From IMG/VR virus record IMGVR_UViG_3300029258_001887: a stretch of 64,000 nucleotides of DNA, one strand, 5' to 3'. Source of the DNA: a virus. The position numbers and the translations under genes were made by a program. Of the stretch, positions 1-64,000 are shown in pieces. The notes beneath the pieces are model-generated. The model was not told the DNA's origin and made no database searches. It saw nothing but the letters and a program-made list of their open reading frames with translations. Within the stretch, counting starts at the first letter, position 1; the number at the start of each line of letters is the position of its first letter.

Positions 1-1561
1 AGTTCGATGGGTTTTCTGCTGGCTTGTCCTGGATCATATCGTACAGATACATCCACATACGAGGATTCTTCTCGTCGATCCATTCCACCTCTTCCCTCAT
101 CATGTCTGTGAATTCGACCTTCCCCTGCTTCATCCGTCTGGCTAGGTGCGTAGCCACCGCCTTCCGCTCGGCATCTGTGTCACGAGTATGCAACATCTCA
201 AAGTTGTCGGACATCCATGACATGAAATCCGTCTGCCCGACATCAAAGTGGGGAGGGATATTCCTGCTCATATTGTAGAATCGTTCAAAGTACAGCCCGT
301 ATTCGATTGGATCGATGCCTGTAATTCCCGTCAGATAGTTGACCAGTGAGCCAGCACCAGAACCTCGCCCCTTACCTCGGGGGCCATTCCTTTCGTCCAC
401 AAAGCGGCACGCATCCCACACGATAAGAAAGTAGTCAGCCAGTCCGGCTTCCATGATGACAATGAGTTCCCTCTGTAGGCGTTCCCAATAGGTTCGCTTC
501 TGCTGTGCGTCGAGATGTGCCAATTTCGTCTTAGCACCCTCGATACATAGGTGTTTTAGATATTCATTCGAATCGAGGCCAAGGGTCTTTGACTCTTCGT
601 TGGTGAAAATCGGGAGATAAGGATTGTGGCCCAGAGATGAATATTCGATCTGATCGGCAATGTCTAGTGTGGTCTGTAGTTCTGCCTCGGTGAAGTGTTT
701 TCTCATCTCGTCATAGGACGGGATGTAGTACCTATCCGAAACCATGAAATCCATAACGTCGCCGGTCTGTTGCAGTTTGCGCTCCTGCTCTTCTTTGGTC
801 GTGTGTAGCTGTGCATACAACAAGAGTCTCTGGTCCTCAGCCTCTTGTTGCTTGCAATAGTGTGCATCGATGGTGGCTACGGTTGGTACTCCCGTTTCTT
901 CACTGAGTTCCCGCAGACACTCGACGACCAGCGTTTGAATACCCATACCTTCATCTTGTAGCTCAAGATAATAGTTGCCCTTGCCGAATGTGGCTAGGTG
1001 CTTGTGGATGATAGCTTTGCCAACGTCCTTCCAGTTGGGTCGCAGATACTTCCTTGCCCCGCTGGCGTTGCCATTCCTGCCTGCTATGATTGCTGTACGA
1101 AAATCTGTAAACAATGCCATCGGCAATTCGCCTGCGATACATGCGGTGAGGAAAATCAGATTGCCACGCTTGGCAAACGGGGCAATACCAGCGAGGTGGA
1201 TACGTGGTCTGCGGTAGAAATAATCTGGTCTATTTGATTCGCTGACCAGAGCCATCAGGTCTTTGATTCCCTGATCGTTTCTGGCGAGAACAATTAGGTG
1301 GTGTCGCCTGTTGTTGTCAGAGTTCTTGATATCTGCCTCTTTTTCGCAGACATACATTTCACACCCGATAATGGGTTTGACTTTCTTTTTCTTGGCAGCA
1401 TCATAGAAGACTTTCATGCCAGCAATATTGCCGTGGTCAGTCAGTGCGCACGCCGGTAACCCAAGCTCGGCACATCGGGCCACAATGTCCTTGGGCGAAC
1501 AGAGTCCGTCCAATAGACTGTAGAAACTGTGAACATGAAGGGGCGCATATGTCTTACTCAT
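1..1561 (-). CDS. dnaE: DNA polymerase III alpha subunit, N-terminal part (runs off window edge)
   Basis: Manual translation: MSKTYAPLHVHSFYSLLDG, CALTDHGN, KPIIGCE (PHP domain), then YFLIVWD, GRGSGAGSLVNYLTGITGIDP and FERF. Absent from the ORF track, presumably because its stop lies outside the window. Confidence 0.95.
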   Translation of the reverse strand, partial: MSKTYAPLHVHSFYSLLDGLCSPKDIVARCAELGLPACALTDHGNIAGMKVFYDAAKKKKVKPIIGCEMYVCEKEADIKNSDNNRRHHLIVLARNDQGIKDLMALVSESNRPDYFYRRPRIHLAGIAPFAKRGNLIFLTACIAGELPMALFTDFRTAIIAGRNGNASGARKYLRPNWKDVGKAIIHKHLATFGKGNYYLELQDEGMGIQTLVVECLRELSEETGVPTVATIDAHYCKQQEAEDQRLLLYAQLHTTKEEQERKLQQTGDVMDFMVSDRYYIPSYDEMRKHFTEAELQTTLDIADQIEYSSLGHNPYLPIFTNEESKTLGLDSNEYLKHLCIEGAKTKLAHLDAQQKRTYWERLQRELIVIMEAGLADYFLIVWDACRFVDERNGPRGKGRGSGAGSLVNYLTGITGIDPIEYGLYFERFYNMSRNIPPHFDVGQTDFMSWMSDNFEMLHTRDTDAERKAVATHLARRMKQGKVEFTDMMREEVEWIDEKNPRMWMYLYDMIQDKPAENPSN

Positions 1562-1562
1562 C

Positions 1563-2510
1563 TTATGCCTCCGCTGGTTGACCGAGAGCTAACTGGCTTT
1601 CGCAATCCAGATTAGCGTAACGATCCTCTACGTATTCGCCGCCTAGTGTGTGTAGATCGCTCCACACACGGTGGCAGACGCCGTTTTTGTTGAAGTTACA
1701 CATTCGGCAAGTCCACCAACGATTACGTCTCATCAGGGTATCCTGTCGGATGGTTGTAAAGAAGCGGTGGAGTGCCGCTATTGTCATAGCAACATCTTCC
1801 TGGGACAAAGCAATGGTGACGGGGCCACCGTCATTGGTATAATAGAAGGTAATCAATATGTTTTTGTACTTTGGATAGAGGAAGTATGCTGCCAAGTGGT
1901 ACAACCTCGGCTGAACCTCCCTCATAAGCAAAGCTTCGTCGATGGGCTGTTGAGTGTAGAAATCTTTCCTGCTGCCTGTTTTCCAGTCTACAATCTCGAT
2001 GGTATCGGCGTCAATCTCGTGTACAAGGTCGATAAAACCACGCACGGTGAACTGGTGCAGTTTGCCATCTTTGTCGAGGCATTGCCATTCGTCGCCCGGC
2101 ATTTCAAGCGCAAACCACCGCTCGGCGTCAACCACATTGGGCAATTGATATGGATTGTAATATGGATCAGCCAACACTGTTTCTAGGGCGACCCGGCACT
2201 TCTTGAAGTCAGCCGCTTCTTTGAAGTCACCCGTATCTTTGTCTATGCGGGTGGTTACTTTGCGAATTTCGATATCTGATTTAGCCGTCAGTTCATCCCA
2301 CGCTCTATTGAGCAACCACATCGGGTCAACGTTCGTCTTGCCTCGCTTGCGCAGCTTAATCATCCACTCCAGAGCTTGGTGAACGATGCTCCCCTGGAGT
2401 GCCGCCTTGCCCGCTCTCGATTCCATGCCAAGAATATACTGCATGAAATACGAGAAGGGGCAATGGTTGTACAACCCAATTGCACTAGCGCTGCATTTAA
2501 CTACCCGCAT
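1563..2510 (-). CDS. Cas4/RecB-like PD-(D/E)XK exonuclease with 4-Cys cluster motif
   Basis: CP..Y near the N-terminus, GSIVH, GFID..IVDWKTG, Q...Y, C-terminal CRMC......C. Likely start MRVVKCS at 2510. Confidence 0.85.
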   Translation of the reverse strand: MRVVKCSASAIGLYNHCPFSYFMQYILGMESRAGKAALQGSIVHQALEWMIKLRKRGKTNVDPMWLLNRAWDELTAKSDIEIRKVTTRIDKDTGDFKEAADFKKCRVALETVLADPYYNPYQLPNVVDAERWFALEMPGDEWQCLDKDGKLHQFTVRGFIDLVHEIDADTIEIVDWKTGSRKDFYTQQPIDEALLMREVQPRLYHLAAYFLYPKYKNILITFYYTNDGGPVTIALSQEDVAMTIAALHRFFTTIRQDTLMRRNRWWTCRMCNFNKNGVCHRVWSDLHTLGGEYVEDRYANLDCESQLALGQPAEA

Positions 2511-2898
2511 TGTCCTTCCCCTGCCGATTACGGTGAGCAAACCATTCCTTGACTCGCGGGGTGATGTCGTCCAAATCATCTCTGCCGCACTCCTGGAAAT
2601 GCATGATAGAATTGGCGTTGAAAACCACCGCCGCCAGATGGTCTTCGTCGGTTTCCCCTCGTTCAAAAGCGGCTACGTGCCTTTTCAGACTCGCCAAGAA
2701 CCGACTGAACGGCATTCCCTTCGCCCAGTTCCACTCGTCGTACTTTTTCGCACCGCCGCCATAGTGCAGGGCAACTCGTTGTTCTGCCAGCGGTGGTATT
2801 AAGTCAAACCGTGGTTTCCCATCATCGGTGTCACGAACTGCTCCACCATCGAAATTCTGTCGCTCCCCAGAATCTTTGATTTCAAACTGCTTCGCCAT
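2497..2898 (-). CDS. dATP/dGTP diphosphohydrolase domain protein (DUF5664-like)
   Basis: GAVRD..GKPRFDLIP, GAKKY..WNW.KG, SLKRH and EDHLAA motifs. Confidence 0.8.
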   Translation of the reverse strand: MAKQFEIKDSGERQNFDGGAVRDTDDGKPRFDLIPPLAEQRVALHYGGGAKKYDEWNWAKGMPFSRFLASLKRHVAAFERGETDEDHLAAVVFNANSIMHFQECGRDDLDDITPRVKEWFAHRNRQGKDNAGS

Positions 2899-4054
2899 CT
2901 ACGTTCTCCACTGCGTAACCGTCAGAGAGCATTGCTGCTCTCGACGCCTTTTCCAGAATAGGACCAATCTTTGCCGCAATATCATCGGCAAACATATCAC
3001 CAACATCGTTCACGGTATCCGGTGTCACACAGAACACGCGAAAATAGTGAGTCAAGTCTCTCTCCAGTTTCCTCATTGCTTCCTGACCAGCCTCATCGTT
3101 GTCGAATGTGCAAACAACCGTTAGCGCCCCAGCATTCTGGAGCATCAGTCGTTGCTGCTTTGACATATTGAGACCCAACAGGGCAACACTGTTCCGAATG
3201 CCAGCCGCTTCGTATGCCCACACGTCTCCCGGCCCTTCACACAGAATGGCCGTGCCAGTTTTGCTTATGAATGGCTTGGCATACCATAGATTGTACAGAC
3301 ACAATTCACCACGGAAATCCTTAGAGTGCTTCCATTTGGTGTACACACCACCATACTGCGGATCAGGGCACGATGGCCGTTCTGGATGGTGATGCATACC
3401 GCACTTTGTACACTTATCGTAGATACTTCTCCCCGACCACCCCATTACGTATCGCCCAGTCGCATCCAAAATCGGGAAGAAAGCCCTTTTGTACATTGGC
3501 TTCCCCTTGGTGTTGCAAAACGATACATGATAGCGAGCTATGATTTCAGGCGAAACACCACGGTTCGGGTAGTATACCTGATCGGCTTTTAGGTGTGGCA
3601 GCATGGTAGCCAACGGGACACCTTGTCCCTGCGTGGCAGATTGTTTTTTGCGGTGTTGCTTTATGATCTTCGCAATCTCTATATCTTGAGCGGTCGCCGC
3701 ATCTCCACTACACTGTTCGAGCCCCAATACTTGGACCACGAAGTTTACGGCTTGCTTGAAGCCCCACTCTTTTCCTGTCTTGCGGGTCATGGCACCACGC
3801 ACAAGCCCGAAAACACTGCTCGACGGACCAGTAATGGGGTCGCAATGACACCCTCTGGTTTTACACTGCCAATGGCTGGACCGGATAGCCCAGAACATAG
3901 CCCTCTGATTGTCCCCCTCGTGGACGGGACAAGCGGCCTGTAGATAATCGTGCCGTTCAACGTAGTCGATACCGAGTGCGTCGAACACTTCGGTTATTCT
4001 CTCGCAGGCACGAGCCTGGATGAACGGAATGTCTTTGGAGCTAAACCGCCTCAT
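2882..4054 (-). CDS. DNA primase (Zn finger + TOPRIM)
   Basis: CPVH...C..GC N-terminal Zn finger, FPI..GWSGR, LCEGPGD, FDNDEAG TOPRIM motifs. Adjacent to the helicase. Confidence 0.88.
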   Translation of the reverse strand: MRRFSSKDIPFIQARACERITEVFDALGIDYVERHDYLQAACPVHEGDNQRAMFWAIRSSHWQCKTRGCHCDPITGPSSSVFGLVRGAMTRKTGKEWGFKQAVNFVVQVLGLEQCSGDAATAQDIEIAKIIKQHRKKQSATQGQGVPLATMLPHLKADQVYYPNRGVSPEIIARYHVSFCNTKGKPMYKRAFFPILDATGRYVMGWSGRSIYDKCTKCGMHHHPERPSCPDPQYGGVYTKWKHSKDFRGELCLYNLWYAKPFISKTGTAILCEGPGDVWAYEAAGIRNSVALLGLNMSKQQRLMLQNAGALTVVCTFDNDEAGQEAMRKLERDLTHYFRVFCVTPDTVNDVGDMFADDIAAKIGPILEKASRAAMLSDGYAVENVDGEAV

Positions 4055-5483
4055 TCGCCTGATTCTCCAAAGCCGATTGTGTCACCATCGAGAATGGTTT
4101 TCCCTCAGACAGCTTGCCCACTTCAAGCTTGTCTACAACATTGATGTATTCGCCGCTTTCCATGCCAGCACCGAATCTGGTATCCGTGACCACCAATTTC
4201 TTGGTACCGTTCGACGGCGGGTCTTCGTTGAGTTCAGTCTGAATCTTTTTCTTGAGAATTGTGAAATTGGAACACAACCACACAATTCTATCAGACCCGG
4301 AGACCACTTCGGCCCCTTCTTTTTCAACGCCATCTCTGTTAAGCTGCACTGTTGCCAACACGGGGAGTTTGAACTTCACGGCAAAGTTGTGCAGAGCAGT
4401 AACAAGGAAACCAAGCAACTGATATTCTTGTAGGTTGTTTTTGAATCCACCGTCATCCATCAGCTTCAGATAGTCATAAACAATGAGACACGGCTTAGCC
4501 GCCCCACTACTGGTGAATCCCACGGTCTTGGACAACCATCTTCTAGCAATGGACATGATGGCGTGTGGAGCTAGACCGGCCACCGAGAAGTGATCGATGG
4601 GAAGTCCCTCAATGTGCTCTTGGCAACCCCAGATAGCTTCCGATTCATGAGGGTTACCAGCAAACTGACCCGTTTCCACATGGTTCAAATCTACGCCCGA
4701 CACCAAAGAGGTGAGGCGATGCAATTGGGTATCGCTTGTAAGCTCCGTGTCTAGATACAGTACCGGAATACCATTCTCCGCAACATTGCGTGCTACGTTA
4801 ATACAGAAGAACGACTTACCCTGTTTGGGGCGTGCCCCTACAACGTTCACCGTGGCCGGTCTTAAGCCGCCGCCTATTGCCGTATCCCACGCTGGAAACC
4901 CGGTTGGTAGTCCGATGATGTCTTGTGGGGTTTCGGATAATGCCGCCATCACATTCTTGAATCTTTGTCCCAGAGAGACTACGCCTGCGCCTTGAGATAC
5001 AATTTGGCCGGTGAACTCAAATATCGGTTCTTCGATTTGACCGATGATGGTATCTACATCTTCTGCGCCGGTGACTTTCCTGAGATTGTTCTGTACTGCT
5101 TTTGCTGCAAGGTAACCACGGCGAGCTAATGATAGCTTGTAAACTGCGACGACAAGTGATCGAACGTTATCTTTGGACGAACCCACCTCTTCAACGACGG
5201 CATCGAGGTACTCAGAGTGCTTGCCGCCGCTGACAAAATCGTTGTGTCCTAGCACTTTAGCCGCTGTTTGTATATTGGGAATGTCGAACGTTTTGGCATC
5301 TTCATGGTGTACCAAGTGAGATAGGATGTTGAATAATTCTTGGTTGCAAGGCCAATAGAAGTCCTTGACACCAAGGATGTCTTCAACCTCAAAGAAACAG
5401 TCGGCACCATGCGTGGTTATCCCGGCTAGGACTGCACGCTCCATGCCCGCATCTTGTAGAATTGCGTTTGCCTTTGCGCCCAT
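4041..5483 (-). CDS. dnaB: Replicative DNA helicase, DnaB family
   Basis: GLPTGF, Walker A GARPKQGKS, VYDYLKLM, QLNR. Confidence 0.92.
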   Translation of the reverse strand: MGAKANAILQDAGMERAVLAGITTHGADCFFEVEDILGVKDFYWPCNQELFNILSHLVHHEDAKTFDIPNIQTAAKVLGHNDFVSGGKHSEYLDAVVEEVGSSKDNVRSLVVAVYKLSLARRGYLAAKAVQNNLRKVTGAEDVDTIIGQIEEPIFEFTGQIVSQGAGVVSLGQRFKNVMAALSETPQDIIGLPTGFPAWDTAIGGGLRPATVNVVGARPKQGKSFFCINVARNVAENGIPVLYLDTELTSDTQLHRLTSLVSGVDLNHVETGQFAGNPHESEAIWGCQEHIEGLPIDHFSVAGLAPHAIMSIARRWLSKTVGFTSSGAAKPCLIVYDYLKLMDDGGFKNNLQEYQLLGFLVTALHNFAVKFKLPVLATVQLNRDGVEKEGAEVVSGSDRIVWLCSNFTILKKKIQTELNEDPPSNGTKKLVVTDTRFGAGMESGEYINVVDKLEVGKLSEGKPFSMVTQSALENQANEAV

Positions 5484-6064
5484 TAAGAGAACCTACTCTT
5501 CTTTTCCTTGAGACACGAAGGACACTTCTGTCCCATCTCACCACTTTGACGATCAGATTCGAACTGTTCTCCGCATTCGTTGCACTTGACCTTGTATTTG
5601 CGCGCGGCTTTGCGACCCAGTTGGGCTTTGTTCCTCTGTGCTTTCTCGGCCTTCGCCTTGTTCTTTTCCACCTCATCCGGGTCAGGCTCGTTGGTAATCA
5701 ATCGAGTGCCACCGGTTTCCTTCTGCACCGCCGTTTTCTTATTATCGTCCAACTGGAGTGTCGGATCATCTTCTTCGGCGGTGGTTTTCTTCTTCTTTTT
5801 CTTCCCACTCCCCTTGGGACGACCTCGCTTCTTTTTCTTCGGCTCAGGTTCGACAGTGGTTGATTGAACCACGGTTTCCCCCTCCGGGAGAATCTCGGAA
5901 GCGATAGCGACTATCTGCTGTAGAACTTCATGGGCCTTCCGCACTTCTCCAGGTCGTTCGACCGGCAAGGGCAGGGCAGTGCCCGTCAGCCGTTCATACC
6001 CCTCACAGACCTTTTCCCAGTCACCTTCTTTAATTCCCTCTTCGATGTATTCGAGTGGACTCAT
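5483..6064 (-). CDS. Hypothetical protein with Lys-rich/AT-hook-like segment and C-terminal Zn ribbon
   Basis: KKKKRGRPKG; CNEC...CPSC. Abuts neighbours in an operon. Confidence 0.6.
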   Translation of the reverse strand: MSPLEYIEEGIKEGDWEKVCEGYERLTGTALPLPVERPGEVRKAHEVLQQIVAIASEILPEGETVVQSTTVEPEPKKKKRGRPKGSGKKKKKKTTAEEDDPTLQLDDNKKTAVQKETGGTRLITNEPDPDEVEKNKAKAEKAQRNKAQLGRKAARKYKVKCNECGEQFESDRQSGEMGQKCPSCLKEKKSRFS

Positions 6065-6480
6065 CGGTTGCTCCCTTCATTGTATCTCGCACGGACTAAG
6101 CCGCCGATGCTCTGTCCCACCAGTTCTATCCGACGAGCGAGATATTGTATCCGCTCTAGCCTCAGTTCAGCCTGTCGTACCCATTGGTTCAGCTTCGGGC
6201 GATCATCTCCGAGCAAACGGTTCATCACCTGACCGGCCCACTTGATGAATGTCTGACACTCATTGGCTTTCTGTTGCAGGAACAAGGCATATTGGGCCAG
6301 GAGGACCGTATCCTCAGATAGCTGGACCGACGATCTTTCTCTAAGTGCGTCTCTCGTAAACTCAAGGATAGCTTCGATCTCTGTATTGGACGGTTGATGC
6401 TGTGGCAATCCAAGTGCCACAATCCACTTATCAAGCTGGTCTCTGTATGCCGTTGTTTCATCGCTCAGTTTACTCATCAT
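6061..6480 (-). CDS. Hypothetical helical protein
   Basis: ORF overlapping both neighbours. Confidence 0.55.
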   Translation of the reverse strand: MMSKLSDETTAYRDQLDKWIVALGLPQHQPSNTEIEAILEFTRDALRERSSVQLSEDTVLLAQYALFLQQKANECQTFIKWAGQVMNRLLGDDRPKLNQWVRQAELRLERIQYLARRIELVGQSIGGLVRARYNEGSNR

Positions 6481-6829
6481 AAATCTCGACAAGCCGGAAT
6501 CCGTTCAGTTCGCACCAGTCCCGCTTCCTCTGGTCGGTATCTTGCTGATTGTGAAAATCTACTTTGGTCTTGTGGAAGTGTGGTACGTGTTCGGTGTGCT
6601 GTCGTCCATGACATTCAACCACCAAATCCAGCGACGGGATAAAAAAGTCCAATATGAATCCATCGCCCGGTACTCGCACTTCCTCGAAAATCATGTCGTG
6701 GGGGTACTCAGCCACCAATCGCTGTCCCACCTCATACTGAAATTGCGACTTCGATTTCCCTTTGGTTCGAAGCCGCTTATTGCTTAGGCGTAGCTTAGCG
6801 GTGCCACCCTTGAGTAGTCGTACTTCCAT
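6470..6829 (-). CDS. Small PD-(D/E)XK endonuclease (DUF559/Vsr-like)
   Basis: LDFFIP..LVVECHGRQH, D.RK..WC..NGFRL. Confidence 0.75.
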   Translation of the reverse strand: MEVRLLKGGTAKLRLSNKRLRTKGKSKSQFQYEVGQRLVAEYPHDMIFEEVRVPGDGFILDFFIPSLDLVVECHGRQHTEHVPHFHKTKVDFHNQQDTDQRKRDWCELNGFRLVEIYDE

Positions 6830-6830
6830 G

Positions 6831-7385
6831 TCACACCGGAATATCTTGGCCGTTGAATCTTGTTGTGACTCCAACAACTCCATCATACAAGTCGCACTGC
6901 ACTCCAGCCTCATGTAATACGTCCCATGCATCAGTAATAGACTTCACCCAGGTAGTGTGTGCCGATGCAAGCGCCATCAGTTGGGCGTGACCTACCACCC
7001 TGATTACACCGCCTTGAACAATCGCTTTGGCACATTCCGAACATGCATAGAATGGGCAGTATAGTGTTGCACCATGCACTACCTTTCCGTGTCGGGCTGC
7101 GTTGAAGATTGCTCCGTTTTCTGCATGAACAACCAGCCGATACTTGGTCTCTTTGTCTGTCAGACGCTTTTCGGTTTCGGCGACACCGGTCGGGAAACGA
7201 TTAACCCCATACGTTAACACATTCCCGTCTCTGCCGATTAAGACAGCGCCATTTTTTGTACTCGGATCGGGACTGGTTTCGTTGGCATGTTGATATGCCT
7301 CACTCAACAGCCTTCGGTCGGTCTCGCTCGTTGTTAGCGTTAGGGGGCGAGGCAACCATTCCAACCCTTTTCGGATATCACTCAT
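6831..7385 (-). CDS. dCMP deaminase
   Basis: SPDPSTKNGA, HAE, CSEC zinc motif. Confidence 0.9.
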   Translation of the reverse strand: MSDIRKGLEWLPRPLTLTTSETDRRLLSEAYQHANETSPDPSTKNGAVLIGRDGNVLTYGVNRFPTGVAETEKRLTDKETKYRLVVHAENGAIFNAARHGKVVHGATLYCPFYACSECAKAIVQGGVIRVVGHAQLMALASAHTTWVKSITDAWDVLHEAGVQCDLYDGVVGVTTRFNGQDIPV

Positions 7386-8427
7386 CTTCCTTTTCCTGCG
7401 GGAGCACAACGTCCCTTATCTCCGCTTCAAGCTGTTTCAGCTTGTCCGGGTGCTCTTTGAGGAAATTCGACAACCGAGCAAGCCCCTGGAATTTTGGTGG
7501 GTCACCTTCCCCGGCGAACATTGGGATTGAATACCATGCACCCGCCTTTTCAATCAACCCCAAATTTTCGGCTGTGATTACGATATCCTTGACCACATCG
7601 ATTCCTATGCCGTATCGCAACGGGAGGACGCATGGCAACAGCGGTCTTCCCATTGCTGATGATTGCACTGTGATGTGCATATCATGTCCATCGGGTGCGT
7701 TTGTTTCTGTGTTCCTTTCCCACTGTTGGGTCCAGGTAACTTTCAGCCAGACAGAACATGCATACTGAACAGCTACGCCACCCTTTTCGACGTACTTTGG
7801 GCCGCGTGGTTCACGGTTGCTCATCATCTGAGAGATGAAAATCAAAATCACGTCTTGTGCATCGACCATCTGTTGTGCCCGCCTGAAGAACGCGGACAAC
7901 AACTTAGCTGGACCAGCCATGTCTTTGCTGGAGCCGATCTGTTCTTCCTGTTCTGTCATTGTCGAAAGTGCGGCGATACTGTCAACAACAATGACCGCCT
8001 TCTTTTGTGTCTTGGCGATACGTTCGATGATATTCAGATAGTCTTCGGCAGTGAGCGGCTTGTCTATTTGATGGGGTACAACCTGGAGTTTCGCTGGGTC
8101 TAATCCCTGGATAGTCGCCAGCAGTGCAGGGGTACATCTCTTTTCGATGTTGATGTAGAATGTCGGACGCTCTAGTATCTGGGCGTTTTTGAGTAGTTCG
8201 AGGCAAAGTGTTGTCTTGCCGCTTTTCGGTTTCCCCGTGATAAGACATATCGTGCCATCCGGGATTCCACCGCTGAGCGCAATATCCAGAGATAACGGGG
8301 TGTTTAACACACCTCTGGATCGTGGCGGCAGTGCTTCGGACGCTGGTGCTATAATGCCGTCGCCGTGCATACGTGTTAGAAAAGCATCTAATGATTCACT
8401 GTCTATCTTGGGTTTCCTCTTAGCCAT
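7378..8427 (-). CDS. recA: RecA/UvsX-like recombinase
   Basis: SLDIAL.GGIP.G, GKPKSGKTT, VVDSIAAL, IEKAGAWY. Confidence 0.9.
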   Translation of the reverse strand: MAKRKPKIDSESLDAFLTRMHGDGIIAPASEALPPRSRGVLNTPLSLDIALSGGIPDGTICLITGKPKSGKTTLCLELLKNAQILERPTFYINIEKRCTPALLATIQGLDPAKLQVVPHQIDKPLTAEDYLNIIERIAKTQKKAVIVVDSIAALSTMTEQEEQIGSSKDMAGPAKLLSAFFRRAQQMVDAQDVILIFISQMMSNREPRGPKYVEKGGVAVQYACSVWLKVTWTQQWERNTETNAPDGHDMHITVQSSAMGRPLLPCVLPLRYGIGIDVVKDIVITAENLGLIEKAGAWYSIPMFAGEGDPPKFQGLARLSNFLKEHPDKLKQLEAEIRDVVLPQEKEDE

Positions 8428-8890
8428 TCTCTGCTTCCCTCACCTTTGCTAACCTAGTCTTTTCTCCAGTGTCAACAAAGATGGCATTCTTTTTGGGATC
8501 AATCGGTGCTTGTGGCTGTTTTGTTGCTAGCGATGCACGATGTTCCTTGAGGTTTGCAAGGCGACCACGAGTCCATCGAACAACTTTGTCTTTTGTCTTC
8601 TTGGCCACCAATGCTTTAACGCGGTATTCTTTGATAACCTGGACCAATGCTGTTTGTGTCAAGGTGTCAGACAGGTCTAGCTCTTTGCCGAGATTAGCAA
8701 CGCCCCTAACCTCTCGTTTGTACTTCGGTGCCCAGTAACTTTGATCTGACCAAAATCTAGGACCGATTTTGGGATTGGTGTTGAGGCACACCAATTCGAT
8801 GATGTAATCACGGAATGCCACATACAGCCCCGGAGTAGTTGGGGATGCGTAGGGGTGCTTTTCGCTTTGTGGTTGGTGCCTTGCTGCCAT
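8420..8890 (-). CDS. Hypothetical protein
   Basis: Operon-packed ORF. Confidence 0.55.
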   Translation of the reverse strand: MAARHQPQSEKHPYASPTTPGLYVAFRDYIIELVCLNTNPKIGPRFWSDQSYWAPKYKREVRGVANLGKELDLSDTLTQTALVQVIKEYRVKALVAKKTKDKVVRWTRGRLANLKEHRASLATKQPQAPIDPKKNAIFVDTGEKTRLAKVREAENG

Positions 8891-9315
8891 TAACCATTCT
8901 GTATCAAAAGAAAACCAGCACTTTCCACAGTTCTTTCCTCGGTGAAAGAATGGTCAAACCTGGGTTGTCTATACCAAGCAACGTTGACCTTGCTTCCGTC
9001 GTAATAGCCTACACCGATGTAGTTGTACTGTGGGCCACCCCAAACGGCGTGTTGCTTCTGGCCGAAGAAGTATCCCTTCTGGCCCGGTGGCATCTTGATG
9101 TCTATCCCTCTTGGACCTTGGAGTCGCAGGCCAGTTATAGTAATCCCCTCGTTTGCTTCCAGCCATTGTGCAAGTCGAGCCCAGGCGTGCCTCTGGTTGG
9201 GACGATCATCTTGGATCACCGTCCGACCATCGGATAACGATGCCAAGAATCGCATCTTTGGTGTATACGGAACTGTGGTGAACGATACCAGATTGTCGTT
9301 AACTGTTTCACTCAT
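8890..9315 (-). CDS. Hypothetical protein
   Basis: Operon-packed ORF. Confidence 0.55.
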   Translation of the reverse strand: MSETVNDNLVSFTTVPYTPKMRFLASLSDGRTVIQDDRPNQRHAWARLAQWLEANEGITITGLRLQGPRGIDIKMPPGQKGYFFGQKQHAVWGGPQYNYIGVGYYDGSKVNVAWYRQPRFDHSFTEERTVESAGFLLIQNG

Positions 9316-9646
9316 TCTCCTGTCCTTTCTTGCGGTCTCCGTAGGGAGAACGATTCAACTGTTCATCAGCCCTCATGGATTCGCTAGGGGTCATTGCGTG
9401 GACACCCTTGCCAATGTCAAGAGCCCTATTGCGATCTGTGGGCTTGACACACAGCACTCGGTCGCTCATGTTGTCGGCGACTGGCTGTTCGGGTGTTTCA
9501 GCAACATCTCCAGCCACGAATGCATCGAATTTGGCACTCGCGGTATCCAAGAAAGCTTGCCGTGTCTTGGTTGTCCTGCGACCCAAATTCACCGTTGAAC
9601 TTTCCAGGAACGCCAAAAAGTCTGCCTTGAATTCATCGAAAGTCAT
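9308..9646 (-). CDS. Hypothetical protein
   Basis: Operon-packed ORF. Confidence 0.5.
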   Translation of the reverse strand: MTFDEFKADFLAFLESSTVNLGRRTTKTRQAFLDTASAKFDAFVAGDVAETPEQPVADNMSDRVLCVKPTDRNRALDIGKGVHAMTPSESMRADEQLNRSPYGDRKKGQENE

Positions 9647-9953
9647 TTCGAAATCTCCGTTGCGCCAAGAGGTATGGTGTCCTGTTCTTGCTGCGTAGGA
9701 AGGTGGTGTACTGCTGATAACACTCCTGGCTACATGTTCTCAGCCTCCAAAATAATCCGCCACGTTCTCTGTCCCGCTTGTGAATGTTGTCGTTGGTATC
9801 CAGTGGGTTGAACAAGTCACCGTCGTTGGAAGCGAGGACAAGATATCTCTCGCCCGACCATCGTGCCAACACATCGAAGTCTGGCTGGACACCCTTCTCT
9901 ATTTCGTGCGGTGTCCCGTTGATGTCAACGACGATTACTTTCATTTCTTCCAT
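9633..9953 (-). CDS. Hypothetical protein
   Basis: Operon-packed ORF. Confidence 0.5.
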   Translation of the reverse strand: MEEMKVIVVDINGTPHEIEKGVQPDFDVLARWSGERYLVLASNDGDLFNPLDTNDNIHKRDRERGGLFWRLRTCSQECYQQYTTFLRSKNRTPYLLAQRRFRNDFR

Positions 9954-10273
9954 GCCTTGAACAACACGTCGGCCTCTGGGGCACCAGTATCGTCGTCTGA
10001 TATGTCAAATGCCATGTCGTCACTTGGGGCACCGGGATAGAACTGTCCTGGCACCTGCTGGACATAGGAAAAGCCATTGCACAACCCACACTTGACCGCC
10101 ACCCTGGTCAAAACCTGGGCCTGCGTATCGCCCTTGATACTCGCCAGTTGCAGACACAACAGAGTTGTGCCGCAGTCGGCGCAATCAAGATTCACGATTC
10201 CCTCGTTTGCCAAACCCTTCAGTTCTCGGTCACGGCCATCGGTCTGTCCAGTGCGAATTTCCGACTTGTCCAT
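9941..10273 (-). CDS. Zn-ribbon protein
   Basis: CADC...CGLC. Confidence 0.55.
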   Translation of the reverse strand: MDKSEIRTGQTDGRDRELKGLANEGIVNLDCADCGTTLLCLQLASIKGDTQAQVLTRVAVKCGLCNGFSYVQQVPGQFYPGAPSDDMAFDISDDDTGAPEADVLFKAWKK

Positions 10274-10614
10274 CAGTCCACCCTTCCTTCCTTAATGTAT
10301 CTCTCTGGATTTTTCAGCACATCTTTGTTGACTGGGCCATCTCTCCAGGGAGGCATCTCACCTTTATTCTTTCCCTCGCCAAGCCTATCAACTTTCTTGG
10401 GGGTCATACGCTGCTTCTTTGTTGTCCCGCCGCCCCTGTTGCCACGACACGGCGTTTCTGTCCCCTTGATGATGACAGCAGCACCACAGCAGATCAGCTT
10501 GACCAACTTTGGTTCGTGGCACTCAGGGCATTCTACGAGCGGTTCCGCCGACATGGCGTGAAACGCCTCAAACCCATGACCACACGCTTCGCACTCGTAT
10601 TCGTAGGTCGGCAT
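10273..10614 (-). CDS. FmdB-family zinc-ribbon protein
   Basis: MPTYEYECEACGH.FE...CPEC. Confidence 0.85.
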   Translation of the reverse strand: MPTYEYECEACGHGFEAFHAMSAEPLVECPECHEPKLVKLICCGAAVIIKGTETPCRGNRGGGTTKKQRMTPKKVDRLGEGKNKGEMPPWRDGPVNKDVLKNPERYIKEGRVD

Positions 10615-10619
10615 ACCTT

Positions 10620-10647
10620 ATTATACCTCCGAACGTGGCTTTTGTTC
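10620..10647 (-). promoter_or_regulatory. Phage promoter-like motif GAACA-N15-GGTATAAT
   Basis: Variant of a motif seen five times; directly upstream of the FmdB ATG. Confidence 0.55.
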
Positions 10648-11202
10648 CGCGAAAGTTCCTTTTTTCTTAGCAAAGTATCCAAGATTTTGACGGTCCTTCT
10701 CGGTGAACGGACCACCGTTGGATACCTCGGCCTTCAGTTGCTCTTTAATGGCCTGTACAGCTTCCGGTGAACGTTTTCCAACCTTCTGAACCGCACAGGT
10801 TAAGAGGGTAAGCAGATTGCCACGCTTCATGAACGCTCGGACCAGCAGGAAACCAGCCCCAATGAAGATCAGGGCCATCACCCCAGTTCCAGCCACAACC
10901 CAACCAGCACCACCGTAATTGATAGTATCCGCCTGCACGCTTTTTCTCCAGACGGACAATTCCTCAGCAAGCTGCGTCGTCTGCTCAATCTTGTTGTTGA
11001 TTTCGTCTACCTGATCGGCTACTACAGTGTTGTCGGCTTTCTGGTCAACGATCTTCTCAAGCTGCCCCATATCATTACGGATACCCTGAATCTCCGTCTT
11101 GACGGCTTCGGGTGCTACGCACCCTGGCATGACGCAAAAGAGTAGGGCTAGGATCGCCGCCGCAAGTCCTTGCGATGCTGTTTTCGTTTTTGCTTGGAAC
11201 AT
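10621..11202 (-). CDS. Membrane/lipoprotein with coiled coil
   Basis: Signal/lipobox-like N-terminus (MPGC) and a TM helix. Confidence 0.6.
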   Translation of the reverse strand: MFQAKTKTASQGLAAAILALLFCVMPGCVAPEAVKTEIQGIRNDMGQLEKIVDQKADNTVVADQVDEINNKIEQTTQLAEELSVWRKSVQADTINYGGAGWVVAGTGVMALIFIGAGFLLVRAFMKRGNLLTLLTCAVQKVGKRSPEAVQAIKEQLKAEVSNGGPFTEKDRQNLGYFAKKKGTFAEQKPRSEV

Positions 11203-11606
11203 TTTCCATTTCTCCTTTCAAACACCTCGTTTACCAAGGCATCTGCTCGTTTATTGTCTTTACGAGGCACCCACTTGATCGTGTGGTCTTCTAGTTGCTC
11301 TAACAACTCCAATACACGATCTCTATGTCTCTTGAGTTCTGGTTTGTTGACCTTGAACACCTTGGTAACTTGCTTCACAACAAGCTGGCTATCTCCAATG
11401 ATATGCAGGATGTCGGCTCCAGCCTTGAGACTACCTTGTAGACCAGCTATCAACGCACGATATTCGGCGATGTTGGACGTGCCTGTACCGCACGTCCTAT
11501 GACCAGATGCTATTACTTCTGTTTCGTTTTCCGAATCAACAAGTAACCAGCCATACCCCATTACCCCTTGTCTTATACCCCCATCGAAATAAAGTGTTGC
11601 TTCCAT
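11148..11606 (-). CDS. rnhA: Ribonuclease HI
   Basis: YFDG, TSNIAEY.AL, GDSQLV, WVPR..N.RAD.L. Confidence 0.92.
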   Translation of the reverse strand: MEATLYFDGGIRQGVMGYGWLLVDSENETEVIASGHRTCGTGTSNIAEYRALIAGLQGSLKAGADILHIIGDSQLVVKQVTKVFKVNKPELKRHRDRVLELLEQLEDHTIKWVPRKDNKRADALVNEVFERRNGKCSKQKRKQHRKDLRRRS

Positions 11607-12124
11607 TAAATATCACCCTTCGTCGAAATCCATTTTTTTCTGTTAACAATATCACTTATGTGAGATTGATGTACTCCAAACTTTGTAGCGATTTGTTGTT
11701 GTGTATATGTGCCACTAGAATAGAGTTGTCGTATACAAATTGCCTGTTTGGGAGATAATTTTCTTTGCCCACTTTTCCATGATGTGCCATAGACAATTTT
11801 ATCATGCTCATTACTAGATTGTGTTCCCCATCTTAAATTATCAGCAGCATCATTTGTTCGTACCCCATCCTTATGGCATACTTGTCCATTGGGGGGTCTA
11901 ACACCGTGAAAAGCTTCACAGACTAATGATGCAATTGTTTTAGGCTTTTTCTTTAACATAATTTTGCGATAGCCGGTATGTTTTTTGTCAATTTGTGGTT
12001 TCATTAAATGCCATTTATTACTTATGTGGCTATTTTTACCTCTTGTCCAGTATGATCTAATATTGCCAAGACTAGATACTTGATATCCTGGAAAACCAAC
12101 CACATTTTTCCATTGTTCGGTCAA
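11606..12124 (-). CDS. NUMOD4-HNH homing endonuclease
   Basis: W..V.GFPGYQVSSLG, HKDG...N...NLRWGT, C-terminal HTH. AT-rich relative to flanks. Confidence 0.88.
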   Translation of the reverse strand: MTEQWKNVVGFPGYQVSSLGNIRSYWTRGKNSHISNKWHLMKPQIDKKHTGYRKIMLKKKPKTIASLVCEAFHGVRPPNGQVCHKDGVRTNDAADNLRWGTQSSNEHDKIVYGTSWKSGQRKLSPKQAICIRQLYSSGTYTQQQIATKFGVHQSHISDIVNRKKWISTKGDI

Positions 12125-13077
12125 AACGGAGTTTCCCCCTCTCCGACTTCAGTCTTTGCACCTTCACACATATCTCTGAAGAAACATCTCGTACACGCAT
12201 GTTCGTTGTCAGTCCTCTGGAAATAAGCTGGATTGTCTTTGTTTTCGAACGCCTCAGTGAGCAGCGGATATTCACTGCGGATGATACCCGCTTGTCTTTT
12301 CATGTGCTGCATGGTCACATCCAGATGCGGGGTTGCCCGTTCTCCAAGGTCTGCGTAGGCTGCTAGATACACAGGAATGATCACGATATCATCCGGCTTC
12401 TTTGCCCATCCTTGCTTCAATGCGTACATGGCATAGGTTGTGAGTTGGTCTATTACCGAATCACTCACTTTGCCAGTTTTCCAATCCAGCAGATATATCT
12501 TGCCTTGGTATCTGAACCCGCAGTCTATCTTTACCGTTACTTCTTCACCGGTATCAAATGTAAACTTCTGGAAATCCTCGATGGTCAGCCAATCTTCTTT
12601 CTTGAGTTCTTGCATGATTTTGAATAGTGGCATATCATAGAATGCCTTTAGCGATCTCAGAACCTTCTGTTTGTATGAATCTAATCGGGCTGGGTCTATC
12701 TCTTCCTGATAGAAATGTTCTGCTAGGTTCACACTCTGCTTAGGGCTTACTTCCCACCTGCGATCCTTTGACTGCTTCCAGCCCTTCCGAAGTCTTTGAA
12801 TGGCATCTTCTTGCGATTCCTTTAGTGTTTTCCATTCACCGGTTTCTCTGCCGGATTTGATGATTTCTTCTATTACGTCGTGGACCACGGAACCCACAAA
12901 CATGGGGAGATTTGTCATGTTCTTGAGCATATAAGCTCGACGTTTCTCTTGGGGTGCAGAATTCAACCATCCAAGCCAGGCCAGAAAATAAGTCAGATAG
13001 TATTTCCATCCACATTCACGCAAGCATTTGACCCTTGATTCACTCCACGCATAAGTCTGTTTTATTTCACTCATCAT
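12121..13077 (-). CDS. Second Cas4/RecB-like PD-(D/E)XK nuclease
   Basis: C.WKYY, GSVVH, KID...LDWKTG, DQL..Y, CTRC.FRDMC. Confidence 0.85.
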   Translation of the reverse strand: MMSEIKQTYAWSESRVKCLRECGWKYYLTYFLAWLGWLNSAPQEKRRAYMLKNMTNLPMFVGSVVHDVIEEIIKSGRETGEWKTLKESQEDAIQRLRKGWKQSKDRRWEVSPKQSVNLAEHFYQEEIDPARLDSYKQKVLRSLKAFYDMPLFKIMQELKKEDWLTIEDFQKFTFDTGEEVTVKIDCGFRYQGKIYLLDWKTGKVSDSVIDQLTTYAMYALKQGWAKKPDDIVIIPVYLAAYADLGERATPHLDVTMQHMKRQAGIIRSEYPLLTEAFENKDNPAYFQRTDNEHACTRCFFRDMCEGAKTEVGEGETPF

Positions 13078-13609
13078 TGTGACCTTTCCACAGCTTACGT
13101 CGCTTGATGGCACTAATGGTAGATTGAACAACATTAAATTTTCTGGCTATAGACACCTGGGTATGCGTCTTCAAAAGTTTCCTGATTTCAGTTACGTCTC
13201 TAGCCGTCAATTTGCTACAACCATGTTCTTCTCCGCTCGCAGGATTCTTGGGGCACACTGATCTTCCGTGTCTGACAATATCTGCTTTATTATCAAGATT
13301 GTCCCCCCACGCAAGATTACCAACATGATTATTATGTGGATTGCCATCCAAGTGTCTTATCTCCGGTTTTCCAACGGGTGGAGGACCTATAAAAGCTCTA
13401 GCGACCAGACGATGAATTCGTTTATTTACCTTATGGTTAAACCCATCGTACATAGATACCATTAAATATCCCTTTGAGGTTTTCCATGGACGGAGAATAC
13501 GACCCACAACTGCACCACCATAACGGCCTATCCTTCGGACTCTGCCGCAATCCGAAACTTCATATATGCCCTCGTATCCCACTACTGGCTTCCAAGTTTC
13601 CCTAGTCAC
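13067..13609 (-). CDS. NUMOD4-HNH homing endonuclease
   Basis: ETWKPVVGYEGIYEVSD.G, HRLVA.AF, HLDGN..NN...NL. Confidence 0.9.
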   Translation of the reverse strand: MTRETWKPVVGYEGIYEVSDCGRVRRIGRYGGAVVGRILRPWKTSKGYLMVSMYDGFNHKVNKRIHRLVARAFIGPPPVGKPEIRHLDGNPHNNHVGNLAWGDNLDNKADIVRHGRSVCPKNPASGEEHGCSKLTARDVTEIRKLLKTHTQVSIARKFNVVQSTISAIKRRKLWKGHNDE

Positions 13610-14795
13610 CTTTTTGCAACCTTTCACCGATACCGTCTCTGTTGATGTAATATGTTCTGTCCCAAAATGGGAAGAATTCTGGTGAAAAACGAGTGATGCT
13701 TCCCTTGATATCCTGTTGCAAGGTTACGATACAGAATCCAACGTGGGCCGCTAGTTTTCGCTTACGCATAAACCGCGTTTGATCCTGAGTGCAACCAGCC
13801 TGAACACAGTGGACGTTGCGGGGGAAGCAATACTCCTGCTTGTGGTAGTGGCCTATGATGCAAACCGCTGGCTTCTCTCCACCCTGGAACGACTCGACCA
13901 GCTTTTGGCTGGCGTATGAAAACGCATACGAGCTACCACCTCCAGCGTGAATCACCTTGACGATGGCTTTCCCTTGCGGTGCCCTCAGTTCAAAGTCGGC
14001 CTCCATATAGCCCATATAGATCAAGTCGTTGCGACCCTGCGCCTGAGCTTCTAGCATGAGGAAGCGACCAAATTCGATTCCTTCCCTCTGTTGGAACCAA
14101 CCTTCGTGATCGTCGCCGTCAACGAAGTAGGTGTTGATTCCTGGACGCGAAGGCCAATTGTCGATAGCATACTGGCACTGGTCGGCAATGCCGTGGGCCA
14201 GAAGTTCATGTGTGTTGAAACGGCATTCGCCGTCGATATAGTTGCCTGGGCAGAAGACAGTCGTGATGCCTCTTTTGGCAAACTCATCGTATGCTGCGTT
14301 GAGGACATCTAGTCTTTCTGCCTTGCTGCATAGGTGCATGTCGGCAACTACGCCGAATGAGATCGGCTTATCGTGGAAGTGATTTTCAAAAATAATACCC
14401 TGACCAGCTTGCTCTGCGGATTTGCCAAGCTGGATGGAACTGCCTCGCCGCATGATGATGTAGCCGCGCTCTTCCATGTCCTGGATAACCGCCAGCACAT
14501 CTTCCTCGGTCGAATGCATCTGCTCAGCGACCTTGGCTGCCGTTGTCTGCTTCTTGATCCGCCTTGCCACCTCTGACCTAAACAACGGATCACCTGGATC
14601 AATGCCGACCTGGGGGATTCCAGCCATAATGGTTTCTGCCTGAGTGATCAGCTTCCTGGCCTTCCAGATCGTTACCCCCAGTTCCTTCGCCACTTCTTCC
14701 CGAAGTGTCCCAGTGCTGCCTGCTCGGTTATGTAGTCGAATGAGCCTGATTACTTCCTGAGTCTGTTCGTCTAGTTGGGGCTTCGCATTAGCCAT
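13602..14795 (-). CDS. HTH + calcineurin-like metallophosphoesterase
   Basis: ADMH, GNYIDG, GDDHE, IH, GHYH motifs after an N-terminal HTH region. Confidence 0.8.
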   Translation of the reverse strand: MANAKPQLDEQTQEVIRLIRLHNRAGSTGTLREEVAKELGVTIWKARKLITQAETIMAGIPQVGIDPGDPLFRSEVARRIKKQTTAAKVAEQMHSTEEDVLAVIQDMEERGYIIMRRGSSIQLGKSAEQAGQGIIFENHFHDKPISFGVVADMHLCSKAERLDVLNAAYDEFAKRGITTVFCPGNYIDGECRFNTHELLAHGIADQCQYAIDNWPSRPGINTYFVDGDDHEGWFQQREGIEFGRFLMLEAQAQGRNDLIYMGYMEADFELRAPQGKAIVKVIHAGGGSSYAFSYASQKLVESFQGGEKPAVCIIGHYHKQEYCFPRNVHCVQAGCTQDQTRFMRKRKLAAHVGFCIVTLQQDIKGSITRFSPEFFPFWDRTYYINRDGIGERLQKGD

Positions 14796-16577
14796 TTAGC
14801 TACCACCTTTCGTTATCTCACACACACCACTCGGGCAATCGTTAACCGCCGCTTCCTCTTCCATTTGTCCCAAGTGTTGTTTTGCTTCCGCTAAGGGCAA
14901 CGGGATCAATGGTGACTCGCCCTTGCTGCCATCCCGGTACACTGTGATTCCCTTGAGTTCTGCTATGTACTGTCTCATCTCCTGAGACAATTGATCGACA
15001 GAATAATCTGTTGGAAGATTGATTGTCTTGGATATAGAATTATCGATATGTCTCTGGCATACCGCCTGCATGGCCAGATGTGCGCCTGGTTCTATGTCGT
15101 GGGCACCCTGGAAGTGTTTGGTTGATCTCTTGGCTTCCAAGAACCGCTTCAGTAGCGGATGAACAACCACCTCGACAGCCCTGTCTCTTTCCTCGTCCTT
15201 ATGCATATCTTTGTGCTTATTGAATCGCCTCTCGTAAACTGGTTGGAATAGCGGCTCAATACCTGATGAGCAACCTGCCACGATTGATATTGTTCCGGTG
15301 GGTGCGATTGTTAACAAAGCACAATTACGAATACCATGTTCTCTGATCAGCCGATGATGCCTGCGGGGCAGGCACTTTTTTACGAATCCTGTTTTGACGT
15401 GCTGATCTATATCGAATGCATGGAATGGACCCTTCTCTATCGCCAAAGTGATGCTTGCATGGTAGGCTTGTTTCTTGACAAAATCCATCACCTTGTCTAC
15501 GATTTCTCTCGCATCTTCGCTCGAATACTTCAGACCCAATTCTAGCAGCATATCGTGGAGCCCCATTACACCGAGACCGATTCGACGATACTTCTGGCAG
15601 GTTTCCTGAATAATTGACATCGGATAGTTATTCTGGTCGAGCACGTCATCCAGGAACCTTACACTCATCGCCACGGTTTCTTCGAGTAAATCCCAGTCTA
15701 TCTTTCCATCGATTATATGGGTATGAAGATTGACCGCACCAAGGCAGCAACAATCATACGGTGGCATCCAAATCTCACCACACGGATTGGTGCTTACCAG
15801 ATCATGGCGGTAAGAAATGGTGTTCATGGCATTAGCAAGACCGATGTTCAACACCCCTGGGTCTCCACTCTCCCACGCATTGTGGACAATCTTATCCCAG
15901 ATGTCTTTCGCTGCAATCCTGCCACGCTCTTCGCCTTGCCATCTGAATACCACCTCATCTTCTTCGTCGAGCAACTTCAGAAAGGCGTCATCGATACAAA
16001 CAGATATGTTGGCGTTATTGAGTTCCCCTTTGTCTAGTTTCGCTTCTAGGAATTCCATAAGGTCTGGGTGATCGTAGCGGAGACAAAACATTAGCGCCGA
16101 TCTACGACCGCCGCCCTCACGCAATTCATTGCAGACAGCGTTGATGGCTCGCATGAGACTAACCGCGCCGGTAGCTTCACCGCCAGTACTACGGATGAGA
16201 CTACCTCTTGGACGTACTCGTGAAAAGTTAATCCCGACACCGCCACCGGTACCGGAGATAATTGTAACTGCTCGTAGTGCATCGCCCCACCCCTCTCTGG
16301 AATCCAGGTCGTCCGTCCACACAAAACAGTTCAACATCTGCCCTCTTGGTCGTCCTGCCCCACGCCATATTCGTCCACCAGGAGAGAAACGATTTGTTTG
16401 CAAAATCTCCAGAAATCTGGTAAAGTATTCGTCACGTTTCGTCCCCATCTCGGCATCCGAAATTGATCTTGCGACCCGCTCACAAGCTTGTCCGAATGTT
16501 TCTTCTACGTGAATAGCATATCTATCCTGAAAAATTTGCAAAGCAAATCCCTCTGGATTGTATACTGGCACACTCAC
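14796..16577 (-). CDS. nrdJ: Class II (adenosylcobalamin-dependent) ribonucleotide reductase
   Basis: NCF, GGGVG, RRSALM, TNPCGEI, IAPTGT, SKTINLP, C-terminal CPSGVC. No ATP cone and no adjacent beta subunit. Confidence 0.9.
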   Translation of the reverse strand: MSVPVYNPEGFALQIFQDRYAIHVEETFGQACERVARSISDAEMGTKRDEYFTRFLEILQTNRFSPGGRIWRGAGRPRGQMLNCFVWTDDLDSREGWGDALRAVTIISGTGGGVGINFSRVRPRGSLIRSTGGEATGAVSLMRAINAVCNELREGGGRRSALMFCLRYDHPDLMEFLEAKLDKGELNNANISVCIDDAFLKLLDEEDEVVFRWQGEERGRIAAKDIWDKIVHNAWESGDPGVLNIGLANAMNTISYRHDLVSTNPCGEIWMPPYDCCCLGAVNLHTHIIDGKIDWDLLEETVAMSVRFLDDVLDQNNYPMSIIQETCQKYRRIGLGVMGLHDMLLELGLKYSSEDAREIVDKVMDFVKKQAYHASITLAIEKGPFHAFDIDQHVKTGFVKKCLPRRHHRLIREHGIRNCALLTIAPTGTISIVAGCSSGIEPLFQPVYERRFNKHKDMHKDEERDRAVEVVVHPLLKRFLEAKRSTKHFQGAHDIEPGAHLAMQAVCQRHIDNSISKTINLPTDYSVDQLSQEMRQYIAELKGITVYRDGSKGESPLIPLPLAEAKQHLGQMEEEAAVNDCPSGVCEITKGGS

Positions 16578-17212
16578 GAAACCTCTCCCCCTTTTATTTG
16601 CATACTCCCGGCCCCACCGGGAGCTTCAAACGTTGGCTGATCTGTGCCGGGTTGTTGTGCAAGATATGACGCGACCAATTTCCTGAACGGCTCTATGAAA
16701 TGGCTACGATATTGTTGTTGGGCAGCATATGAACGAGAATCGGCGATTCGCAAAGCGAACCAATTGTCGATATTGGTTGGGCCTACCTCCGCTATGAATT
16801 TGCGTATTGTTTTTTCTTTGGCGGCGATACTAACATCATACATATGCATTGTAACCAGACGGACCACCTTGTCTATTAAATCAGGTGATGCTTGCCACTC
16901 AGCCAGCTTGATTTCTGCGATGTTTGCAGATTCTATGGCGTGGCCTGGGAAGCGAGGCAGGGAAGGATCATCCATTGGTTGTACGCAGCATTTGCCAAGG
17001 TCATGGAACAGGCCCGACAACAAAGTGATGGGGTTCTTGGGCGTAACCAAGTCGATGACAGACATCGTGTGTTCCCAAACCGATTGGCCATTCCGTTGCA
17101 TAATCAGACGGCTAGCCTCTAATTCTGGAAACTCCCCATCCGGGGTAGCCCAGTAATCACTCGGCAAGCCTGAAGCTTGCATCCCACGGATGACTTCATC
17201 TACTTTGCTCAT
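16574..17212 (-). CDS. HD-domain phosphohydrolase resembling the HD part of CCA-adding enzymes
   Basis: FPEL, VWEHT, LFHDLGK, FPGHA..SA, H.Y, AD. Confidence 0.75.
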   Translation of the reverse strand: MSKVDEVIRGMQASGLPSDYWATPDGEFPELEASRLIMQRNGQSVWEHTMSVIDLVTPKNPITLLSGLFHDLGKCCVQPMDDPSLPRFPGHAIESANIAEIKLAEWQASPDLIDKVVRLVTMHMYDVSIAAKEKTIRKFIAEVGPTNIDNWFALRIADSRSYAAQQQYRSHFIEPFRKLVASYLAQQPGTDQPTFEAPGGAGSMQIKGGEVS

Positions 17213-18096
17213 GGACAGGTTACCGCATTTTGGTCAATGAAATCCCTTGCGACTCCGACCGAAATTGCGTGTGCTAGGTGCGGAACAATCTGGCCATTAC
17301 AAGCTATAGCGACACGGAACGGAATACCTATCATATAATAGTGGCCATCGTATTTCTTAAACAATCCACCCCCACTTGATCCTGGAGTGATTTGTGCCGT
17401 GTTGCCGTAAATGACCCATTCCTTTTCCCCATTGTTGCCAGTGATGATTTGTGATATAATGCCGGTAGTTGGTGATGGAGCATTACCAAGTTGGCAGCCA
17501 ATTGCGAAGATTTCATCGAAGACACGTACCTGGCTGAGCATATCGTCGTCTGCGATTTTAGCAACGGAGAACTCGTGTTTCGAACGAAAAGATAATAGTG
17601 CCAAATCATACCGCATGTCTTCGGCGATCACTGTCGCATTGTGTGGGAACCAATCTCGTTCTGTGTGGTTAAAGGCAATGACGCCGCAACCAGTATCGAT
17701 CCTTTCGGACTTTACCTTGCCGGTAATTGAATCAACCCCACGCAAAATAGTAATGAATCTACTGTAGGTGACATGGGCGTTGGTGAGTACCAGATACTCA
17801 CACAATCCATCTGTATCCGTTTCAAGGCGATCGATAATGGTCCCCGAACCACTGCCTTGGCGAGTCTGCACGAAAACCGTGGTGTCTCGCATTTCCCTCT
17901 GTTTCAGTTCAATCTCATCGACTACTGGTGGTAGAACCTTCTTCTCTGTTGTTTCTTCAACTGTTACCTCTGCCGCCTCGACTACTGTGGTTTCTTGTGT
18001 ATGATTTTCACCACTCCAGTTCGGGGTCATGGCTACCATACCGATACAGAAAAAAAACATCACGATTGAGACGAAGCAGGCGTTCCATTTACACAT
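17209..18096 (-). CDS. Trypsin-like serine protease with N-terminal membrane anchor
   Basis: LTNAHV, DLALL and PGSSGG triad motifs. Confidence 0.88.
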   Translation of the reverse strand: MCKWNACFVSIVMFFFCIGMVAMTPNWSGENHTQETTVVEAAEVTVEETTEKKVLPPVVDEIELKQREMRDTTVFVQTRQGSGSGTIIDRLETDTDGLCEYLVLTNAHVTYSRFITILRGVDSITGKVKSERIDTGCGVIAFNHTERDWFPHNATVIAEDMRYDLALLSFRSKHEFSVAKIADDDMLSQVRVFDEIFAIGCQLGNAPSPTTGIISQIITGNNGEKEWVIYGNTAQITPGSSGGGLFKKYDGHYYMIGIPFRVAIACNGQIVPHLAHAISVGVARDFIDQNAVTCP

Positions 18097-18168
18097 AACT
18101 CTAACTCCCCTCGGGAAAAGAAAGCGGGGTGACCCCCGACCGAGAGCCACCCCACACGTTTTGTCGCA

Positions 18169-18618
18169 TTATCCGGCGAATTCTTCCACGGCTTCGAGTG
18201 CGCCCTCGATAGCCGATGATATCAGGGCTGCGATCAATTCCTGGTCCTCTGTGATATTAAGTTCCGCCGATCGGAGATATCGCTCAATCACATCGATGAT
18301 GGTTAAACCGTAGACTTGATACTTCTGTGGGAGCTTTACACTCACCAGATTCCTCGCGCCAGTAAAGTCTGGCTGACCGGGCACCGCCAAAAGGTCTCTC
18401 AGGGCCACCAAGTACCCCTTGACAACCTCCACATCCTCCGCTGGCATCTTCGCCTCGGTCAAGGCGATTCGAGTCGCCAGCTTGGAGAACATATTGATGT
18501 CGGCCTTTAGTCGAGGAACATTGTCCTGCCACCTGCCGCCGCCACCGAACGTAGCACAACCCGTCATAGGTAGCGATATCGCCACCAACAATACCGAAAC
18601 GATCCACCACTTGCTCAT
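18169..18618 (-). CDS. Putative lipoprotein
   Basis: Signal peptide ending MTGC. Confidence 0.65.
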   Translation of the reverse strand: MSKWWIVSVLLVAISLPMTGCATFGGGGRWQDNVPRLKADINMFSKLATRIALTEAKMPAEDVEVVKGYLVALRDLLAVPGQPDFTGARNLVSVKLPQKYQVYGLTIIDVIERYLRSAELNITEDQELIAALISSAIEGALEAVEEFAG

Positions 18619-18692
18619 TTTTCCACCTTCCTATTCATCAGGAGACCAACAGACCCGTTAAAGGTTTATACACCGTGGACCGATCACTCTGA

Positions 18693-19010
18693 TCAATCTC
18701 TTTGCCATCTTTCACGACGCCGATCTTTGGCTTGTTTGTTTTCGTTTCCCTCTTTTTGACGACCATACTTCCATGTGCGCTTTGGACGCCGGGGGCCACC
18801 CTGCTTCACAGCCGAACGATCGACCTGATAGCATTCACTACACTCGACTCTTCCAATCTTTGGATTCGTGTGGACTTCTCTACACTTCCCATGACATCGC
18901 AACTGGTGCCCACCGCCACAGGCACACAAGTCAATCCCAAGCAACCTCTTCAGTCGCTCAATCTTTTTCTGTTCTCTCTTCTTTTTGTTGCGACCTCTCT
19001 CGTTCGCCAT
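18693..19010 (-). CDS. Basic hypothetical protein with Cys motifs
   Basis: ORF following the sigma gene. Confidence 0.5.
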   Translation of the reverse strand: MANERGRNKKKREQKKIERLKRLLGIDLCACGGGHQLRCHGKCREVHTNPKIGRVECSECYQVDRSAVKQGGPRRPKRTWKYGRQKEGNENKQAKDRRRERWQRD

Positions 19011-19013
19011 GAC

Positions 19014-19526
19014 TTACTCCTGCTCCGTTTCGCACTTCTGCCTCATCTTGTCGATCGCCCTACCCTTGATGCGGCAGATCGTGGAAGGGACAACGCCCTG
19101 ATCTTGGGATACTTCTCTCATTGTCTTTTCGTCAAAGAACAACCCGGCTATGACTGCACGTTCCTCTTCTGTCAGGCACGCCATCAGTTCTTCTACCATG
19201 ATGCGTGTATCCACATCGGTGTTCGGGCCAGCTATGCTCGACATCGCATCCAGCGACATAATCTGGATGCGCTTGGCTCTGTTCTCCACATTTCTCATGT
19301 GTCGGAAGATTCCGCTCAGACGGCCATGGAAAAATGTGATGAATGACCCGCTGCGCCTGTAGCAGATCATACACCTGAGTAATTCTTCCTCGGCTTGGGC
19401 TTTCAATTCCTCATTTTGTGTGTCGTCTATCCCGATTTGGAAAGCTAGCTTGTGAATCAGCGGAGCATACTGACGACGGGCCAGATCAAAGTATGCTTTA
19501 GTGATGCGACGTTGCCGTTTCATCAT
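19014..19526 (-). CDS. Sigma70-family RNA polymerase sigma factor (short, regions 2+4)
   Basis: YAPLI..LA, F.TF region 2; L.EEERAVI...KTMREVS...V...TI.RIK.RAI.KMR region 4. ATGA overlap with ClpP. Confidence 0.85.
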   Translation of the reverse strand: MMKRQRRITKAYFDLARRQYAPLIHKLAFQIGIDDTQNEELKAQAEEELLRCMICYRRSGSFITFFHGRLSGIFRHMRNVENRAKRIQIMSLDAMSSIAGPNTDVDTRIMVEELMACLTEEERAVIAGLFFDEKTMREVSQDQGVVPSTICRIKGRAIDKMRQKCETEQE

Positions 19527-20182
19527 TTCCCAAATCCTTTGCTTACCGCCTGTTCCATGCGTGGTGTCCAGATGCCATCGATCATGCCGACCTTCACAGC
19601 CTGCTGCGGTGACATCCACTTGGTTTCGCTCATTAGCTGTAGCAACTGCTTCGTGGTGACCTTCATTCTCTTGGCGAGAGCAGCCACCTTTCTCTTGTAG
19701 TCCTCTTCGAGATACCCCGTCATCTGGCCATGTCTTTCTATCGAATCTGGGGAACTCTGAATAATCACTGAATGCAACATCATAGACGAGTTGGGCGTTG
19801 CGTATCGATGCCCCTTTGCTCCGAAGGCAGCGATCATTGCGGCCATCGAATGACTCTGGCCGCGAACAATCGTGTGGATAGGACACCGACATGCCAGCAT
19901 TTGATCGATGATGGCATACCCAGAGGCGAGACATCCACCTGGGCTGTTAATGTACATATACACCGGCTCTTTGCGCAAAGAGAATAGTTGTAGGTAGCTA
20001 CAGATGTGTGTGGATGCTATTTCGTTGATTTCACCTACGACCAACAGCCTCCGCGTTCTGACCATGAACTCTTCGACTATCTCATCCAACTGGATCGGCA
20101 TAGCTAGTTCTGGCTCGACAGGGCATTCGGTTTCGGGCTCGCCGCCATTTTTGGGCTTCTCGGTGTAACGACTAAACCTCAT
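19523..20182 (-). CDS. clpP: ClpP-family protease subunit
   Basis: MYINSPGG, SMAA (catalytic Ser), MMLH, WMSP..A..GMID. Confidence 0.9.
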   Translation of the reverse strand: MRFSRYTEKPKNGGEPETECPVEPELAMPIQLDEIVEEFMVRTRRLLVVGEINEIASTHICSYLQLFSLRKEPVYMYINSPGGCLASGYAIIDQMLACRCPIHTIVRGQSHSMAAMIAAFGAKGHRYATPNSSMMLHSVIIQSSPDSIERHGQMTGYLEEDYKRKVAALAKRMKVTTKQLLQLMSETKWMSPQQAVKVGMIDGIWTPRMEQAVSKGFGK

Positions 20183-21056
20183 GTTTTTCTCCAAAGGGGT
20201 GACAACGCCTATGAACTTCCGCAAGTCGATCATGACTAATTGCCAGATAAGTCTGCGTTGTCGATAGGTGTTGATGACCCAGCAGAGCTTGCACGAGTTC
20301 GAGTTCCACACCACGATTCATAAGTGATGTGGCACAACTTCTACGCAACATGTGGGCTGTGGTGTGTTCCACACCAGCCCGACGCGAAAGGGACATCAGC
20401 ATATCGCTGACGGCACGGCGGGTCACCCGCTGCCCATTGGATTTTACGAACACAGCTTTGGTGTTGGATCGGCGCTCTGAATCCAAATATGCCCGTATTG
20501 CTTCAACACACCTTGGGGTAGTCGGAACTATTCTCTCACGACTCCCCTTGCCTTTGACTCGTATCTCTCGCCTGGAGAGGTTGATATCGTTGATGTTGAG
20601 TCCACACAATTCAGATACCCGAAGACCACTGTGGTATAGAGTCAAGACAATAGCGACATCGCGGCGAACGTTAGTGGCTCTGCATACGGGTACACGCTTT
20701 TCCACAGTGGCCACAAGAGCATCCACAGCTTCAGGTTCCAGGGCATCTGGTGTTCTCCTGCTGGTACGTACAGAATCAATCATATCCAGGGTGTTGGGGT
20801 CGAGCAGACCGAGACTGATGAGATGATGACACAGGCATCTTACAGACATACACTTACGACGCACCGTAGTCGGCTTCCGCCCACGGTGTCGCAGATTGCT
20901 AAGGAAGGTTTCAATTGATTGGGCAGTCAATTCTTGTGTCCCGATAAAATCAAGGAATTCCTGTGCATCTCTAGTGTACGCTGAAAGCGTCTCCTGTGAC
21001 AAACCAAGCTCAGTGCGGATGTATGTTTCAAAGCCGTCTATAATGGCTGTAGACAT
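20172..21056 (-). CDS. XerC/D-like tyrosine recombinase
   Basis: SAM-like N-terminus, GLRVSEL, GKG..ER, HMLRRS.AT, LLGH...TT..Y. Confidence 0.92.
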   Translation of the reverse strand: MSTAIIDGFETYIRTELGLSQETLSAYTRDAQEFLDFIGTQELTAQSIETFLSNLRHRGRKPTTVRRKCMSVRCLCHHLISLGLLDPNTLDMIDSVRTSRRTPDALEPEAVDALVATVEKRVPVCRATNVRRDVAIVLTLYHSGLRVSELCGLNINDINLSRREIRVKGKGSRERIVPTTPRCVEAIRAYLDSERRSNTKAVFVKSNGQRVTRRAVSDMLMSLSRRAGVEHTTAHMLRRSCATSLMNRGVELELVQALLGHQHLSTTQTYLAISHDRLAEVHRRCHPFGEKHEV

Positions 21057-21073
21057 CGCAATCCTCTCGTCTT

Positions 21074-21101
21074 ATTATACGCCCAACTCCGACATCTGTT
21101 C
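21074..21101 (-). promoter_or_regulatory. Phage promoter-like motif GAACA-N9-GTT-N3-CGTATAAT
   Basis: Identical spacing in four intergenic copies; upstream of the recombinase. Confidence 0.65.
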
Positions 21102-21121
21102 CACATATTCCATTTTTTTTC

Positions 21122-21946
21122 TTACACCCGACGATGCTTGGATTCGACACCCTCCGTTCCGTCCTCAAGATTGACAATTCCGAGACCGTGGGCAAACAGC
21201 GGGGCTTTATCCTGTAGGATGCGGTAGACCTTAACAGCAAGAGCACGAATTTCAACATCCGCTGCCGGGTTGGCTCGAAGCTCGATCAGGTGTCGGACAG
21301 CCCTGGCGTTCATACTGACGACAATCTTCGTCTCAGTAGCGTTTGGCAGGACCGACCGCGCCGCCTGACGCGCCTTCTTGCGTCGTTCCAACCTGCTTTC
21401 GATATCTCCGTACATCTCAGACAGCTTACCCGTCAGTTCTTCGTAAAGCTCCCTAGACCGCTCGCAGTGCGCGACCCACTTCAGGTAGGAATCCTGGTCT
21501 GTCCTGGCCAACTCTTGGATTGCGGGCGGAACGATGAAGGCGACGTTGGACGAATCCACATACCGCTGACTCAACTGAGAGTACGACGCAATCCGATGTC
21601 GCACCAACTCATGTGTCAGACTTCGAGAAACGTTCCACATCGCAAAGTTGAATGTTGCATGTTCGATGCAGGCCCCATGCCCAACCTCGATCAGATGCTT
21701 GATGTGGTCTTCGTGAGACCTTCCCTTTGCGGTCTCGCCCTGCTTGGGCCACGACTGGTAGCACATGCGCCCGGCAAATTCAACGAGCCACTCTCCGTCG
21801 TCGTCTCCAAGACTCATCATAGATTCGAGCTTCTCCGTAAGCTCTGGCCATTCATACCCGTGTTCCTCAAGGAATCTCATGATTCCATCGATTTCCAATA
21901 CTGGCTTTCCAACCAATGCAACTTCTGGCTCAGTTACAAAACTCAT
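21122..21946 (-). CDS. thyX: Flavin-dependent thymidylate synthase
   Basis: RMCY.S, H...EH, HELVRHR.ASYSQLSQRY, ARSVLP, EIR. Confidence 0.95.
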   Translation of the reverse strand: MSFVTEPEVALVGKPVLEIDGIMRFLEEHGYEWPELTEKLESMMSLGDDDGEWLVEFAGRMCYQSWPKQGETAKGRSHEDHIKHLIEVGHGACIEHATFNFAMWNVSRSLTHELVRHRIASYSQLSQRYVDSSNVAFIVPPAIQELARTDQDSYLKWVAHCERSRELYEELTGKLSEMYGDIESRLERRKKARQAARSVLPNATETKIVVSMNARAVRHLIELRANPAADVEIRALAVKVYRILQDKAPLFAHGLGIVNLEDGTEGVESKHRRV

Positions 21947-21947
21947 T

Positions 21948-23405
21948 CTATTCTCCCTTGATCTCATAAGACAGCTTAACTCCGCTGAATTCACTCGGCA
22001 GGATCACGGCGAGTTGGTCAACGACCCTCTGCCTCAAATCCACCGCCACATCCAATACCACCTTCAATTCGTCTGGGGTGACCGTCTTGGCCGTCCTGTG
22101 CGGGAACATCAGCTTCAACAAACCAGACCCTATCCGAACCAACGATCGCTGGTTACGCTGAGACATATCACCGAAACACACATTCTCTGTGATCACCGGC
22201 GCATAGTTGCGGTCTCTCATCCGGTGCATGATTTCGCTGACATAATCTGCCATGAATCCAGCACCCTTGGCTAGCTTTGACTCTCTTATCTGAGGTATCT
22301 GCCATCCAGGAATGAATCCATGGATACGGTCAAGGAAAGCACGGTCTTGACTGACTGCTTGTGGCAGCGGAGCAAACAGGCTGCGATACCGAGCGGCCAC
22401 CGCCTTTTTCTGCCTGTCGCAGTCAATGTTGCCAGCGAACATGATGGAACACCCAGACGCAAACTCTGCCGTACCACGCCCGAAGCGTCCACTGTTCATG
22501 AAGTCTTTGAGCATATCGATGAGATCGCCCTGACCAGACCACTTGTTACCGTTGTGACCACCAGCAAACTCATCGAACATCACCACATCTCGATATCCGA
22601 CCAAGCCCAGTTGACGCCGCAACTTATCGTAGAACAGAGAAGCGACAGTGGTTTGACCACCAGAGACAACGAAGCCATAAGAGCTAAGGGACTGGTAAGC
22701 GAACGTCTTGCCTGTTTCCGGTGGGCCTAGCTCACAGAAATTTACGTTGGCTTCAATGAAGGGCACCAGCCGCACCATATACAACAGTTTCTCTTGGTGC
22801 GACAGAGCTTCGGGGTCAAAGCCGACACTGGTGATCATCAGGTCAAGCCACTCATCGTCTGTGAATCGCTCACGACGCTGAATCCATGTGTCGAGGTTGA
22901 TCCCGGTGATTTGCATAGGTCGGAATTCGGTGACCAGGAATGGGTACAGCTTTTTCCGCATGACGTAGGATTCATCGTACACGATTTTGAAGACACCCCA
23001 CGCCCCGGTTGTCAACAACGTGTCCCCGTACTCGGCTATGAGGTGCGGATTGATCCTGACATACTGGTTACCCAGCGCCGTGACATCAACCCAATATTCA
23101 TCCTTGCCCTCGTCGAACCGACAGCGGATACGACCAATCAGAGTGTATTCGCCTTGCTCCCTGATCCGACTTTTGACCAGTTCCTTTTGGTCCGATTCCA
23201 TGAAGTGATCGGTAAGCAGTTTGCTGATACGTTCCAGGCCGGGGGTTGGGTCTGTCGGGGTGACCATCTCGGAAATCAGGTAGTCCACCACAAATGCCGG
23301 GAGCTTGCGGAATTGCTCGCTGAGACACGCGAGACCTTTGTTTACAATAATTCCACGCTCACTGAAAACAGCGGCGGCTTTGTGTTTTGTCTCGATTCCG
23401 GTCAT
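21948..23405 (-). CDS. BrxL-like (TIGR02688-type) AAA+ ATPase without Lon protease domain
   Basis: R..FT.DEW.DL...S.G, ELGPPETGKT, T.ASLFYD, FDE, G.F.RG, AFLDR.HG.IPGW.IP. Confidence 0.82.
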   Translation of the reverse strand: MTGIETKHKAAAVFSERGIIVNKGLACLSEQFRKLPAFVVDYLISEMVTPTDPTPGLERISKLLTDHFMESDQKELVKSRIREQGEYTLIGRIRCRFDEGKDEYWVDVTALGNQYVRINPHLIAEYGDTLLTTGAWGVFKIVYDESYVMRKKLYPFLVTEFRPMQITGINLDTWIQRRERFTDDEWLDLMITSVGFDPEALSHQEKLLYMVRLVPFIEANVNFCELGPPETGKTFAYQSLSSYGFVVSGGQTTVASLFYDKLRRQLGLVGYRDVVMFDEFAGGHNGNKWSGQGDLIDMLKDFMNSGRFGRGTAEFASGCSIMFAGNIDCDRQKKAVAARYRSLFAPLPQAVSQDRAFLDRIHGFIPGWQIPQIRESKLAKGAGFMADYVSEIMHRMRDRNYAPVITENVCFGDMSQRNQRSLVRIGSGLLKLMFPHRTAKTVTPDELKVVLDVAVDLRQRVVDQLAVILPSEFSGVKLSYEIKGE

Positions 23406-23415
23406 TGGTTTTCTC

Positions 23416-23673
23416 CTACAGGCCCAAAAGTGCTAGCGCATCCGAGCGCTGCACCATCGACTCTTCCTCAACAGGCTCAGGAACCGCCGTATTTGGCGTT
23501 CTCGTGGCCTCTGCTGGATTTGCCAGACAAGATAGGTGTACGGCACCCACCAGTCCCTCTGACGCCCCTGAGTAGCTACAATCGCTTTCTCCGTGACCGT
23601 CGCACTCCATCTGGCTACCCCAGAATACTTGTTCCCCAGGCTTTATTTTTTGACGGCAGACCAGACATTCCAT
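23416..23673 (-). CDS. Small Zn-finger protein
   Basis: CLVC...HLSC; GGAGG RBS upstream. Confidence 0.55.
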   Translation of the reverse strand: MECLVCRQKIKPGEQVFWGSQMECDGHGESDCSYSGASEGLVGAVHLSCLANPAEATRTPNTAVPEPVEEESMVQRSDALALLGL

Positions 23674-24049
23674 TTTTGAGCCCTCCGCGCGCACCGCCGT
23701 TTTTTTTCTATACTGTTCTTGAATTCCTATCTGCTGGAATCTTCGATTCGGAGCACTGTATCGAATTGCTTCGACTAGAACCAATCACATCCTGTCTACC
23801 AGTTAGTAAATCATTGGTAATATCAGCGCTAGACGAGGAAATGTATGGGTTGTTAGAATAGTCAAGCACATCTGTACGGTGGTTAGTCAAGACCATCGCT
23901 CCGATTCGATGACCTGTTGCGCTGGCGATCCGATACGAAAGAAAACTATGATACTCTGTAAGTATAGAGAGTCCAAAATCGCAAAAGCGCTCCAAAAAAA
24001 TCGTGAAAATCTTTTTTTTATCTGATATCTAACATAATTTAAGCTATTA

Positions 24050-24664
24050 TTATTGATTGTCAATTTTAGCTTTAGTTTTGTGTGTCAAAGACCTTTTGAT
24101 GGACCATCCTGCTTTTAGGCGATATAGGATAGTTTGTATTGAAAGTCCTGTTTCTCTCGACCACTCGGAAACAGTTTGTTTTTTATTGTTGAATGTAATC
24201 CAGCGATTATTTCTTTTGTTTCTACTCTGCTCCAGCATAGTTGACCACTTACAATTTTCTGGGCAATAATGTCCATTATTATCAATTCGATCTATTGTGT
24301 GTCGAGATGTTGGTGGCAAACCCATGTCGGCCAAGAAGTTGACGAATTTTTTCCATCTATCACACACTACGATTCCACGACCACCGTAGTTGGAATAATG
24401 TCTATGCTTTTTATTAGTGCATCTTTGAATCATTAATGACCATGCTTTATAGATTTTTGATGATTGTTTGTTTTTTGAATGGCCGTGTTTCACGCGATTA
24501 CAACCACAACTTGTTGATAAACCCATCTTCAATTTGCTAGACTGAACAATTGTTGTGTTACCGCAATCACATATACATAACCATAGTACGTGACGGTTAC
24601 TGGCGGTTCCAGCCCTTTTTATCACTGTCAGTTTACCAAATCTAAGATTTTTTAGATTCAACAT
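24050..24664 (-). CDS. HNH homing endonuclease
   Basis: FGKLTV, WLC.CDCG, YGGRGI.VC.RW, TIDRIDN.G.Y.PENC.W. Confidence 0.88.
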   Translation of the reverse strand: MLNLKNLRFGKLTVIKRAGTASNRHVLWLCICDCGNTTIVQSSKLKMGLSTSCGCNRVKHGHSKNKQSSKIYKAWSLMIQRCTNKKHRHYSNYGGRGIVVCDRWKKFVNFLADMGLPPTSRHTIDRIDNNGHYCPENCKWSTMLEQSRNKRNNRWITFNNKKQTVSEWSRETGLSIQTILYRLKAGWSIKRSLTHKTKAKIDNQ

Positions 24665-24676
24665 GAGGTATTCCAG

Positions 24677-25168
24677 CTAAGAAACAGTGTTTCCTAACAG
24701 GGTGCGCAGCGCATCACGGTTAGCGAGCGTGTCGTCTCGTCCCATGTTGTCGATGATCAACTTTCCGTCGAGATGGTCAATTTCGTGTTGCCAAATCCTG
24801 GTTGTGTTTCCATCTCCTATAAATCTCAGCGGCTTACCATTGAGACCCTCGCCAGCCAAGGTTGACGATGTTGCCCTCTGTAGCGTTACGTTCACCTTTG
24901 GCAACGATAGACATCCTTCTGTTGATTCGATGCAACCGCTGACACAACTCAGCATGGGATTCCAGATTGCCTGATCCTGCCCGTCGTGGCTCCAGACGAA
25001 CATGCGGATGTTGAGACCGACTTGGGGAGCAGCTAGCCCGACCCCACGGTTCTTACGCATGATTTTCCACATCTTGGCTGCGAGGCGAGCCCTATCTTCC
25101 TGCGACTGTTTTGGTGCTTCGACGCAGGTGGCCAATAATCTCGGGTCTGGGTAGTAGACTAATCGCAT
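24677..25168 (-). CDS. def: Peptide deformylase
   Basis: GVGLAAPQ, EGCLS, QHEIDHLDG. Confidence 0.95.
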   Translation of the reverse strand: MRLVYYPDPRLLATCVEAPKQSQEDRARLAAKMWKIMRKNRGVGLAAPQVGLNIRMFVWSHDGQDQAIWNPMLSCVSGCIESTEGCLSLPKVNVTLQRATSSTLAGEGLNGKPLRFIGDGNTTRIWQHEIDHLDGKLIIDNMGRDDTLANRDALRTLLGNTVS

Positions 25169-25557
25169 TTCGCTTCCTCCAACAGATGCACTCCGAACCA
25201 CTTGGACGAATGGCGGTAGAGATCAAGCCAGTCCTGGAATTGCTCATCGCTTGCTTTTGCGTCTGGCAACTCAAGCTCAGACACCGGACCAAACCACAGT
25301 TGCCGGAATACGTCTGATATCTCGCAGTGACGAACCTCGACTGTGGTATCGCCGAGACGACATCTAACGACTGTCGGGATCAGATCGTCCATTGCTTTCC
25401 TTCCTTGCAAGTAGCGTGCCAGTGATTCTTTTTGCGGCACTGCCTATCAGAAGTTTTGTTATCGGACCATGAGCGCGTATTGTTTCGCGCAGGCTACCGA
25501 CTACGATTCTGTTAATCCGTTGTTTCTCTGTTTCCTTTCTGCCCATGCCTCACCATC

Positions 25558-25962
25558 CTAGCAACTGATCTTCTCCGTCAGCCTTGCGACACCTTCCTGG
25601 TTCGTCTGTTTCTCTGGGTATGCGAAGTGCTTATGGACGAGTTTCCCGTTGAAGAAAACGCCGTAGTAGCGGTCATCGACTATCCCCACCATGAATTCAG
25701 GCAGGCCGTCTGGGAAAAACTGGGCGACGAACTCATCCACCTCATCTTCATCATCCAGCAGCATATCGAGGTAGTGACCCTCTTTGGTCTGGAGTTCTGG
25801 ACAACTCAGGTTGTCCCCTTCGACGACCACCTCGCCAGTGCAGGACTCACCCCACCCTTCGTACAGATGGTCTTGATGCCACGCTGCGAGTTCTTCTGTG
25901 TCGAAAAACCTGGGGTATGCAGAACCGTCCCCACCGTTGTCCACAGAGTAGTAAAGCGTCAA
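25558..25962 (-). CDS. Hypothetical protein
   Basis: ORF with GGAGG RBS upstream; true start may be ~25971. Confidence 0.5.
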   Translation of the reverse strand: MTLYYSVDNGGDGSAYPRFFDTEELAAWHQDHLYEGWGESCTGEVVVEGDNLSCPELQTKEGHYLDMLLDDEDEVDEFVAQFFPDGLPEFMVGIVDDRYYGVFFNGKLVHKHFAYPEKQTNQEGVARLTEKISC

Positions 25963-26047
25963 CTAAGCCATTTTGTTCCCTCCGAAACACATACACAGTA
26001 AACTGGTTGTGGCTGATGCCTACAAATCGAATGGCGCAAAGGCCGAA

Positions 26048-26154
26048 CACCGATTGGGGGACTTGAACCCCCAATACGGGCGAGACGCCGCAGACCACAG
26101 CCCGGCAGTCCTTAACGTCCCTTGGCTATCCCCGTATCGCACCATGCATCGGCA
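26048..26154 (-). ncRNA. tRNA-like structured RNA of non-canonical topology
   Basis: T-arm GGGGG-TTCAAGT-CCCCC, terminal stem GCCGAT/ATCGGT, internal stem ATACGGG/CCCGTAT. Confidence 0.5.
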
Positions 26155-26159
26155 GCCGT

Positions 26160-26348
26160 TTAGAGCTTGAAAGTCTTACCGATAGAGGGGCACCGCTGCA
26201 CCTCTTCGATGATCCAAGCTCGTAGTCTTGCTTCGAGCTTCTCAAGAGCATCTTTCGACACCCTGGTAATTGGCATTCCGGGACGCATACTTTTGAACTT
26301 CGCCAGGATGAACTTCTTTGTCGCAGCTTGATTAAGGATGCTCGACAT
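26160..26348 (-). CDS. Putative small histone-fold protein
   Basis: Helix, RVSKDA loop, long helix, GKTFK; 62 aa, basic. Confidence 0.5.
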   Translation of the reverse strand: MSSILNQAATKKFILAKFKSMRPGMPITRVSKDALEKLEARLRAWIIEEVQRCPSIGKTFKL

Positions 26349-26554
26349 TACCTACCTCCCACTTGACGGTTCCGGGTACTTGTGGTGCGCCGCTGGCGAT
26401 ACTCAGGCTTGTCTTTTTGCGACACTCGCTTTCCCAGAGCCTCTTCGATTTCGCCAATGAAAGACGAGCATTCTGGGCCAATAAATCCTTCTCCGTCTAT
26501 AGAACAGTTGCCATCATGATCAATTTCAATAACAATTTGTTTTTGTTGTCTCAT
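26348..26554 (-). CDS. DUF2997-family protein
   Basis: I.I..DG....EGF.G.EC......IEEALG.....KPEY. Confidence 0.78.
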   Translation of the reverse strand: MRQQKQIVIEIDHDGNCSIDGEGFIGPECSSFIGEIEEALGKRVSQKDKPEYRQRRTTSTRNRQVGGR

Positions 26555-26556
26555 AT

Positions 26557-27069
26557 CTATTGCCTTTCAACTTCTTTGTATGTTTTTCCGCTTTTGATTT
26601 CACTAATTATAGAGTGGCTGACGCCCAGTCTTTTTGATATGGATGTGACAGTCTCGCCATCGACAATGGCAAGCAGTATGTTTTTTACTTGCTCTACCGA
26701 GAACTTCGCCTGTGCATTTTTGCTACCCGTAGTAGCGGTTCCATGGCGAATAGCATCTTGCATATTGTCTGATCTTGTTCCCCAGGCTAGGTTGCGACTA
26801 TTATTGTTCGTTTTGCACCCATCGAGATGCAGTACTTCGTGTTTATTAGAAGGGCGTGGGCCAACGAATGTTTCGGCAACGATGGTGTGTACCCTCTTTC
26901 TGGTCCTTTTCCCATTTCGATACAAACACACCATCAAGTAGTTTCCATTGTCTGGCATCTGTGACAAAATTGTATTGGGTTGTGCTCCTTGACCGCCTTT
27001 GATGCGTTTAATACTGCCGGTATCGGATACTTGGTATATACCTTCATATCCAACCACATCTTTCCACAC
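26557..27069 (-). CDS. NUMOD4-HNH homing endonuclease
   Basis: WKDVVGYEGIYQVS, HLDG.K.NN...NLAWGT. Confidence 0.9.
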   Translation of the reverse strand: MWKDVVGYEGIYQVSDTGSIKRIKGGQGAQPNTILSQMPDNGNYLMVCLYRNGKRTRKRVHTIVAETFVGPRPSNKHEVLHLDGCKTNNNSRNLAWGTRSDNMQDAIRHGTATTGSKNAQAKFSVEQVKNILLAIVDGETVTSISKRLGVSHSIISEIKSGKTYKEVERQ

Positions 27070-27071
27070 AG

Positions 27072-27674
27072 TTACTTCTCCGCTTCGTGTAGGAGTTCTT
27101 CGAAGTATGCCTGACTTTCTGCTTCGGTCAGACGACCCTTGAGATTCTTTTTGCGCTTGGCTGCTAGTGCCAAGACATCGGATGCGTCACATAGGCAGTC
27201 AATAGCCGACTTGAAACTACCCAGGTCTGCCTGGATTTGTGCTAGTCCCATGACACGTTTTTTTCTACGTTGCGTTATGATCTCTGTTTCCGTGTATATG
27301 GATATACTGACACCTGATTCCCATTTTGCCGTGATACAAACGCCTTCGTGACCCCAGATTCTAAGATAGTAAGTTCGTGGTTTCAATAGACGTTTGAGTT
27401 CGGCTACCGCCGCAGCTTTGGTGAGGGTTGACTTTGCGCCAACAGGGACGAAACCACGTCCGGTTTCCAGGATAACTCCTGGGGACTTTGAGCACTGCAT
27501 ACACTCGTTGTCCGGTTTCATACTGAAGTCACAGTGGGTGGTTGGGATGCGTCTACCACACACAGTGTGTGCCATCTGACGATCATTAAGAATCGAATCG
27601 ACGTGACGAACACGGTGCCACACAGCCCCTTTGCGACTGAGTGATTTCCGGTACCATCCTCTGAACACTTCCAT
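27072..27674 (-). CDS. Hypothetical protein
   Basis: Operon-packed ORF. Confidence 0.5.
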   Translation of the reverse strand: MEVFRGWYRKSLSRKGAVWHRVRHVDSILNDRQMAHTVCGRRIPTTHCDFSMKPDNECMQCSKSPGVILETGRGFVPVGAKSTLTKAAAVAELKRLLKPRTYYLRIWGHEGVCITAKWESGVSISIYTETEIITQRRKKRVMGLAQIQADLGSFKSAIDCLCDASDVLALAAKRKKNLKGRLTEAESQAYFEELLHEAEK

Positions 27675-28080
27675 CTTACTCCCCTTCTACGAGTTTCTGT
27701 AGGAGTCTGGCGAACATCACCTCACCGGCATCCCTACCCCCTGCATAGGCATCGTCTATATTGCCGCCACAGTAATCGTAGACCATGAATTCTGGATCGT
27801 CAGGCCAGCACTCTCTTGTAGCCGTTTCCTTGATCAATGTGAATATCGCATCAAGTCTGTCTTTGCTGTCGTCGCCCATTATTCGTCCCACTCCGATCCG
27901 CCGAATTCATCGGCGATATGAGATGCCAACGAAACGATCCTCTTGGCGGTCTCAACCTGCTTCTGTTGATCCTTGACCTTCCCCTTCCAGCGGGCAACCG
28001 AAAGCTCAAGGGTGCTAACTCTGCGCTGTAGCCGCTTGAGTTCTTCCCTGACAGCCTTGTTGATCGATTTGTCGTTTACG

Positions 28081-28347
28081 TCAACTGTCACTCTCGCCAT
28101 CGTATCGGTCTCCCCCAGGTGAGAAATGTTCTATTTCCCACTCGATTGCTGTTTCTCGGTTCGTATGAGTGTACAAGACTTCTCCGCTGAGAGATAATAC
28201 TTCCCAGCTTTGCTTTGCCTCGTTGAACTCAACGTTAGACGCCTTGCGCACTTTGACAATTTCCCCGATGGAATATAAATCGATGATGTCGGTATATAGG
28301 CACCTAACATTCCCATCCTCGTCAATCTCCAGTGTTGTTTTGTTCAT
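28081..28347 (-). CDS. Small conserved protein of the type I associate with DUF1257/DUF2997 clusters
   Basis: I..DG.VRCLY...IDL..IG....R.AS.VE...W...R..A..WE pattern (from memory). Confidence 0.55.
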   Translation of the reverse strand: MNKTTLEIDEDGNVRCLYTDIIDLYSIGEIVKVRKASNVEFNEAKQSWEVLSLSGEVLYTHTNRETAIEWEIEHFSPGGDRYDGESDS

Positions 28348-28981
28348 TTGGTTTTGCTCCATTCGCTTTTGTTGTTAGCGCTTTGGCAACAGACCAGTTG
28401 TATCTAAAAATACGACACCAAAGAGTGTGTCTATTTATGCCCAACTCTTCTGACCACTCAGGCAGACTTTTGGTTTTGCCATCATATGTTAAGATACAAT
28501 TGTTCCGTTTGTTCCTGGCATTTTGTTGTGGTTCTACCCAGCGACAATTTCCAGGTTTATAGTGATCATTATTATCTATTCTATCTATTTGACACGAAAC
28601 TGTTGGTGGCTCACCCATGTCTGCTAGAAAATTTTCGAATTTTTTCAACCTTCGACACACCCCAATCCCTCTCCCACCGTACAGATAATAATACTGATGA
28701 TTTGGATTTTTACATCGGGAGATAATGTTTTCCCATGTTCTGTACGTCTTGCTTTTCTGATTGTTTTTTCTGTGGCCATGTTTTGTGAATCTGGTTGCAG
28801 ATTTTTCGTTTTTAAGACAACCACAGCTTTTTGTGTGCACGCTTCTTAGGCTATAACCAGACACAAGATGGGTGTTGCCACAACAACACCTACATAACCA
28901 CATTACTTCTTTGCTGTGGCTACTACCACACCGTTTCATGACCACAAGCCTGCCGAATTTCTGTCCAGTCAGATCAATCAA
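28322..28981 (-). CDS. HNH homing endonuclease
   Basis: MIDLTGQKFGRL, YGGRGI, IDRIDN..Y.PGNCRW. Confidence 0.88.
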   Translation of the reverse strand: MIDLTGQKFGRLVVMKRCGSSHSKEVMWLCRCCCGNTHLVSGYSLRSVHTKSCGCLKNEKSATRFTKHGHRKNNQKSKTYRTWENIISRCKNPNHQYYYLYGGRGIGVCRRLKKFENFLADMGEPPTVSCQIDRIDNNDHYKPGNCRWVEPQQNARNKRNNCILTYDGKTKSLPEWSEELGINRHTLWCRIFRYNWSVAKALTTKANGAKPNEQNNTGD

Positions 28982-29995
28982 CTAACTATCCTTTGGCATT
29001 GTTTCGCTGAGAGATAGTGGGCTCACCACAACGTACTTCACAGCAGACCGTAGTTGGTCAAGATTCTCAGCGCCACCCATCGCAAGACCAGACCTGATTC
29101 CCTTGATGTACTCGCCCACGACTTCTTCTGTCTGGCCTCTGTCCCCCATCTCGATCTCGACACCCTCTGGGGCAATGTCTGGCCTACCGGAAACGGCACG
29201 ACTGCTCATTCCACGGTACATCTTACGACCGTCAATACGGGGGGTCGCATTCGTTCCAGCCAACATGTACCCGATCATACACGCATCAGCGCCAGCCCAA
29301 AGAGCCTTGACCATATCTCCGCTGGTTCTAAGTCCACCATCAGCGATAATAGAAATGCCGCCATATCCAGCTTCTAGAGACTGGTATGCTTCTTGGATGG
29401 CTGCTAGCTGTGGATAACCAAACCCAGTGACTAGTCTGGTAGTACAAGCTGCTCCAGGGCCGATGCCGACCTTAATGGCATCCACACCATGATCTGCGAA
29501 TTTGCGGGTGGCCTCTGGGGTACACACGTTGCCAGCCATAATGATGAAGTGGTGGTGATCTTTCAGTCCTACCAAAATCTTGATGGCTTCATACATCTTT
29601 TCGTGATCGCCATGAGCCACATCCAGACAGATGACGTTGCATCCAGCGTTGAGTAGTAGCTGTGCCTTTTGGCCTACGTCCCCCTTGATGCCGATTGCAC
29701 ACCCAATGTTGTTTGCCCCTTGGTTGCGAGCCCAATGGATTTCGCGTATTTGTCTACCCATCTCTTCGTCTGGGTCAAGATTGATGTGACGGCTGAGGAT
29801 ACCGAGACCGCCGATCTTGTCCATGACTACGAGCATATACTTCCCGGTAATCGAATCCATTGGGGCGGAGATAAGTGGAGACCTCAACTCCAATTTGCCA
29901 AGATGCGTTGACACATCCGGCACTGTCCGCGAGTCCAGTTTGGAGTATTGCGGGACGAGCAAGATGTCGTTGAAACACAGCTTTCGATCCTGCAT
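28982..29995 (-). CDS. IMP dehydrogenase / GMP reductase (no CBS domains)
   Basis: F.DILLVP, SAPMD, DVAHG, AGNV, KVGIGPGAACTTR, IADGG, YRGMSS. Confidence 0.9.
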   Translation of the reverse strand: MQDRKLCFNDILLVPQYSKLDSRTVPDVSTHLGKLELRSPLISAPMDSITGKYMLVVMDKIGGLGILSRHINLDPDEEMGRQIREIHWARNQGANNIGCAIGIKGDVGQKAQLLLNAGCNVICLDVAHGDHEKMYEAIKILVGLKDHHHFIIMAGNVCTPEATRKFADHGVDAIKVGIGPGAACTTRLVTGFGYPQLAAIQEAYQSLEAGYGGISIIADGGLRTSGDMVKALWAGADACMIGYMLAGTNATPRIDGRKMYRGMSSRAVSGRPDIAPEGVEIEMGDRGQTEEVVGEYIKGIRSGLAMGGAENLDQLRSAVKYVVVSPLSLSETMPKDS

Positions 29996-30004
29996 GGGTT
30001 ACTC

Positions 30005-30382
30005 CTATAGTTCGATTCGCCGCACAGACGAATGCTTCCTCTTCTCAGTTGGTTTGGTGATCGGCTTTGGCTTCTTGATCCTGACCTGACTGATTTGCCC
30101 GTCACCATTAGATACAGTCACAGCACCGCACATCATAAAAAACTGAGATGGGCTGATAAGGTCAATACCCATAGACCTGGCCTTCTCAGCTTTGATAGAC
30201 TTACTATTCGCATCAGCGATAACCAGGATGGTGGTCCTGTTGGTGACAGAGTTGGTTACATCTGCGCCAGCGCCGAGTGCGATAGCCTGCATTTCCGACC
30301 GTGGTCTCGGGGACTTACCGGTGAAACAAAAGACAGCTTCTTTCAGCTTGCCGGTGTCTTCGTTGATGAATTTCAAGGCCAT
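30005..30382 (-). CDS. Stand-alone BRCT domain protein
   Basis: FCFTG...R......GA.V..SVT..T.ILV....S.K..KA...GI. Confidence 0.8.
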   Translation of the reverse strand: MALKFINEDTGKLKEAVFCFTGKSPRPRSEMQAIALGAGADVTNSVTNRTTILVIADANSKSIKAEKARSMGIDLISPSQFFMMCGAVTVSNGDGQISQVRIKKPKPITKPTEKRKHSSVRRIEL

Positions 30383-30387
30383 GATCT

Positions 30388-30801
30388 CTACCTATAACCA
30401 GTGACAACGACTCTCTGACGACCACCGGGACATCTTTCTCTGGTGACTGTACGACCACGCGATTCCTGCTCGCGTCGTACTTTATGGAACGCATAATTGC
30501 CTTTGAGTTGTCCGACCCACTGCTCACCATATCGACCTCGATCATACGCAGATATGATTGCTGCGTAGCTTCCTTCGTCATCCTTGACGAACCCAATGTC
30601 GTTAGAAGCACTGCCGACATGCTTCTTTCTGATAATTACGTGTGCAGTCTCAGGGCGCTGATCTCCACGATATCCAAATAGATGCTGAGGAACCTGGTGG
30701 ACTTCAATTTGCTGACGAGTCCACTCACCAGTTTCCATTAGAGCATCTACGAGAGCGGCCTCATCTTTGAATTGGGTTTTGACGGTGCAGTATCTAGACA
30801 T
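30388..30801 (-). CDS. DUF1257 (Ycf35-like) protein
   Basis: MS...VKT..KD...L..AL, DIGF......Y..I...YD. Confidence 0.78.
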   Translation of the reverse strand: MSRYCTVKTQFKDEAALVDALMETGEWTRQQIEVHQVPQHLFGYRGDQRPETAHVIIRKKHVGSASNDIGFVKDDEGSYAAIISAYDRGRYGEQWVGQLKGNYAFHKVRREQESRGRTVTRERCPGGRQRVVVTGYR

Positions 30802-31382
30802 TAGAGTTCTCCACGAGCTTTCAACCACCTCGCCCTTGCGAACGCATTCATCGAACGAAATGTGTCTGCGATAAATTCATCATCGAACTTATCGCAACCA
30901 CAGCCAGGACAGTCGTCGTCGTCGTCATCGTCTTCGTCGTCCGACTCATCCCAACATCCACACGTATCTGGATCGAGACCGCAGTGAATACATTCGTCGT
31001 TGTTACAAAGACAATCTTCCCATGGCTGTTCACACTCTGGACAATAAGTGTCCAGACAATCTTCACACAAGAGTTTGCCATCTACACGATCGCAGCATCC
31101 ACACTGATCACACCCTGCGTTGCCGGTATCTTCTCCGTCGCCATCTAGTTCGACGATACGAACCGGCTTAAGCGCTATAGCGAATTTGGGAACATCACGA
31201 GATGGATCGTGGTTCTCACGCATCTTCCTTAGCTCTGCTGCAACACCGCCGTTAATGCCAGAGTCAAATGTGGTAAAAATCTTGTCGTGTAATTCGATAC
31301 ACCGACCGCCTGCGTAGTATCCGATTCCCCACGCAACTCCAGAGTGGTAACAACCACCCATCTGAATATCATGTTCACACAT
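30801..31382 (-). CDS. Cys/Asp-rich hypothetical protein
   Basis: Multiple CxxC and a poly-Asp tract. Confidence 0.5.
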   Translation of the reverse strand: MCEHDIQMGGCYHSGVAWGIGYYAGGRCIELHDKIFTTFDSGINGGVAAELRKMRENHDPSRDVPKFAIALKPVRIVELDGDGEDTGNAGCDQCGCCDRVDGKLLCEDCLDTYCPECEQPWEDCLCNNDECIHCGLDPDTCGCWDESDDEDDDDDDDCPGCGCDKFDDEFIADTFRSMNAFARARWLKARGEL

Positions 31383-31397
31383 TACGCTTTCTCCAGT

Positions 31398-32408
31398 TTA
31401 CAGTACGACCCGCCTCTTCAATTCACCAATGAACTTACTACCACTTTGACCCTCGGCAGCAGCCTTATTCCTAATGGCTTCGAGTGCCTTCGTGACGCTG
31501 TTCTTGACGGTAGCAGATTCGAAATCCTGCGGCGCAACACCGGCATCCAGGAATGTGTCCCTGAATTCAGTCAACATATTCTCAATTTCTCCGTCGCCAA
31601 AGATGTTCATCGACCGGAAGCGATCGACGTAGTTTCGGAAACAAGAGATTGACTTCGGAGTCAGCCGCTTACTGTCTGTTTCGTCGCCAAATGGTTTCCC
31701 GTTGATTCTGGCGGTCATCAACTCACAGAATCGCACAGTTTCATCACGCATAGCAGTGACATACTCGCCGACGAACTCACCAACTTCGTTCTGCATCTGC
31801 CGACGAAGTTCTGCCTCTTTCTCGTCTTGCACCTTCTGCCGGGCGACCACTTCCTCGGCGCTGGTGGCCTCGATAGACCCCATTCCAGCGATACGGAACG
31901 TGAACCAATCGAACTGGAACCTCTCCCGCAGGGCCTTCGGATTTGGCGGGTAGTGACCCTTTAGACACTTGTCCCAAAATTCTGGGTGTGCTTCCCTGAC
32001 CGTCTTGACAAGATCATCGAACCTGACGATGAAGCTATCGACACGCTGGAAAAACTCTTCCTTGAGCCCAGCAATCTGTTGTTCGACTGTCGGCAGCATC
32101 TTTGCCGGAACGAAGTGGGCGTTGGCAATACCAAACGGCACCGACCACCGTTCAAGCGCCTTACGGGCACGCTGCTCGATCTGTGTAAGGGCCTGGAGTT
32201 CCGACTTCGGAACCATCAGCTTCCTGCCGAGATTGACAATCTCTTCAGGGAGCCTATCAGGATCATACCCCACACGGACCAGATCGTGTCGGGTTAACAT
32301 CTTGCGGCCCGACCACATCTTGATCTTCAGGTTTACCAAACAACCAACTTCAAACAGGTTGATGGCATCCTGATCCGACTTCGGTTTCTGTGCTGTAGCC
32401 GTACTCAT
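31398..32408 (-). CDS. DUF3150-like protein
   Basis: VNL.I..WSGRK.L...D...P.....LG.K; follows the AAA ATPase. Confidence 0.65.
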   Translation of the reverse strand: MSTATAQKPKSDQDAINLFEVGCLVNLKIKMWSGRKMLTRHDLVRVGYDPDRLPEEIVNLGRKLMVPKSELQALTQIEQRARKALERWSVPFGIANAHFVPAKMLPTVEQQIAGLKEEFFQRVDSFIVRFDDLVKTVREAHPEFWDKCLKGHYPPNPKALRERFQFDWFTFRIAGMGSIEATSAEEVVARQKVQDEKEAELRRQMQNEVGEFVGEYVTAMRDETVRFCELMTARINGKPFGDETDSKRLTPKSISCFRNYVDRFRSMNIFGDGEIENMLTEFRDTFLDAGVAPQDFESATVKNSVTKALEAIRNKAAAEGQSGSKFIGELKRRVVL

Positions 32409-32418
32409 GGGTACCTCC

Positions 32419-33978
32419 TTAGCCTAGTGAGACTTTCCTTCCGCCGATCTTGGGTGGCGGACTCTTCTTCGGTGGGTTAGCAGGCTTAGCGTGGCGCTCG
32501 CACCACTGCTTAGTTTCTGCAATACGCTGTGCTTCCGTTTTTGACAACGGAATGATTTCTGGGACAGCACGATCCAGGTGTTTCTGTTCGAGTTGTCCAC
32601 CTTCTGCGAATGCCATCTTGAGACCGAGCTTGATGATTTGCTCAATATCAGCCCCGGTGTATCCATCTGTCGCCTTTGCCATTGCCTCAAGGTCGAACGA
32701 CTTGGGTTTCCTACCTCTCTTAGACAGGTGGATACAGAAGATTTCCTGTCGTTCGGTGATGGTAGGAAGGTCGAGCCCATAGATTTCATCGAAACGACCC
32801 TTACGACAAAACTCCGGTGGTAGCGATTGCACTTGGTTCGCAGTGGCAATCGCATAGACTGGGGAACTTCTGTCGTTTAACCACTTGATGAACGAGCCAA
32901 AGACACGACGGGACGCACCGCCGTCCATGTCTCCCGCACCGCCGAAGCCCTTCTCGATCTCGTCAAGCTGCAACACACATGGGGCTATGCTCTCCAGCAT
33001 CTTGATTGCTTCCCTCATGTTCTTCTCAGACTCGCCAACAAACTTGTCCATCAGATTGCCGACATCCATTGCAATAAGAGGAAGTCCAAGCTCCGACGCT
33101 ATCGCCAGAGACAGCAGTGTCTTACCACAGCCTGGGATACCAACAAGCATAAGACCCCGTGGAAACTCAATGCCGAACTCCCGTGCTTCGTGTGTGAAGC
33201 AGGGCTGGTCGAGCAGAACATGCTGTTTCAATGCGTCGTAACCACCGACTATCGACAATCCGCCCTTCGGCGGTTCTACATATGTCAATAGACCTGATGC
33301 CCTGATTACACCCGCCTTCTCCCTAACGATGGTTCGCACGGCGTCTGGATTCAAGTCCTTGTGCTTTCGCAGTGCCAATGCGACACGATCTACTGTCTGT
33401 TGGGAAGTCATGCCGCGACACGCATCGACGATTTGTGGTATCATATCCTTGTTCGGTTTGAACTTGGTTCCATCCGCCTTGGTAACGTCGCTACACACAA
33501 AGCCGATCCGCTCATTGATCTGATCGTTTCCCGGCAAGGCGAAGTCGATCTGAGTGATGTCATGTAGCAGAGGCTTTGGGACATCGAAGTCTGGCCCGAC
33601 GAAAACGATGGTCTGACGAACAGACGCCACGATACGACGAAGCTCATCCAGCCATCCGATGACGATATCGTAACCTGGGTAGGTTTCGTGTTTCAGATAC
33701 CCACCGAAGTCACGCAACACACAAATGACGCCCTCCGGGAAGTCGAGGATTGCCCGGAGTTGGTCTTCGACTGGGGCCGTTTCCTTGACATCACAAACTG
33801 ACGTGCCCTTCACATCCGTCCACCCCTGAGCGATAGACCAGATGTAGACTTTCCGGTCGGTAGCCTCAGCAACGTCTGCGATCTCGCTGATAGCACGATC
33901 TTTCTCAAAGGTGTCTACGTGCAGCAGAGCGTGACCTGAACAAACATAATCGCAGATATCTGTTTTGAAATCAGACAT
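32419..33978 (-). CDS. Ycf46-like AAA+ ATPase
   Basis: Degenerate N-terminal AAA domain, VGG...LK, GIPGCGKT, VGESE, LDEIEK, RKGRFDE. Confidence 0.88.
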   Translation of the reverse strand: MSDFKTDICDYVCSGHALLHVDTFEKDRAISEIADVAEATDRKVYIWSIAQGWTDVKGTSVCDVKETAPVEDQLRAILDFPEGVICVLRDFGGYLKHETYPGYDIVIGWLDELRRIVASVRQTIVFVGPDFDVPKPLLHDITQIDFALPGNDQINERIGFVCSDVTKADGTKFKPNKDMIPQIVDACRGMTSQQTVDRVALALRKHKDLNPDAVRTIVREKAGVIRASGLLTYVEPPKGGLSIVGGYDALKQHVLLDQPCFTHEAREFGIEFPRGLMLVGIPGCGKTLLSLAIASELGLPLIAMDVGNLMDKFVGESEKNMREAIKMLESIAPCVLQLDEIEKGFGGAGDMDGGASRRVFGSFIKWLNDRSSPVYAIATANQVQSLPPEFCRKGRFDEIYGLDLPTITERQEIFCIHLSKRGRKPKSFDLEAMAKATDGYTGADIEQIIKLGLKMAFAEGGQLEQKHLDRAVPEIIPLSKTEAQRIAETKQWCERHAKPANPPKKSPPPKIGGRKVSLG

Positions 33979-33988
33979 TGACATTCTC

Positions 33989-34261
33989 CTATTTAACGTG
34001 TTTCCAGCTTTGGCCGTTTTTAATTTTTTGGATGGTTGTGCGGCCAACACCGAACAGTTTCCCTATTTCTTTCTGTGTGTGCCCATCGTCTAACATCTCC
34101 CGTATTTGTGGGATCATCTTTTCCGAAAGTTTAGACTGTCCATGACTAGAACCTCGCGTTTCTACCCGACTGCTACCACCGACAATTCTTTTAACTCGTC
34201 CGAAATCAGAAACCTGGTAAACACCTTCATATTGTGGTATATCTTTCCAGGTTTCATTCAT
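33989..34261 (-). CDS. NUMOD4-HTH protein lacking the HNH core (internally deleted homing endonuclease)
   Basis: NUMOD4 start joined directly to the RG..H..SKL HTH tail seen in full-length paralogs. Confidence 0.7.
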   Translation of the reverse strand: MNETWKDIPQYEGVYQVSDFGRVKRIVGGSSRVETRGSSHGQSKLSEKMIPQIREMLDDGHTQKEIGKLFGVGRTTIQKIKNGQSWKHVK

Positions 34262-34536
34262 ATTCTTGTCCCCTTAAACCAAGCGACTTATAAAAAAAAG
34301 AGGCGGCTGTCATTCCTACTCTTCGAGTAGGCAGCGTACCTCAAACAGTTCGTTCCGAGTTGCTGCGACATCGAATCGCAGATCGGTGACCAGGAGCGAA
34401 ACGTGCTCCAACAGAACTTCCATCTCGTCCTCATGCCGTGACGACTTTTTCCTGTTGATCATGCCGTCAGAATCGACATCGGCCCGATCCAGGATAGCTC
34501 TCAGCTTGGCTAGGATTTGCTTCCTGTTCATACCCT

Positions 34537-34564
34537 ATTATACGTTCAACCAAGCTGTTTGTTC
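34537..34564 (-). promoter_or_regulatory. Phage promoter-like motif GAACA-N9-GTT-N3-CGTATAAT
   Basis: Recurrent motif upstream of ORF 34316-34531. Confidence 0.65.
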
Positions 34565-34740
34565 CACAAAAAGCCTAATCTTTTTCAGTGGTGGTTATCG
34601 GAACTACAGCGCCACTCTCGTTCCTGACTAGGCCGATCTTCTTCAGCAGCCTCTTTTCCGTCTTGCAGTCTGCCTCACAAAGCTGTTGCCAATGATCGGC
34701 ACAAACGTCGTGGCCGATATACCCGAATTCGGCGTACTGT

Positions 34741-35499
34741 CTACACCGAGGAAACTCGCACACGTCCATCGTTCAGTTCCCCAGCAAGGATCAGGTTGAT
34801 AATCGGCTGCTTTCGCCGCCGCAAGAACGACCTAATATGCGATTGTGTCATCTCGCTGACTCTGCCGTTCATCGCATCTTGGCGGATCATCTGAAAGACC
34901 AACGATGGGTCTCGGAAGTTGAGATTTCGTATGGCGAAGTAGACCCAGATGAACCCAGGACTCCCGCCGCGCCCGGATGTCTCGGTGAGTACAGCATCCC
35001 ACAGTTTTTTCAGGTGTTGTCGGCTGGTATCTCGTGGCACGGTATGGTTGCGAAATGACTCCCAAGTTCCGACATCATGACCACGCATTGTTTCGACGAT
35101 GAGCTTGAAAAACTGATTGAACCGCCGATCGACGTGTCGCTTCAGCTTCCATATTTCGTCCATCGTGTGTTTTGGTTGGTCGTCGATTGGATTTCCTTCG
35201 GCATCGATCAGCATACCTTCGTAGAACGGAGTGTCCCCGACATGCCACATGTCGTTGGTTTGACTGAGGAAGCAGGGGGAGAACCTGCGGATTCGGTCTT
35301 TGGTAGTCAGGGTATACCACCCTCCGCTGTAGAGACGATACGTGCCGTCGGGGCGGATCATGACTACATCGGTGTCGTGATACCTAACAGCAAAAGCCCG
35401 TCCGCGCTGCTGGAGTCTGGTGTTATTACCAAGACGATATCCCTTTGCCTTGTCTCTGCACCTTTTGAATTTTTGCGCCGCTTCGTTGTGGGTCATCAT
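34741..35499 (-). CDS. Hypothetical phage protein
   Basis: 252-aa ORF with RBS. Confidence 0.6.
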   Translation of the reverse strand: MMTHNEAAQKFKRCRDKAKGYRLGNNTRLQQRGRAFAVRYHDTDVVMIRPDGTYRLYSGGWYTLTTKDRIRRFSPCFLSQTNDMWHVGDTPFYEGMLIDAEGNPIDDQPKHTMDEIWKLKRHVDRRFNQFFKLIVETMRGHDVGTWESFRNHTVPRDTSRQHLKKLWDAVLTETSGRGGSPGFIWVYFAIRNLNFRDPSLVFQMIRQDAMNGRVSEMTQSHIRSFLRRRKQPIINLILAGELNDGRVRVSSV

Positions 35500-35513
35500 T
35501 GTCCCCTACGTAG

Positions 35514-35547
35514 AAAAAACGGGGTCGGGCTTTACACCCGACCCCAC
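35514..35547 (-). terminator. Rho-independent terminator
   Basis: GGGGTCGGG-loop-CCCGACCCC followed by TTTTTT on the minus strand. Confidence 0.8.
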
Positions 35548-35572
35548 ACTCACAACCACAATTCGGCTGTTC

Positions 35573-35860
35573 CTACTCGTCGATCTGGTCCGTCACGAGA
35601 TTGGGGTCCAGGTCGGTCTTACTGACATCGCCGCCATACTGGACATCGCCGCAATCAGACAGGACGTAGCCCATCTTGCGAAGGATGCTCGCACCCTTCC
35701 TCTGGTTGCTGGTGTTCTTCAACTGGTTGGCCATCGCGCCAATGATACCCTTCTGGATCACGAGAATCGTCTCACCAGTCGCGGTGTTGACTTCGATCAC
35801 CTCAAACGCCGGATCGTTCCGAACTTCCTTTCCCTGTTCGACCTGCTGTGTCTGTGACAT
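35573..35860 (-). CDS. Hypothetical protein in its own transcription unit
   Basis: Flanked by a promoter motif and a terminator; AGGAG RBS. Confidence 0.65.
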   Translation of the reverse strand: MSQTQQVEQGKEVRNDPAFEVIEVNTATGETILVIQKGIIGAMANQLKNTSNQRKGASILRKMGYVLSDCGDVQYGGDVSKTDLDPNLVTDQIDE

Positions 35861-35926
35861 CTTTATCGCTCCTGTTCTTTGACAGAACTCTGCAACCGGC
35901 CATACATAACCGGTCCCCTATACCTC

Positions 35927-35954
35927 ATTATACGCCGAACTATCCAGTTTGTTC
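35927..35954 (-). promoter_or_regulatory. Phage promoter-like motif GAACA-N9-GTT-N3-CGTATAAT
   Basis: Recurrent motif. Confidence 0.65.
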
Positions 35955-36146
35955 GATGCATCATCAAAGATTCTCTGTTTTCGTGTCAGCGCTTTCTACC
36001 GCTGAACTGCCAAGAATTCTAGTTCTTCGACCCAATAGCAGCCACGCCGACCGTCGCCCCACTGGACAGAGACGAGCGGGTCTCCCGTATCGTAGCTGAC
36101 TTCCGTTATTTCTCCTGTGCCGAACTTAGGATGTTCGACTATGACA

Positions 36147-36365
36147 TCAGTCTCCATCGTGTGTGCTCCTGATACCGAATCTCGATTTGACCCAGAGCCG
36201 CTCGTGGCAATAATAAAGCAGCACCTTAATAACAAAGTCTGCTGGCCCGAAAATGAGGCCGACCCTCAAATCGCCACTGATTGCCCATACCATCAAAGCG
36301 TTGGCTGTGCTTCCCAACAGACGGTAGCTGACGGCTTTCGCCAGATGCCTTTTTCTCGAAACCAT
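36147..36365 (-). CDS. DUF2061 membrane protein
   Basis: R...KA.SYR, K..LYY.HER.W. Confidence 0.8.
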   Translation of the reverse strand: MVSRKRHLAKAVSYRLLGSTANALMVWAISGDLRVGLIFGPADFVIKVLLYYCHERLWVKSRFGIRSTHDGD

Positions 36366-36408
36366 GATCCCAACTCCGTGGTGTATAACCGGGTAGGAGG
36401 TTGTTGTT

Positions 36409-36630
36409 ATGCGCAAGAGTTTTGCGACACTACTGTTGGCAGTTTGCCTGTTGGTCATCCCGATTTCGGGTTGCGCCATTGGCACTCAGGGAGAGGCAAG
36501 TTGGGAACTGTATGCTGGGTTTCGGACCCGACAACACAGCGAAGAACCTGCCAAGATCACCGTAGAGTCAAGCGTCGTTGACAAGATCGTCGATTCGCTG
36601 ACTGACGGTGAAGTCTCCGAAGCTGAGTGA
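36409..36630 (+). CDS. Small lipoprotein
   Basis: AGGAGG RBS, signal peptide ending ISGC, GGTGTATAA upstream. Confidence 0.7.
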   Translation: MRKSFATLLLAVCLLVIPISGCAIGTQGEASWELYAGFRTRQHSEEPAKITVESSVVDKIVDSLTDGEVSEAE

Positions 36631-38117
36631 AGGGCACTTCTCAAGGTACTGTGGTGGGCTGCCCAGTGGTACTTTGAGATTCCTGGTCTGTGGGACTTGT
36701 TCTAGTTTGTGCGGTTAAACTGCGCGCTATAGCTGTTACCTGTCCCGTCACTTCCACACTTTTCAGTCGAAAGTCGTGACCACTCAAGCTGCCCACAATC
36801 TCATCAACGGCCTCCCTAGCGTCATCTCTAGCGACGACCACATCTTCCTTGTCTTGCCAATCCCCCTGATGAGTCGATGGCCCAGCCTTACGGAGGGTCT
36901 GATACGTTATCCGGTACGCTGTCATTGTCACACTCCCTCTCCGACTTCAGTTGCAGAGTAAGCTCGGCTTCACCGTCATCGACGGCTTTGACGAATTTGA
37001 CCACGAACGCATCTGGCCCACCACACGCCTCACCGGTCATACACTTGAGGCTCATGTGGGTGCGTAGCTCGGCCAAAACCCTGTCACTGACTTTGACGAC
37101 GATTGTTTTCACTGCGCACTCCATCCAGCCGCCCGCACCATCGCGTCGTACTGGTTTTCGTGGACATGAATATACATACCCCCCAAAGGCCGCTTCGGTT
37201 GACCACCGAATATCATCCTGACATCGACCCCAAAGGCTTGCTGATGGTTCAGCACGAGGTTTCCCAGCGCTTCGGCGGGAGACTTGCCTGTACACCACAT
37301 GTCCTTGTTGCCTTCTGACCCAGCCCAGATATCATCCCACATCGGGGCTACGACAATGACTCTTCTGCGTCTGCATGTACTGAATAACCAACGCAGCATA
37401 GGACTACTCCTAGTCCCAATCCAACGGGGACTGACAATCTTGCCTGCCCTGCTCCAGCCATCGCTCGTAATCCCAGGAGTAGATTGCCAAGGTTCCGTCG
37501 TCCAGGATCATACCAGTCTGACCAGTGAACCACGCACCAAACGTCTCAACTTCGGCTGGGGTGTGGTGCATTTCGATCATCTGCATCGTGACGACTCGAC
37601 ACCCATGAGCCTCGATGTATTCGTTTTCGGGGATTCTTCCCATTACAACCTCTCTGACATAGAGACAATCTTCTTCCTGGGGATGGTCTCGACCGGACGG
37701 TCCTCGTAGTATTCTCCGGTCTCCCTATCCTTTTTCATTCCTGCGAAGTACGTGACCGTAACGTTCTCTTTGCTCATAGCAACGATCTTGCACGTCGAAT
37801 AGATCGCGTCCTTCGTTCGTAGAACGACTGTGCTGCCCTTACCGATAGCCATTAGTCCTGATCCTCCAACATCATGCGAAGCTGATCCCGTTCACGACGG
37901 GTGGCTTCTAGGTCAAACGCCATGTACTTCATCACAAGGCGCACGAATTGTAACGATTCTGAGATGTCGCCGACGATCTTCCCTAGTTCCTTCACGGCTG
38001 CGTGTCTTTGAGCCATAGCCGTTAGGACATCGAGATGACTACCTGGACCTTCCTCCAGTTTCGCCATCACCTGCGACATCATCGTCTCGAACTGTTCTTC
38101 GGTCACGTTCTTTTCTC

Positions 38118-38390
38118 CTAGTAGTCAGCCGACAGGTGCAGCTTTTTAATACATTCATTGAGTTTGTCTGGGTCAATACTAAGCACGGGCTGCCTCTTAG
38201 ACGGGAAGAACTCACACTCGAATTCCTTTTGGAAATACCCGTATGGATTTTTGAACGCCGTCTCTTCCCGATTGACACACTCACACTCCCGAGCAGATGT
38301 AAACAGGACTATCTGTCCAGCGCCCTTGCACTCCTGACAGCCAGGATCAGGTTTCCCGTTCGGCATTACGTTAATCCCAGTAGCCGTCAT
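38118..38390 (-). CDS. CxxCxGxG zinc-finger protein
   Basis: PDPGCQECKGAG..VLFTS...CEC. Confidence 0.55.
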   Translation of the reverse strand: MTATGINVMPNGKPDPGCQECKGAGQIVLFTSARECECVNREETAFKNPYGYFQKEFECEFFPSKRQPVLSIDPDKLNECIKKLHLSADY

Positions 38391-38703
38391 ACTCTACGGC
38401 GTTGTATCCTTCGTCATTATCCTTTTCGAATCTCGACAGACACTTACACGGAGAGCTAGACGTGAACAGCGTGATCACCCCCGTCCCCTTGCAATCAGGA
38501 CAGTCTGGATCAGGCTTGACTTCACTATCTGGCACCTCCATGTAGATGCCGACGAGGTTCATGACTTCCAGTTCCGCGACAGACCACGGGCCATCCGCTG
38601 AAGGCCGACCAATTAAACACACGTTCCCGGAGTTCGACTCCATTTCTTCCCGGAATTCACGGGCCTGTGCTCTATCTGCGTTGGCGACCCATTTGCGGTA
38701 CAT
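38371..38703 (-). CDS. CxxCxGxG zinc-finger protein
   Basis: PDPDCPDCKGTG..TLFTS...CKC. Confidence 0.55.
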   Translation of the reverse strand: MYRKWVANADRAQAREFREEMESNSGNVCLIGRPSADGPWSVAELEVMNLVGIYMEVPDSEVKPDPDCPDCKGTGVITLFTSSSPCKCLSRFEKDNDEGYNAVEYDGYWD

Positions 38704-38704
38704 A

Positions 38705-39160
38705 CTACGCCCCCTTGTTCTGTCTTGCCTCCCTTGCCGTCTGTTGTTCCGCTGCCAGCTTGGCTTTCTTGCGGTTATTAACAGCGGTGACAATGGCTGC
38801 TATCAACAGCCCGACGAGGAAGATGGCCAGCGCAACTACGCCGAAGATTGTGAGGACGACAAGGACCAGTGCGGCTGGACCCCACAACGGCGCTGTAATC
38901 CACCACCACGACCAACCCATGACCGCCGTCTCAACGACGCCGACCTTCAAAAGAAGCAGGATGATGAACAGGAGTCCGCAGAATCCGATTCCCTGCTTCG
39001 TGACTACGACTTTCTGGATATTATCCGACATTGGTTTTCTCTCCCGAAAGTAGCTTTCGCATCCAAAAGTGTACACGAATGCCATAGCCACCAAGCACAT
39101 GATGACCATAGCGTCACCCAGGTTTTCCCTGCCGATAAAATCGGCTATTTGCTCCATCAC
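38705..39160 (-). CDS. Membrane protein (WSWWW motif)
   Basis: GF..LL.I..L.LK...WSWWW..APLW; start uncertain (may be ~39031). Confidence 0.6.
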   Translation of the reverse strand: MMEQIADFIGRENLGDAMVIMCLVAMAFVYTFGCESYFRERKPMSDNIQKVVVTKQGIGFCGLLFIILLLLKVGVVETAVMGWSWWWITAPLWGPAALVLVVLTIFGVVALAIFLVGLLIAAIVTAVNNRKKAKLAAEQQTAREARQNKGA

Positions 39161-39423
39161 CCACCGAGCAGAGTGCGCAGGTTGGTTGCAATCGCCGCTG
39201 CACGCTTGACCGACGTGTCGAGGACGCCATCCCGCTGGTTTAGCGATTCGATCTGAGCCCTGATGCCCTCACGTTCAGCCTTGCAGTCGGCAACACCTTC
39301 ATCCAATTCTTCGATCATGGTGGTGAAGCGACCGGCCACTTCGTCGATCAGTTCAATACCACGAGCCTTCTTCTTTCCCATACCTAGCATGTCATCACCT
39401 TTCTTGTTAGGGGCTGTTAAGGA

Positions 39424-40188
39424 CTAAGCCTCCCTACATCGGGCGGCTTCGACTGTTTCCATACACAGGTGGCAGTTCATTCCCTCCGCAAGTTTTTCCG
39501 ACCGCCACCCCCACACATACTCCTGAGCGTCACCCCAAATGGTTTCGCTGAAGTGTTTCCACGGGAAGTACCCGAACGGGCATCTCCCTATCATCCCATC
39601 CTCCGTGATGATCATGTTGCACATTCGTTCACAGGAACACTGGACGGTTCCACGAGGCGCAAGACCGTTATCCCACGCCCTGCCGATTGGTATGATGTCG
39701 TCTATGCCCAAGTCTCCAGTCTGGACAAGTTCGACACCAAGATCATTTTCGTCTAGTAACTTGACAGCACGATCACCTGGAGAGCTATGCCACTGATCTT
39801 CGGACACAGCAACCTCAATGTGTTCGCACACAGCGACCAGTTCCTCCATTGCGCCAACGAATCTGCCTATGTCGGCGACTGTGTTTGCGAAGAATCCGTT
39901 GGTGACCAACCTAATCCGGTCTCGACCGCTGGATAATGCTACCAGCATTTCCGGGTAGTTGTCCAAAACGGTTACTTCGCCGCCCATGATATTTAGTACG
40001 ATGGTCTTGGGCACCTACCGATTGATTGCTGCACAGGTTTCGAGAGACATTTGACCCACACACTCAGGGCCAGACCGAAAACAGCAATGCCGACATCTTT
40101 GGCTACACTGATTGGTTACTCGCAGTATACAGGCGTTCGACGCGGTATCGCCGTTCCATCTCTGAAACCACTCGTCGTGACTGGTCAT
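39424..40188 (-). pseudogene. Radical SAM protein interrupted by an in-frame TAG
   Basis: Manual translation: TNQCSQRCRHC...AAINR*VPKTIVLNIMGGE, TNG, C-terminal Cys cluster. TAG at 40015-40017. Confidence 0.75.
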
Positions 40189-40556
40189 CTCGGTTGCCCC
40201 CTCTTCACCAAATCACACACAGGCCAAACTGGTTCGAGTTACACGACTTTCCCGCAGCCCATTTCCTCCACAATCTCCAGCGTTGACCCAAGAAACCACA
40301 CCCCGCCCTGAGATTCTGGCCGGTGGAGCGTTTCTCTATGGGTAAAGCGGACCTTACACCAGACCCGCCCCTTTTCAGACAGATGCGGAGCGTGTGGCCT
40401 GCGGCAGATGTGCCACCCAAGACGGAACGCATACCCTTTGCGACGATGACTTTCGGCTTGGTATACGACCCCCGGCACCAACTTCTGACGACAGTTGATG
40501 AACAGGGGTCCATACGTACCATCCTTGCGCTTACGGAGAAGCTTGTACCCGATCAT

Positions 40557-41216
40557 CTACATTGCTCCCATCTCATTCGTCAGCAGGTTGACATCGATTT
40601 CCTTATCGACATCACACCCACGCAACCACTTGGCGAACTGTGCGACCCTCAATCCTGCCGAGACGTTAGCACAGTAGATGGTTGTCTTCGCAGTACACGC
40701 TCCCTGGTACGCCTCCGCTGCTGGGAACAGTGTGGTCGCATAGTGCTCACGGGAAGCCTCGTCATGAACGGTGAAGATTCGCACATACTCTGCGCTCATT
40801 CGACCGTCGATGAAAAGGTCTGCCCGATTCCTGACTGCCTCGAAGATGGCTTTCCTGGTGTCGATCTTGTCAACACAGCAGAACATGACGCCACCAGTAA
40901 AGTCGATCGATCTGAACTTTCGGTTGATGACTTCGATCTGGATTGCCGAGTTGATAGAGACACACAGGTCTCTCGTGGCTTCGACCTTCGGCCTGCCAAG
41001 ATCAGCCTCGTGGTATCCCTGCGCCGCAAGATTCTCTGGGCGTACCGTATCAGGATCGATGAGAGTAATCCTTGGTACCCCGATGGCTGCCAACTGAAGT
41101 GCTACCTGACGACCGCCAGCACCGACGCCGACCACCGTTACCCTCGTGGTTTGCAGCTTCTCTGGCGGAATCAGTTCTCTCTGACGGATGTCTCTATTTT
41201 CGATTACTGTACTCAT
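40557..41216 (-). CDS. E1-like ThiF/MoeB adenylyltransferase
   Basis: RQ, GVGAGG, D.D.V..ENL, K, CVD...R, DGR, downstream Cys (GACT). ATGA overlap with JAB. Confidence 0.9.
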   Translation of the reverse strand: MSTVIENRDIRQRELIPPEKLQTTRVTVVGVGAGGRQVALQLAAIGVPRITLIDPDTVRPENLAAQGYHEADLGRPKVEATRDLCVSINSAIQIEVINRKFRSIDFTGGVMFCCVDKIDTRKAIFEAVRNRADLFIDGRMSAEYVRIFTVHDEASREHYATTLFPAAEAYQGACTAKTTIYCANVSAGLRVAQFAKWLRGCDVDKEIDVNLLTNEMGAM

Positions 41217-42163
41217 ACCGCTTCCTCCATTGCCAGTTCGCGTTCGTCTGCGTACCTGTTGGCCCACAACACGACTTGCGTTACCCAGTGTTCGTTCGGA
41301 GGGGTTGTTTCGATGAACTCGTCATCACCCTCCAGGTCTTCGACGTACCACTGTTCCCTGATGGGGTCATAGAAAAACCACACACCATCTTCGTCATCCC
41401 AGTATGCAACGTCGCCGTTGGAGTCCCAATGACAATCGATGTCGTCTACGGTAGAACTCCCATCGCCTGCTGCTGCAATCTGTCGATCAAGTTCTTCCTG
41501 TTGGGTTGTCCACCTGTCGTGTTCTTCACACCACCAGAGGGGGTCTTCGTAGCCGTTGGCTGGAAAGGAACCAGCGCCACTAGACGCCGCACCTTCCTTT
41601 CCTGTCATGCGGAACTTCTGTTCCACGACCTTGGCCTTGTACTCCGTTTCCCATGCCTGCGTGTCGGTGCCACCGAACGGGACTGTCCAATCGACGGCGA
41701 CTTTGATTTCTTTGATCACTCCAGGCCCGACGTTGACTTTCAGACGACAGTACGCCGCGCCACCCTCGGCGATGATGAACATGATCGCCCAGTTCGGGTG
41801 AGAAAACGCTGCTACGAAATTCTTCTCGTCTGTACCTGACGGGGTGGGACTGTTCCCCGGATGTGTGTGGATGAGGATGTTGGAATAGGCCCACGGTGGG
41901 AGCCCAGTATCGAGCATCCTGTCCATATAATCAGCGCCATCTTCTGGGTCGAGGTCGAAACTAGCACCTGTGCATTCCTGTTTGATCAGGACGAAATCGG
42001 TCACTAGTAGTGGGTCTTCCGTGGCTGTGACACCGTATCCGGCGACTTCTGTATCCCCACGGTCCCTCATCCACAAGAGTTTCGCCCAGGCGTATGGCGT
42101 GAACCGTAGCTGTTCTCCGAACGTCATTTTCGGGGTCATGAACTCAGACATTTTTGTCTCCAT
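41213..42163 (-). CDS. JAB/JAMM metallo-isopeptidase with acidic tail
   Basis: E(V.G) and HTHPGNSPTPSGTD = HxH-x7-S-x2-D. Confidence 0.88.
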   Translation of the reverse strand: METKMSEFMTPKMTFGEQLRFTPYAWAKLLWMRDRGDTEVAGYGVTATEDPLLVTDFVLIKQECTGASFDLDPEDGADYMDRMLDTGLPPWAYSNILIHTHPGNSPTPSGTDEKNFVAAFSHPNWAIMFIIAEGGAAYCRLKVNVGPGVIKEIKVAVDWTVPFGGTDTQAWETEYKAKVVEQKFRMTGKEGAASSGAGSFPANGYEDPLWWCEEHDRWTTQQEELDRQIAAAGDGSSTVDDIDCHWDSNGDVAYWDDEDGVWFFYDPIREQWYVEDLEGDDEFIETTPPNEHWVTQVVLWANRYADERELAMEEAV

Positions 42164-42214
42164 TGTGGTTGTCCCTGGTGTATAATACAGCAGGCGGATT
42201 TACTGCCAGGGAGG

Positions 42215-42898
42215 TTGATTGTGAGAACCAAAGCAAGCAAAGAAAAAGAAAAGGCTCGACAAAGACAGCAGTACCAAGAACGACTAGCTCAAGGTCTGTG
42301 CCCCAGATGCGGCGGAACGCCCGCCACTGAAAAAAAGTTTTGTGCTTCTTGCTCCACAAGGACGTGTGGTCGAGATAAGCAGCGACGACTTGACCGTCTG
42401 GCGAAGGGGTTGTGTCCTCAATGTGGAAAACGAGAATGTGCCCCAGGTCGGAAGAAATGTGTCGTCTGTGGTGAAGCCGGTCGCAGGAACGTGAAAGCAC
42501 GAGAATCCCGACTGGTGAACGACGGTCTTTGTACTCGTTGTGGCCAACATCCGTTTCTTCAGTCCATGACCGACAGGACTTCTCGGTATAGAGAATGTCA
42601 GGAGTGCTACCTAAAGCGCACTGCCAAGAACAATCTGGGTTCTGAAGATTTTGCGCCATTACTGCTGGCCAAGTTAGAGGCCCAGCAGTGGATGTGTCCC
42701 TATACCGACGAGATATTGGTTCTCGGGCACAACGACTCGATTGACCACATTCTCCCAAGGTCAAGATTTCCTGACTTGGCGACTGACCCAGAGAACGTCC
42801 AGTGGGTGTTGCGTGATGTCAATTCAATGAAGAACCAACTCACCAACGATGAGTTCCTGGGACTTGTTGCCATCATCTACCGTCATCGGTTACGATGA
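42215..42898 (+). CDS. HNH endonuclease with repeated GLCxxCG zinc fingers
   Basis: Three GLC.xCG repeats; CPYT, SIDHILP, N..W....N..K. Confidence 0.8.
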   Translation: MIVRTKASKEKEKARQRQQYQERLAQGLCPRCGGTPATEKKFCASCSTRTCGRDKQRRLDRLAKGLCPQCGKRECAPGRKKCVVCGEAGRRNVKARESRLVNDGLCTRCGQHPFLQSMTDRTSRYRECQECYLKRTAKNNLGSEDFAPLLLAKLEAQQWMCPYTDEILVLGHNDSIDHILPRSRFPDLATDPENVQWVLRDVNSMKNQLTNDEFLGLVAIIYRHRLR

Positions 42899-44209
42899 CT
42901 CATTGGTCACTCCCTCTAGTAGACAGTTGTGTTCACGCTCGCAGGAACCGCACATTGGAGTCCCACAGTGCTCACATGAGTTATCGTTACACCTATTACA
43001 GACGGTCTTGTCGCATTCAGAACACGTCTCCTGACACCCCTTGCAGATGTCCTGGCTACATTCCTCGCATCTTTCATCGACACAGGCCGAGCAACACTCG
43101 TCTCCACAACACCCGCATGTGATTGTGCAGTCCTGACACACGGAATCTCCGCAGTACGCACATGCCGACTTGCACTCGTCACAATATGCCCCGACGCAGA
43201 TAGCGCATCCGCTCACACACGACGAACACATTTGGTTATCGCAATCATGACATGTGCTTCCACATCCATGACAGAGTGTCTCTTGACAACCATAACACGT
43301 TGTGCTACATTCACCGCAACGCCACTCGCCGCATTCCGTGCAGCATCCACCACCGACATCGCAATACTCGCAGTAGTTGTTCTGACATCCTTCGCACCAG
43401 CAACCGCTTTCGTAGCTACGCCACTCTTCGCATCCCTCACAGTAAAACTGACCCTCATGATCTGGATCGTACCATTCACTCAATCGTTCGTATGGCGAAG
43501 CCTCGTTATACGTTCGCAGAACTGCTTCGATGACCCTGAAGTAGTCCTCTAGCCGTCCTTGACACAGAGCATCCTGAGAAGGAAGGCCACCAGCGCCGAT
43601 ACAGAGCTTACCGCCGGACACATGTGGATGAGAGTATCCGCCTGGAGATTCAATTTCGTTGATCGATTCGATACGAAGACTGTCCAGGGGATGTGAGAGG
43701 TTGACGTGTATCCAGAAATCCCCCAGGAACACTTCCTCGTGCTCATCGCTCAGGGTAACATCCTTGACCAACACGGACAGGACATTGCACCTGAACTTGA
43801 CTTCTGGCCACGCGCTGTTTATTATCCGAATTTCGTCGATTGCTTCTTTGGGCGACAGCACGGTGACGATCTGTTTGGTTACCAATGACTTGAGCATTGC
43901 TGTGGCACTCTGTGTGCCGTGTATGACATCATACCCAAGGTCTGGGATCAGAGCGGTGGCGATTCTCTCATACGCCGATGCACAGACAATACCCATGTGT
44001 GGTTCTGTGTCCCACTCGTTTTGCTGGATTCTCTGCGTTGAGCCAGTGAAGAACCTTCCAGCCCACATCTCCATCTGTGACGCTTTGTCGTTCACCCTAC
44101 GGAGACAGTCGAGGATAGACGTTTTCCCAGAATCCACAGGAGACCGGGCCTGAGACAGCAACCAATCCCTGTATTTTATGGCCGCACGCCGTATCAGCTT
44201 TTCGTTCAT
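42890..44209 (-). CDS. E2/UBC-like protein with long C-terminal CxxC-repeat tail
   Basis: HPHVSGGKLC.G resembles the E2 HPN...G.ICL active site; about 20 CxxC units follow. Confidence 0.72.
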   Translation of the reverse strand: MNEKLIRRAAIKYRDWLLSQARSPVDSGKTSILDCLRRVNDKASQMEMWAGRFFTGSTQRIQQNEWDTEPHMGIVCASAYERIATALIPDLGYDVIHGTQSATAMLKSLVTKQIVTVLSPKEAIDEIRIINSAWPEVKFRCNVLSVLVKDVTLSDEHEEVFLGDFWIHVNLSHPLDSLRIESINEIESPGGYSHPHVSGGKLCIGAGGLPSQDALCQGRLEDYFRVIEAVLRTYNEASPYERLSEWYDPDHEGQFYCEGCEEWRSYESGCWCEGCQNNYCEYCDVGGGCCTECGEWRCGECSTTCYGCQETLCHGCGSTCHDCDNQMCSSCVSGCAICVGAYCDECKSACAYCGDSVCQDCTITCGCCGDECCSACVDERCEECSQDICKGCQETCSECDKTVCNRCNDNSCEHCGTPMCGSCEREHNCLLEGVTNESS

Positions 44210-44504
44210 GGTGAATCCCCTTTATACAGGCTGATGAGCCTAACTTTGCCGAAAACAGGCTGATTCGCCTGACCTATTCTGGTTCGTCTGGCCTAGCCAA
44301 GCACTCCGCGAGCCCATCTACATAATCTTCCAAGTGTAGAAGGACTTCGCTGTATCCGAACGCATGACCATCTTCCCATGCCATGTGGGACAGCCACCCA
44401 CGGAATTTCTTGGGGACTCGCGCCAGAAGCTTGGTTTGCCTTCGTGTAAACTCTTCCTCAGTCATTCGGGGTACTGGACCGCGTTGCTGGGTCATTATTG
44501 ACTC

Positions 44505-44550
44505 CGAAGAAAGAGGGGCGGGGGGTGCGTTCCCCCCGGCCCCCGCCTCC
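44505..44550 (-). terminator. Terminator-like hairpin downstream of the Ubl gene
   Basis: GGGGC(C)GGGGGG-loop-CCCCCCGCCCC followed by TCTTTCTT. Confidence 0.6.
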
Positions 44551-44573
44551 ACCAGACGCCCTACGGCGTCATT

Positions 44574-44807
44574 CTACTCACCCTCGACCTTCGTCGGAGC
44601 GAGAGAAACCCGATCGCCGTCCTGGAGCACGTAGTCCCGGTGCGCCTCGACGGTCGTGCCGTTCGCACGAACCCGAATCGTGAACTCATCCGGGTCGCCA
44701 TCGAAGGAAACCTCCAGGAACTTCTCAAGAGTCGTACCCTCGACCACAGGAACACGCACGGGCAGGCCCGCTCCATCATTCGTTACCAGCGTTACCTCGA
44801 TCATCAT
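44574..44807 (-). CDS. Ubiquitin-like (beta-grasp, ThiS/MoaD-type) protein
   Basis: 77 aa, EGTTL..L, L.DGDRV, ends KVEG-E. Confidence 0.82.
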   Translation of the reverse strand: MMIEVTLVTNDGAGLPVRVPVVEGTTLEKFLEVSFDGDPDEFTIRVRANGTTVEAHRDYVLQDGDRVSLAPTKVEGE

Positions 44808-45871
44808 CGATCTCCCAAAAAGACGGGGCTATGTTTACCCCTTTGCCATAGCGACTACACGTCGCCAAACCATCCGACTATCTCTGGTTTGAAGGGTGGA
44901 ACACCCACCCCACATTGACCACAACGTTCTTTGAGTGCCTTGATTTCCTGCTGCAATCCTGCGACCGTTGCCGGTTCGCCCGTCTGCTCCCGCTCAAGGA
45001 ACATGTAAAGCAGGCTCAGATAAGCGCGAAGTTCAGCTTTTGTCCTTGGACTTGCCACGCCTACGCCCCTTCCTGTCGGTTTTTGCCCGTGGCTTCGGCT
45101 TCTCCGGTTCCTGTTCGGTCTTCAGGATTTCGACCTTCCGCGCCTGAGTAGCCCGGTCCCACTTGCGACGAGTCTTATCGCTGGCATACTCATACGTCGT
45201 CGCCTCTACCGCCAGTGCCAGCAGTTCATCGCAACTCTTGGCTTGCTTGATCCGATCCAACATACTGACTGGCTTGAACTCGACTGCTACCGACATACCA
45301 TACCTCCAATCATGTAGGCCAAACCCCGCCGAATGGCCAGGAATCCCATAGGGCTGCGCCCTTACCGGTTCCAGAGCGTCCCCACCCTTGCCCAGTCGGA
45401 ACGCTATCAATTCATGACGTAGAAGTCCATGTCGTCACCACATTCGGGACAGATGTGGAATCCGGCGGTAGACATCTCACACAGAATGTCGTTGATTGTC
45501 CCCTCGAACGTGGTGGTTTCCTGACACTCGTCACATCTGTATTCGATTTCGAACACGTAGTCAGCAGGATGTGTTGACATGGTTACTCTCCGTATTCTTT
45601 GTATGACATGTTGAACCAACCTTCACGGAAGGCCAGGGCGACCGCTTTCCAGCCAGCCATCTGAACCACTTGGTGTGCTTCACCAACTTCGTAGTGCTGC
45701 GCCACTTCGGTTGACCAGACTGGCAAATCCCAAACCCCAGTCCGTTCCAACTTTTGCAGATCACGACAGACCTGATCCGCTTCGGTGATGGACAGGACTT
45801 GTTTGTGGATGATTTTTTGTCCAGTGCTCATCATGTTCGTTTCCCCTAAAACACACACGGGCCAAACTGGT

Positions 45872-46423
45872 TCAGATCACGAGACTTTTTTGCAGCCCCA
45901 TGACCAGCAGAGACTCAATGCTGACTTCCCTCTCCGGTGGCTCTGGAGGACCATAGTCCTGACAATAATCCGACTCGTATTCCGGCGTCACTAGGTCGGT
46001 AACCACATCCACTTCAACGAGGTCGCTGTGCTCGAACAACCCCTTCACCGTAGCCGGGACACAAGCGTCACCGTAGACGCCGCAGACGAGAAGATGGTTG
46101 GACCACTTCGGATGCCCCCTCAGACAATCGACGACTTCCTCGCCGCCGTCCTCACAGTTCTTAATGACCGTATCGACGTGTGGGTAGTCGCCAATCTCAT
46201 CCACGATCTGTTGCGTCGTGCGACCCAAACCACCAAACTCAACCAGAACGATTCCCCACTGGTTGGTTTTAGCCAGACGCACCAAGTCGCAGGTTCCGAT
46301 GATGAGTTCCTGGAATGAACCATCATACCCTCGGCAAGAATCTTTGCCGATGAAGTAATCCTGCATGTCTACGATTACGACTGTTCTTTCCGGTGTGTGT
46401 TCGGTGCTGTCGCTAGACATCAT
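45872..46423 (-). CDS. Isochorismatase/nicotinamidase-family cysteine hydrolase
   Basis: VIVDMQ, K, CGV...ACV..T. Confidence 0.75.
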   Translation of the reverse strand: MMSSDSTEHTPERTVVIVDMQDYFIGKDSCRGYDGSFQELIIGTCDLVRLAKTNQWGIVLVEFGGLGRTTQQIVDEIGDYPHVDTVIKNCEDGGEEVVDCLRGHPKWSNHLLVCGVYGDACVPATVKGLFEHSDLVEVDVVTDLVTPEYESDYCQDYGPPEPPEREVSIESLLVMGLQKSLVI

Positions 46424-46876
46424 CTTGCGGAGCCGCTGATGCGCCAGATACCGAGCCCTCTCGAATGCGTGCATAGTTAGTCCCCTATGGAGCGCCTTAC
46501 TTACCCGTGCGGTGAGAAGAACAACTCTTCTTCTCCGTTGATATATGACGACAGTGCGTCGAGGGTTTCCACTGAATTGTCCGGCAGAGACAGCAATTTG
46601 CCTATCTCTCTGATCTGCTGTTTCTCTTCTTCGGTACGATTCCAGTAGCCGTCGCCGACGATACACTGAAGTTCATCCGCCGCTCTATCTTTAGCGACCT
46701 GGACCTTCTGTTCAATTGTCAGCACAGTGAATCTCCTAACAAAAGAAGTTGGAAGCCCACCCTTTGTTTACACACCCTTTACCGCAGCGGTGGGCTACTG
46801 CGTCGTGGGGTGAATATTCATTTTTTTCTCCAAAATCGAACCCAGATGGTGTATAATAGACACGAAGGAGGTTCGA

Positions 46877-47554
46877 ATGAAAACGAAAGAAAAATTAGAA
46901 GCTAGACGGATAAGAATCGAGGAGCAGCTTTCTATCAAGGCGATAGCCGCTCGACTCGACGTTGCCAAGAGCACGGTTAGTCTTTGGGTGCGAGACTTGC
47001 CACTTTCGGAAGAGATACTGCAACAGAAACAGTTAGTCGGTGCTACCAGAGGGGGCAAAACTCGTGCCGACAACGCCAGAGCTATCAGGAGAGAATACCA
47101 GCAGGCTGGGAGAGAAATGGCCATTAGCTTGGAAGATGATCCTCTTTTCGTCGCAGGATGTATGATGCATTGGGCAGAGGGTGATAAAAATAAGAACCTA
47201 GCTGGGATCAGCAACACCAGTCCACATTTTCTTCGCTTTTGGTTAAGATTTCTGCGACGATTTTTCGAGGTAGAGCCTAAAGACATGGCTCTCCATATCT
47301 ACTGCTACCTTGGCAACGGCAAGACGCAACAGCAGATCGAGCGATACTGGCTGAAGCAACTCGACCTGCCACGGTCATGCTTGAGGAAGACGACAGTTGT
47401 GACCAAACACAGATTCAGCACATTTGCCAAAAAGAACAAACACCCGTATGGTGTTGCCCATCTGAGGACGGGATCAACAGAAGTGGTCCAAAAGATATGG
47501 GGGGCTATCAAGCTACTTGCAGACATTGACGAAGAAGACCAATGGTTAGATTGA
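46877..47554 (+). CDS. HTH + LAGLIDADG-like protein
   Basis: SIKAIA.RL.V.KSTVS.W HTH; M.WAEG.K, NTSP, YW, PYGV. Confidence 0.65.
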   Translation: MKTKEKLEARRIRIEEQLSIKAIAARLDVAKSTVSLWVRDLPLSEEILQQKQLVGATRGGKTRADNARAIRREYQQAGREMAISLEDDPLFVAGCMMHWAEGDKNKNLAGISNTSPHFLRFWLRFLRRFFEVEPKDMALHIYCYLGNGKTQQQIERYWLKQLDLPRSCLRKTTVVTKHRFSTFAKKNKHPYGVAHLRTGSTEVVQKIWGAIKLLADIDEEDQWLD

Positions 47555-47555
47555 A

Positions 47556-47628
47556 TGCCCCTGACCGGGTACGATCCGGTATCTGCGGCTTGAAGGGCCG
47601 CTGTCCTATCCATTTAGACGACAGGGGC
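47556..47628 (-). tRNA. tRNA-Glu (TTC), atypical, no encoded CCA
   Basis: Cloverleaf: GCCCCTG/CAGGGGC acceptor, GTC/GAC D-stem, GCGGC-CCTTCAA-GCCGC anticodon arm, ACCGG-ATCGTAC-CCGGT T arm. Confidence 0.8.
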
Positions 47629-47631
47629 AAA

Positions 47632-47740
47632 GGCGTGAGTGCTGGGGTCCGTAGCGCGCATCCACTTTCCCCCTTGGCTGACCGATGGATCGAAAAGGGG
47701 TAAACGATTCCAACTAGGTCAGTTTACTACCACTCACGCT
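47632..47740 (-). ncRNA. Compact pseudoknotted structured RNA candidate
   Basis: Six complementary segment pairs within ~110 nt. Confidence 0.5.
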
Positions 47741-48988
47741 CTTTTTACTTAGATTCCTGCTCCGATTTCGGCTGGTTCTTTGACTGGTTCGGCAAGTCCG
47801 AATCTGATTATCAGTTTTGGGCTGTTGAACACGAGTTTTTTTACGGTTCTAGGCCACTCGTGCATATGGGCGACGAATTCTTCATCGCTTCCATACCGAT
47901 TGCGGACTGAGTTCAGTTTGCTCCACAATTCCGGTCTGTTGATGTACATGATGTTGTTCTCTACAGAGAGACAGCGTACCCGTCGTCATCCTCAACAGGC
48001 GTATCGCTAGCGGGGTGATACATGCGACACCACACGTCTACCCAGTCAGCACCACACTTACGACAGGACACCTTCTGTTCAACCATCGGATTGCCGTGGT
48101 CATCTTTCAACCCATGGACATTGGGCTCTAGTGGCCCAATCGGATCGACCGTGTGTTTTGCGCCACAACAGACACACGTATCTTCACACGCCGTCCACCC
48201 ATCGAACAGCTTGGTTGCCGTTCGTCTTTCATACAGTCTTAACTCCATCTGACACCCCTTCCGGTTGTTTGACCATGTTTTGGAGAATCTCCATCATGGC
48301 ACGATACCTGCGCTTACACTGCATATAGCCAAACCAGTACCCGACGACGAATATCAGGATTCGGATGGCAGCAGCGACTTCTGGTGAATCCATCATCTTA
48401 TACACCCCAAAGAGCAGAAACGACAAGGTAAATCAAGTACCACATCAAAAGGGCCACTGGCAAACCAACGATAAGCCCCTGGAACACGCCATTTGGCCTC
48501 ATGATACTTTTACCTCCCAGTCTACGACGCTGTACATATACGGGTCTTTTTGATTTTCCACCCACTTGTAAGCCAATTCCTTGGTGCTGAAGACTTCGAC
48601 TACATAGTAATCCTCAACACCGTGCCGTTCGACCAACCAAACGGTCATGACATTCCCCCTATCGGTGCCGACTGTAGCTTACGGAGACCAGACAGGACTA
48701 CCCCGACCATCGTCTCGAATGCTTCGTCGAGCGTGCGCCTCTCTCCGACATATGGTACTCCGGTCTCGAACCAGTTTCCGTAGACAACAAAACAGTGGCC
48801 ATCGATTCCTGGCGCTGTGTGACCGACGACGATCCAGCAATCCTTCCCGTTGAACATCTCGTGTGCGCTACTGAGCGCCCAGCGTGGTACTTGTAGAGGA
48901 TGTACCGAGACGCATACCTCAAGCGACCGTTCCTTTCTTGCACGATTGAGCCACTTGACCCGACACTGAAAGCCGTGGAATTCGACCA

Positions 48989-49615
48989 TCACTTGCTCAC
49001 TTTCATAGGACGCGGTGCCATGCGCCACCCGCACAATAGACAGGGATCGTAGTCTGGTAACCGCAACGGTGCTTTCGGCAACTTGAAATGACGGACCACG
49101 ATTTCAACGATGCGATCGATCTGATCGCACATCTCTTGGTCCAGGTAGTCTGGCGAGACACAAAAGACAGCAGCAGTGATCGGCGTTTTCAACTCCGACA
49201 GACGATGTTTGCCACGAACGGAATGTACTATACCTCTGTCGGACAACCATGTTTCTGCTTCCGGCCAATCGCAGAATTCGCCATGCCCGTGATGGACCCA
49301 TGTATACCGACGATACCACTCTGGCGGGATTCGATATCCCCAGACGCCACAGTTGACTTCGGCCCCATCCGGGTCATATGGAGCACAATTGACATAGTAG
49401 TCGTGGTGCTCATCAATGTTGACGAGATTGAACGGGACAGGGACGGTGCCATTTCTTACCCATCTACGCAGTTGCCCGAGAAATTCGTGGTGTTCGACTG
49501 TCATGATAGTAGGGGTCTTGCGTGGAATGTGCTTGAGCAACCCACGAATCTTGCTGGCAGGATCGTCCGAGCCATTGAGCCAATCGAGATCGACACTTAC
49601 GACTGTACCTTTCAT
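48989..49615 (-). CDS. UPF0489/arginase-deacetylase-like protein
   Basis: SVDLD, EHH, NIDEHHD, SPDY. Confidence 0.55.
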   Translation of the reverse strand: MKGTVVSVDLDWLNGSDDPASKIRGLLKHIPRKTPTIMTVEHHEFLGQLRRWVRNGTVPVPFNLVNIDEHHDYYVNCAPYDPDGAEVNCGVWGYRIPPEWYRRYTWVHHGHGEFCDWPEAETWLSDRGIVHSVRGKHRLSELKTPITAAVFCVSPDYLDQEMCDQIDRIVEIVVRHFKLPKAPLRLPDYDPCLLCGWRMAPRPMKVSK

Positions 49616-50097
49616 GCCACCACCCCCTCTTTGCGAAGTTGTTCCACTTCGAGAATGTCATCCATCAAAGGCGTTAGCGGAATTCCTTCGTATTGATCCC
49701 AGCTACCAAATTCAGTAAAGTTTTGGTACAGGACAATCCCCACACACTGCGTGTTGTTGTAGACTGCCTCGACAGCGTTGCGGATATTTCTGACTGTATC
49801 GCCAGACGAGATAAGGTCATCGACAATAACGTATCTGCCGAGTTGTTTGTCTGACGACTCTATCCGTCTTTGGGAATGACTTCCGCCATCCATATACGAA
49901 CTTTCCGCATCCCACAGCTTACGAACGATGGCGAAAGGAATACCAGTCCGCATTGACACAGCCATCAGGACTACTGCGCCACTGATTCCTGTACCGACTA
50001 AGCATTCAGGACGATCGAACTTGGGGTCGTTCAGCGCATGACAGATTGCATCGACAGTCGCTTCCGGCGACTGGAATGCATTGCTGAAATAGCACAT
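49612..50097 (-). CDS. Type I phosphoribosyltransferase
   Basis: G..SG, VRK, VIVDDLISSGDT PRPP loop. Confidence 0.85.
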   Translation of the reverse strand: MCYFSNAFQSPEATVDAICHALNDPKFDRPECLVGTGISGAVVLMAVSMRTGIPFAIVRKLWDAESSYMDGGSHSQRRIESSDKQLGRYVIVDDLISSGDTVRNIRNAVEAVYNNTQCVGIVLYQNFTEFGSWDQYEGIPLTPLMDDILEVEQLRKEGVVA

Positions 50098-50283
50098 GGT
50101 TTATCCCCTTTTATTGACCGCACTTTTCTCCAAAAAAGGTATCGAGCAGGTCGTTGAGCGACTGCGTTTCATGCTCGCCCATTTGGCGATCTGACTGGTT
50201 CTCATACATCTCCCTGACCGCCAGAGTCATTTCTTGTAACATCGCATCGTACTGGCCGGAATCCATAAGACCCCCTTTCTAAA

Positions 50284-50468
50284 GGTGTTTGGGAACAGAC
50301 TGGGCACCGAGTGCGGCGTCACTATGATTACTCACCTTCGCTCCGTGCGCACGGATTGACAGGTCGAGCCTTTCCCGCCGTGAGTCCACGATTAACCGCG
50401 CGGTGGCGACGGGCATTTTCCCCCCAGTCTTTTCAGAGTGGCTAACTCCCAGTCCGTTGCCAAACACC
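50284..50468 (-). ncRNA. ~185-nt structured RNA candidate
   Basis: 21-bp closing stem plus internal helices in an intergenic gap. Confidence 0.5.
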
Positions 50469-53400
50469 CTTCTACCGAAGAGGTACTGTGGTCCGACTTT
50501 GGTCCAAACCACACACCATGTCCTGACCACATTCTTCGCACTCTGTCACAGTGATCGGCCACGCCGAGCATTGATCCAGTGTTTTAACGTGACCACACGG
50601 ACACTGGTACTTTGCCCGAAACGCAGTGTGTTCGCCACACCAACCGTAATTGGCTGTGCATGTGTGCAGTCCGACACGACGTTGACCTATCGGTTTCAGT
50701 TCGATTTTCATGGTCTAATCCTCGTACAAATCGAGTTCGGCGCGCAGGAAGACTGAATCGTTGTTGTCTGGGGTGAAGATTTCTTCTAACTCTCCATCCC
50801 GCACATTACAGCCGATGTCTCCTAGCACCACGATTCTGTCCTGTGGAACCGCTGACAGTTTTTCTATCAGTTCTTTGACTGTCATTTAGTTTTCTCCATG
50901 CCTATTCGCAACTGATTCGACCGCGCACACAGTAATCGTGGACACGATCTATCACTTCCGTCTTGACTGTGAACTCGTAGGCATCATCCGGTAGTGGCTG
51001 GACAGAGAATGGAGTAGACAGCCATACCAGATAACCAGCGAGATTCTGTGCGCCAGCTTCCTTGGCGACGACAATGTGTTCAGTCAGCGAATCACCCCAG
51101 TCGCCATTGGCCAACTCAGTTATCAACTGTTTCGCGGCATCGTTGTCGCCTGCCCTGGCTTTTGCAGCAAGTTGTTTTAGGTGTTTATCCTGTCTTCTTG
51201 ACATCGTGTTTCTCCAGAAAGAGAGGGGTAGGGCGGTCCAAGCGGTCGTCGGCTGACAAGGCGATCAACCCTTGACCCGCGACTTTGCCCGCCCAAACCC
51301 CAAGACTAGGAATGTGGCTGGTGGTGTTTCATTGGCGTCTCCCGTCGTGAACCGCTGCCTCTTCGATCGGCGACTCATCCTGGCCGCAATCCAACCGACG
51401 ACCCACGGTCGCCCCCGACGATCCTCGACTCCCACCTACATACTACTGTAGCCACCATTTCGCACCGCTGCGCCAGCGATGCCCCAGTCTACTCACCATG
51501 AACATAGTCGATGGCGTCTACGATCTCAGGCAGACTACCCTCGAAGTGAAGCCCCACCATGCCACACTTCGGACAAACATCCATGTTGTCGTGATCTGGG
51601 TGGGGCACTGTTTTCGTACTACACTCTGGGCATACCATACAACGATCTCCATGGACTGGTTGACTTGATATCCTTTTCCCTGAAGCCCCAGTCGTCTCCC
51701 CCATGCAGGTAGTAGACTGGTTCGCCGTCGATGATTTCGACAAGGCCAATCTGGAAAACCATCCCAGGAGGCGCAGGGACACCAGCCTTATAGGCTTCGT
51801 CGGTCACGATATGAACCATGTCACCGACTTTGAACTTGGGTTTCATTGGCCGTCCCCCCAGAAAAACAGACACACCGTAAACTAGACTTCATCCATTTGG
51901 TTTTTTGCAGCCGCTTCACGCTTCCGCCGACGATGCAGGCGGTTGCCCTTACACCACTCGCAAGACCCGTGGTTCCTGCACGAACAGTCGAATGCCTTGG
52001 ATTTCCGGTACTTCTTCCGCTTTTCCTTCCCGTGCTCGATTCCCTTGTCCAGAGACATGACTGGCTCCATGCTACCGACGCGAATGCTTGGGGACATTCC
52101 CCGCGTGATGAGCACCCTCAAGGTGGTTCAGACCCCGGATGCGCTTCTGACAGACAGGACACCGCTGGCCGACCTTGACCACGATATCCTTCCCTTCGTC
52201 GTCCTGCCCGATGACGATCGGCTCGCCGTGGTGGACGTTACTGCCTTGCTGGCGATGGTGAGCCTGCTCCAGATGGACGCCGCGATCAGACAGTACCTGG
52301 TGCGGAACCGGACCCTTTTTGGTGTTCTTCTGCTTTTTCGCCATGACTTTCCCCTTTGGGTTGTAGGTGCCTATTCGTACAATGACGGATCGGCGACCCA
52401 ACTGATGAGCCGCAGACCCCGTTCCGTTCGCTGCGCGATGTCGTATGCCCCGCGCCTGCGCCTGACACAGAAGACTACAGCCTGGCGCATGGTGACCTGC
52501 TGACGGACAACCACGCCATCCCAAGTGACGACACAATACTTCCGTTCTGATTCGATGACCATCATCACATCCTCGGATCGATTTCCTCGTCGTCGTTCCC
52601 CGGACACCCGCCGCAGTCGCAATCGTCTTCGTTATCATCGTTCCATTGGCAGTCCTGACAGTGTTGGCACTCATCACAGCCACAGTTGAAGCCGTCGCAC
52701 TGGTGATGATCACCACACTCCTTCGGTTCATCCTGCTGGTGGACTTCCCACGTCAGACGACCCTTCGGAGTCTCCAGGATAGCCCGGTCGATTTCGACAC
52801 TGTGGATCATCCGGCCCATCAGTCTCAGCGCCGAATCTTCGGACTCGACTTCCTGCCTATCCGTGCCGTTGGCCCGAACGAATGCATTAGCATTGAAATT
52901 CGTACTCGTTTTGTTCCAGACGGTCAACACGTTCATGGTAGACACCCCCTTGTGTAGAAAACGTTTCCACGACTTCTTGTCGATCAGACGACCTGGAATA
53001 CTCGTCGCCCGTATGACGCGATATCATCCAGTTCGCGCGCATCGATCGACCCGTCAAAACATACGACCTGATACCTGACGAATGCCGCTAGGGCATCCAG
53101 TGTGACTGTGATCGGGGCGAACCCAGGCAGCGCACACCCGCTGAATATGCTGGTATCGACCCCGGACAGATCAGCGTCAGACCGTGCGATTTCGAGCGCT
53201 GTCGATAGTTCTTGCTTGGTCATGGTTTTCAACCATCCTCTATGACTGTGGTTGATCCAAACCACTCAGTTATTACTGCCGCATACGGCTCACTGGTATC
53301 ACGACCAGACTCAGGACCAATGTCGATGATCCTGATCCCATTGATTCTCATCGCATTAACGATGTCATCAATGGTGAGCCTAGACAGATCGATTCCGCAT

Positions 53401-53751
53401 GTTTCCATTGAGTTTTCCTTACTAATACCGAAGTCCCCACCGACCCCAGCCAAGCCCCACTTACGGACATTACGGCATCGGCACTGTGAAACTACCGATG
53501 CTATATCCAGTGACTTTCCCCCCTACAAGGGTCTTTCCTGTTATTCTACTCTCATCGCCCCATTCTGATTTTGTCTTCTTCGGCGAACAGTGAACGGCAG
53601 TTTGCCAGAACGACCCAGACTGCCCAGACAGACCAAACACAGACTGCTCCAGACAGCCACACCGCAGCCCAGCACGCAGCCACGAGCCGCCGTGCAAACC
53701 GCTTGACGGATTCATCGACCCCGACAGCCGGATCAGGTACAGTTTCCATTT

Positions 53752-54297
53752 TCATACCGCCCCCCTCGCTTTCCGTTCGAGACTGGCGATCATTTCCGCT
53801 CTGGCTTTGCGCTCTCTCCGCAGCATCCGGCGACGTGGTTGTTTCTTGATTCGAGCCAGTTCCTTCTGCGCCTTGACCACTTCCGGGTCACGTTGCGCCA
53901 TCTGGATTTCGGCAGACGAGACCAGACCACACCTGCCCCCATCGACCCGCCTTGGCCTACGGGTAGCCGTCGCGTTCGCCGACTTCCGCCGAACCAGCGT
54001 GTGGCGTTTCTTCTTGAATTGTCCGTCGAGCCCGACTTCCATCTGCACTTCAGACTGGCCCTTGCGCCGTGTCGTGAATCCCATCCGACCATCGCCGCAC
54101 TTGATCCTCTGCCAGTCTTCCCCGCCGAACCGCTTGCCGCCCTTGACCGGGACGCAGAACTCAGACCGGGCGAACCGATTACTCTCGGCCCACTGCCGCG
54201 CCTCCCCTTCGAGACGATTGTACCCGTACCCGTCCCCGCAGCTTGTAGCGCCGGGTTTTTCGCGTTTACAGCACCGACAAGGCTGTTTCTCGGACAT
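53752..54297 (-). CDS. Basic hypothetical protein
   Basis: ORF with GGGGG RBS. Confidence 0.5.
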   Translation of the reverse strand: MSEKQPCRCCKREKPGATSCGDGYGYNRLEGEARQWAESNRFARSEFCVPVKGGKRFGGEDWQRIKCGDGRMGFTTRRKGQSEVQMEVGLDGQFKKKRHTLVRRKSANATATRRPRRVDGGRCGLVSSAEIQMAQRDPEVVKAQKELARIKKQPRRRMLRRERKARAEMIASLERKARGAV

Positions 54298-54730
54298 TTT
54301 GTACCCCCTTTGTAGTACAAGACGTTAGCTAGCGCCACCACACGACGATAGCCCACAAGATTCAAGGAATCAGGTACGCTTTTTGTATCTAGCGCCACCC
54401 TCACCCACTCTGCCCCACGCGCCACCACCAACCCCCACCGACCAGTGCAGAATCGTATATAGGAACACACACAGGCCAAACTAGACTAGGATCGCTCTTG
54501 ACTTTGCAGTGCTTCGCAACCCCGTTTTTGACCCTGTGAGCCCCGATTTTGCGCCAGTCAGCTATCATGCCCCCACTAACAAGAACACCAAGCCCCACGC
54601 AAGCCTGAGCGAGCCAGCGTTTCTTGAAGCTCGATTTTGTACCTGCATCAGAGGCACACCAAGACTACCCCGAAAAACCCCGGAAAGTCTCAAAAAAACC
54701 CCGGATAGTTTCTCAGGACAAGGTGTAGTT

Positions 54731-55471
54731 TGAAAGGGTCGATAACAGCGCCAGCAGCGCAGCAAGAAATCCCTGACGAGAACGCACAGTCGATGCCGTA
54801 GAGGCTTGGACCTATGCGCCCATCAGGGACTTTTTGCCACGCTGCCAGACCGTAATCTGACAACGTGACTTTATGACTCACGCCCCGGTGAATTCTCGCT
54901 GGCAATTCATGACTCCGGGACGGTCTCGTTGGAGTCTTGTTTTAACGACTGATCGAGTCGAGACTGCCGCGCCAGTGCGGTGGTTCAGTTTATTCAACCC
55001 GTCCGTCGTGTCGTGTCGTTCGGCTACATCAGAATCGGGCAGACGCTATCACACAGCGCGCCACGAGACTGAGCCATTCCAACAAACCTAGAACCGCGCC
55101 ACTATCCAACCCGCCGACCCTCGCGCCCTCAGCAGGGACGTTTCAGACCTTTGCGAAAGAAATCGTTGTGACGAAATTTACAGGGTTTGTTATTGGAAAT
55201 GCCTATCCCACGACAATGTTTGAAGCCTACACCAGACGTTACGGCGGATTCCCATGACGGACCGTAGAATAGTCAACACGACTTGTCCTTTTGCGTCTTG
55301 CTGCCCCAATGCTGAATCGGAGCCCATTGCCAGACGTACAAGGAATCGTGCAGACGATTCGCCACTTATCCCGCCCACGCCATGACGGCGCAGACCGAGC
55401 CCGCATTTCGGACTCTGCGTTTTGCCGCTGCTCAGGACTGGCGTTCGACCGATAACCGTTGACCCTTTTCA
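54731..55471 (-). ncRNA. Large structured ncRNA candidate (~740 nt)
   Basis: End-to-end pairing, long G-U-containing hairpins, no credible ORF. Confidence 0.5.
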
Positions 55472-55736
55472 GACCCGGAGCGCACGTCCTGCGCGCCTGA
55501 CAGACCCTACCGAGGCGACTATCGGACTACTACCCAACCCCTTCCGGGAATACCCGACGCTTATCGGACCCCCCGCTGTGGTTGGTTATGGGAACCGCTG
55601 ACCCTAGATGGTGGGCCTATAACGACAGGGTGCTACCCTGACAAGCGATTCAATCCAGACTTTAAGCCTGAATGCCCATCGGTCCACGCCCCCAGCGCTC
55701 GACTAGGGGCGCGGTGCGGCAGGCACTCCGCAGAGA

Positions 55737-56048
55737 CTACTTGCCCAGTGCGCTGAACGCCTTGCGAGTAGCGCCGACGCTGTTCCGGCGACCGAGCAGA
55801 CTCTCGGCAATCACCGCAGCATTATCGGAGCCGAACCCGAGACTCTTATCGGGCGTGTACCCCGCGCCTTCCTCGATCTGACGCTCCAAGACTTCCCACG
55901 CTTCCGTGAGCGCGGCGATGGCGTCGTCGAGACTGTCGTACCCGGACGCGGCATCGACGATGCGCTTCGCGCCACGGTAGACGGCAGCGTTGGCCAGAAA
56001 AGTATCGGACCCAAACTCGACCTGCGTTCCGGTGGCATTATCGGACAT
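55737..56048 (-). CDS. Hypothetical protein
   Basis: GGGAG RBS; downstream of a sigma70-type promoter. Confidence 0.6.
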   Translation of the reverse strand: MSDNATGTQVEFGSDTFLANAAVYRGAKRIVDAASGYDSLDDAIAALTEAWEVLERQIEEGAGYTPDKSLGFGSDNAAVIAESLLGRRNSVGATRKAFSALGK

Positions 56049-56274
56049 CTTACGTCTCCCTACAGGTGACGCCCGTCCCATTATGCCCAGACTACCCCGT
56101 CCAGACTATAGGACGGGCAAGTAGTGAACCAGACACAGAACAGTTATTCGGACCTACATTGCACAGGCCACTTATTATCGGCGGTTCTGATAACCGCGTC
56201 GGGTTGCGTCCGAAAACACGCGCCGGACCCCAACGTCCGTTTTCGTGTTCTCGTTTTCTTTAATCTTACATTAT

Positions 56275-56303
56275 ACTATACCCCTAGTTATACAAAAGGT
56301 CAA
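56275..56303 (-). promoter_or_regulatory. Sigma70-type promoter
   Basis: TTGACC-N17-TATAGT. Confidence 0.7.
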
Positions 56304-57442
56304 TGCGAGATCCGTTTTTTTTCATCGGCGTTTTTGGGCTTCAATCCACGATCTTATCGCACTTCGACCGATAATATCGAATTATAACAACGTCCGCTTT
56401 CGTGTGTCCGATAATACCGACCTTTTTGAGCTAGTCCGAGAAAACCCCGTTTTTATACGCCCAGAAGGTCGATTTTCCCGGACCTTCCGATAAAACAGCT
56501 TACGCTAGTCCTATAACTCGGCCACTTCGTCCGATAAAACCGGCCTGGAGCGGAAAACCGCGATATTATCTACCCTTTCCGATAATCTGCACGTCCGAAT
56601 GTGCAAAACCGCCCGCAGATACAAGAAAACGTGGACATTATCACACACACCAAACTAGTTCCCGGACAGAACCGATAAAACGCCCGGCGCAAAGTCCGAT
56701 AAATTACTGGGTCCGCTCCTTGGTCCGATAACCTTTGCCCGACGCAAAAGGGTCCGATAACGTCCCGATATGCAAACGTCCTATAACTTCATTCTGGCTG
56801 TAGTCCGATAACTCGTGCTTGCGCTATAGTCCCATAATATAGCGCTATGGACCTATAACCTTTCACGGGCCAACGTCCGATAACATAGCGCGGTCGGCCT
56901 ATGTCCGATAACTCCGAGGCATCGGTTGTTCGTCCGATAATGTCACGTTTTTTCGCAAAAAAACTCACATTCGATATTCTAGGCCACGTCCTAGAATATC
57001 ATGCACACGAGCACACAGGGTAAATGATTCCTGGTCAGGTCCGATAAAAGCTCACGGCGGAACGTCCGATAATTCGGAACGTCCCAGCGAGCCCCAAGGT
57101 CCGATATCACGTCGTGGTCCGAATAAGATGCGGAGTATGCCACGTCCGAGAACCACTAACCATGCGTTGAAATCCTAGTTCAATTATTCTAGGGTCCGAT
57201 AGCTCGTCGTCGCCAGCCGTAAGGTCCGATATGATGCCGAGGGCCTCTTGGTCCGATAGCTCGTCGTTGTCCAGTCTTACTGCAATGTACCTTGCCATGT
57301 TATCGCCCCTACCACATTGCCAAGGTTATCAGAACCATGTAAAGTACCGTTTTAATCCAGAATCGTGTCTCACGTCCCATAATTCGGTCCTCCCCAGAGC
57401 GAGGTAGGGTCCGAAAACCCTACCCCGCCCAACGTCCGAGAA

Positions 57443-57817
57443 CTACATGCCAGCGTTTCCGCACGCATCGTGCGCAGTTATCGGGCGAGCCGAAGCATTA
57501 TCGGCCACTAGGCGCTCGTCGAATCGGCCTACGTTATCGGCCTCGTCCACGTCCGAGAACATGAGCTTGCCGATATACCCATAATTGTTGCCCAGATTGC
57601 GTTCCAGTGCTGCTTTAGCTCGTTTCTTGGTGGTCCCAAAACCACACGCGCCGTAGGTCCGAGAATGAAACGGACCAACCACTTCCGCCCGATAACCGTG
57701 GGCGCACTTAACGTACCAGTATTGGACCGTCCGCTTTCGGGACAGTTTATACTGGATTGCTTCGTCCGATAGTGCCACACGACCCGTCTGCCCGATAACT
57801 TTCTGCTTGGTTGTCAT
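57443..57817 (-). CDS. Hypothetical protein
   Basis: GGAG RBS; promoter upstream. Confidence 0.6.
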   Translation of the reverse strand: MTTKQKVIGQTGRVALSDEAIQYKLSRKRTVQYWYVKCAHGYRAEVVGPFHSRTYGACGFGTTKKRAKAALERNLGNNYGYIGKLMFSDVDEADNVGRFDERLVADNASARPITAHDACGNAGM

Positions 57818-57863
57818 CGTAAATCTCCAAGGTCCGAAAAAGTATCGTTTTCCCTTACACTAT

Positions 57864-57891
57864 ATTATAGCATATACCAGCAGGATGTCAA
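57864..57891 (-). promoter_or_regulatory. Sigma70-type promoter
   Basis: TTGACA-N16-TATAAT. Confidence 0.75.
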
Positions 57892-58248
57892 GCCCGATAA
57901 CGAGTTTTTTTCTGGTTTTCTTGCGTCCGATAATCTGCGCCGGATTCTCTCGCGCTGAGATTTCGTGGTCCGATAACGGAACCGGTCGAATACCGATCGG
58001 TTGGTCCCATAACGATTGCAGCACCAGAGCAGTAGTCCGATAACTCCGCACACAACGATGGGGCCGATAAACTCCCAGATGATTCCGATAACAAACGTCG
58101 CGCCGATGATGATTCCGATAACCGACAAGAACAGCTTTGTAAAGTATGAGTAAACTTCCCAGCCATCGGGTTTGGCCCGATAATTCTCATCGTTTTTCTT
58201 GGTGGCGATAACCATGTCGGAATAGTCCGGTATCAAATCAGGCCCCAT
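57865..58248 (-). CDS. Hypothetical membrane protein built partly from motif codons
   Basis: AAGGAGG RBS; VIG/IIG-rich TM segment; 3' end uncertain. Confidence 0.5.
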   Translation of the reverse strand: MGPDLIPDYSDMVIATKKNDENYRAKPDGWEVYSYFTKLFLSVIGIIIGATFVIGIIWEFIGPIVVCGVIGLLLWCCNRYGTNRSVFDRFRYRTTKSQRERIRRRLSDARKPEKNSLSGLTSCWYML

Positions 58249-58273
58249 AACGTCCTCCTTTCGTGTCCACTAT

Positions 58274-58302
58274 ATTATACCATGCAATCGCCCAGAAGTC
58301 CA
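58274..58302 (-). promoter_or_regulatory. Sigma70-type promoter
   Basis: TGGACT-N17-TATAAT with TG extended -10. Confidence 0.65.
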
Positions 58303-59797
58303 GGTCCGATAACGCCTTTTTTCGGAAAAATCTTTTGGTCCTATAATGTGCCCCGCTGCGATGCGCCACGCCCTATGATATTCCTGGCACCATCCGATAA
58401 TTCCATGCAAGAAAGCACACACACGAAACCATTATACGCCACGTCCTATAATCGCGCACGGCTCAACGTCCTATAATTCTGAACGTCCTACCGAGGCCAG
58501 GGTCCGATAACACACACCAAACTGCTTCTCACATTATCGGACCTTCGCGCACGGCCCAACGTCCTATAACTCCAGCAGGTCGTCGCCGGTCAACGTCCGA
58601 TAATCTTACAGGATCGGTCCTCCGATAACATTGTTTGCGTATTCCCGAAATCCACCCGCACGTCTGATAACGTCCATGTCAACGTCCGATACTGTCCATT
58701 CTATTGTACCGATGCAACATTCCGATAATGGTAGGTGATCCTGGGTATGGTCCGGTAACCGATTCCGCAGGATGCCGTCAATTATCGGTCGTTCCCATAA
58801 TGTTCCTGCTGCTTCCGCTATCACTTGAAATTCTTCTGGTCCGCTAACTCGGTATCTTGCCATGTTATCGCTCCCTTCAACGTCTGATAATCTGGTCGCG
58901 CGGTACCCATTGTCCGATATTGTCGGCCATATCGGCGTCCGTTTTGGTCCAATAAATCTGCCAGTATTCACATCGTCGGCCCGGTTTAGTACGTCCGGTA
59001 AGATACCCAACCAGCGTATCGTGTCCGATAAGCGTAACAAGTGTCCCTTTAATCGGCTCCATGTTATCGCTCCCTTCTCAGTGTTCCGATAACTACTTCA
59101 TTCCGTAGGGTATCGTATCCGATAACTTTCTCGGTTCCGTCCGATAGCGTAACAAACACGAACTCATGTTCGTCCGATAATAGCATCCCGAACAGTCTGC
59201 CGTAGGACATGGCGAGCGCGTCCGATAAGCCGTCTTCCCGTATCGCATCGGAGTTATCGGTCGCCGGAACTTCAAGTCTTGCTTTACCTAGCATGGTACG
59301 TCTCCTGATTATCGGGCAGAGCCCACAAGGTCCGATACTAGAATGTACTGCTCACAGGCCCGATAACTCGGCCAGTTTTCGGGCGGTCGAAAGGCCGATA
59401 TTCCCGGCAATTCACGAACAGGGTTATCGGTCACAGAAACGATCTCGGCTGATTCCGATAATTTCAGCCAGTCCACTAGGTCCGATACGTAAAGCGCGGG
59501 AACCACAGCGTACATTTTGTGCCGATAATCCGTAGTCCGATAGGTAACCAGCATCCACTTCATAGTTATCACCCCTTACAGGATACGTCCGTTATAGGAA
59601 CCTTTACACCGATTAAAGCTCAGCCTGATTCCGTTTATCGCACCTAGCACAGCGATTCCAGCCACAACGTACAGGCCGTTTATCGGATCATTCGATACCC
59701 AAGCCACAACGTCCGATACTGCGTTCTCGGCTGCTTGCTTCAAGGTCTGATAATCCATCGTGTTTTCCTTTCGTGTTATCGTTTCCCCTACATTCTA

Positions 59798-59826
59798 ATT
59801 GTAGGATACAATCGGCAAGAATGCAA
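59798..59826 (-). promoter_or_regulatory. Sigma70-type promoter
   Basis: TTGCAT-N17-TACAAT upstream of ORF 59576-59758. Confidence 0.55.
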
Positions 59827-60249
59827 GAAACAAAAAGAAAAAAGTTGAGTCCGATAACCATACCTTGCATGTCATGCAAGAACATAGTCTGATAACACAT
59901 CACGTCCGATAATTTTCTCGGATCGGTTGGGATTGGTTGGTCCGATAACTTTCGCTGGGTAGGGGTCCGATAACTCGGCTCTGGGGGTATGCCCGATAAA
60001 TGCGCATGTCCGATAACTGGGGCGGGTCCGAAAACCGCTGGGGGTGCAATCACAACCGGGTCGATTTTCTAAGCGGTACCCACTTTTCGTGTACACTCTT
60101 TCTCGTATCACCCGCCTTGTCGTCCACAATCCTGTGCATTACCCGCTTTACCGTCCACGATCCTGAACATGGGGGTACCCCTTTCTCAACCCCTGAATCA
60201 ACCGCTTTATCAGACATGCCTTCACCTGAAAAAAAATCGGGGGGCTGTC

Positions 60250-60277
60250 GAACAGGGAGGGCAGTTGCACGTATAAT
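60250..60277 (+). promoter_or_regulatory. Phage promoter-like motif GAACA-N9-GTT-N3-CGTATAAT at the strand switch
   Basis: Starts the plus-strand gene run (60316 onward). Confidence 0.65.
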
Positions 60278-61877
60278 AAGATAGCAGCGAGACGCTGCTC
60301 TCAGGAGCTTCGCACATGAAGAAAGTGCATCACGTTAGCGGTTGCAACTTCAGAAACATGATCACCACCGATGACTGGAGTGAAGTCACCTGTCTCCATT
60401 GCCTGAAAAGCAGGCCAGACACGAAAAGGCGGGTACGCGATATCCATGCTACCGTGCAGCCGACACCCCGAGACCGGTACACAAACGAGCGGGAACAGCT
60501 AGACTTCACGTATCGGAGAGAGTAGATGCACTGGGTTTCGAACCTGAGAAAAGAACTCAAAGAGGCAAAAGCCCTCAACGAGAAACAACGTAGAACCATC
60601 AGTGGTCTTAAGGCTTGCCTGTGGATTGCGATGCTCGGATGGATGCTCACTTTGGCGTCTGGCATCGCTTTATGGAAACTGCAAGAGTCCCAACCCATAC
60701 CCCCGATACGTCTTTTGGAACCAGATTTTGGATGGGGGTTCAACCGTGGCAACTAGCCTACATCCCAACCACTGGGCTCTGAACTGCTTCAAACAGGTGA
60801 TGAGTACCAAGCAACTCCAGGATGTTCTCGACAAGCATGGGTCTTGGGTGTTCAAGAATGGTCAGAGGGCCGATATCAAGAGCAAGAGGATTGGTCCTGG
60901 GCGATATGAAGTGTGGCTGGAGACAACGACATGAGCGAGTATGTCCGACTCAATTGTATGTGCTGTAACAGGATCGTTGAGGGTGACGTGAACGAAAACC
61001 CCCTGGTCATTTCTCCTGTCTACAACGGCTTGATTTTCCGGGCGACGGGTAATTTCGGGTCCACGGTTTTTGACCCAATGCCTATCGGCGTAGAGGAAAT
61101 CCTACAGGTGGTCATCTGTGACGATTGTATGAAGAAGAAGGCCAAGCGGGTGACGCGGATTCATAATATCCAGCGTGAGATGACCGCCGAACGTGGAGAG
61201 TTCACACCGTGACCGTACATGACCCAGTTTGCCAAGCGATGTATGATCTTTTTTCTAAGCCAAAAGGCACTGCGACCAACGATGATTGGGCCAAAGTTTG
61301 GAAGGCGGTTGGTGACTGGAAAAGATTCCACAAGAGAATCAATGTGGATAAGACCTGTGTCGCCGCCGATATTTGTATGTCGCTGAGCAAATACGACAAG
61401 GACAATCGCAGCCCGCTACAACGACACTATTTCTGGACTGGTATTCGTGTGTGGGTGAGTTATTGGGCTAAGAATAACGGACTGGAGCCATTGGTATGTT
61501 AGCTTTCGAGATGTGTCCCAGGTGTACAAATATCCACAAGCTCTCACCAGAGAGATTGAAGCCCATGGTGTTGTCCGGTGACGATCAAAAAATGCAGTGC
61601 GATGTTTGCAACCATAGCTTCAAGCTGCCGGATTGCGAGTCGCTTCGAGAGTTGGCCCGACAGCAAAGGGGTAGGCGATACGCTGATCCCGATTGTCCAC
61701 ACTGCAAGGGTGAGGGTCGGAAGGCTGGTACCGGGATGGTTGCTGGCGAGATAATCACCTGCTCATGTGTGAGTAACAGGTTGGTTGCAGAAGCGAAGAA
61801 GTGGTATCGATGTGGCTGCGGGAATGAAATCCCGACAGGTGAGTTCTGCATCGATTGTGATTTGGAAAGGGATTTAC

Positions 61878-62672
61878 ATGAGAATCAGTGATACCCCCAT
61901 TGTCGCGTTGGACTTGGAAACCGGTGGTCTGACCCCCGGTAAGCATACGCCGTTGGCGATCGGCGCTGTTTGGCTGGACAGTCCCAGGTTACCAGTCGAT
62001 GAAACGAATTCTTTCTATGCCCAGCTTGAGTTCCCCCTCTACGTGACCACCCCTGACGCGATGAGAATTAACAAGCTCGATCTGGCAAATCCCCCCGGTC
62101 CACAAGGCACTCTCGCTAACCGAAGCTATCCTGTCGAAGAGGCCATGCACCTTTTCAAGCAGTGGCTCTCTACCCGTCTACAGGACAGACCAATCCATGC
62201 TCTCGGTATGAACGTAGGGTCTTTCGATCTCCCTATGCTACGTTCCATCTGGCAAGGCCCCTGGCCATTCCATTACCGTTCTATCGATTTGAACAGTCTG
62301 TTCTTCGCTTTGTCCCAGGTTCAGAATAAGCCATACAGTGCTGTGAAGGAAGAGGTGGTCAAGCAGGCGTGGGCCAAGAGCGAGTTCCCAGGTATGGAGC
62401 ATAACGCGCTGGCTGACGCTTGGATGGCGGTCCACGCATGGGATGAGTGTATCCGACAACTAACCAGGAATGGCAAGGATGTCGGTGAGCACATGAGATA
62501 TCTTGGTGTCTTGTCGTTGCTTGGTGATTGTTCGGAAATGGTGGATGGCGAAACCAGAGAGAGTATCGATCTGGCCCTGACCGATGCCGCACGGAATATT
62601 GACAATCTTGAAGTAAAGACTCGTGGGAATCGGGTGTGGGTCGAATTGACCGACGTTCCGAGGGGGGATTAA
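61878..62672 (+). CDS. DEDDh 3'-5' exonuclease
   Basis: ALDLETGG, N..FD, HNALADA. Confidence 0.88.
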   Translation: MRISDTPIVALDLETGGLTPGKHTPLAIGAVWLDSPRLPVDETNSFYAQLEFPLYVTTPDAMRINKLDLANPPGPQGTLANRSYPVEEAMHLFKQWLSTRLQDRPIHALGMNVGSFDLPMLRSIWQGPWPFHYRSIDLNSLFFALSQVQNKPYSAVKEEVVKQAWAKSEFPGMEHNALADAWMAVHAWDECIRQLTRNGKDVGEHMRYLGVLSLLGDCSEMVDGETRESIDLALTDAARNIDNLEVKTRGNRVWVELTDVPRGD

Positions 62673-63275
62673 ATGGCACCATGCGTTGTGAGCGAAGGCG
62701 TGAAGGCGTGGGTAACAACCACAGGAGGCCACGGGCTGAGTTCGCCGCAGTCTGAGAGCAACGTATCGGAGGGTGGTACGCCAGCGTCGGTTTCACTTTT
62801 ACCGGAGATACACTAGGATGATTCCAACCAGAGAAATCTGTAAAATTTGCTATCATGTTAATCCTATTGGATTTAAGGTGCCGCAGAAAATATGGTCAGC
62901 AGTTAATCCATTACAGGAGAATGATTGTACAATTTGTTTGTCCTGTTTTACTCGCCTTGCAGATGAAAAAATGATTAAATGGGACAAAGATATTAAATTA
63001 TTTCCAGTTAGTTTGAAAACGCATTTGGAAGGATGCAAATATGGCGATTAAAGCACCGATCTTCAAAGAAGAGGGAGTCGTCGGCAATCCTGAATTGTTG
63101 GATCAACTAAATGCGGCTGTTGAAGAATTGGCTACTCAGATGAAAGCCACCGTTCCGATAAAGAAGGGTGCGGCGAGAATCGGCTTTGGTGTGAATAAAT
63201 TACAACGTGGTATAGAGGCTGATAGGGTGATCGCCATTGCCAAGGCTATCAAATCTCTCAAAGGATGGTAGGATT

Positions 63276-63788
63276 ATGATAACAGAAACTTGGCGAGATA
63301 TTATTGGGTATGAGGGACTGTATCGGATATCGTCCGAAGGTCGCATTATGAGCCGCTACCGAAGACCGGAAGCAAAAGGACATATAAGGGAGACGTATCT
63401 CGACAGCGAAGGATATCCGCAGGTGCGATTAGTCAAGGATGGGGTTACAGTCTGTTATCGCGTTCACTATTTGGTACTGCTTTCTTTCCGTGGCCCCAGA
63501 CCCCAAGGCTACCAATGCCTTCATGGCGACGGCAATCGGCAGAATGTCAGGTTGGATAACCTTCGATGGGGTACGCAGTACGAAAATGCAGCCGATGCTG
63601 TTCGCCATGGGACACAGGTTCGTGGCGAGACCAACGGTAGGTCTAAATTGACAGAGGCCCAGGTCGCAACAATCAAGAAGTTGTTGACTGCTGGCCACAG
63701 CTTGCGCAATCTTGGTAGGCGATTTGGGGTAGATCATACGACGATTGGTGCGATAAAGCGGGGAAAGTCGTGGGGGCATCTACCATGA
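63276..63788 (+). CDS. NUMOD4-HNH homing endonuclease
   Basis: ETWRDIIGYEGLY, VH.LV, H.DGN..N..L.NLRWGT. Confidence 0.9.
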   Translation: MITETWRDIIGYEGLYRISSEGRIMSRYRRPEAKGHIRETYLDSEGYPQVRLVKDGVTVCYRVHYLVLLSFRGPRPQGYQCLHGDGNRQNVRLDNLRWGTQYENAADAVRHGTQVRGETNGRSKLTEAQVATIKKLLTAGHSLRNLGRRFGVDHTTIGAIKRGKSWGHLP

Positions 63789-64000
63789 AGCGATTCATTT
63801 TTAAGCACGTCAGGAACCACGAACATGGTTTCGCCGTGGGATTACGATTGGGTCGCCGTGGGTATCTTGGATGGCTTGGATATGGCCGACCCGTGTGGTG
63901 GAAGCCACGCTTGCTCAATGACGGGGCAAGATTAGGGTTTGGCCTTGGATGGTTGCTACTGTGTTTTCAGGTGAAGATAGTCGAGTTGGAGATTCCTAAG

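Follow-up and report, generated by a model that had tools for sequence, protein, structure and literature searches.

A cassette of four genes, encoding a ubiquitin-like protein (Ubl) precursor, an E2-like protein, a JAB peptidase and a minimal E1, probably constitutes a working Ubl protein-conjugation cascade of a phage. We infer the chemical steps of this cascade from sequence and fold, and at that level the original prediction of a phage-borne conjugation system is supported overall. The same order, Ubl-E2-JAB-E1, recurs at 10 viral loci and some 20 bacterial ones, far more often than chance would allow.

The carrier is an uncultivated marine or sediment phage, lytic-type, with a genome of roughly 170 kb. 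The window, namely the whole 64-kb stretch of DNA analyzed here, is viral and not part of a cellular chromosome, a point that had been flagged for confirmation: it is collinear with a CheckV-complete 168-kb IMG/VR genome bearing a terminase, and five complete 165-181 kb relatives carry the cassette. The cassette is placed in the genome half with replication, nucleotide metabolism and small ORFs, outside the structural module. All five of the predicted ORFs (Ubl, small ORF, E2-like, JAB and E1) are present on the minus strand, and are listed here with the neighboring genes.

44574 to 44807, minus strand: Ubl precursor, 77 aa; putative ThiS/MoaD-like beta-grasp; C-terminal P-x-K-V-E-G76 plus one extra residue, E77
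44274 to 44552, minus strand: small ORF, 92 aa; variable slot between Ubl and E2
42890 to 44209, minus strand: E2-like protein, 439 aa; three regions, as follows
43871 to 44209, minus strand: E2-like residues 1-113, predicted long helical hairpin (helices 3-56 and 77-110 in the AF2 model of the whole protein)
43460 to 43867, minus strand: E2-like residues 115-250, predicted UBC-fold catalytic core; HPH194-196 at 43622-43630, candidate catalytic Cys203 at 43601-43603
42914 to 43450, minus strand: E2-like residues 254-432, Cys-rich tail; about 11 units of CxxC-x4-CxxC-x3
42215 to 42898, plus strand: HNH-type endonuclease ORF, 227 aa; antisense, between E2 and JAB; Pfam HNH_4 E=0.0047
41213 to 42163, minus strand: JAB/JAMM metallopeptidase, 316 aa; JAB domain at about residues 19-179 (41627-42109), motif codons 41828-41869
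40557 to 41216, minus strand: minimal E1, 219 aa; single ThiF/MoeB-type adenylation domain without a separate catalytic-Cys domain; Pfam ThiF 9.3e-26
32419 to 34050, minus strand: AAA ATPase (classic); Pfam AAA 7.7e-28 and AAA_lid_3
31398 to 32408, minus strand: DUF3150 protein; Pfam DUF3150 9.7e-24

The five genes had been described as a co-oriented run. Their minus-strand order holds, but they are not strictly contiguous, because the HNH-type ORF sits on the plus strand between E2 and JAB. This ORF, omitted from the original prediction, matches the PADLOC PtuB/PDC-M01B HNH models down to 7e-7. It occurs at the same spot in L001/L003 and L004 only and is missing in L005-L012, where the E2-JAB gap measures 12-30 nt; it is a sporadic homing-endonuclease-like passenger, outside the system. 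Cluster membership likewise stands for the Ubl, E2-like, JAB and E1 genes and not for the small ORF, which gave no family match in profile searches and is ruled out as a conserved part since it is conserved solely in the closest relative (L005/G002); the same slot in other relatives holds unrelated small ORFs or is empty. The AAA/DUF3150 pair (31398 to 34050) is possibly associated with the cassette. Its ATPase is nearest to CDC48, PAN and FtsH in NCBIfam. The pair adjoins the cassette in L002, L020 and L032 and also lies near it in phages, and the AAA gene without DUF3150 is found near the cassette in L013, L023 and L028. Cultured phages without the cassette, however, have members of this AAA family too.

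The Ubl is assigned as a putative beta-grasp protein from weak profile matches. The copy in the window matches Pfam ThiS with E=0.019, 7 of 32 homologues give ThiS matches (best 1e-4), and MoaD/ThiS are the nearest Atlas clusters. It has 93 homologues (identity 43-97%) and is under strong constraint. In each of the 35 homologues, from phages and bacteria, whose sequence was followed to the stop codon, P-x-K-[IV]-[ED]-G is succeeded by a variable tail, 1-83 residues long, most bacterial copies terminating in G-A. Given that a tail follows the conserved glycine in every case, the Ubl is a precursor, for which trimming is obligatory.

Domain modeling and structure searches indicate that the product of 42890-44209 does possess a UBC fold. 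The model of the core (residues 115-250) has a pLDDT of 91 and a pTM of 0.84. The best Foldseek matches are UbcH7, Ubc13 and Rad6 (probability up to 0.92, E about 0.08), VIA-align superimposes 118 residues of the core on 1zdn_A at an rmsd of 3.8 and a Z of 7.6, and E2, UEV or RWD folds make up almost the whole of its top 50. The fold-match scores are moderate; what makes the assignment convincing is the uniformity of the matches rather than the height of any single score. The HPH and Cys residues singled out by the original prediction, HPH194-196 and C203, show no variation across sets of 30 and 28 homologues, and this HPH-x6-Cys motif lies in the loop that joins beta4 to helix 2, its canonical place; the HPx motif precedes Cys203 and no conserved His follows it. 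The core family comprises 3045 cluster representatives, with no model in Pfam, NCBIfam or PADLOC.

Structural matches to the hairpin (residues 1-113) are generic coiled-coil hairpins only. The CxxC pairs of the tail vary little or not at all, and homologues differ by the gain or loss of entire units, bacterial copies carrying a shorter tail. The model renders the tail as a series of short beta-hairpins, weak profile matches are to FYVE, PHD, RING and B-box (E 0.002-0.1), and Foldseek matched LIM rods. The tail is thus predicted to form an extended multi-zinc rod, a candidate target-binding or E3-like arm.

The JAMM motif claimed for the JAB peptidase proves intact, with E39 and H99-x-H101-x7-S109-x2-D112 conserved in 18 homologues and the five named residues invariant in the alignment. 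Profile searches match Pfam Prok-JAB (1.3e-4) and PADLOC JAB (9e-5); in the PDB, 6fjv, an Rpn11-like protein from Caldiarchaeum, ranks first (E 9e-4) and Rpn11 next. An acidic, Trp-rich C-terminal extension (residues 180-316) is found in phage copies only, and bacterial copies align to residues 19-179 only. In line with the predicted coupling to E1, the JAB stop and the E1 start overlap as ATGA at 41213-41216. The E1 start is the ATG at 41216; the GTG at 41267, which opens a longer E1 ORF, is an unlikely start.

The predicted identity of the E1 agrees with its Pfam ThiF match (9e-26), and the best curated matches are ThiF and MoeB. Profile matches between 5e-15 and 3e-11 include PaaA, the active adenylation domains of UBA7/UBA6, ThiF, MoeB, MccB, UBA5 and BubCD. 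The invariant residues are G30, G32, G35, R36, D54, D56, N62, K77, D116, R139 and C174. Cys174 (40695-40697), present in 26 of 27 sequences, is a candidate thioester site; its placement in the crossover loop is one we infer, because the alignments to MoeB and ThiF end before it.

Together these elements suggest a five-step route. First, the JAB peptidase would trim the Ubl precursor back to Gly76. That glycine would next be adenylated by the small E1, which probably forms a homodimer as MoeB, ThiF and UBA5 do and would probably hold the Ubl as a thioester on Cys174. The Ubl would pass to Cys203 of the E2, with HPH in the role of the eukaryotic HPN, and the E2 would transfer it onto lysines of targets that the E2 itself selects through the fast-evolving, length-variable multi-zinc tail and/or the N-terminal helical hairpin, a separate E3 being unneeded. 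Finally, the JAB peptidase may also undo the tagging.

The cassette is not confined to phages. A scan of GTDB verified the suggested resemblance to Planctomycetota clusters: MAGs of Planctomycetota and Victivallales carry 1-5 copies of the four-gene set per genome, its gene order unchanged. DUF2958, DUF3150, AAA, GHKL-type ATPase and serine recombinase genes flank these copies, contexts that look mobile-element-borne rather than those of chromosomal defence genes; no terminase was found near them in 5 genomes, and PLSDB plasmids gave no match. The E1 tree unites the phage copies in a single group with strong support (100/100). They have been kept though E2 diverged to 33-48% identity, while the Ubl remains at 54-83%, as expected if the modifier is a hub and its specificity subunit is adaptive.

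Comparison with characterized systems led us to reject the cassette as Bil, Bub, CBASS or PRTRC on the defining features of those systems. Bil operons (BilABCD, Type I/II; bacterial ISG15-like, anti-phage), which are experimentally proven, share the order Ubl-E2-JAB-E1 (10.1101/2023.09.26.559546) in four separate genes. E3 is absent from both, so that the E2 is the presumed target chooser in each, and in both the Ubl can carry a residue beyond the reactive Gly that has to come off, such as Ala98 of E. aridi BilA or the alanine of the G-A ending found in most bacterial copies of the phage-type cassette. However, Bil and canonical E1s have a mobile Cys domain, whereas the phage E1 is a single 219-aa domain without one. 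The Bil E2 has a conserved His after the Cys (CEHH type), whereas the phage E2 has a eukaryote-like HPx before it, none conserved after, and adds the helical hairpin and multi-zinc tail. Two beta-grasp domains are common in BilA, against one in the phage Ubl, and Bil is a host defence system while the phage cassette rides on phage and mobile elements. PDB sequence searches with the E2-like, E1 and JAB proteins returned no Bil chains.

A short E1 of one adenylation domain, with the candidate Cys inside it, is shared with UBA5 (which acts with UFC1) and ThiF/MoeB (profile matches 4.5e-12 for UBA5, about 1e-12 for ThiF and MoeB), but the phage E2 is marked by HPx-Cys, the canonical E2 signature, rather than being of the UFC1 type, the phage operon adds a JAB peptidase and a Ubl precursor, and ThiF and MoeB act without any E2. 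Caldiarchaeum/Asgard-type operons (Ub, E1, E2, small RING, Rpn11-like JAB) share the canonical E2 motif order, the closest solved JAB match, and Cys-rich, possibly treble-clef-like zinc modules accompanying the E2. There, in contrast, the small RING is separate, whereas in the phage the E2 itself ends in a long rod of tandem CxxC zinc modules; the phage E1 is minimal, and the phage Ubl is by sequence ThiS/MoaD-like, not ubiquitin-like. Bub (6E/DUF6527) likewise combines E1, E2 and Ubl with a JAB that cuts the Ubl precursor, as proposed in the phage, and its operons also tend to be in mobile elements; but Bub uses Ser/Tyr oxyesters without catalytic cysteines, fused proteins and a DUF6527 serine protease, whereas the phage cassette has conserved cysteines and no DUF6527. 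PRTRC cassettes we take to correspond to class 6d. They and class 6d of Iyer 2006 comprise a mobile-element Ubl, JAB, E1 and E2 set (plasmids, integrative elements), as does the phage-type cassette, but the phage E1 scores 33.9 bits against a PRTRC_ThiF cutoff of 144.75, the Ubl, E2-like and JAB proteins match no PRTRC model, and ahead of the Cys, where the phage E2 has HPH, the class 6d E2 has no His.

Three other readings of the cassette were weighed. The cascade could be self-directed: by tagging proteins that the phage itself encodes, such as replication or virion-assembly factors, it would act as a switch for maturation or timing. Phage precedent exists in the Ubl and JAB domains of lambda-type tail assembly (PMC1779556), and the cassette is conserved vertically within the phage clade; we nevertheless consider this unlikely, given homologous cassettes in bacterial elements with no virion genes found and no terminase nearby in the 5 genomes, the position outside the structural module, and a fast-evolving E2 tail that better suits a conflict interface. 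Rather less probable is a sulfur-carrier or small-molecule pathway, in which a ThiS/MoaD-type carrier is activated by the E1 and thiocarboxylated as the sulfur source of a modified nucleoside, cofactor or peptide, or in which the Ubl is ligated to a small molecule; the role of the JAB would be limited to trimming, like that of Mec+ on CysO or QbsD on QbsE, with the E2-like protein as a scaffold. ThiS/MoaD are indeed the sole profile matches of the Ubl, the E1 is as short as its curated matches ThiF and MoeB, and the reading is kept alive by a radical-SAM-like gene immediately following E1 in three lineages of phage (the window, L005 and L006). That gene, however, is missing from most relatives and has an in-frame stop in the window, the Ubl ends in E-G plus a tail and not in the G-G of sulfur carriers, every cassette has an E2, whose canonical HPx-Cys active site includes a Cys that never varies, and, consistent with the original claim that sulfur-transfer partners are lacking nearby, the scanned neighbors include no rhodanese, ThiG, MoaE or cysteine desulfurase. 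That the cassette is a passenger or decaying set acquired from a host mobile element and functionless for the phage, as the HNH gene inserted mid-cassette and the stop codon in the adjacent radical-SAM gene might suggest, is very improbable given four intact ORFs with invariant catalytic residues, retention across five complete phage genomes at 33-79% protein identity, and the strong constraint on the Ubl.

The conjugation cascade proposed here could plausibly serve to tag proteins of the host or of rival elements, in takeover, anti-defence or inter-element competition. With its tag precursor, zinc-rod E2, JAB and minimal E1, this Ubl-tagging kit looks complete and previously uncatalogued, and its relatives reside on mobile elements of the Planctomycetota.

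The window belongs to a tailed phage (Caudoviricetes) genome, and its PHROG matches include the phage-type genes for DNA polymerase, exonuclease, primase, DnaB, UvsX and ribonucleotide reductase. The cassette is found at 11 loci in IMG/VR, five of them in genomes of 165-181 kb (G001-G005) that CheckV scores as 100% complete; direct terminal repeats are present in three of these five, and an ORF of about 720 aa contains a match to the terminase large subunit. No match to the HK97 capsid model PF05065 appears in the five relatives. With one of them, G002 (168,332 bp), 67 of the 102 window ORFs match, their order kept from 99 kb round to 6.7 kb. Collinearity with this complete genome, the phage replication genes and the terminase in complete relatives together settle that the contig is viral, as the original prediction of a phage-borne conjugation system supposed. 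Four sequencing runs of sediment and seawater metagenomes, belonging to three studies and possibly including the source sample, each carry the exact cassette DNA on a single contig, with zero differences. The E1 proteins of the phage copies form one group in the E1 tree (100/100 support), consistent with a single origin and long retention of the phage cassettes. Among the GenBank phages of INPHARED there is no DNA match to the cassette and no protein match to either the phage or the bacterial-type E2, and the PLSDB plasmids contain no cassette match.

Features of the cassette and its surroundings
44574-44807, minus strand: Ubl, 77 aa, first gene of the cassette
44274-44552, minus strand: small ORF, 92 aa, between Ubl and E2
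42890-44209, minus strand: E2-like protein, 439 aa, cassette gene
42215-42898, plus strand: HNH endonuclease ORF, 227 aa, with several CxxC zinc ribbons; antisense, fills the gap between E2 and JAB
41213-42163, minus strand: JAB peptidase, 316 aa, cassette gene
40557-41216, minus strand: E1, 219 aa, ATG start at 41216
31398-34050, minus strand: Cdc48/PAN/FtsH-like classic AAA ATPase and DUF3150 protein, 6.5 kb from the cassette
40214-40233, 45852-45871 and 54466-54485, minus strand: copies of the motif ACCAGTTTGGCCyGTGTGTG, the first two reaching 26 nt

The five co-oriented ORFs are all present as originally read, and the JAB stop and the E1 start share an ATGA overlap, consistent with the proposed translational coupling of the two genes. 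What the first reading left unmentioned is the opposite-strand HNH ORF in the gap between E2 and JAB, which overlaps the 3' end of the E2 gene by 9 nt. Just two other phage lineages have an HNH gene at this position (40-45% identity); in the remaining phage lineages, all of which are without it, E2 and JAB are spaced by 12-30 nt. The HNH gene behaves like a homing endonuclease, and we exclude it from the system because its occurrence is sporadic. The 92-aa ORF was likewise rejected as a component, with a homologue only in the closest relative (locus L005 in G002) and no match in PADLOC, NCBIfam or Pfam. Immediately next to the E1 stop is a 105-aa ORF (40239-40556) that has no homologue in any fetched locus and is treated as lineage-specific.

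Directly downstream of E1 lies a radical-SAM-like gene (39424-40188, minus strand) with a CxxxCxxC motif within its first 57 aa and a weak YydG-type match; homologues follow E1 also in L005 and in a further locus, L006. This gene is broken by a single in-frame TAG (40015-40017), identical in the contigs of the four runs; possible explanations are a pseudogene, read-through of the stop or recoding. The 20-nt motif occurs in three intergenic copies on the coding strand against 0.03 expected and may be a phage promoter or leader element; a promoter and terminator scan gave chance-level counts. Around the cassette are auxiliary genes of nucleotide or NAD-salvage type, namely an IMPDH/GMP-reductase (4e-80), an isochorismatase/nicotinamidase-like protein and a phosphoribosyltransferase (28982-29995, 45872-46666 and 49612-50097, minus strand).

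The E2-like protein escapes the sequence libraries. Curated E2 models (Pfam UQ_con, Prok-E2_A-E and E2-CBASS; PADLOC; NCBIfam) give no match at E<=0.1 to the window protein and none at E<=0.01 to ten family members, in which no Pfam domain covers the core. The nearest clusters in the Atlas feature search are UQ_con, UFC1 and E2-CBASS, at a low score of 0.75-0.77. A model of the whole protein (pLDDT 85) yields fold matches only for an N-terminal helical hairpin and a Cys-rich tail; since these swamp the search, residues 115-250 were modelled alone, using 46 homologues (pLDDT 91, pTM 0.84). The resulting core contains a helix (residues 6-19), four strands and helices at 91-102, 106-117 and 129-132, so that the predicted order of alpha1, four strands, loop and three helices is UBC topology. 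For this core Foldseek returns E2 enzymes almost exclusively (UbcH7, Ubc13, Rad6, Ubc9), with UbcH7 as the top match at a probability of 0.92, and in a VIA-align search of 48,161 chains nearly all of the 50 highest-ranked matches are E2, UEV or RWD folds, led by 1zdn_A (Z 7.6, 118 of 136 residues, rmsd 3.8 A); each of these scores is moderate, and we place weight on the uniformity of the match lists. On this modelling, residues 115-250 are a UBC fold, and the E2-like assignment made for 42890-44209 from its HPH-Cys motif stands on two independent structure searches whose matches are almost all E2, UEV or RWD.

The motif itself, H194-P195-H196-x6-C203, is invariant across 30 full-length and 28 core sequences of phage and bacterial origin and sits in the loop after strand 4 and before helix 2. 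This is the arrangement of the canonical E2 HPN...Cys site with His in place of Asn. After C203, G205, G218, R219 and D222 are conserved, and there is no conserved His. About 11 units of CxxC-x4-CxxC-x3 make up the last 180 residues, and entire units have been lost or gained among homologues; this tail, which weakly matches FYVE, PHD, RING, B-box and LIM domains, is predicted to form a string of zinc knuckles. Among 1.84 billion proteins, the core profile detects 3045 cluster representatives at E<=1e-3, of which 788 reach E<=1e-30. Other domain arrangements occur in related proteins: P0224 (783 aa) carries a UBC core (489-625) fused to an N-terminal GYF_2 domain and a trypsin-like protease domain, and a 733-aa family member, P0158, has two UBC cores.

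The E1 sequence matches Pfam ThiF at 9.3e-26 (90.9 bits, cutoff 28.1), making it by sequence a clear ThiF/MoeB-type adenylyltransferase, and a profile of 19 homologues recovers PaaA, the active adenylation domains of UBA7 and UBA6, ThiF, MoeB, MccB, UBA5 and BubCD (5e-15 to 3e-11). The protein is a single ThiF domain (residues 36-219 of the long ORF, which opens at GTG 41267) without an inserted catalytic-cysteine domain, and in form it resembles UBA5 and ThiF. Its Rossmann GxGxxG and adenylation-site residues are invariant (G30, G32, G35, R36, D54, D56, N62, K77, D116). Cys174, present in 26 of 27 homologues, probably occupies the crossover-loop Cys position of ThiF, MoeB and UBA5, the alignments themselves ending before it.

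The JAMM site of the JAB peptidase (E39, H99-x-H101-x7-S109-x2-D112) is invariant in 18 homologues. Against Pfam Prok-JAB the protein scores 22.2 bits, slightly below the cutoff of 25. Rpn11-like enzymes are nearest to it: its best matches of known structure are the Caldiarchaeum Rpn11-like protein (E 9e-4) and then Rpn11, both weak. Residues 180-316 form an acidic, Trp-rich extension found only in the phage copies.

For the Ubl of the window, above-threshold matches are lacking in PADLOC, NCBIfam and Pfam, and its profile finds nothing significant among PDB sequences; it matches Pfam ThiS weakly (E 0.019), but 7 of 32 homologues match ThiS at up to 1e-4, and its nearest Atlas clusters are MoaD/ThiS. 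Its C-terminus, P-x-K-[IV]-[ED]-G followed by 1-83 unrelated residues, is found in 35 of 35 homologues read to a stop codon, the exception in the alignment being a metagenomic protein, P0087, that terminates in ...KIQPR. Because the glycine is conserved under a variable tail, we read Ubl as a modifier precursor that would need exposure by a peptidase, as has been shown for Bil and Bub. The longest pro-peptide seen is in L005 (5040-5516), where the Ubl ORF of 159 aa runs about 80 residues past the conserved Gly. Among the phages, identity to the window is 54-83% for Ubl (ranked most conserved), 61-79% for E1, 44-56% for JAB and 33-48% for E2.

Outside phages, a GTDB scan with the Ubl alignment gives 22 loci, almost all of which belong to Planctomycetota (Phycisphaerae, Planctomycetaceae, Pirellulales), which bears out the resemblance originally suggested. 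Two loci lie in one Victivallales MAG, and single weak Ubl-only matches occur in an Anaerolineae MAG and a Planctomycetales MAG. The order Ubl-E2-JAB-E1 is kept in every bacterial locus of sufficient length, some on contigs as long as 795 kb; compared with the phage copies, the bacterial E2 is shorter (~340-380 aa) and JAB is without its extension. Two forms of flank are seen: either a GHKL-type ATPase together with DUF2958 and several small genes, or DUF2997 together with a classic AAA ATPase, DUF3150 and small genes. A serine recombinase lies in the flank of one locus, and no terminase was seen near the bacterial cassettes in five genomes. Five genomes hold 1, 1, 2, 3 and 5 copies. Because of this copy number and gene content, we interpret the bacterial cassettes as probable integrated mobile elements of an unfamiliar kind. 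The 4.8-Mb MAG of Planctomycetes bacterium GWF2_41_51 (G010) has five E2-core copies (contigs C8, C13, C64, C70 and C131), four of them full cassettes (L017, L025, L029, L030). An upstream block of GHKL-type ATPase, DUF2958 and small ORFs is repeated at L017, L025 and partly L030, which suggests a proliferating integrated element.

Among the known systems, Bil shares with the cassette separate genes in the order Ubl-E2-JAB-E1 (10.1101/2023.09.26.559546) and the lack of an E3. The Bil E1, however, combines inactive and active adenylation domains with an inserted catalytic-Cys domain, whereas the cassette E1 is a single domain of 219 aa, and the Bil E2 has a conserved His C-terminal to its Cys (Cys138/His151, CEHH type) that the cassette E2 lacks. 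Type II CBASS, with Cap2 and Cap3, was rejected, since the cassette E1 and E2 are separate and not an E2-E1 fusion. PADLOC E1-E2 models match the cassette E1 only, within their E1 halves; the match to the Cap3 model is 14.9 bits, its cutoff being 200; and no CD-NTase, the Cap2 conjugation substrate, was seen among the neighbours scanned. Bub (6E/DUF6527) pairs a DUF6527 serine protease with an E1 and E2 without catalytic Cys, and the cassette is opposite on both counts, having no DUF6527 match and retaining conserved cysteines. A ThiS/MoaD sulfur-carrier system also fits poorly: the Ubl C-terminus is E/D-G plus a tail rather than Gly-Gly, an E2 is always present, and ThiG, MoaE and rhodanese partners are absent among the proteins scanned in 28-50 kb of the window, in line with the original prediction. 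PRTRC fails, with PRTRC_ThiF at 33.9 bits against a cutoff of 144.75 and no matches of Ubl, E2 or JAB to the NCBIfam PRTRC models. As Bil, CBASS, Bub and PRTRC each fail on defining features, we file the cassette separately within the prokaryotic Ubl-E1-E2-JAB conjugation operons, set apart by its carriers and by the fusion of E2 to a zinc rod. In crAss001-like phages, adjacent 'metalloprotease-domain' and ThiF-like proteins lie in the replication module (2712-4600 of L036, the crAss-like phage cr85_1, NC_055883.1); the ThiF-like protein is ~29% identical to the cassette E1, and the two may be a reduced, unstudied JAB-E1 pair in cultured phages.

We infer each chemical step, and the role of the cassette, as follows. 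JAB would trim the Ubl precursor at Gly76; E1, probably as a dimer, would adenylate Ubl and probably hold it on Cys174; and Ubl would then pass from E1 to Cys203 of E2. E2 would place Ubl on target lysines, chosen through its variable zinc tail, its helical hairpin or both, and would need no E3 for this choice, as has been proposed for Bil. A conserved Ubl alongside a fast-evolving E2 tail, a site outside the structural module and carriage by phage and non-phage elements alike suggest a role common to invading elements, namely taking over the host, countering its defences or competing with rival elements.

The AAA ATPase and DUF3150 pair accompanies the cassette in G002 also, and the AAA gene adjoins or lies near the cassette in six PVC or viral loci. 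DUF3150 joins it in three of these (L002, L020, L032), the AAA gene being alone in the others (L013, L023, L028), and DUF2997 is also present in L002, L013 and L028. Cultured phages of mycobacteria, Vibrio and Pseudomonas that lack the cassette also carry this AAA family (e.g., Mycobacterium phage Corndog gp96). We consider it improbable that the Ubl tag is read by this co-travelling Cdc48/PAN-like ATPase with DUF3150, in a self-contained 'tag-and-unfold' pathway that removes host or rival proteins; if true, it would be a bacterial-virus analogue of ubiquitin-Cdc48/proteasome or Pup-Mpa targeting in PVC phages and mobile elements.

Ubl conjugation in bacteria (CBASS Cap2, Bil, Bub) is currently seen as host immunity against phages. 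The literature searched describes no bacteriophage with a complete Ubl cascade, and earlier comparative surveys might include the family. A jumbo-phage survey of 224 genomes mentions neither JAB, ThiF nor E1-like proteins, a 2026 review lists ubiquitin signalling for giant eukaryotic viruses only, and for Asgard viruses only E1-like genes are reported. A full cascade kept stably in a clade of large phages, with sister copies in probable multi-copy mobile elements of Planctomycetota and Victivallales, would put the same chemistry on the attacker side. The E2 family, with its 3045 cluster representatives, escapes current domain libraries and combines a eukaryote-like HPx-Cys site, a built-in multi-zinc arm and a minimal UBA5/ThiF-like E1. 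If active, the cassette would offer a compact four-protein system in which to study how targets are chosen without an E3, a new type of tool for phage takeover or anti-defence, and a further data point on the pre-eukaryotic diversification of E2 and E1 architectures.

What the first reader, a model, noticed from the sequence alone, without database searches (positions are those of the whole stretch)
54731..55471. Candidate large (~740 nt) structured non-coding RNA
There is about 1 kb without a credible ORF in an otherwise gene-dense genome. On the minus strand the ends pair: TGAAAAGGGTC(55471-55461) with GACCCTTTCA(54740-54731), and CGCCAG(55443-55438) with CTGGCG(54754-54749). Inside lie a ~90-nt hairpin (54754-54845) whose imperfections are largely G-U pairs only on this strand, plus GAATCGT/ACGATTC, GACTCC/GGAGTC and CGCAGA/TCTGCG helices. 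It lies downstream of a strong sigma70-type promoter. Its size is comparable to large phage/bacterial RNAs such as GOLLD, ROOL and MISL, but I see no group I/II intron, tmRNA or RNase P hallmarks.
Basis: partly seen in the sequence, partly recalled or inferred. Interest (0 to 1): 0.75.

Follow-up and report, generated by a model that had tools for sequence, protein, structure and literature searches.

The report
Kilobase structured early phage RNA
The gene-free stretch encodes a real, elaborately folded non-coding RNA of about 0.9-1 kb that large sediment phages make early in infection, always with the same small protein; it matches no described RNA family and its function is unknown.

Summary
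The conserved element is window 55736..54869 on the minus strand (868 nt), starting 11 nt after the stop codon of a 103-aa gene. Pattern and protein searches gave about 30 distinct relatives from sediment and salt-marsh viromes. On 27 aligned sequences, 208 consensus pairs in 37 helices are 92% paired, against 37-42% with partners slid. 116 pairs show compensatory double changes, and 0 of 500 shuffles reach the observed values. G-U pairs make up 17.5% of paired cells, which fixes the minus strand as the RNA strand. All reading frames are closed in every relative. Rfam 15 gives nothing, even at E<=10. A conserved TTGACN-17-TATAGT promoter, a structured 220-nt leader and the small gene precede the RNA in every locus that has upstream sequence. 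Most likely this is a stable early RNA that works with its co-encoded protein, but the function was not tested. This scan had already found the same family in related phages (e1-5678238, e1-6043426, e1-6043440). I found no description of it in the papers searched.

The parts
56275..56303 (-). sigma70-type promoter TTGACC-17-TATAGT (overlapping TATAAT) of the protein-RNA unit
   Evidence: Consensus scan gives 10 of 12 matches. A TTGACN-17-TATAGT site lies at -520 to -600 from the RNA start in about 17 relatives, with a conserved TGTATAACT spacer. Activity was not tested.
56049..56268 (-). about 220-nt 5' leader with two conserved hairpins (GCGGUU...AACCGC and GGCCUG-UGCAAU-GUAGGUCC)
   Evidence: In the alignment of 19 relatives both stems change sequence but stay complementary, judged by eye. 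The transcription start is inferred from the promoter.
55737..56048 (-). gene for a 103-aa helical protein (pI 4.6, basic C-terminal 30 aa) of an unnamed family
   Evidence: GGGAG lies 8 nt before ATG 56048. There are 178 protein clusters at 90% identity and 68 at 50%. AF2 with an alignment gives pLDDT 88.5. No Pfam, PHROG, Foldseek, VIA-align or Atlas match. It lies directly upstream of the RNA in 23 of 23 loci with upstream sequence, and also in L103 and L104.
54869..55736 (-). conserved core of the structured RNA (868 nt, 37 consensus helices plus a 3' domain)
   Evidence: nhmmer covers the whole model in about 30 loci. Alignment A3 has 208 pairs, 92.2% paired, 116 with double changes. In the window 202 of 208 pairs form, 36 of them G-U. 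z is -3.8 on the minus strand and -0.7 on the plus strand. No frame is open.
55582..55600 (-). 19 nt (CAGCGGUUCCCAUAACCAA) invariant among the pattern-retrieved sequences; its 5' part is the 3' strand of helix H5, the rest is unpaired in the consensus
   Evidence: Invariant in all 27 sequences of A3. These were found with this very pattern, so part of the invariance is by selection. L104, found through the protein, differs by one base.
55434..55541 (-). domain H11-H15. It holds GUCCGAUAG (55527-55519) paired with GGUUAUCGG (55458-55450), and a GGGUCUG-hairpin-GGGUCUG module
   Evidence: Helices 11-15 have compensatory changes; coordinates. The word copies are conserved across relatives.
55224..55396 (-). 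domain H18-H24, a long multi-helix arm
   Evidence: 28 of its 45 pairs show double changes; coordinates.
55009..55215 (-). domain H25-H33. It includes a second GGUCUG-hairpin-GGGUC module (55149-55116) and a variable region
   Evidence: The stretch 55075-55025 aligns poorly and its structure is not resolved.
54875..54936 (-). 3' domain: GACUC 54936-54932 with GAGUC 54879-54875; CGUCCCGG 54922-54915 with CCGGGGCG 54888-54881; inner hairpin
   Evidence: Both helices covary across 16-17 relatives.
54754..54869 (-). subgroup-specific 3' extension: hairpin 54869-54836 and the long hairpin 54845-54754. The two compete for GCAGCGUGGC (54845-54836)
   Evidence: Found only in the window, L034 and L045; L001 has the long hairpin only. 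It replaces the GGGCCUACGGGCC hairpin and the GGUGGG-loop terminator of most relatives. No T-run terminator follows in the window, so the RNA's 3' end here is unknown.

Best explanation
This is a gene for a roughly 0.9-1.0-kb, intricately folded non-coding RNA of an undescribed family.

Shown:
- The sequence 55736..54869 (minus strand) is conserved in about 30 related large phages.
- It cannot encode a protein.
- It keeps about 210 base pairs through compensatory changes, with G-U pairs that make sense only on the minus strand.

Inferred from sequence signals that are conserved in relatives:
- Host RNA polymerase starts at a strong sigma70-type promoter (56303-56275).
- It transcribes a structured 220-nt leader and a 103-aa gene, then runs without a break (11-nt linker) into the RNA.
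- In most relatives transcription stops at an intrinsic terminator 940-1070 nt after the RNA's start. This window has a variant 3' end.

Inferred function, about 50% given that the RNA is real: the RNA is the main product of the unit. It accumulates as a stable particle early in infection and works together with the co-encoded acidic protein, whose basic C-terminal tail would bind it as it is made. That would give a dedicated RNA-protein particle acting in host take-over. It could be a scaffold or a decoy for a host or phage factor, or less likely a ribozyme. The target is unknown.
For: Homologs: a 19-nt pattern gave 38 metagenome loci and 7 viral loci. nhmmer confirms about 35 loci covering an 850-position model. 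Protein-based searches add L103, L104 and the divergent L100-L102.

Structure: 92.2% of 5443 cells are paired, against 37-42% with partners slid. 116 of 208 pairs have double changes, the covariation score is 0.334 against 0.07-0.09, and 0 of 500 shuffles reach it. The 3' domain adds 31 predicted pairs, 20 with double changes.

Strand: 17.5% of cells are G-U; the opposite strand would give 76.6% paired. z is -3.8 on the minus strand and -0.7 on the plus strand.

Non-coding: every frame has at least 8 stops in each of 23 full-length sequences. Only 37 of 432 indels are multiples of 3, and there is no 3-periodicity.

Unit: the small gene is directly upstream in 23 of 23 loci. The promoter is conserved in position and sequence. 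A GGUGGG-loop hairpin plus a T-run follows in most relatives.

Expression hint: one 250-nt contig from a salt-marsh metatranscriptome matches 55088-55265 at about 92%.
Against: No transcript ends, abundance or processing are known. The single metatranscriptome contig could come from DNA carry-over, and it comes from a relative. No binding between protein and RNA was tested: adjacency alone supports the partnership, and the protein is acidic overall (pI 4.6). The window lacks the family's usual terminator, so here the RNA may be read through into downstream genes. No catalytic or known tertiary motif was recognised, and no pseudoknot with covariation support was found.
Confidence: 0.85

Rival explanations
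1. It is a cis-acting 3' untranslated region. The folded RNA only protects or regulates the mRNA of the 103-aa gene, for example as a barrier to 3' exonucleases or a translational control element, and has no function of its own.
For: The RNA starts 11 nt after the stop codon and shares promoter and terminator with the gene.
Against: About 210 conserved pairs, a 19-nt invariant stretch and several nearly invariant single-stranded blocks over 870 nt far exceed what mRNA stabilisers need. The RNA is nearly three times as long as the ORF it would serve.
Confidence: 0.08
2. It is a DNA-level element: a replication origin, a packaging site or a recombination site. The conserved hairpins would form in single-stranded DNA, or the transcript would serve as a primer or R-loop as ColE1 RNA II does. 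This would link it to the neighbouring field of GTCCGATAA words.
For: The unit sits exactly where the polarity of the ~50-100-copy word field flips, next to an AT-rich promoter, in all relatives (notes e1-5742341 and e1-5742342). The RNA holds two conserved copies of the word and one of its complement.
Against: 17.5% of paired cells are G-U, including invariant G-U/U-G pairs, and pairing is strand-specific. Together with a promoter and terminator bracketing the element, this is the signature of an RNA. Origins do not need 37 helices.
Confidence: 0.04
3. It is a very divergent member of a known large RNA class (group I or II intron, RNase P, tmRNA, GOLLD, ROOL, OLE, HEARO) that Rfam models fail to recognise.
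For: The size and complexity are in the range of these classes.
Against: cmscan found no such family at gathering scores over the whole window, and none at E<=10 over 54100-55900. ARAGORN finds no tRNA or tmRNA. There are no flanking exons, reverse transcriptase or IscB gene, and no adjacent tRNA genes.
Confidence: 0.03
4. The stretch encodes small proteins that ORF calling missed.
For: Short ORFs of 55-95 codons exist in the window, and nucleotide conservation makes some of them match each other across loci.
Against: The open stretches differ in position, frame and strand between relatives. All frames carry at least 8 stops, 91% of indels shift the frame, and substitutions show no codon periodicity.
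Confidence: 0.01

Closest known systems
GOLLD RNA (Rfam RF01998)
   Same: A very large (~800 nt), multi-domain, heavily covarying non-coding RNA carried by phages and prophages, function unknown. GOLLD forms RNA-only multimeric assemblies by cryo-EM (bioRxiv 10.1101/2024.12.08.627333, also PMC12286853; seen, abstract only).
   Different: No sequence or structure match. Here the RNA is fused to a small protein gene under an early sigma70-type promoter and is not next to tRNA genes (the nearest is 7 kb away). GOLLD's usual tRNA neighbourhood is from my own knowledge. Multimerisation was not tested here.
ROOL RNA (Rfam RF03087)
   Same: A large ornate RNA of phages and prophages with unknown function.
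   Different: ROOL is shorter (~580 nt, from my own knowledge). No Rfam match. It has no dedicated protein partner.
phi29 prohead RNA (pRNA, Rfam RF00044)
   Same: A phage-encoded structured RNA made from an early promoter that works only together with phage proteins (my own knowledge). It is a precedent for a phage RNA-protein machine.
   Different: pRNA is about 170 nt and acts in DNA packaging. There is no match here, the size differs about six-fold, and no link to packaging genes was seen.
Candidate structured RNAs of viruses and phages (PMC10690425)
   Same: They were mined from IMG/VR, the same collection that holds relatives of this phage.
   Different: Those candidates are 29-151 nt long. 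At most they could contain fragments of this RNA, and no kilobase RNA is described there. The supplementary tables were not checked.

Membership tests
GOLLD / ROOL / OLE / HEARO (Rfam RF01998, RF03087, RF01071, RF02033) | Match to the family's covariance model | tested here: not met
   cmscan against all 4227 Rfam 15 models found no such hit at gathering scores over the whole window or at E<=10 over 54100-55900.
GOLLD / ROOL | Assembly into RNA-only multimeric cages | not testable with these tools
   Needs cryo-EM or native gels of the transcript.
Group I / group II introns | Match to intron covariance models (catalytic core; domains V-VI) and flanking exons of an interrupted gene | tested here: not met
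   No Rfam hit. The upstream gene ends at a conserved stop codon with its full-length family C-terminus. The downstream sequence is variable and unrelated between relatives.
tRNA / tmRNA / RNase P RNA | Detection by ARAGORN or by Rfam models | tested here: not met
   ARAGORN finds 0 genes in 54200-56400. No Rfam hit.
New family defined here (kilobase early phage RNA with a 103-aa partner gene) | Full-length match to the family profile and retention of the covarying helices | tested here: met
   The window matches profile positions 1-848 with score 800. 202 of 208 consensus pairs form in the window.
New family defined here | Directly preceded by the small protein gene and a TTGACN-17-TATAGT promoter | tested here: met
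   Gene at 55737-56048 and promoter at 56303-56275.
New family defined here | Ends with a GGUGGG-loop hairpin followed by a T-run | tested here: not met
   Present in most relatives but absent in the window, L034 and L045, which carry other 3' hairpins. The window is therefore a 3' variant of the family.

The most novel reading that the evidence does not exclude
The RNA and its 103-aa protein form a new kind of dedicated phage ribonucleoprotein machine that is functionally tied to the phage's polar word system. The early transcripts upstream carry about 50-100 copies of UUAUCGGAC. The protein-RNA unit carries only the complementary word GUCCGAUAA (5 copies, two of them at conserved places in the RNA) plus one internal complement. 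The switch of polarity falls exactly at the unit's promoter in every relative. The particle could therefore act as a decoy for, or a regulator of, whatever reads that word, for example to shut off early genes. Alternatively the RNA could be a new large ribozyme.
Probability: 0.15. Interest if true: 0.9.

Novelty: new variant of a known kind. Interest (0 to 1): 0.78.

Why it matters
Apart from ribosomal RNA, very few bacterial or phage RNAs approach 1 kb with this density of conserved structure. From my own knowledge, each class found so far has turned out to be a ribozyme or an unexpected RNA architecture, or is still unexplained (group II introns, RNase P, GOLLD, ROOL, OLE). This family has about 30 distinct sequences in hand and more than 130 covarying pairs, counting together. 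It also has a defined promoter, a terminator in most members and an obligatory small protein partner. That makes it a ready target for structure determination and for asking what large phages do with giant RNAs early in infection. The fixed position at the flip of a ~100-copy polar DNA/RNA word gives a concrete hypothesis to test.

Tried and rejected
- blastn of the gap against 50,697 isolated phage genomes gave no match. The AAA protein of the window reaches only 29% identity to mycobacteriophage proteins.
- No whole genome is held for the window.
- The 181-aa downstream protein gave no viral relatives by pattern search.
- The 15-mer TTGTCGTGKGATAGG gave 51 viral loci. Only the known relatives among them were homologs by nhmmer, so the rest are chance.
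- The two genome-contig hits (Ruminococcaceae MAGs), L005, L011, L021 and L041 are chance matches. No host clue came from them.
- The small protein matched nothing in Pfam, PHROGs, Foldseek PDB or BFVD, VIA-align wide (best Z 3.6) or the ESM Atlas. The single-sequence AF2 model was poor, pLDDT 54.
- A scan of all column pairs of A3 for covarying stacks outside the nested structure found no convincing pseudoknot. The only candidate, columns 308-312 with 676-680, conflicts with the better supported H11.
- RNAalifold pairs the GGUGGG terminator loop with CAC of the GAACGACACGAC block. All three pairs are invariant or nearly so, so there is no support.
- The RNA-run search gave one salt-marsh run with a 0.06 share of words. 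Laid on the window it is a single 250-nt contig, too little to show expression, ends or habitat.
- Literature searches for a described kilobase phage RNA, and for the invariant 13-mer as text, found nothing.

Full report
**Setting.** The window is part of a large uncultured phage. It encodes ribonucleotide reductase, a DnaB-type helicase, an AAA ATPase and a BrxL-like protease, and nearly all genes lie on the minus strand. It has no close relative among isolated phages, and no whole genome is held for it. Between the gene ending at 55737 and the gene starting at 54297 there are 1.44 kb without a credible ORF. This kilobase has the highest G+C of the window, 0.596 against about 0.51.

**Checking the observation.** Rfam 15 gives only a tRNA at 47556-47628 at gathering scores, and nothing meaningful at E<=10 over 54100-55900.

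**Relatives.**
- The small protein upstream of the gap led to two IMG/VR contigs whose gap sequence is 72-80% identical to the window.
- An invariant 17-19-nt stretch (CAGCGGTTCCCATAACCAA, window 55600-55582) then retrieved 7 viral and 38 metagenome loci.
- A profile search shows that about 35 of these cover one model of about 850 positions, equal to window 55745..54880.
- After removing duplicates there are 32 distinct sequences, 23 of them full length.
- Searches through the protein added L103 and L104 (full RNA; in L104 the 19-mer differs by one base) and the more divergent L100-L102.
- By their record names the sources are sediment, salt-marsh and hypersaline-sediment metagenomes. One 160-kb contig is deposited as a Chloroflexi MAG, which is no proof of the host.

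**Structure.** The 27-sequence alignment A3 gives an RNAalifold consensus of 208 pairs in 37 helices.
- Counted on the alignment, 92.2% of 5443 cells are standard pairs, against 36-42% when the 3' partners are slid by 1-3 columns.
- 116 pairs show changes on both sides (491 cells), against 44-61 pairs in the slid controls.
- The covariation score is 0.334, against 0.066-0.093 in the slid controls.
- None of 500 column shuffles reaches any observed measure.
- A separate alignment of the 3' part (A5) adds helices with strong covariation. One is GGAUA/UAUCC, which reads GACUC/GAGUC in the window. Another is CGUCCUGG/CCAGGGCG.
- In the window 202 of the 208 consensus pairs form.

**Strand.** G-U pairs make up 17.5% of paired cells, and several are invariant. 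Read on the other strand, only 76.6% of cells would pair. The true element folds with z -3.8 on the minus strand and -0.7 on the plus strand. This is the gene strand.

**Not coding.** In all 23 full-length sequences every frame holds at least 8 stop codons. The longest open stretches sit at different places and in different frames. Only 37 of 432 pairwise indels are multiples of three. Column variability is equal at the three codon positions (0.227, 0.222, 0.222). The ORF 'families' overlapping the RNA are artefacts of nucleotide conservation.

**Boundaries and the transcription unit.**
- The upstream gene most likely starts at ATG 56048, with GGGAG 8 nt before it, and encodes 103 aa. It ends with ...GGC AAG TAG in nearly all relatives.
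- The first covarying helix (H2) starts 12-13 nt after the stop codon, behind a linker that varies in length. There is no room for a separate promoter.
- The gene is directly upstream of the RNA in 23 of 23 loci with upstream sequence.
- About 220 nt before the ATG lies TTGACC-17-TATAGT (56303-56275). The same promoter, with a conserved TGTATAACT spacer, sits at -520 to -600 from the RNA start in about 17 relatives.
- The leader holds two hairpins whose stems change but stay complementary, judged by eye.
- On the 3' side most relatives continue for 130-250 nt. They have a GGGCCUACGGGCC hairpin, variable hairpins and a final hairpin with a conserved GGUGGG(UUGG) loop followed by a T-run. This places the end 940-1070 nt from the start.
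- The window, L034 and L045 lack this end. They carry a hairpin at 54869-54836 and the long hairpin 54845-54754, which compete for GCAGCGUGGC. No T-run terminator follows, so the 3' end in this phage is open.
- In L001 the long hairpin lies after the terminator.

- The two 'closing' helices fail. L034 keeps the first 3' arm with a 5' arm that no longer pairs and lacks the second 3' arm. Both 5' arms belong to covarying helices H11, H13 and H14.
- GAATCGT/ACGATTC is 83% paired without compensatory change, and its arms belong to H20-H23.
- GACTCC has the right 5' arm but pairs with the distal GAGUC.
- For CGCAGA/TCTGCG my script took the wrong 3' copy, so that figure is void. By eye CGCA/UGCG changes to CGUA/UACG in two relatives, but the arms overlap the well supported H17 and H18. 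This stays undecided.
- The 90-nt hairpin is real and is kept in four relatives, one of them with a wholly different interior.

**The partner protein.**
- The family has 178 clusters at 90% identity and 68 at 50% identity in 1.84 billion representatives. Almost all are stand-alone proteins of 100-130 aa, and none is named.
- With an alignment AlphaFold gives a confident helical model, pLDDT 88.5.
- It has no match in PDB, BFVD, the wide VIA-align search (best Z 3.6) or the ESM Atlas.
- The protein is acidic (pI 4.6) with a basic, highly conserved C-terminal tail...LGRRNxVGATRKAF..GK, pI 10.9.

**Expression.** One salt-marsh metatranscriptome run holds a 250-nt contig that matches 55088-55265 at about 92%. 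This is a weak hint that a relative's RNA is made. It shows no ends and no strand.

**Link to the word field.** Earlier notes of this scan describe about 100 copies of GTCCGATAA over 55500-60030, with a polarity flip near 56.2 kb. I tested this in the relatives. In all 16 oriented loci the sense strand upstream of about -650 carries TATCGGA 3-50 times and the complement rarely. From the unit's promoter onward only TCCGATA occurs (1-5 copies across operon and RNA, except L042, whose RNA carries one sense copy), and downstream of the RNA almost none. Two copies sit at conserved places in the RNA: the H10 hairpin, and the 5' strand of H12, whose partner is GGUUAUCGG. Whether this reflects a DNA-level polar array that merely reaches into the unit or an RNA-level relation is open.

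**Interpretation.** The RNA gene, its strand, its fold and its fixed coupling to promoter, leader and small gene are shown or follow directly from conserved signals. The function is inferred. The size, the invariant unpaired blocks and the obligatory neighbour argue for an RNA that acts in its own right, probably as a particle with the 103-aa protein, made early by host polymerase. A mere 3' UTR, a DNA element, a hidden known family and a coding region are each unlikely, for the reasons given under the rivals.

**Novelty.** No Rfam family matches. The text searches, including one for the invariant sequence, found no paper describing it. The large IMG/VR survey of structured RNAs lists only motifs of 29-151 nt. 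The closest known things are GOLLD and ROOL, by size and phage association only. The same family was already reported by this scan from three other genomes with the same conclusion.

Noticed in passing
window 55500-60030; loci L003, L006, L009, L017, L027, L029, L030, L034, L037, L040, L042-L045, L047: The polarity flip of the GTCCGATAA word field is conserved in all 16 oriented loci. It falls at the promoter of the protein-RNA unit. The sense strand has TATCGGA 3-50 times upstream. From the promoter on, TCCGATA is the word found (one or two exceptions: L042, L043), and downstream of the RNA almost none.
   Followed up: partly
window 56049-56268 (-): The 5' leader of the small gene is itself conserved and structured. 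It has two hairpins with compensatory changes, flanked by CCGAC, CCGAUAAUAAG and GUCCGAAUA blocks. It may be a regulatory or protein-binding site.
   Followed up: partly
window 55507-55471 and 55149-55116 (-): Two similar modules occur inside the RNA: GGGUCUG, then a covarying hairpin, then GGGUCUG or GGGUCGG. The GGUC blocks are invariant, and RNAalifold pairs them only through G-U wobbles. This may be a repeated tertiary or binding motif rather than a helix. GTCTG occurs 10 times on the minus strand and 0 times on the plus strand in 54300-55740.
   Followed up: partly
window 52000-54000 (-): GTCTG is also enriched on the minus strand in the genes downstream, at 7 and 9 per kb against about 1.7 per kb elsewhere.
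   Followed up: no
window 54673-54704 (-); also L002, L003, L007, L009: A roughly 40-nt element with two direct CCGGGGTTTTT repeats (GAGAAACTATCCGGGGTTTTTTTGAGACTTTCCGGGGTTTTT) is conserved, 92% over 41 nt in L007, even where the sequence between it and the RNA differs by more than 1 kb. It is not a hairpin terminator. It may be a phage-specific promoter or binding site for the next unit.
   Followed up: no
L013, L033, L040, L044 (downstream of the RNA): Hairpins with the same GGUGGG(UUGG) loop followed by T-runs recur two or three times downstream of the RNA in several relatives. These phages therefore seem to use a terminator class with a conserved loop sequence.
   Followed up: no
window 54836-54869 and 54754-54845 (-): The two 3' hairpins of the window variant are mutually exclusive, because both use GCAGCGUGGC at 54845-54836. 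L045 shows the same dual potential. This could be a switch or a coincidence.
   Followed up: no
window 21948-23405 (-), 28982-29995 (-): The phage encodes a BrxL-like Lon-type protease/ATPase (PF13337, E 5e-104) and an IMPDH/GMP-reductase-family protein (PF00478, E 4e-80).
   Followed up: no
L001/L047 (IMGVR_UViG_3300014914_000003, 160 kb): The homolog of the small protein on this phage-like contig is deposited at NCBI as a protein of a Chloroflexi bacterium MAG. Either the phage contig was binned with a host or it was mis-binned.
   Followed up: no

Follow-up and report, generated by a model that had tools for sequence, protein, structure and literature searches.

A field of about 100 dif left-arm words across the early genes of a large phage: putative docking sites for Xer-type recombinases

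Xer recombination at dif is among the most conserved DNA transactions of bacteria, and the mobile elements that we know to exploit it are small ones with one or two complete dif-like sites. Plasmid cer and psi flank an Xer core with protein-binding control DNA—an arrangement that the compact arrays of other phage lineages resemble—and this accessory DNA binds PepA, ArgR or ArcA rather than extra recombinase arms. In the E. coli paradigm, the chromosome has a single dif with two arms and a 6-bp crossover region, XerC binding the left and XerD the right 11-bp half (PMC5357621). In the IMEX (CTXphi, VGJphi and TLCphi), too, phage DNA carries dif-derived sequence that is read by Xer recombinases (PMC4246890, PMC6744903); the known IMEX are small, carry a single complete dif-like site or a pair of them, and lack half-site arrays. 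An Xer protein without a partner arm is found at the B. subtilis terminus, where a handful of chromosomal half-sites of the XerD type form a recombination-independent landmark for a DNA motor (Karaboja et al. 2021, PMC7897262, cited in PMC12322038). Finally, the stoperators of Cluster A mycobacteriophages are ~25–35 copies of an asymmetric, monomer-read and transcription-oriented word of 13–14 bp, located in short intergenic gaps genome-wide, at which an HTH immunity repressor blocks RNA polymerase (PMC9283540, PMC6550527).

The window analysed here, a stretch of 64,000 nucleotides from an uncultured phage of ~165 kb, differs from these systems in several respects. About 100 XerC-type arms without partner arms run through the first-expressed genes, while unrelated phages carry smaller versions, some of them built round a true dif-like core. 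Together with the phage's own Xer-type recombinase, these copies point to an undescribed phage use of the Xer system. The phage is not an IMEX, as it has no core site and encodes its own Xer-type enzyme; unlike the few B. subtilis sites, its 100 copies are of the XerC type. As with stoperators, a block to RNA polymerase is proposed below, but a stoperator system does not fit: the word matches a recombinase arm, and 99 sites crowd into one 4.7-kb zone, half of them in coding DNA, versus eight elsewhere in the window.

A polar field of one word over the early genes

The word GTCCGATAA has 29 exact copies in the window against 0.37 expected, a count reached by none of 100 shuffles. Twenty-five of these lie on the + strand between 56406 and 60016, in agreement with the initial annotation, which had reported about 25 exact copies at the same positions within 56400–60020; three more are found on the − strand of the region (55561, 56038 and 58534). 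The annotation had noticed no exact copy in the other ~59 kb; there is one at 25459 (−), which falls within conserved coding sequence and is not a dif site. Allowing one mismatch gives 99 sites in 55,400–60,100, five in 1–53,000 and three in 60,100–64,000, confirming that the motif is concentrated in the region and not equally dense elsewhere.

The + strand accounts for 81 of the 99 sites (25 of them exact), which make up the main polar field (56208–60034). A smaller group of six − strand sites, two of them exact, occupies 55519–56046 (first positions 55519–56038), within and downstream of g9, and the orientation switches at ~56,050–56,400. Site density is equally high in coding and non-coding DNA: between 56,100 and 60,100, 2064 bp of coding DNA hold 41 + and 9 − strand sites, and 1936 bp of non-coding DNA hold 40 and 2 (at most one mismatch each); a single non-coding stretch of ~800 bp (56300–57106) has 13 exact copies.

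The word is 9–11 bp long, with C or G at position −1 and C or T at +10, and no other position is conserved from −10 to +18. Nearest neighbours on the + strand are at least 17 bp and mostly 25–36 bp apart, the closest sites overall being separated by 11–17 bp. The ~10.5-bp phasing that had been suggested as a check was not found on this strand. In general terms, the idea that proteins load here at high density, on something other than a tandem repeat or a CRISPR, is supported; for a centromere-like site or a packaging signal, which had been offered as well, no support was found. Rfam had no match in 51–62 kb, and in DNA and protein searches neither the field nor g7 had a relative among GenBank phages. 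A triple-word scan of bacterial genomes mostly retrieved coding or intergenic tandem repeats with a period of 9 bp or of a multiple of 3; those in Bacillaceae, Lentisphaerae and Porphyromonas are noise with no relation to the field.

The main field runs antisense to the early genes and spans g1–g8 as well as the gaps between them. All are − strand genes: the hydrophobic ORFan g1 (59576–59758, 60 aa); g2 (59309–59563, 84 aa) and g3 (59064–59294, 76 aa), both ORFans conserved in relatives; the ORFans g4 (58877–59062, 61 aa), g5 (58606–58863, 85 aa) and g8 (57107–57298, 63 aa); g6 (57865–58248, 127 aa), which is hydrophobic in the middle and has a basic tail at its C terminus; and g7 (57443–57817, 124 aa), with 58 homologues, all unnamed. 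Beyond the switch, g9 (55737–56048, −, 103 aa) has its own promoter and the motif in opposite orientation. The early protein sequences are visibly constrained by the embedded word, which is translated as YRT or LSD in g2 and as SDN or SDT in g9. Neither g1–g9 nor the small rightward genes had a Pfam or PHROGs match, and no repressor-like protein was found among g1–g9.

The initial annotation had claimed four host-type promoters for the array; a scan finds four sigma-70-like promoters on the − strand. One is a consensus promoter (57864–57891; TTGACA, 16-nt spacer, TATAAT) whose −35 box is abutted by a motif variant; the others lie at 58274–58302, 56381–56410 and 56275–56303 (−35 starts at 58302, 56410 and 56303). 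A candidate fifth was read by eye at ~59798–59826 (−). The lowest GC content (0.37–0.42) falls on the promoters, and the transcription divergence just past the array is real, coinciding at ~60 kb with a GC-skew switch.

Because the word keeps the same orientation to transcription throughout the first three early units, it might act in RNA: the ~80 copies of UUAUCGGAC in early mRNAs could be targets of a nuclease or of a protein that binds RNA, or could pair with the complementary word of the g9/non-coding transcript. The complementary word does occur in the g9 transcript, and the predicted g7 fold is weakly dsRBD-like; yet five copies (59849–60016) lie upstream of the first early promoter, and the arrays of other phages are bipolar, intergenic and spaced down to 14 bp. 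CCGATAA is also the sigma-28 −10 core, so that the copies could alternatively be sigma-28-like −10 elements. However, nothing is conserved outside the word: the TAAA −35 element that a sigma-28 (FliA) promoter would have ~15 bp upstream of a GCCGATAA −10 is missing at the right distance. We regard a signal of either kind as very unlikely.

The orientation flip near 56.1–56.4 kb, the bipolar arrays of other phages and the nearby skew switch at 60 kb could instead indicate a replication origin whose initiator iterons form two opposed arms; initiator iterons had been among the options of the initial annotation. Yet the skew switch falls on the transcription divergence rather than on the flip, and the region has neither an outstanding AT-rich unwinding element nor an initiator gene nearby; the replication genes are ~50 kb away. 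The proposed DnaA link through TTATC does not fit either: dif arms share TTATC as their A/T end, the word lacks the CACA half that a DnaA box would have, and the related phages (five phage records) encode no DnaA domain IV. A hundred sites over 4.5 kb of coding DNA resemble no origin that we know of, leaving only a slight chance for this explanation.

The word as left arm of dif

Literature matches to the word were mostly primers, the informative one being a table of dif sites (PMC2731167). There, the sites of Anaeromyxobacter and Myxococcus start with ACGTCCGATAAT and AGGTCCGATAAC, those of Geobacter and Desulfovibrio have GTCCCATAA and that of Syntrophus has GTCCTATAA (PMC2731167); the GTCCCATAA and GTCCTATAA variants also occur in the field. 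Judged by sequence, the flanked word, (A)(C/G)GTCCGATAA(T/C), is the left (XerC) arm of dif on the chromosomes of Myxococcales. The same arm is found in Planctomycetota, where GTCCGATAA-N6-TTATG is present in 84 of 201 genomes, nearly always once, while a reversed control pattern turns up in 5 of 201; the consensus reads ACGTCCGATAA-TnTATC-TTATGTTGCGT, and one Thermoguttaceae genome has the single site ACGTCCGATAA-TGTATC-TTATGTTTGGT. Nine of 51 genomes of a second phylum share this pattern. Myxococcales and Planctomycetota are plausible host groups, which may not include the host of this phage.

The match extends over 11 of 11 positions, degenerate flanks included, and the flank preference corresponds to the dif arm plus the base that opens the central region; this holds for the window, for its relatives and for 545 sites of unrelated viral loci. 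Both the word and the dif arms are asymmetric, each site being sized for one monomer. The field's sites therefore qualify in sequence as XerC-type dif half-sites, for which binding is predicted.

Where a chromosome combines two arms with a crossover region, the field has ~100 left arms and neither a right arm nor a crossover region, and strand exchange is thus not expected. The window contains XerC-type arms alone, the XerD arm and a complete dif site being absent: a search for the core as CGATAA-N5-9-TTATG gave no match in the window other than ones with at least one mismatch, and none was found in a 160-kb relative, where the best match has two mismatches.

Could the resemblance to dif be fortuitous, with the field serving as an operator or stoperator array for a different sequence-specific protein of the phage? 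The obvious candidate, g7, lies within the field in six related contigs. However, it has no relatives in the other array-bearing lineages, and its predicted alpha-beta-beta-beta-alpha model is at best weakly dsRBD- or HicB-like (Z <5 in fold searches); a profile comparison showed no relation to the N-domain of an island integrase. The 11/11 match with degenerate flanks and the dif cores inside other arrays make a coincidence unlikely, and we consider an unrelated operator field improbable.

A phage-encoded Xer-type recombinase and a proposed docking array

At 20172–21056 (−), the phage encodes a protein of 294 aa that matches both XerD (TIGR02225, 1.4e-68, 231 bits) and XerC (TIGR02224, 5.4e-68, 229 bits) over its full length. 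Both scores are below the equivalog cut-offs and practically equal, so they do not tell which arm the protein prefers. When aligned to residues 6–283 of E. coli XerD (1a0p), GLRVSE, GKG..ER, H.LR, LLGH and TT..Y fall into register, and the catalytic R, K, H-x-x-R, H and Y are intact. With a two-domain, full-length match and the R-K-H-R-H-Y set, the product can be assigned to the Xer family on its sequence. The gene is conserved (56–77% identity) in every relative with a completeness of 68% or more, four in number, and in the window it lies 35 kb from the field in a long leftward gene block, adjoining a phage sigma-factor gene. It is a likely candidate for the reader of the field.

We favour, with slightly better than even confidence, the explanation that the field consists of ~100 co-oriented XerC-type half-sites that dock Xer monomers without recombining, over the early block of the phage. 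Each site, made up of the 11-bp left arm of dif and one more base, the first of the central region, would be a dock for one Xer-family monomer, with which the minimum spacing of 14–17 bp is compatible. Since no XerD-type arm lies at the 5–9-bp crossover distance, bound monomers would be unable to form a recombination synapse. The reader may be the phage's own recombinase, host XerC, which would be expected to recognise the same word, or both. The early block would be immediate-early and transcribed by host RNA polymerase; as the recombinase accumulates, monomers would clamp onto the sites and build up a polar nucleoprotein array that blocks RNA polymerase and DNA translocases, shutting off or insulating the early genes while soaking up free XerC-type protein.

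Both the binding by an Xer protein and its effect are what we infer. There are published precedents: recombinase monomers on half-sites stop FtsK in an orientation-dependent manner (PMC2800217), and XerD of B. subtilis unloads SMC in a function separate from recombination (Karaboja 2021, cited in PMC12322038); a role of SMC at the phage field is pure conjecture. On its own, E. coli XerC has a weak affinity for its arm (KD >100 nM) and did not stop FtsK (PMC2800217), so a coat or sponge formed by host XerC only would require tighter or cooperative binding in these hosts. Host XerC is also there from the start of infection, and a coat read by it alone would silence the early genes prematurely. 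Two observations count against the docking of non-recombining monomers: in the g9 unit, the word has the opposite orientation relative to transcription, and the retention of all catalytic residues, with no core found in the window or in the 160-kb relative, hints at a real recombination role of the phage enzyme.

Soaking up XerC could itself be the purpose. The field would then be a decoy on the first-entering DNA that captures the small host pool of XerC. This would keep rival dif-integrating elements or satellites from integrating or excising through Xer, or keep the host from resolving dimers, the coating of the phage's own genes being incidental. This would account for a word identical to the left arm of host dif, for ~100 sites per genome, far above any regulatory need, and for the recurrence of the word in unrelated phages without any common protein; phages with a dif core that rely on host Xer are present in the same collections, so Xer-dependent rivals exist. 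A decoy, however, would not have to be strictly co-oriented or confined to the early block, leaves the Xer-type protein of this phage lineage unexplained and has to contend with the weak binding of lone XerC in E. coli. As the whole explanation, it seems unlikely. A sponge for a host DNA-binding protein had been one option among several in the initial annotation, and that option comes near to the half-site docking that we favour.

A broader scenario, which we advance tentatively and at clearly less than even confidence, combines these elements. Phage Xer and captured host XerC would together clamp the ~100 half-sites, creating a polar barrier that shuts off the early block with its host-takeover genes, insulates it from RNA polymerase and FtsK- or SMC-type motors and starves dif-integrating rivals of XerC, a trick that would have arisen in several unrelated lineages whose hosts have ACGTCCGATAA as left arm of dif.

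If bound as proposed, the field would represent a new, non-recombinational use of a tyrosine recombinase in virus gene control or in the conflict between mobile elements. Docking would give the repeat field a simple explanation and, because the phage word equals the dif arm of the host, provide a handle for predicting hosts from sequence alone, including a testable link between uncultured phages and hosts of the Planctomycetota or Myxococcota type.

Arrays in other viral lineages

Irregular arrays of the same word are present in at least 69 viral loci of unrelated lineages. A whole-genome comparison of two array-bearing lineages revealed no DNA-binding protein in common, and several candidate readers near arrays were rejected: AAA+ ATPases, which are of the BCS1 type, not DnaA-like and not universal; HNH endonucleases, which are multi-copy homing genes missing from one complete array-bearing genome; and a small beta-rich protein beside the arrays of five loci, which is absent from the remaining lineages. 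The N-domain model of an island integrase (beta-beta-beta-alpha) matched lambda Int or AP2 only within noise (Z 3–4).

In some of these lineages, one complete dif-like core (left arm, 6 bp, TTATGT...) is embedded in the array. Such arrays flanking a core suggest that the field, too, could be the accessory sequence of a genuine Xer site for multimer resolution or integration at host dif, as in plasmid cer and psi; the field would concentrate recombinase locally and give the reaction its direction. The phage recombinase, which looks catalytically competent in its sequence, would agree with this. Such a core would have to be diverged or located elsewhere, though, given that neither the window nor the 160-kb relative has one, and the genome has a lytic appearance. 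With its 4.5 kb and nine genes, the field also far exceeds any accessory region known to us. We think it rather unlikely that the field serves a recombining site, and docking without recombination remains our preferred explanation for this phage. Among the core-carrying lineages, the two complete genomes of one (G003 and G004) have no integrase and combine both features of IMEX, a dif-like site and no recombinase of their own; integrase-less lineages with a core inside the array look like IMEX elements.

A polar array over the early genes

The initial annotation had claimed a dense array of the 9-mer GTCCGATAA (hereafter the word), and this is borne out by 29 exact copies in the window where 0.37 are expected. 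With up to one mismatch allowed, 99 sites fall within 55,400-60,100 (the field) versus eight in the remaining window (five in 1-53,000 and three in 60,100-64,000). The + strand carries 25 of the exact copies, from 56406 to 60016, and six − strand sites at 55519-56038 indicate that the orientation of the field flips at ~56.05-56.4 kb. Within 56,100-60,100, coding DNA (2064 bp) holds 41 + and 9 − strand word sites and non-coding DNA (1936 bp) 40 and 2, respectively, an equal density. A low-ranked rival explanation has the word act at the RNA level or as a promoter-type element. The conserved part of the field sites spans 9-11 bp, with C/G at −1 and C/T at +10, and no conservation was found outside it. 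Nearest neighbours are at least 17 bp and mostly 25-36 bp apart, and the helical phasing that had been proposed as a check did not hold, the sites being out of phase with the DNA helix.

The field covers nine small − strand genes (g1-g9) that possess strong ribosome-binding sites and for which no family was found in Pfam or PHROG. Their promoters are of the sigma-70 type, one being a perfect consensus, in agreement with the host-type promoters noted earlier. Likewise, the array does end at the transcription divergence, at ~60 kb, where the GC skew also switches. An origin is a low-ranked rival reading of the field. Other genes of the window include DNA polymerase, primase, helicase and ribonucleotide reductase, and the window probably corresponds to positions 64,001-128,000 of a 165,664-bp contig. 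Within g1-g9, the word is used in all three frames (LSD, VIG and YRT), and the residues it encodes are among the most conserved in their protein families, so that the DNA signal constrains the early protein sequences, not vice versa.

Downstream of g9, ~1-1.4 kb without a long ORF (54250-55740, − strand) is GC-rich (0.58) and contains conserved word copies. Its conservation of 71-84% with contigs related to the window phage exceeds that of the adjacent genes, and some stem changes appear compensatory. No Rfam family matched the region, which may encode a structured non-coding RNA.

The word, the left arm of dif and a phage Xer-type gene

The word led, by full-text literature search, to a single paper of biological relevance (PMC2731167). 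According to its table, chromosomal dif starts with ACGTCCGATAAT and AGGTCCGATAAC in Anaeromyxobacter and Myxococcus, and related taxa have dif with GTCCCATAA or GTCCTATAA. On the E. coli model, the left 11-bp half of dif is the binding site of XerC and the right half that of XerD (PMC5357621). Planctomycetota, conspicuous in a genome scan, were picked for the dif test. An 8.9-Mb Thermoguttaceae genome, in which the copy number of the word is at background level, contains exactly one ACGTCCGATAA-TGTATC-TTATGTTTGGT site, and the consensus of seven Planctomycetota sites is ACGTCCGATAA-TnTATC-TTATGTTGCGT. More broadly, GTCCGATAA-N6-TTATG is present in 84 of 201 Planctomycetota genomes, nearly always once, compared to 5 of 201 for the reversed control. 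A site of this type is also found in 9 of 51 genomes of a second phylum, and one-off variants occur in single genomes of other groups. The flanks of the phage word equal those of the dif arm, with A at −2, C/G at −1 and T/C as the first central base, an agreement that covers the window, its relatives and 545 sites from unrelated viral loci.

Planctomycetota chromosomes additionally carry two to four direct copies of the 9-mer with a tRNA gene or att-like element on one side and a tyrosine-recombinase-like gene of ~530 aa on the other, as in Pirellula staleyi (L260; CP001848, 4401595-4415190; copies at 5889-5942) and at the loci L173, L196, L185, L139, L120, L198, L161, L261 and L262. These copies are spaced by 11-12 or 21-23 bp, have the lineage variants GTTCGATAA and TTCCGATAA and, unlike the phage sites, are flanked by T before and G after. 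The recombinase-like gene, one of a large family (431+ homologues), stands at the head of islands with, e.g. McrB-like genes; the island copies are probably arm-type or accessory sites.

A strong Phage_integrase match in the record of a relative has its window homologue at 20172-21056 (− strand), which encodes an Xer-type tyrosine recombinase of 294 aa. Over its full length, the protein matches the XerD and XerC models (1.4e-68 and 5.4e-68, both under the equivalog cut-offs) and aligns with the E. coli XerD structure 1a0p (residues 6-283), including the catalytic Arg, Lys, His-x-x-Arg, His and Tyr. This intact catalytic set suggests that the phage enzyme may also recombine somewhere. All four relatives with a completeness of 68% or more keep the gene, at 56-77% identity, and the two records that lack it are both fragments (28% and 46% complete). 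The Xer-type gene adjoins a gene for a sigma-70-family (ECF/SigB-F-G-like) factor of 306 aa (19014-19934, − strand), a likely driver of middle/late transcription.

Judged from sequence, the preferred reading of the field is a predicted docking zone for Xer-family recombinase monomers. Recombination at the field itself is not expected because it lacks a partner arm and a crossover region. Single recombinase monomers bound to half-sites halt the FtsK motor in an orientation-dependent manner (PMC2800217), and B. subtilis XerD unloads SMC independently of recombination, as cited in PMC12322038. Based on these recombination-independent effects, we propose that the phage's own Xer-type enzyme, possibly together with host XerC, would form a polar nucleoprotein coat on the early genes, by which the early block could be shut off or insulated. 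A caveat to the coat is that E. coli XerC by itself binds weakly (PMC2800217). The coat may also serve as a sink for XerC; a rival reading takes the field to be a pure XerC decoy, leaving the phage's own Xer-type enzyme out of account.

Recurrence and dif cores in other phages

New here, besides the dif identity of the word and the phage Xer gene, are the recurrence of the word across lineages and the dif cores in other arrays. No relative of the window phage was found among cultured phages. In IMG/VR, at least 80 stretches have three word copies at short distances, compared to six for a one-base control word, and 69 viral loci (GC 0.31 to 0.65) have at least four exact, irregularly spaced copies. 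Some of these are relatives of the window phage (contigs of 76-168 kb), in which early genes and field have retained their orientation to each other. Others belong to unrelated lineages with genomes of 40-100 kb, some with a giant ORF, where the word occurs in tight intergenic groups of 4-17 sites that are often made up of two opposed arms. As to the rival possibility that another phage-encoded protein reads the word, whole-genome protein comparison found no DNA-binding protein common to the window lineage and one unrelated array lineage.

Several unrelated phage loci contain exactly one complete dif-like site within their array, composed of the left arm, 6 bp, and TTATGT plus a Planctomycete-like right arm. 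One lineage of this kind has two complete genomes, neither of which encodes a tyrosine recombinase; these phages resemble elements that exploit Xer, with additional left arms on either side of the core. The field might, by a further rival explanation, be accessory DNA of a genuine recombination site; no complete dif-like core was found in the window or in the 160-kb relative.

Very few window proteins recur in an unrelated lineage with arrays; one that does has 63 aa and a histone-fold-like sequence pattern (RVSKDALEKLE...GKTFK) and is encoded at 26160-26351 (− strand), with its counterpart at 24994-25251 in G004, a complete genome of that lineage. The window also has many paralogous HNH-type homing-endonuclease genes with NUMOD4, HNH_3 and HTH modules (63237-63788, 28322-28981, 24050-24664, 26557-27186, 13067-13723 and 11606-12148); the window and two of its relatives each have one such gene beside the field. 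Relatives of the early block are deposited within a 'Heimdallarchaeota' MAG chromosome (L177; CP070695.1, 88001-96000) and, as protein P0009, on a 160-kb contig within a 'Chloroflexi' MAG. Carry-over during binning or assembly is the most likely reason for such placement in unrelated organisms, which makes these labels unfit as host evidence. Finally, AT-rich TTTGAAA-type repeats and G-rich GGGGnTACCCC-type palindromes adjoin arrays of different lineages (window 60026-60200; array-bearing loci L113 3780-3830, L040 5060-5100 and L013 6200-6290), suggesting a common control-region layout.
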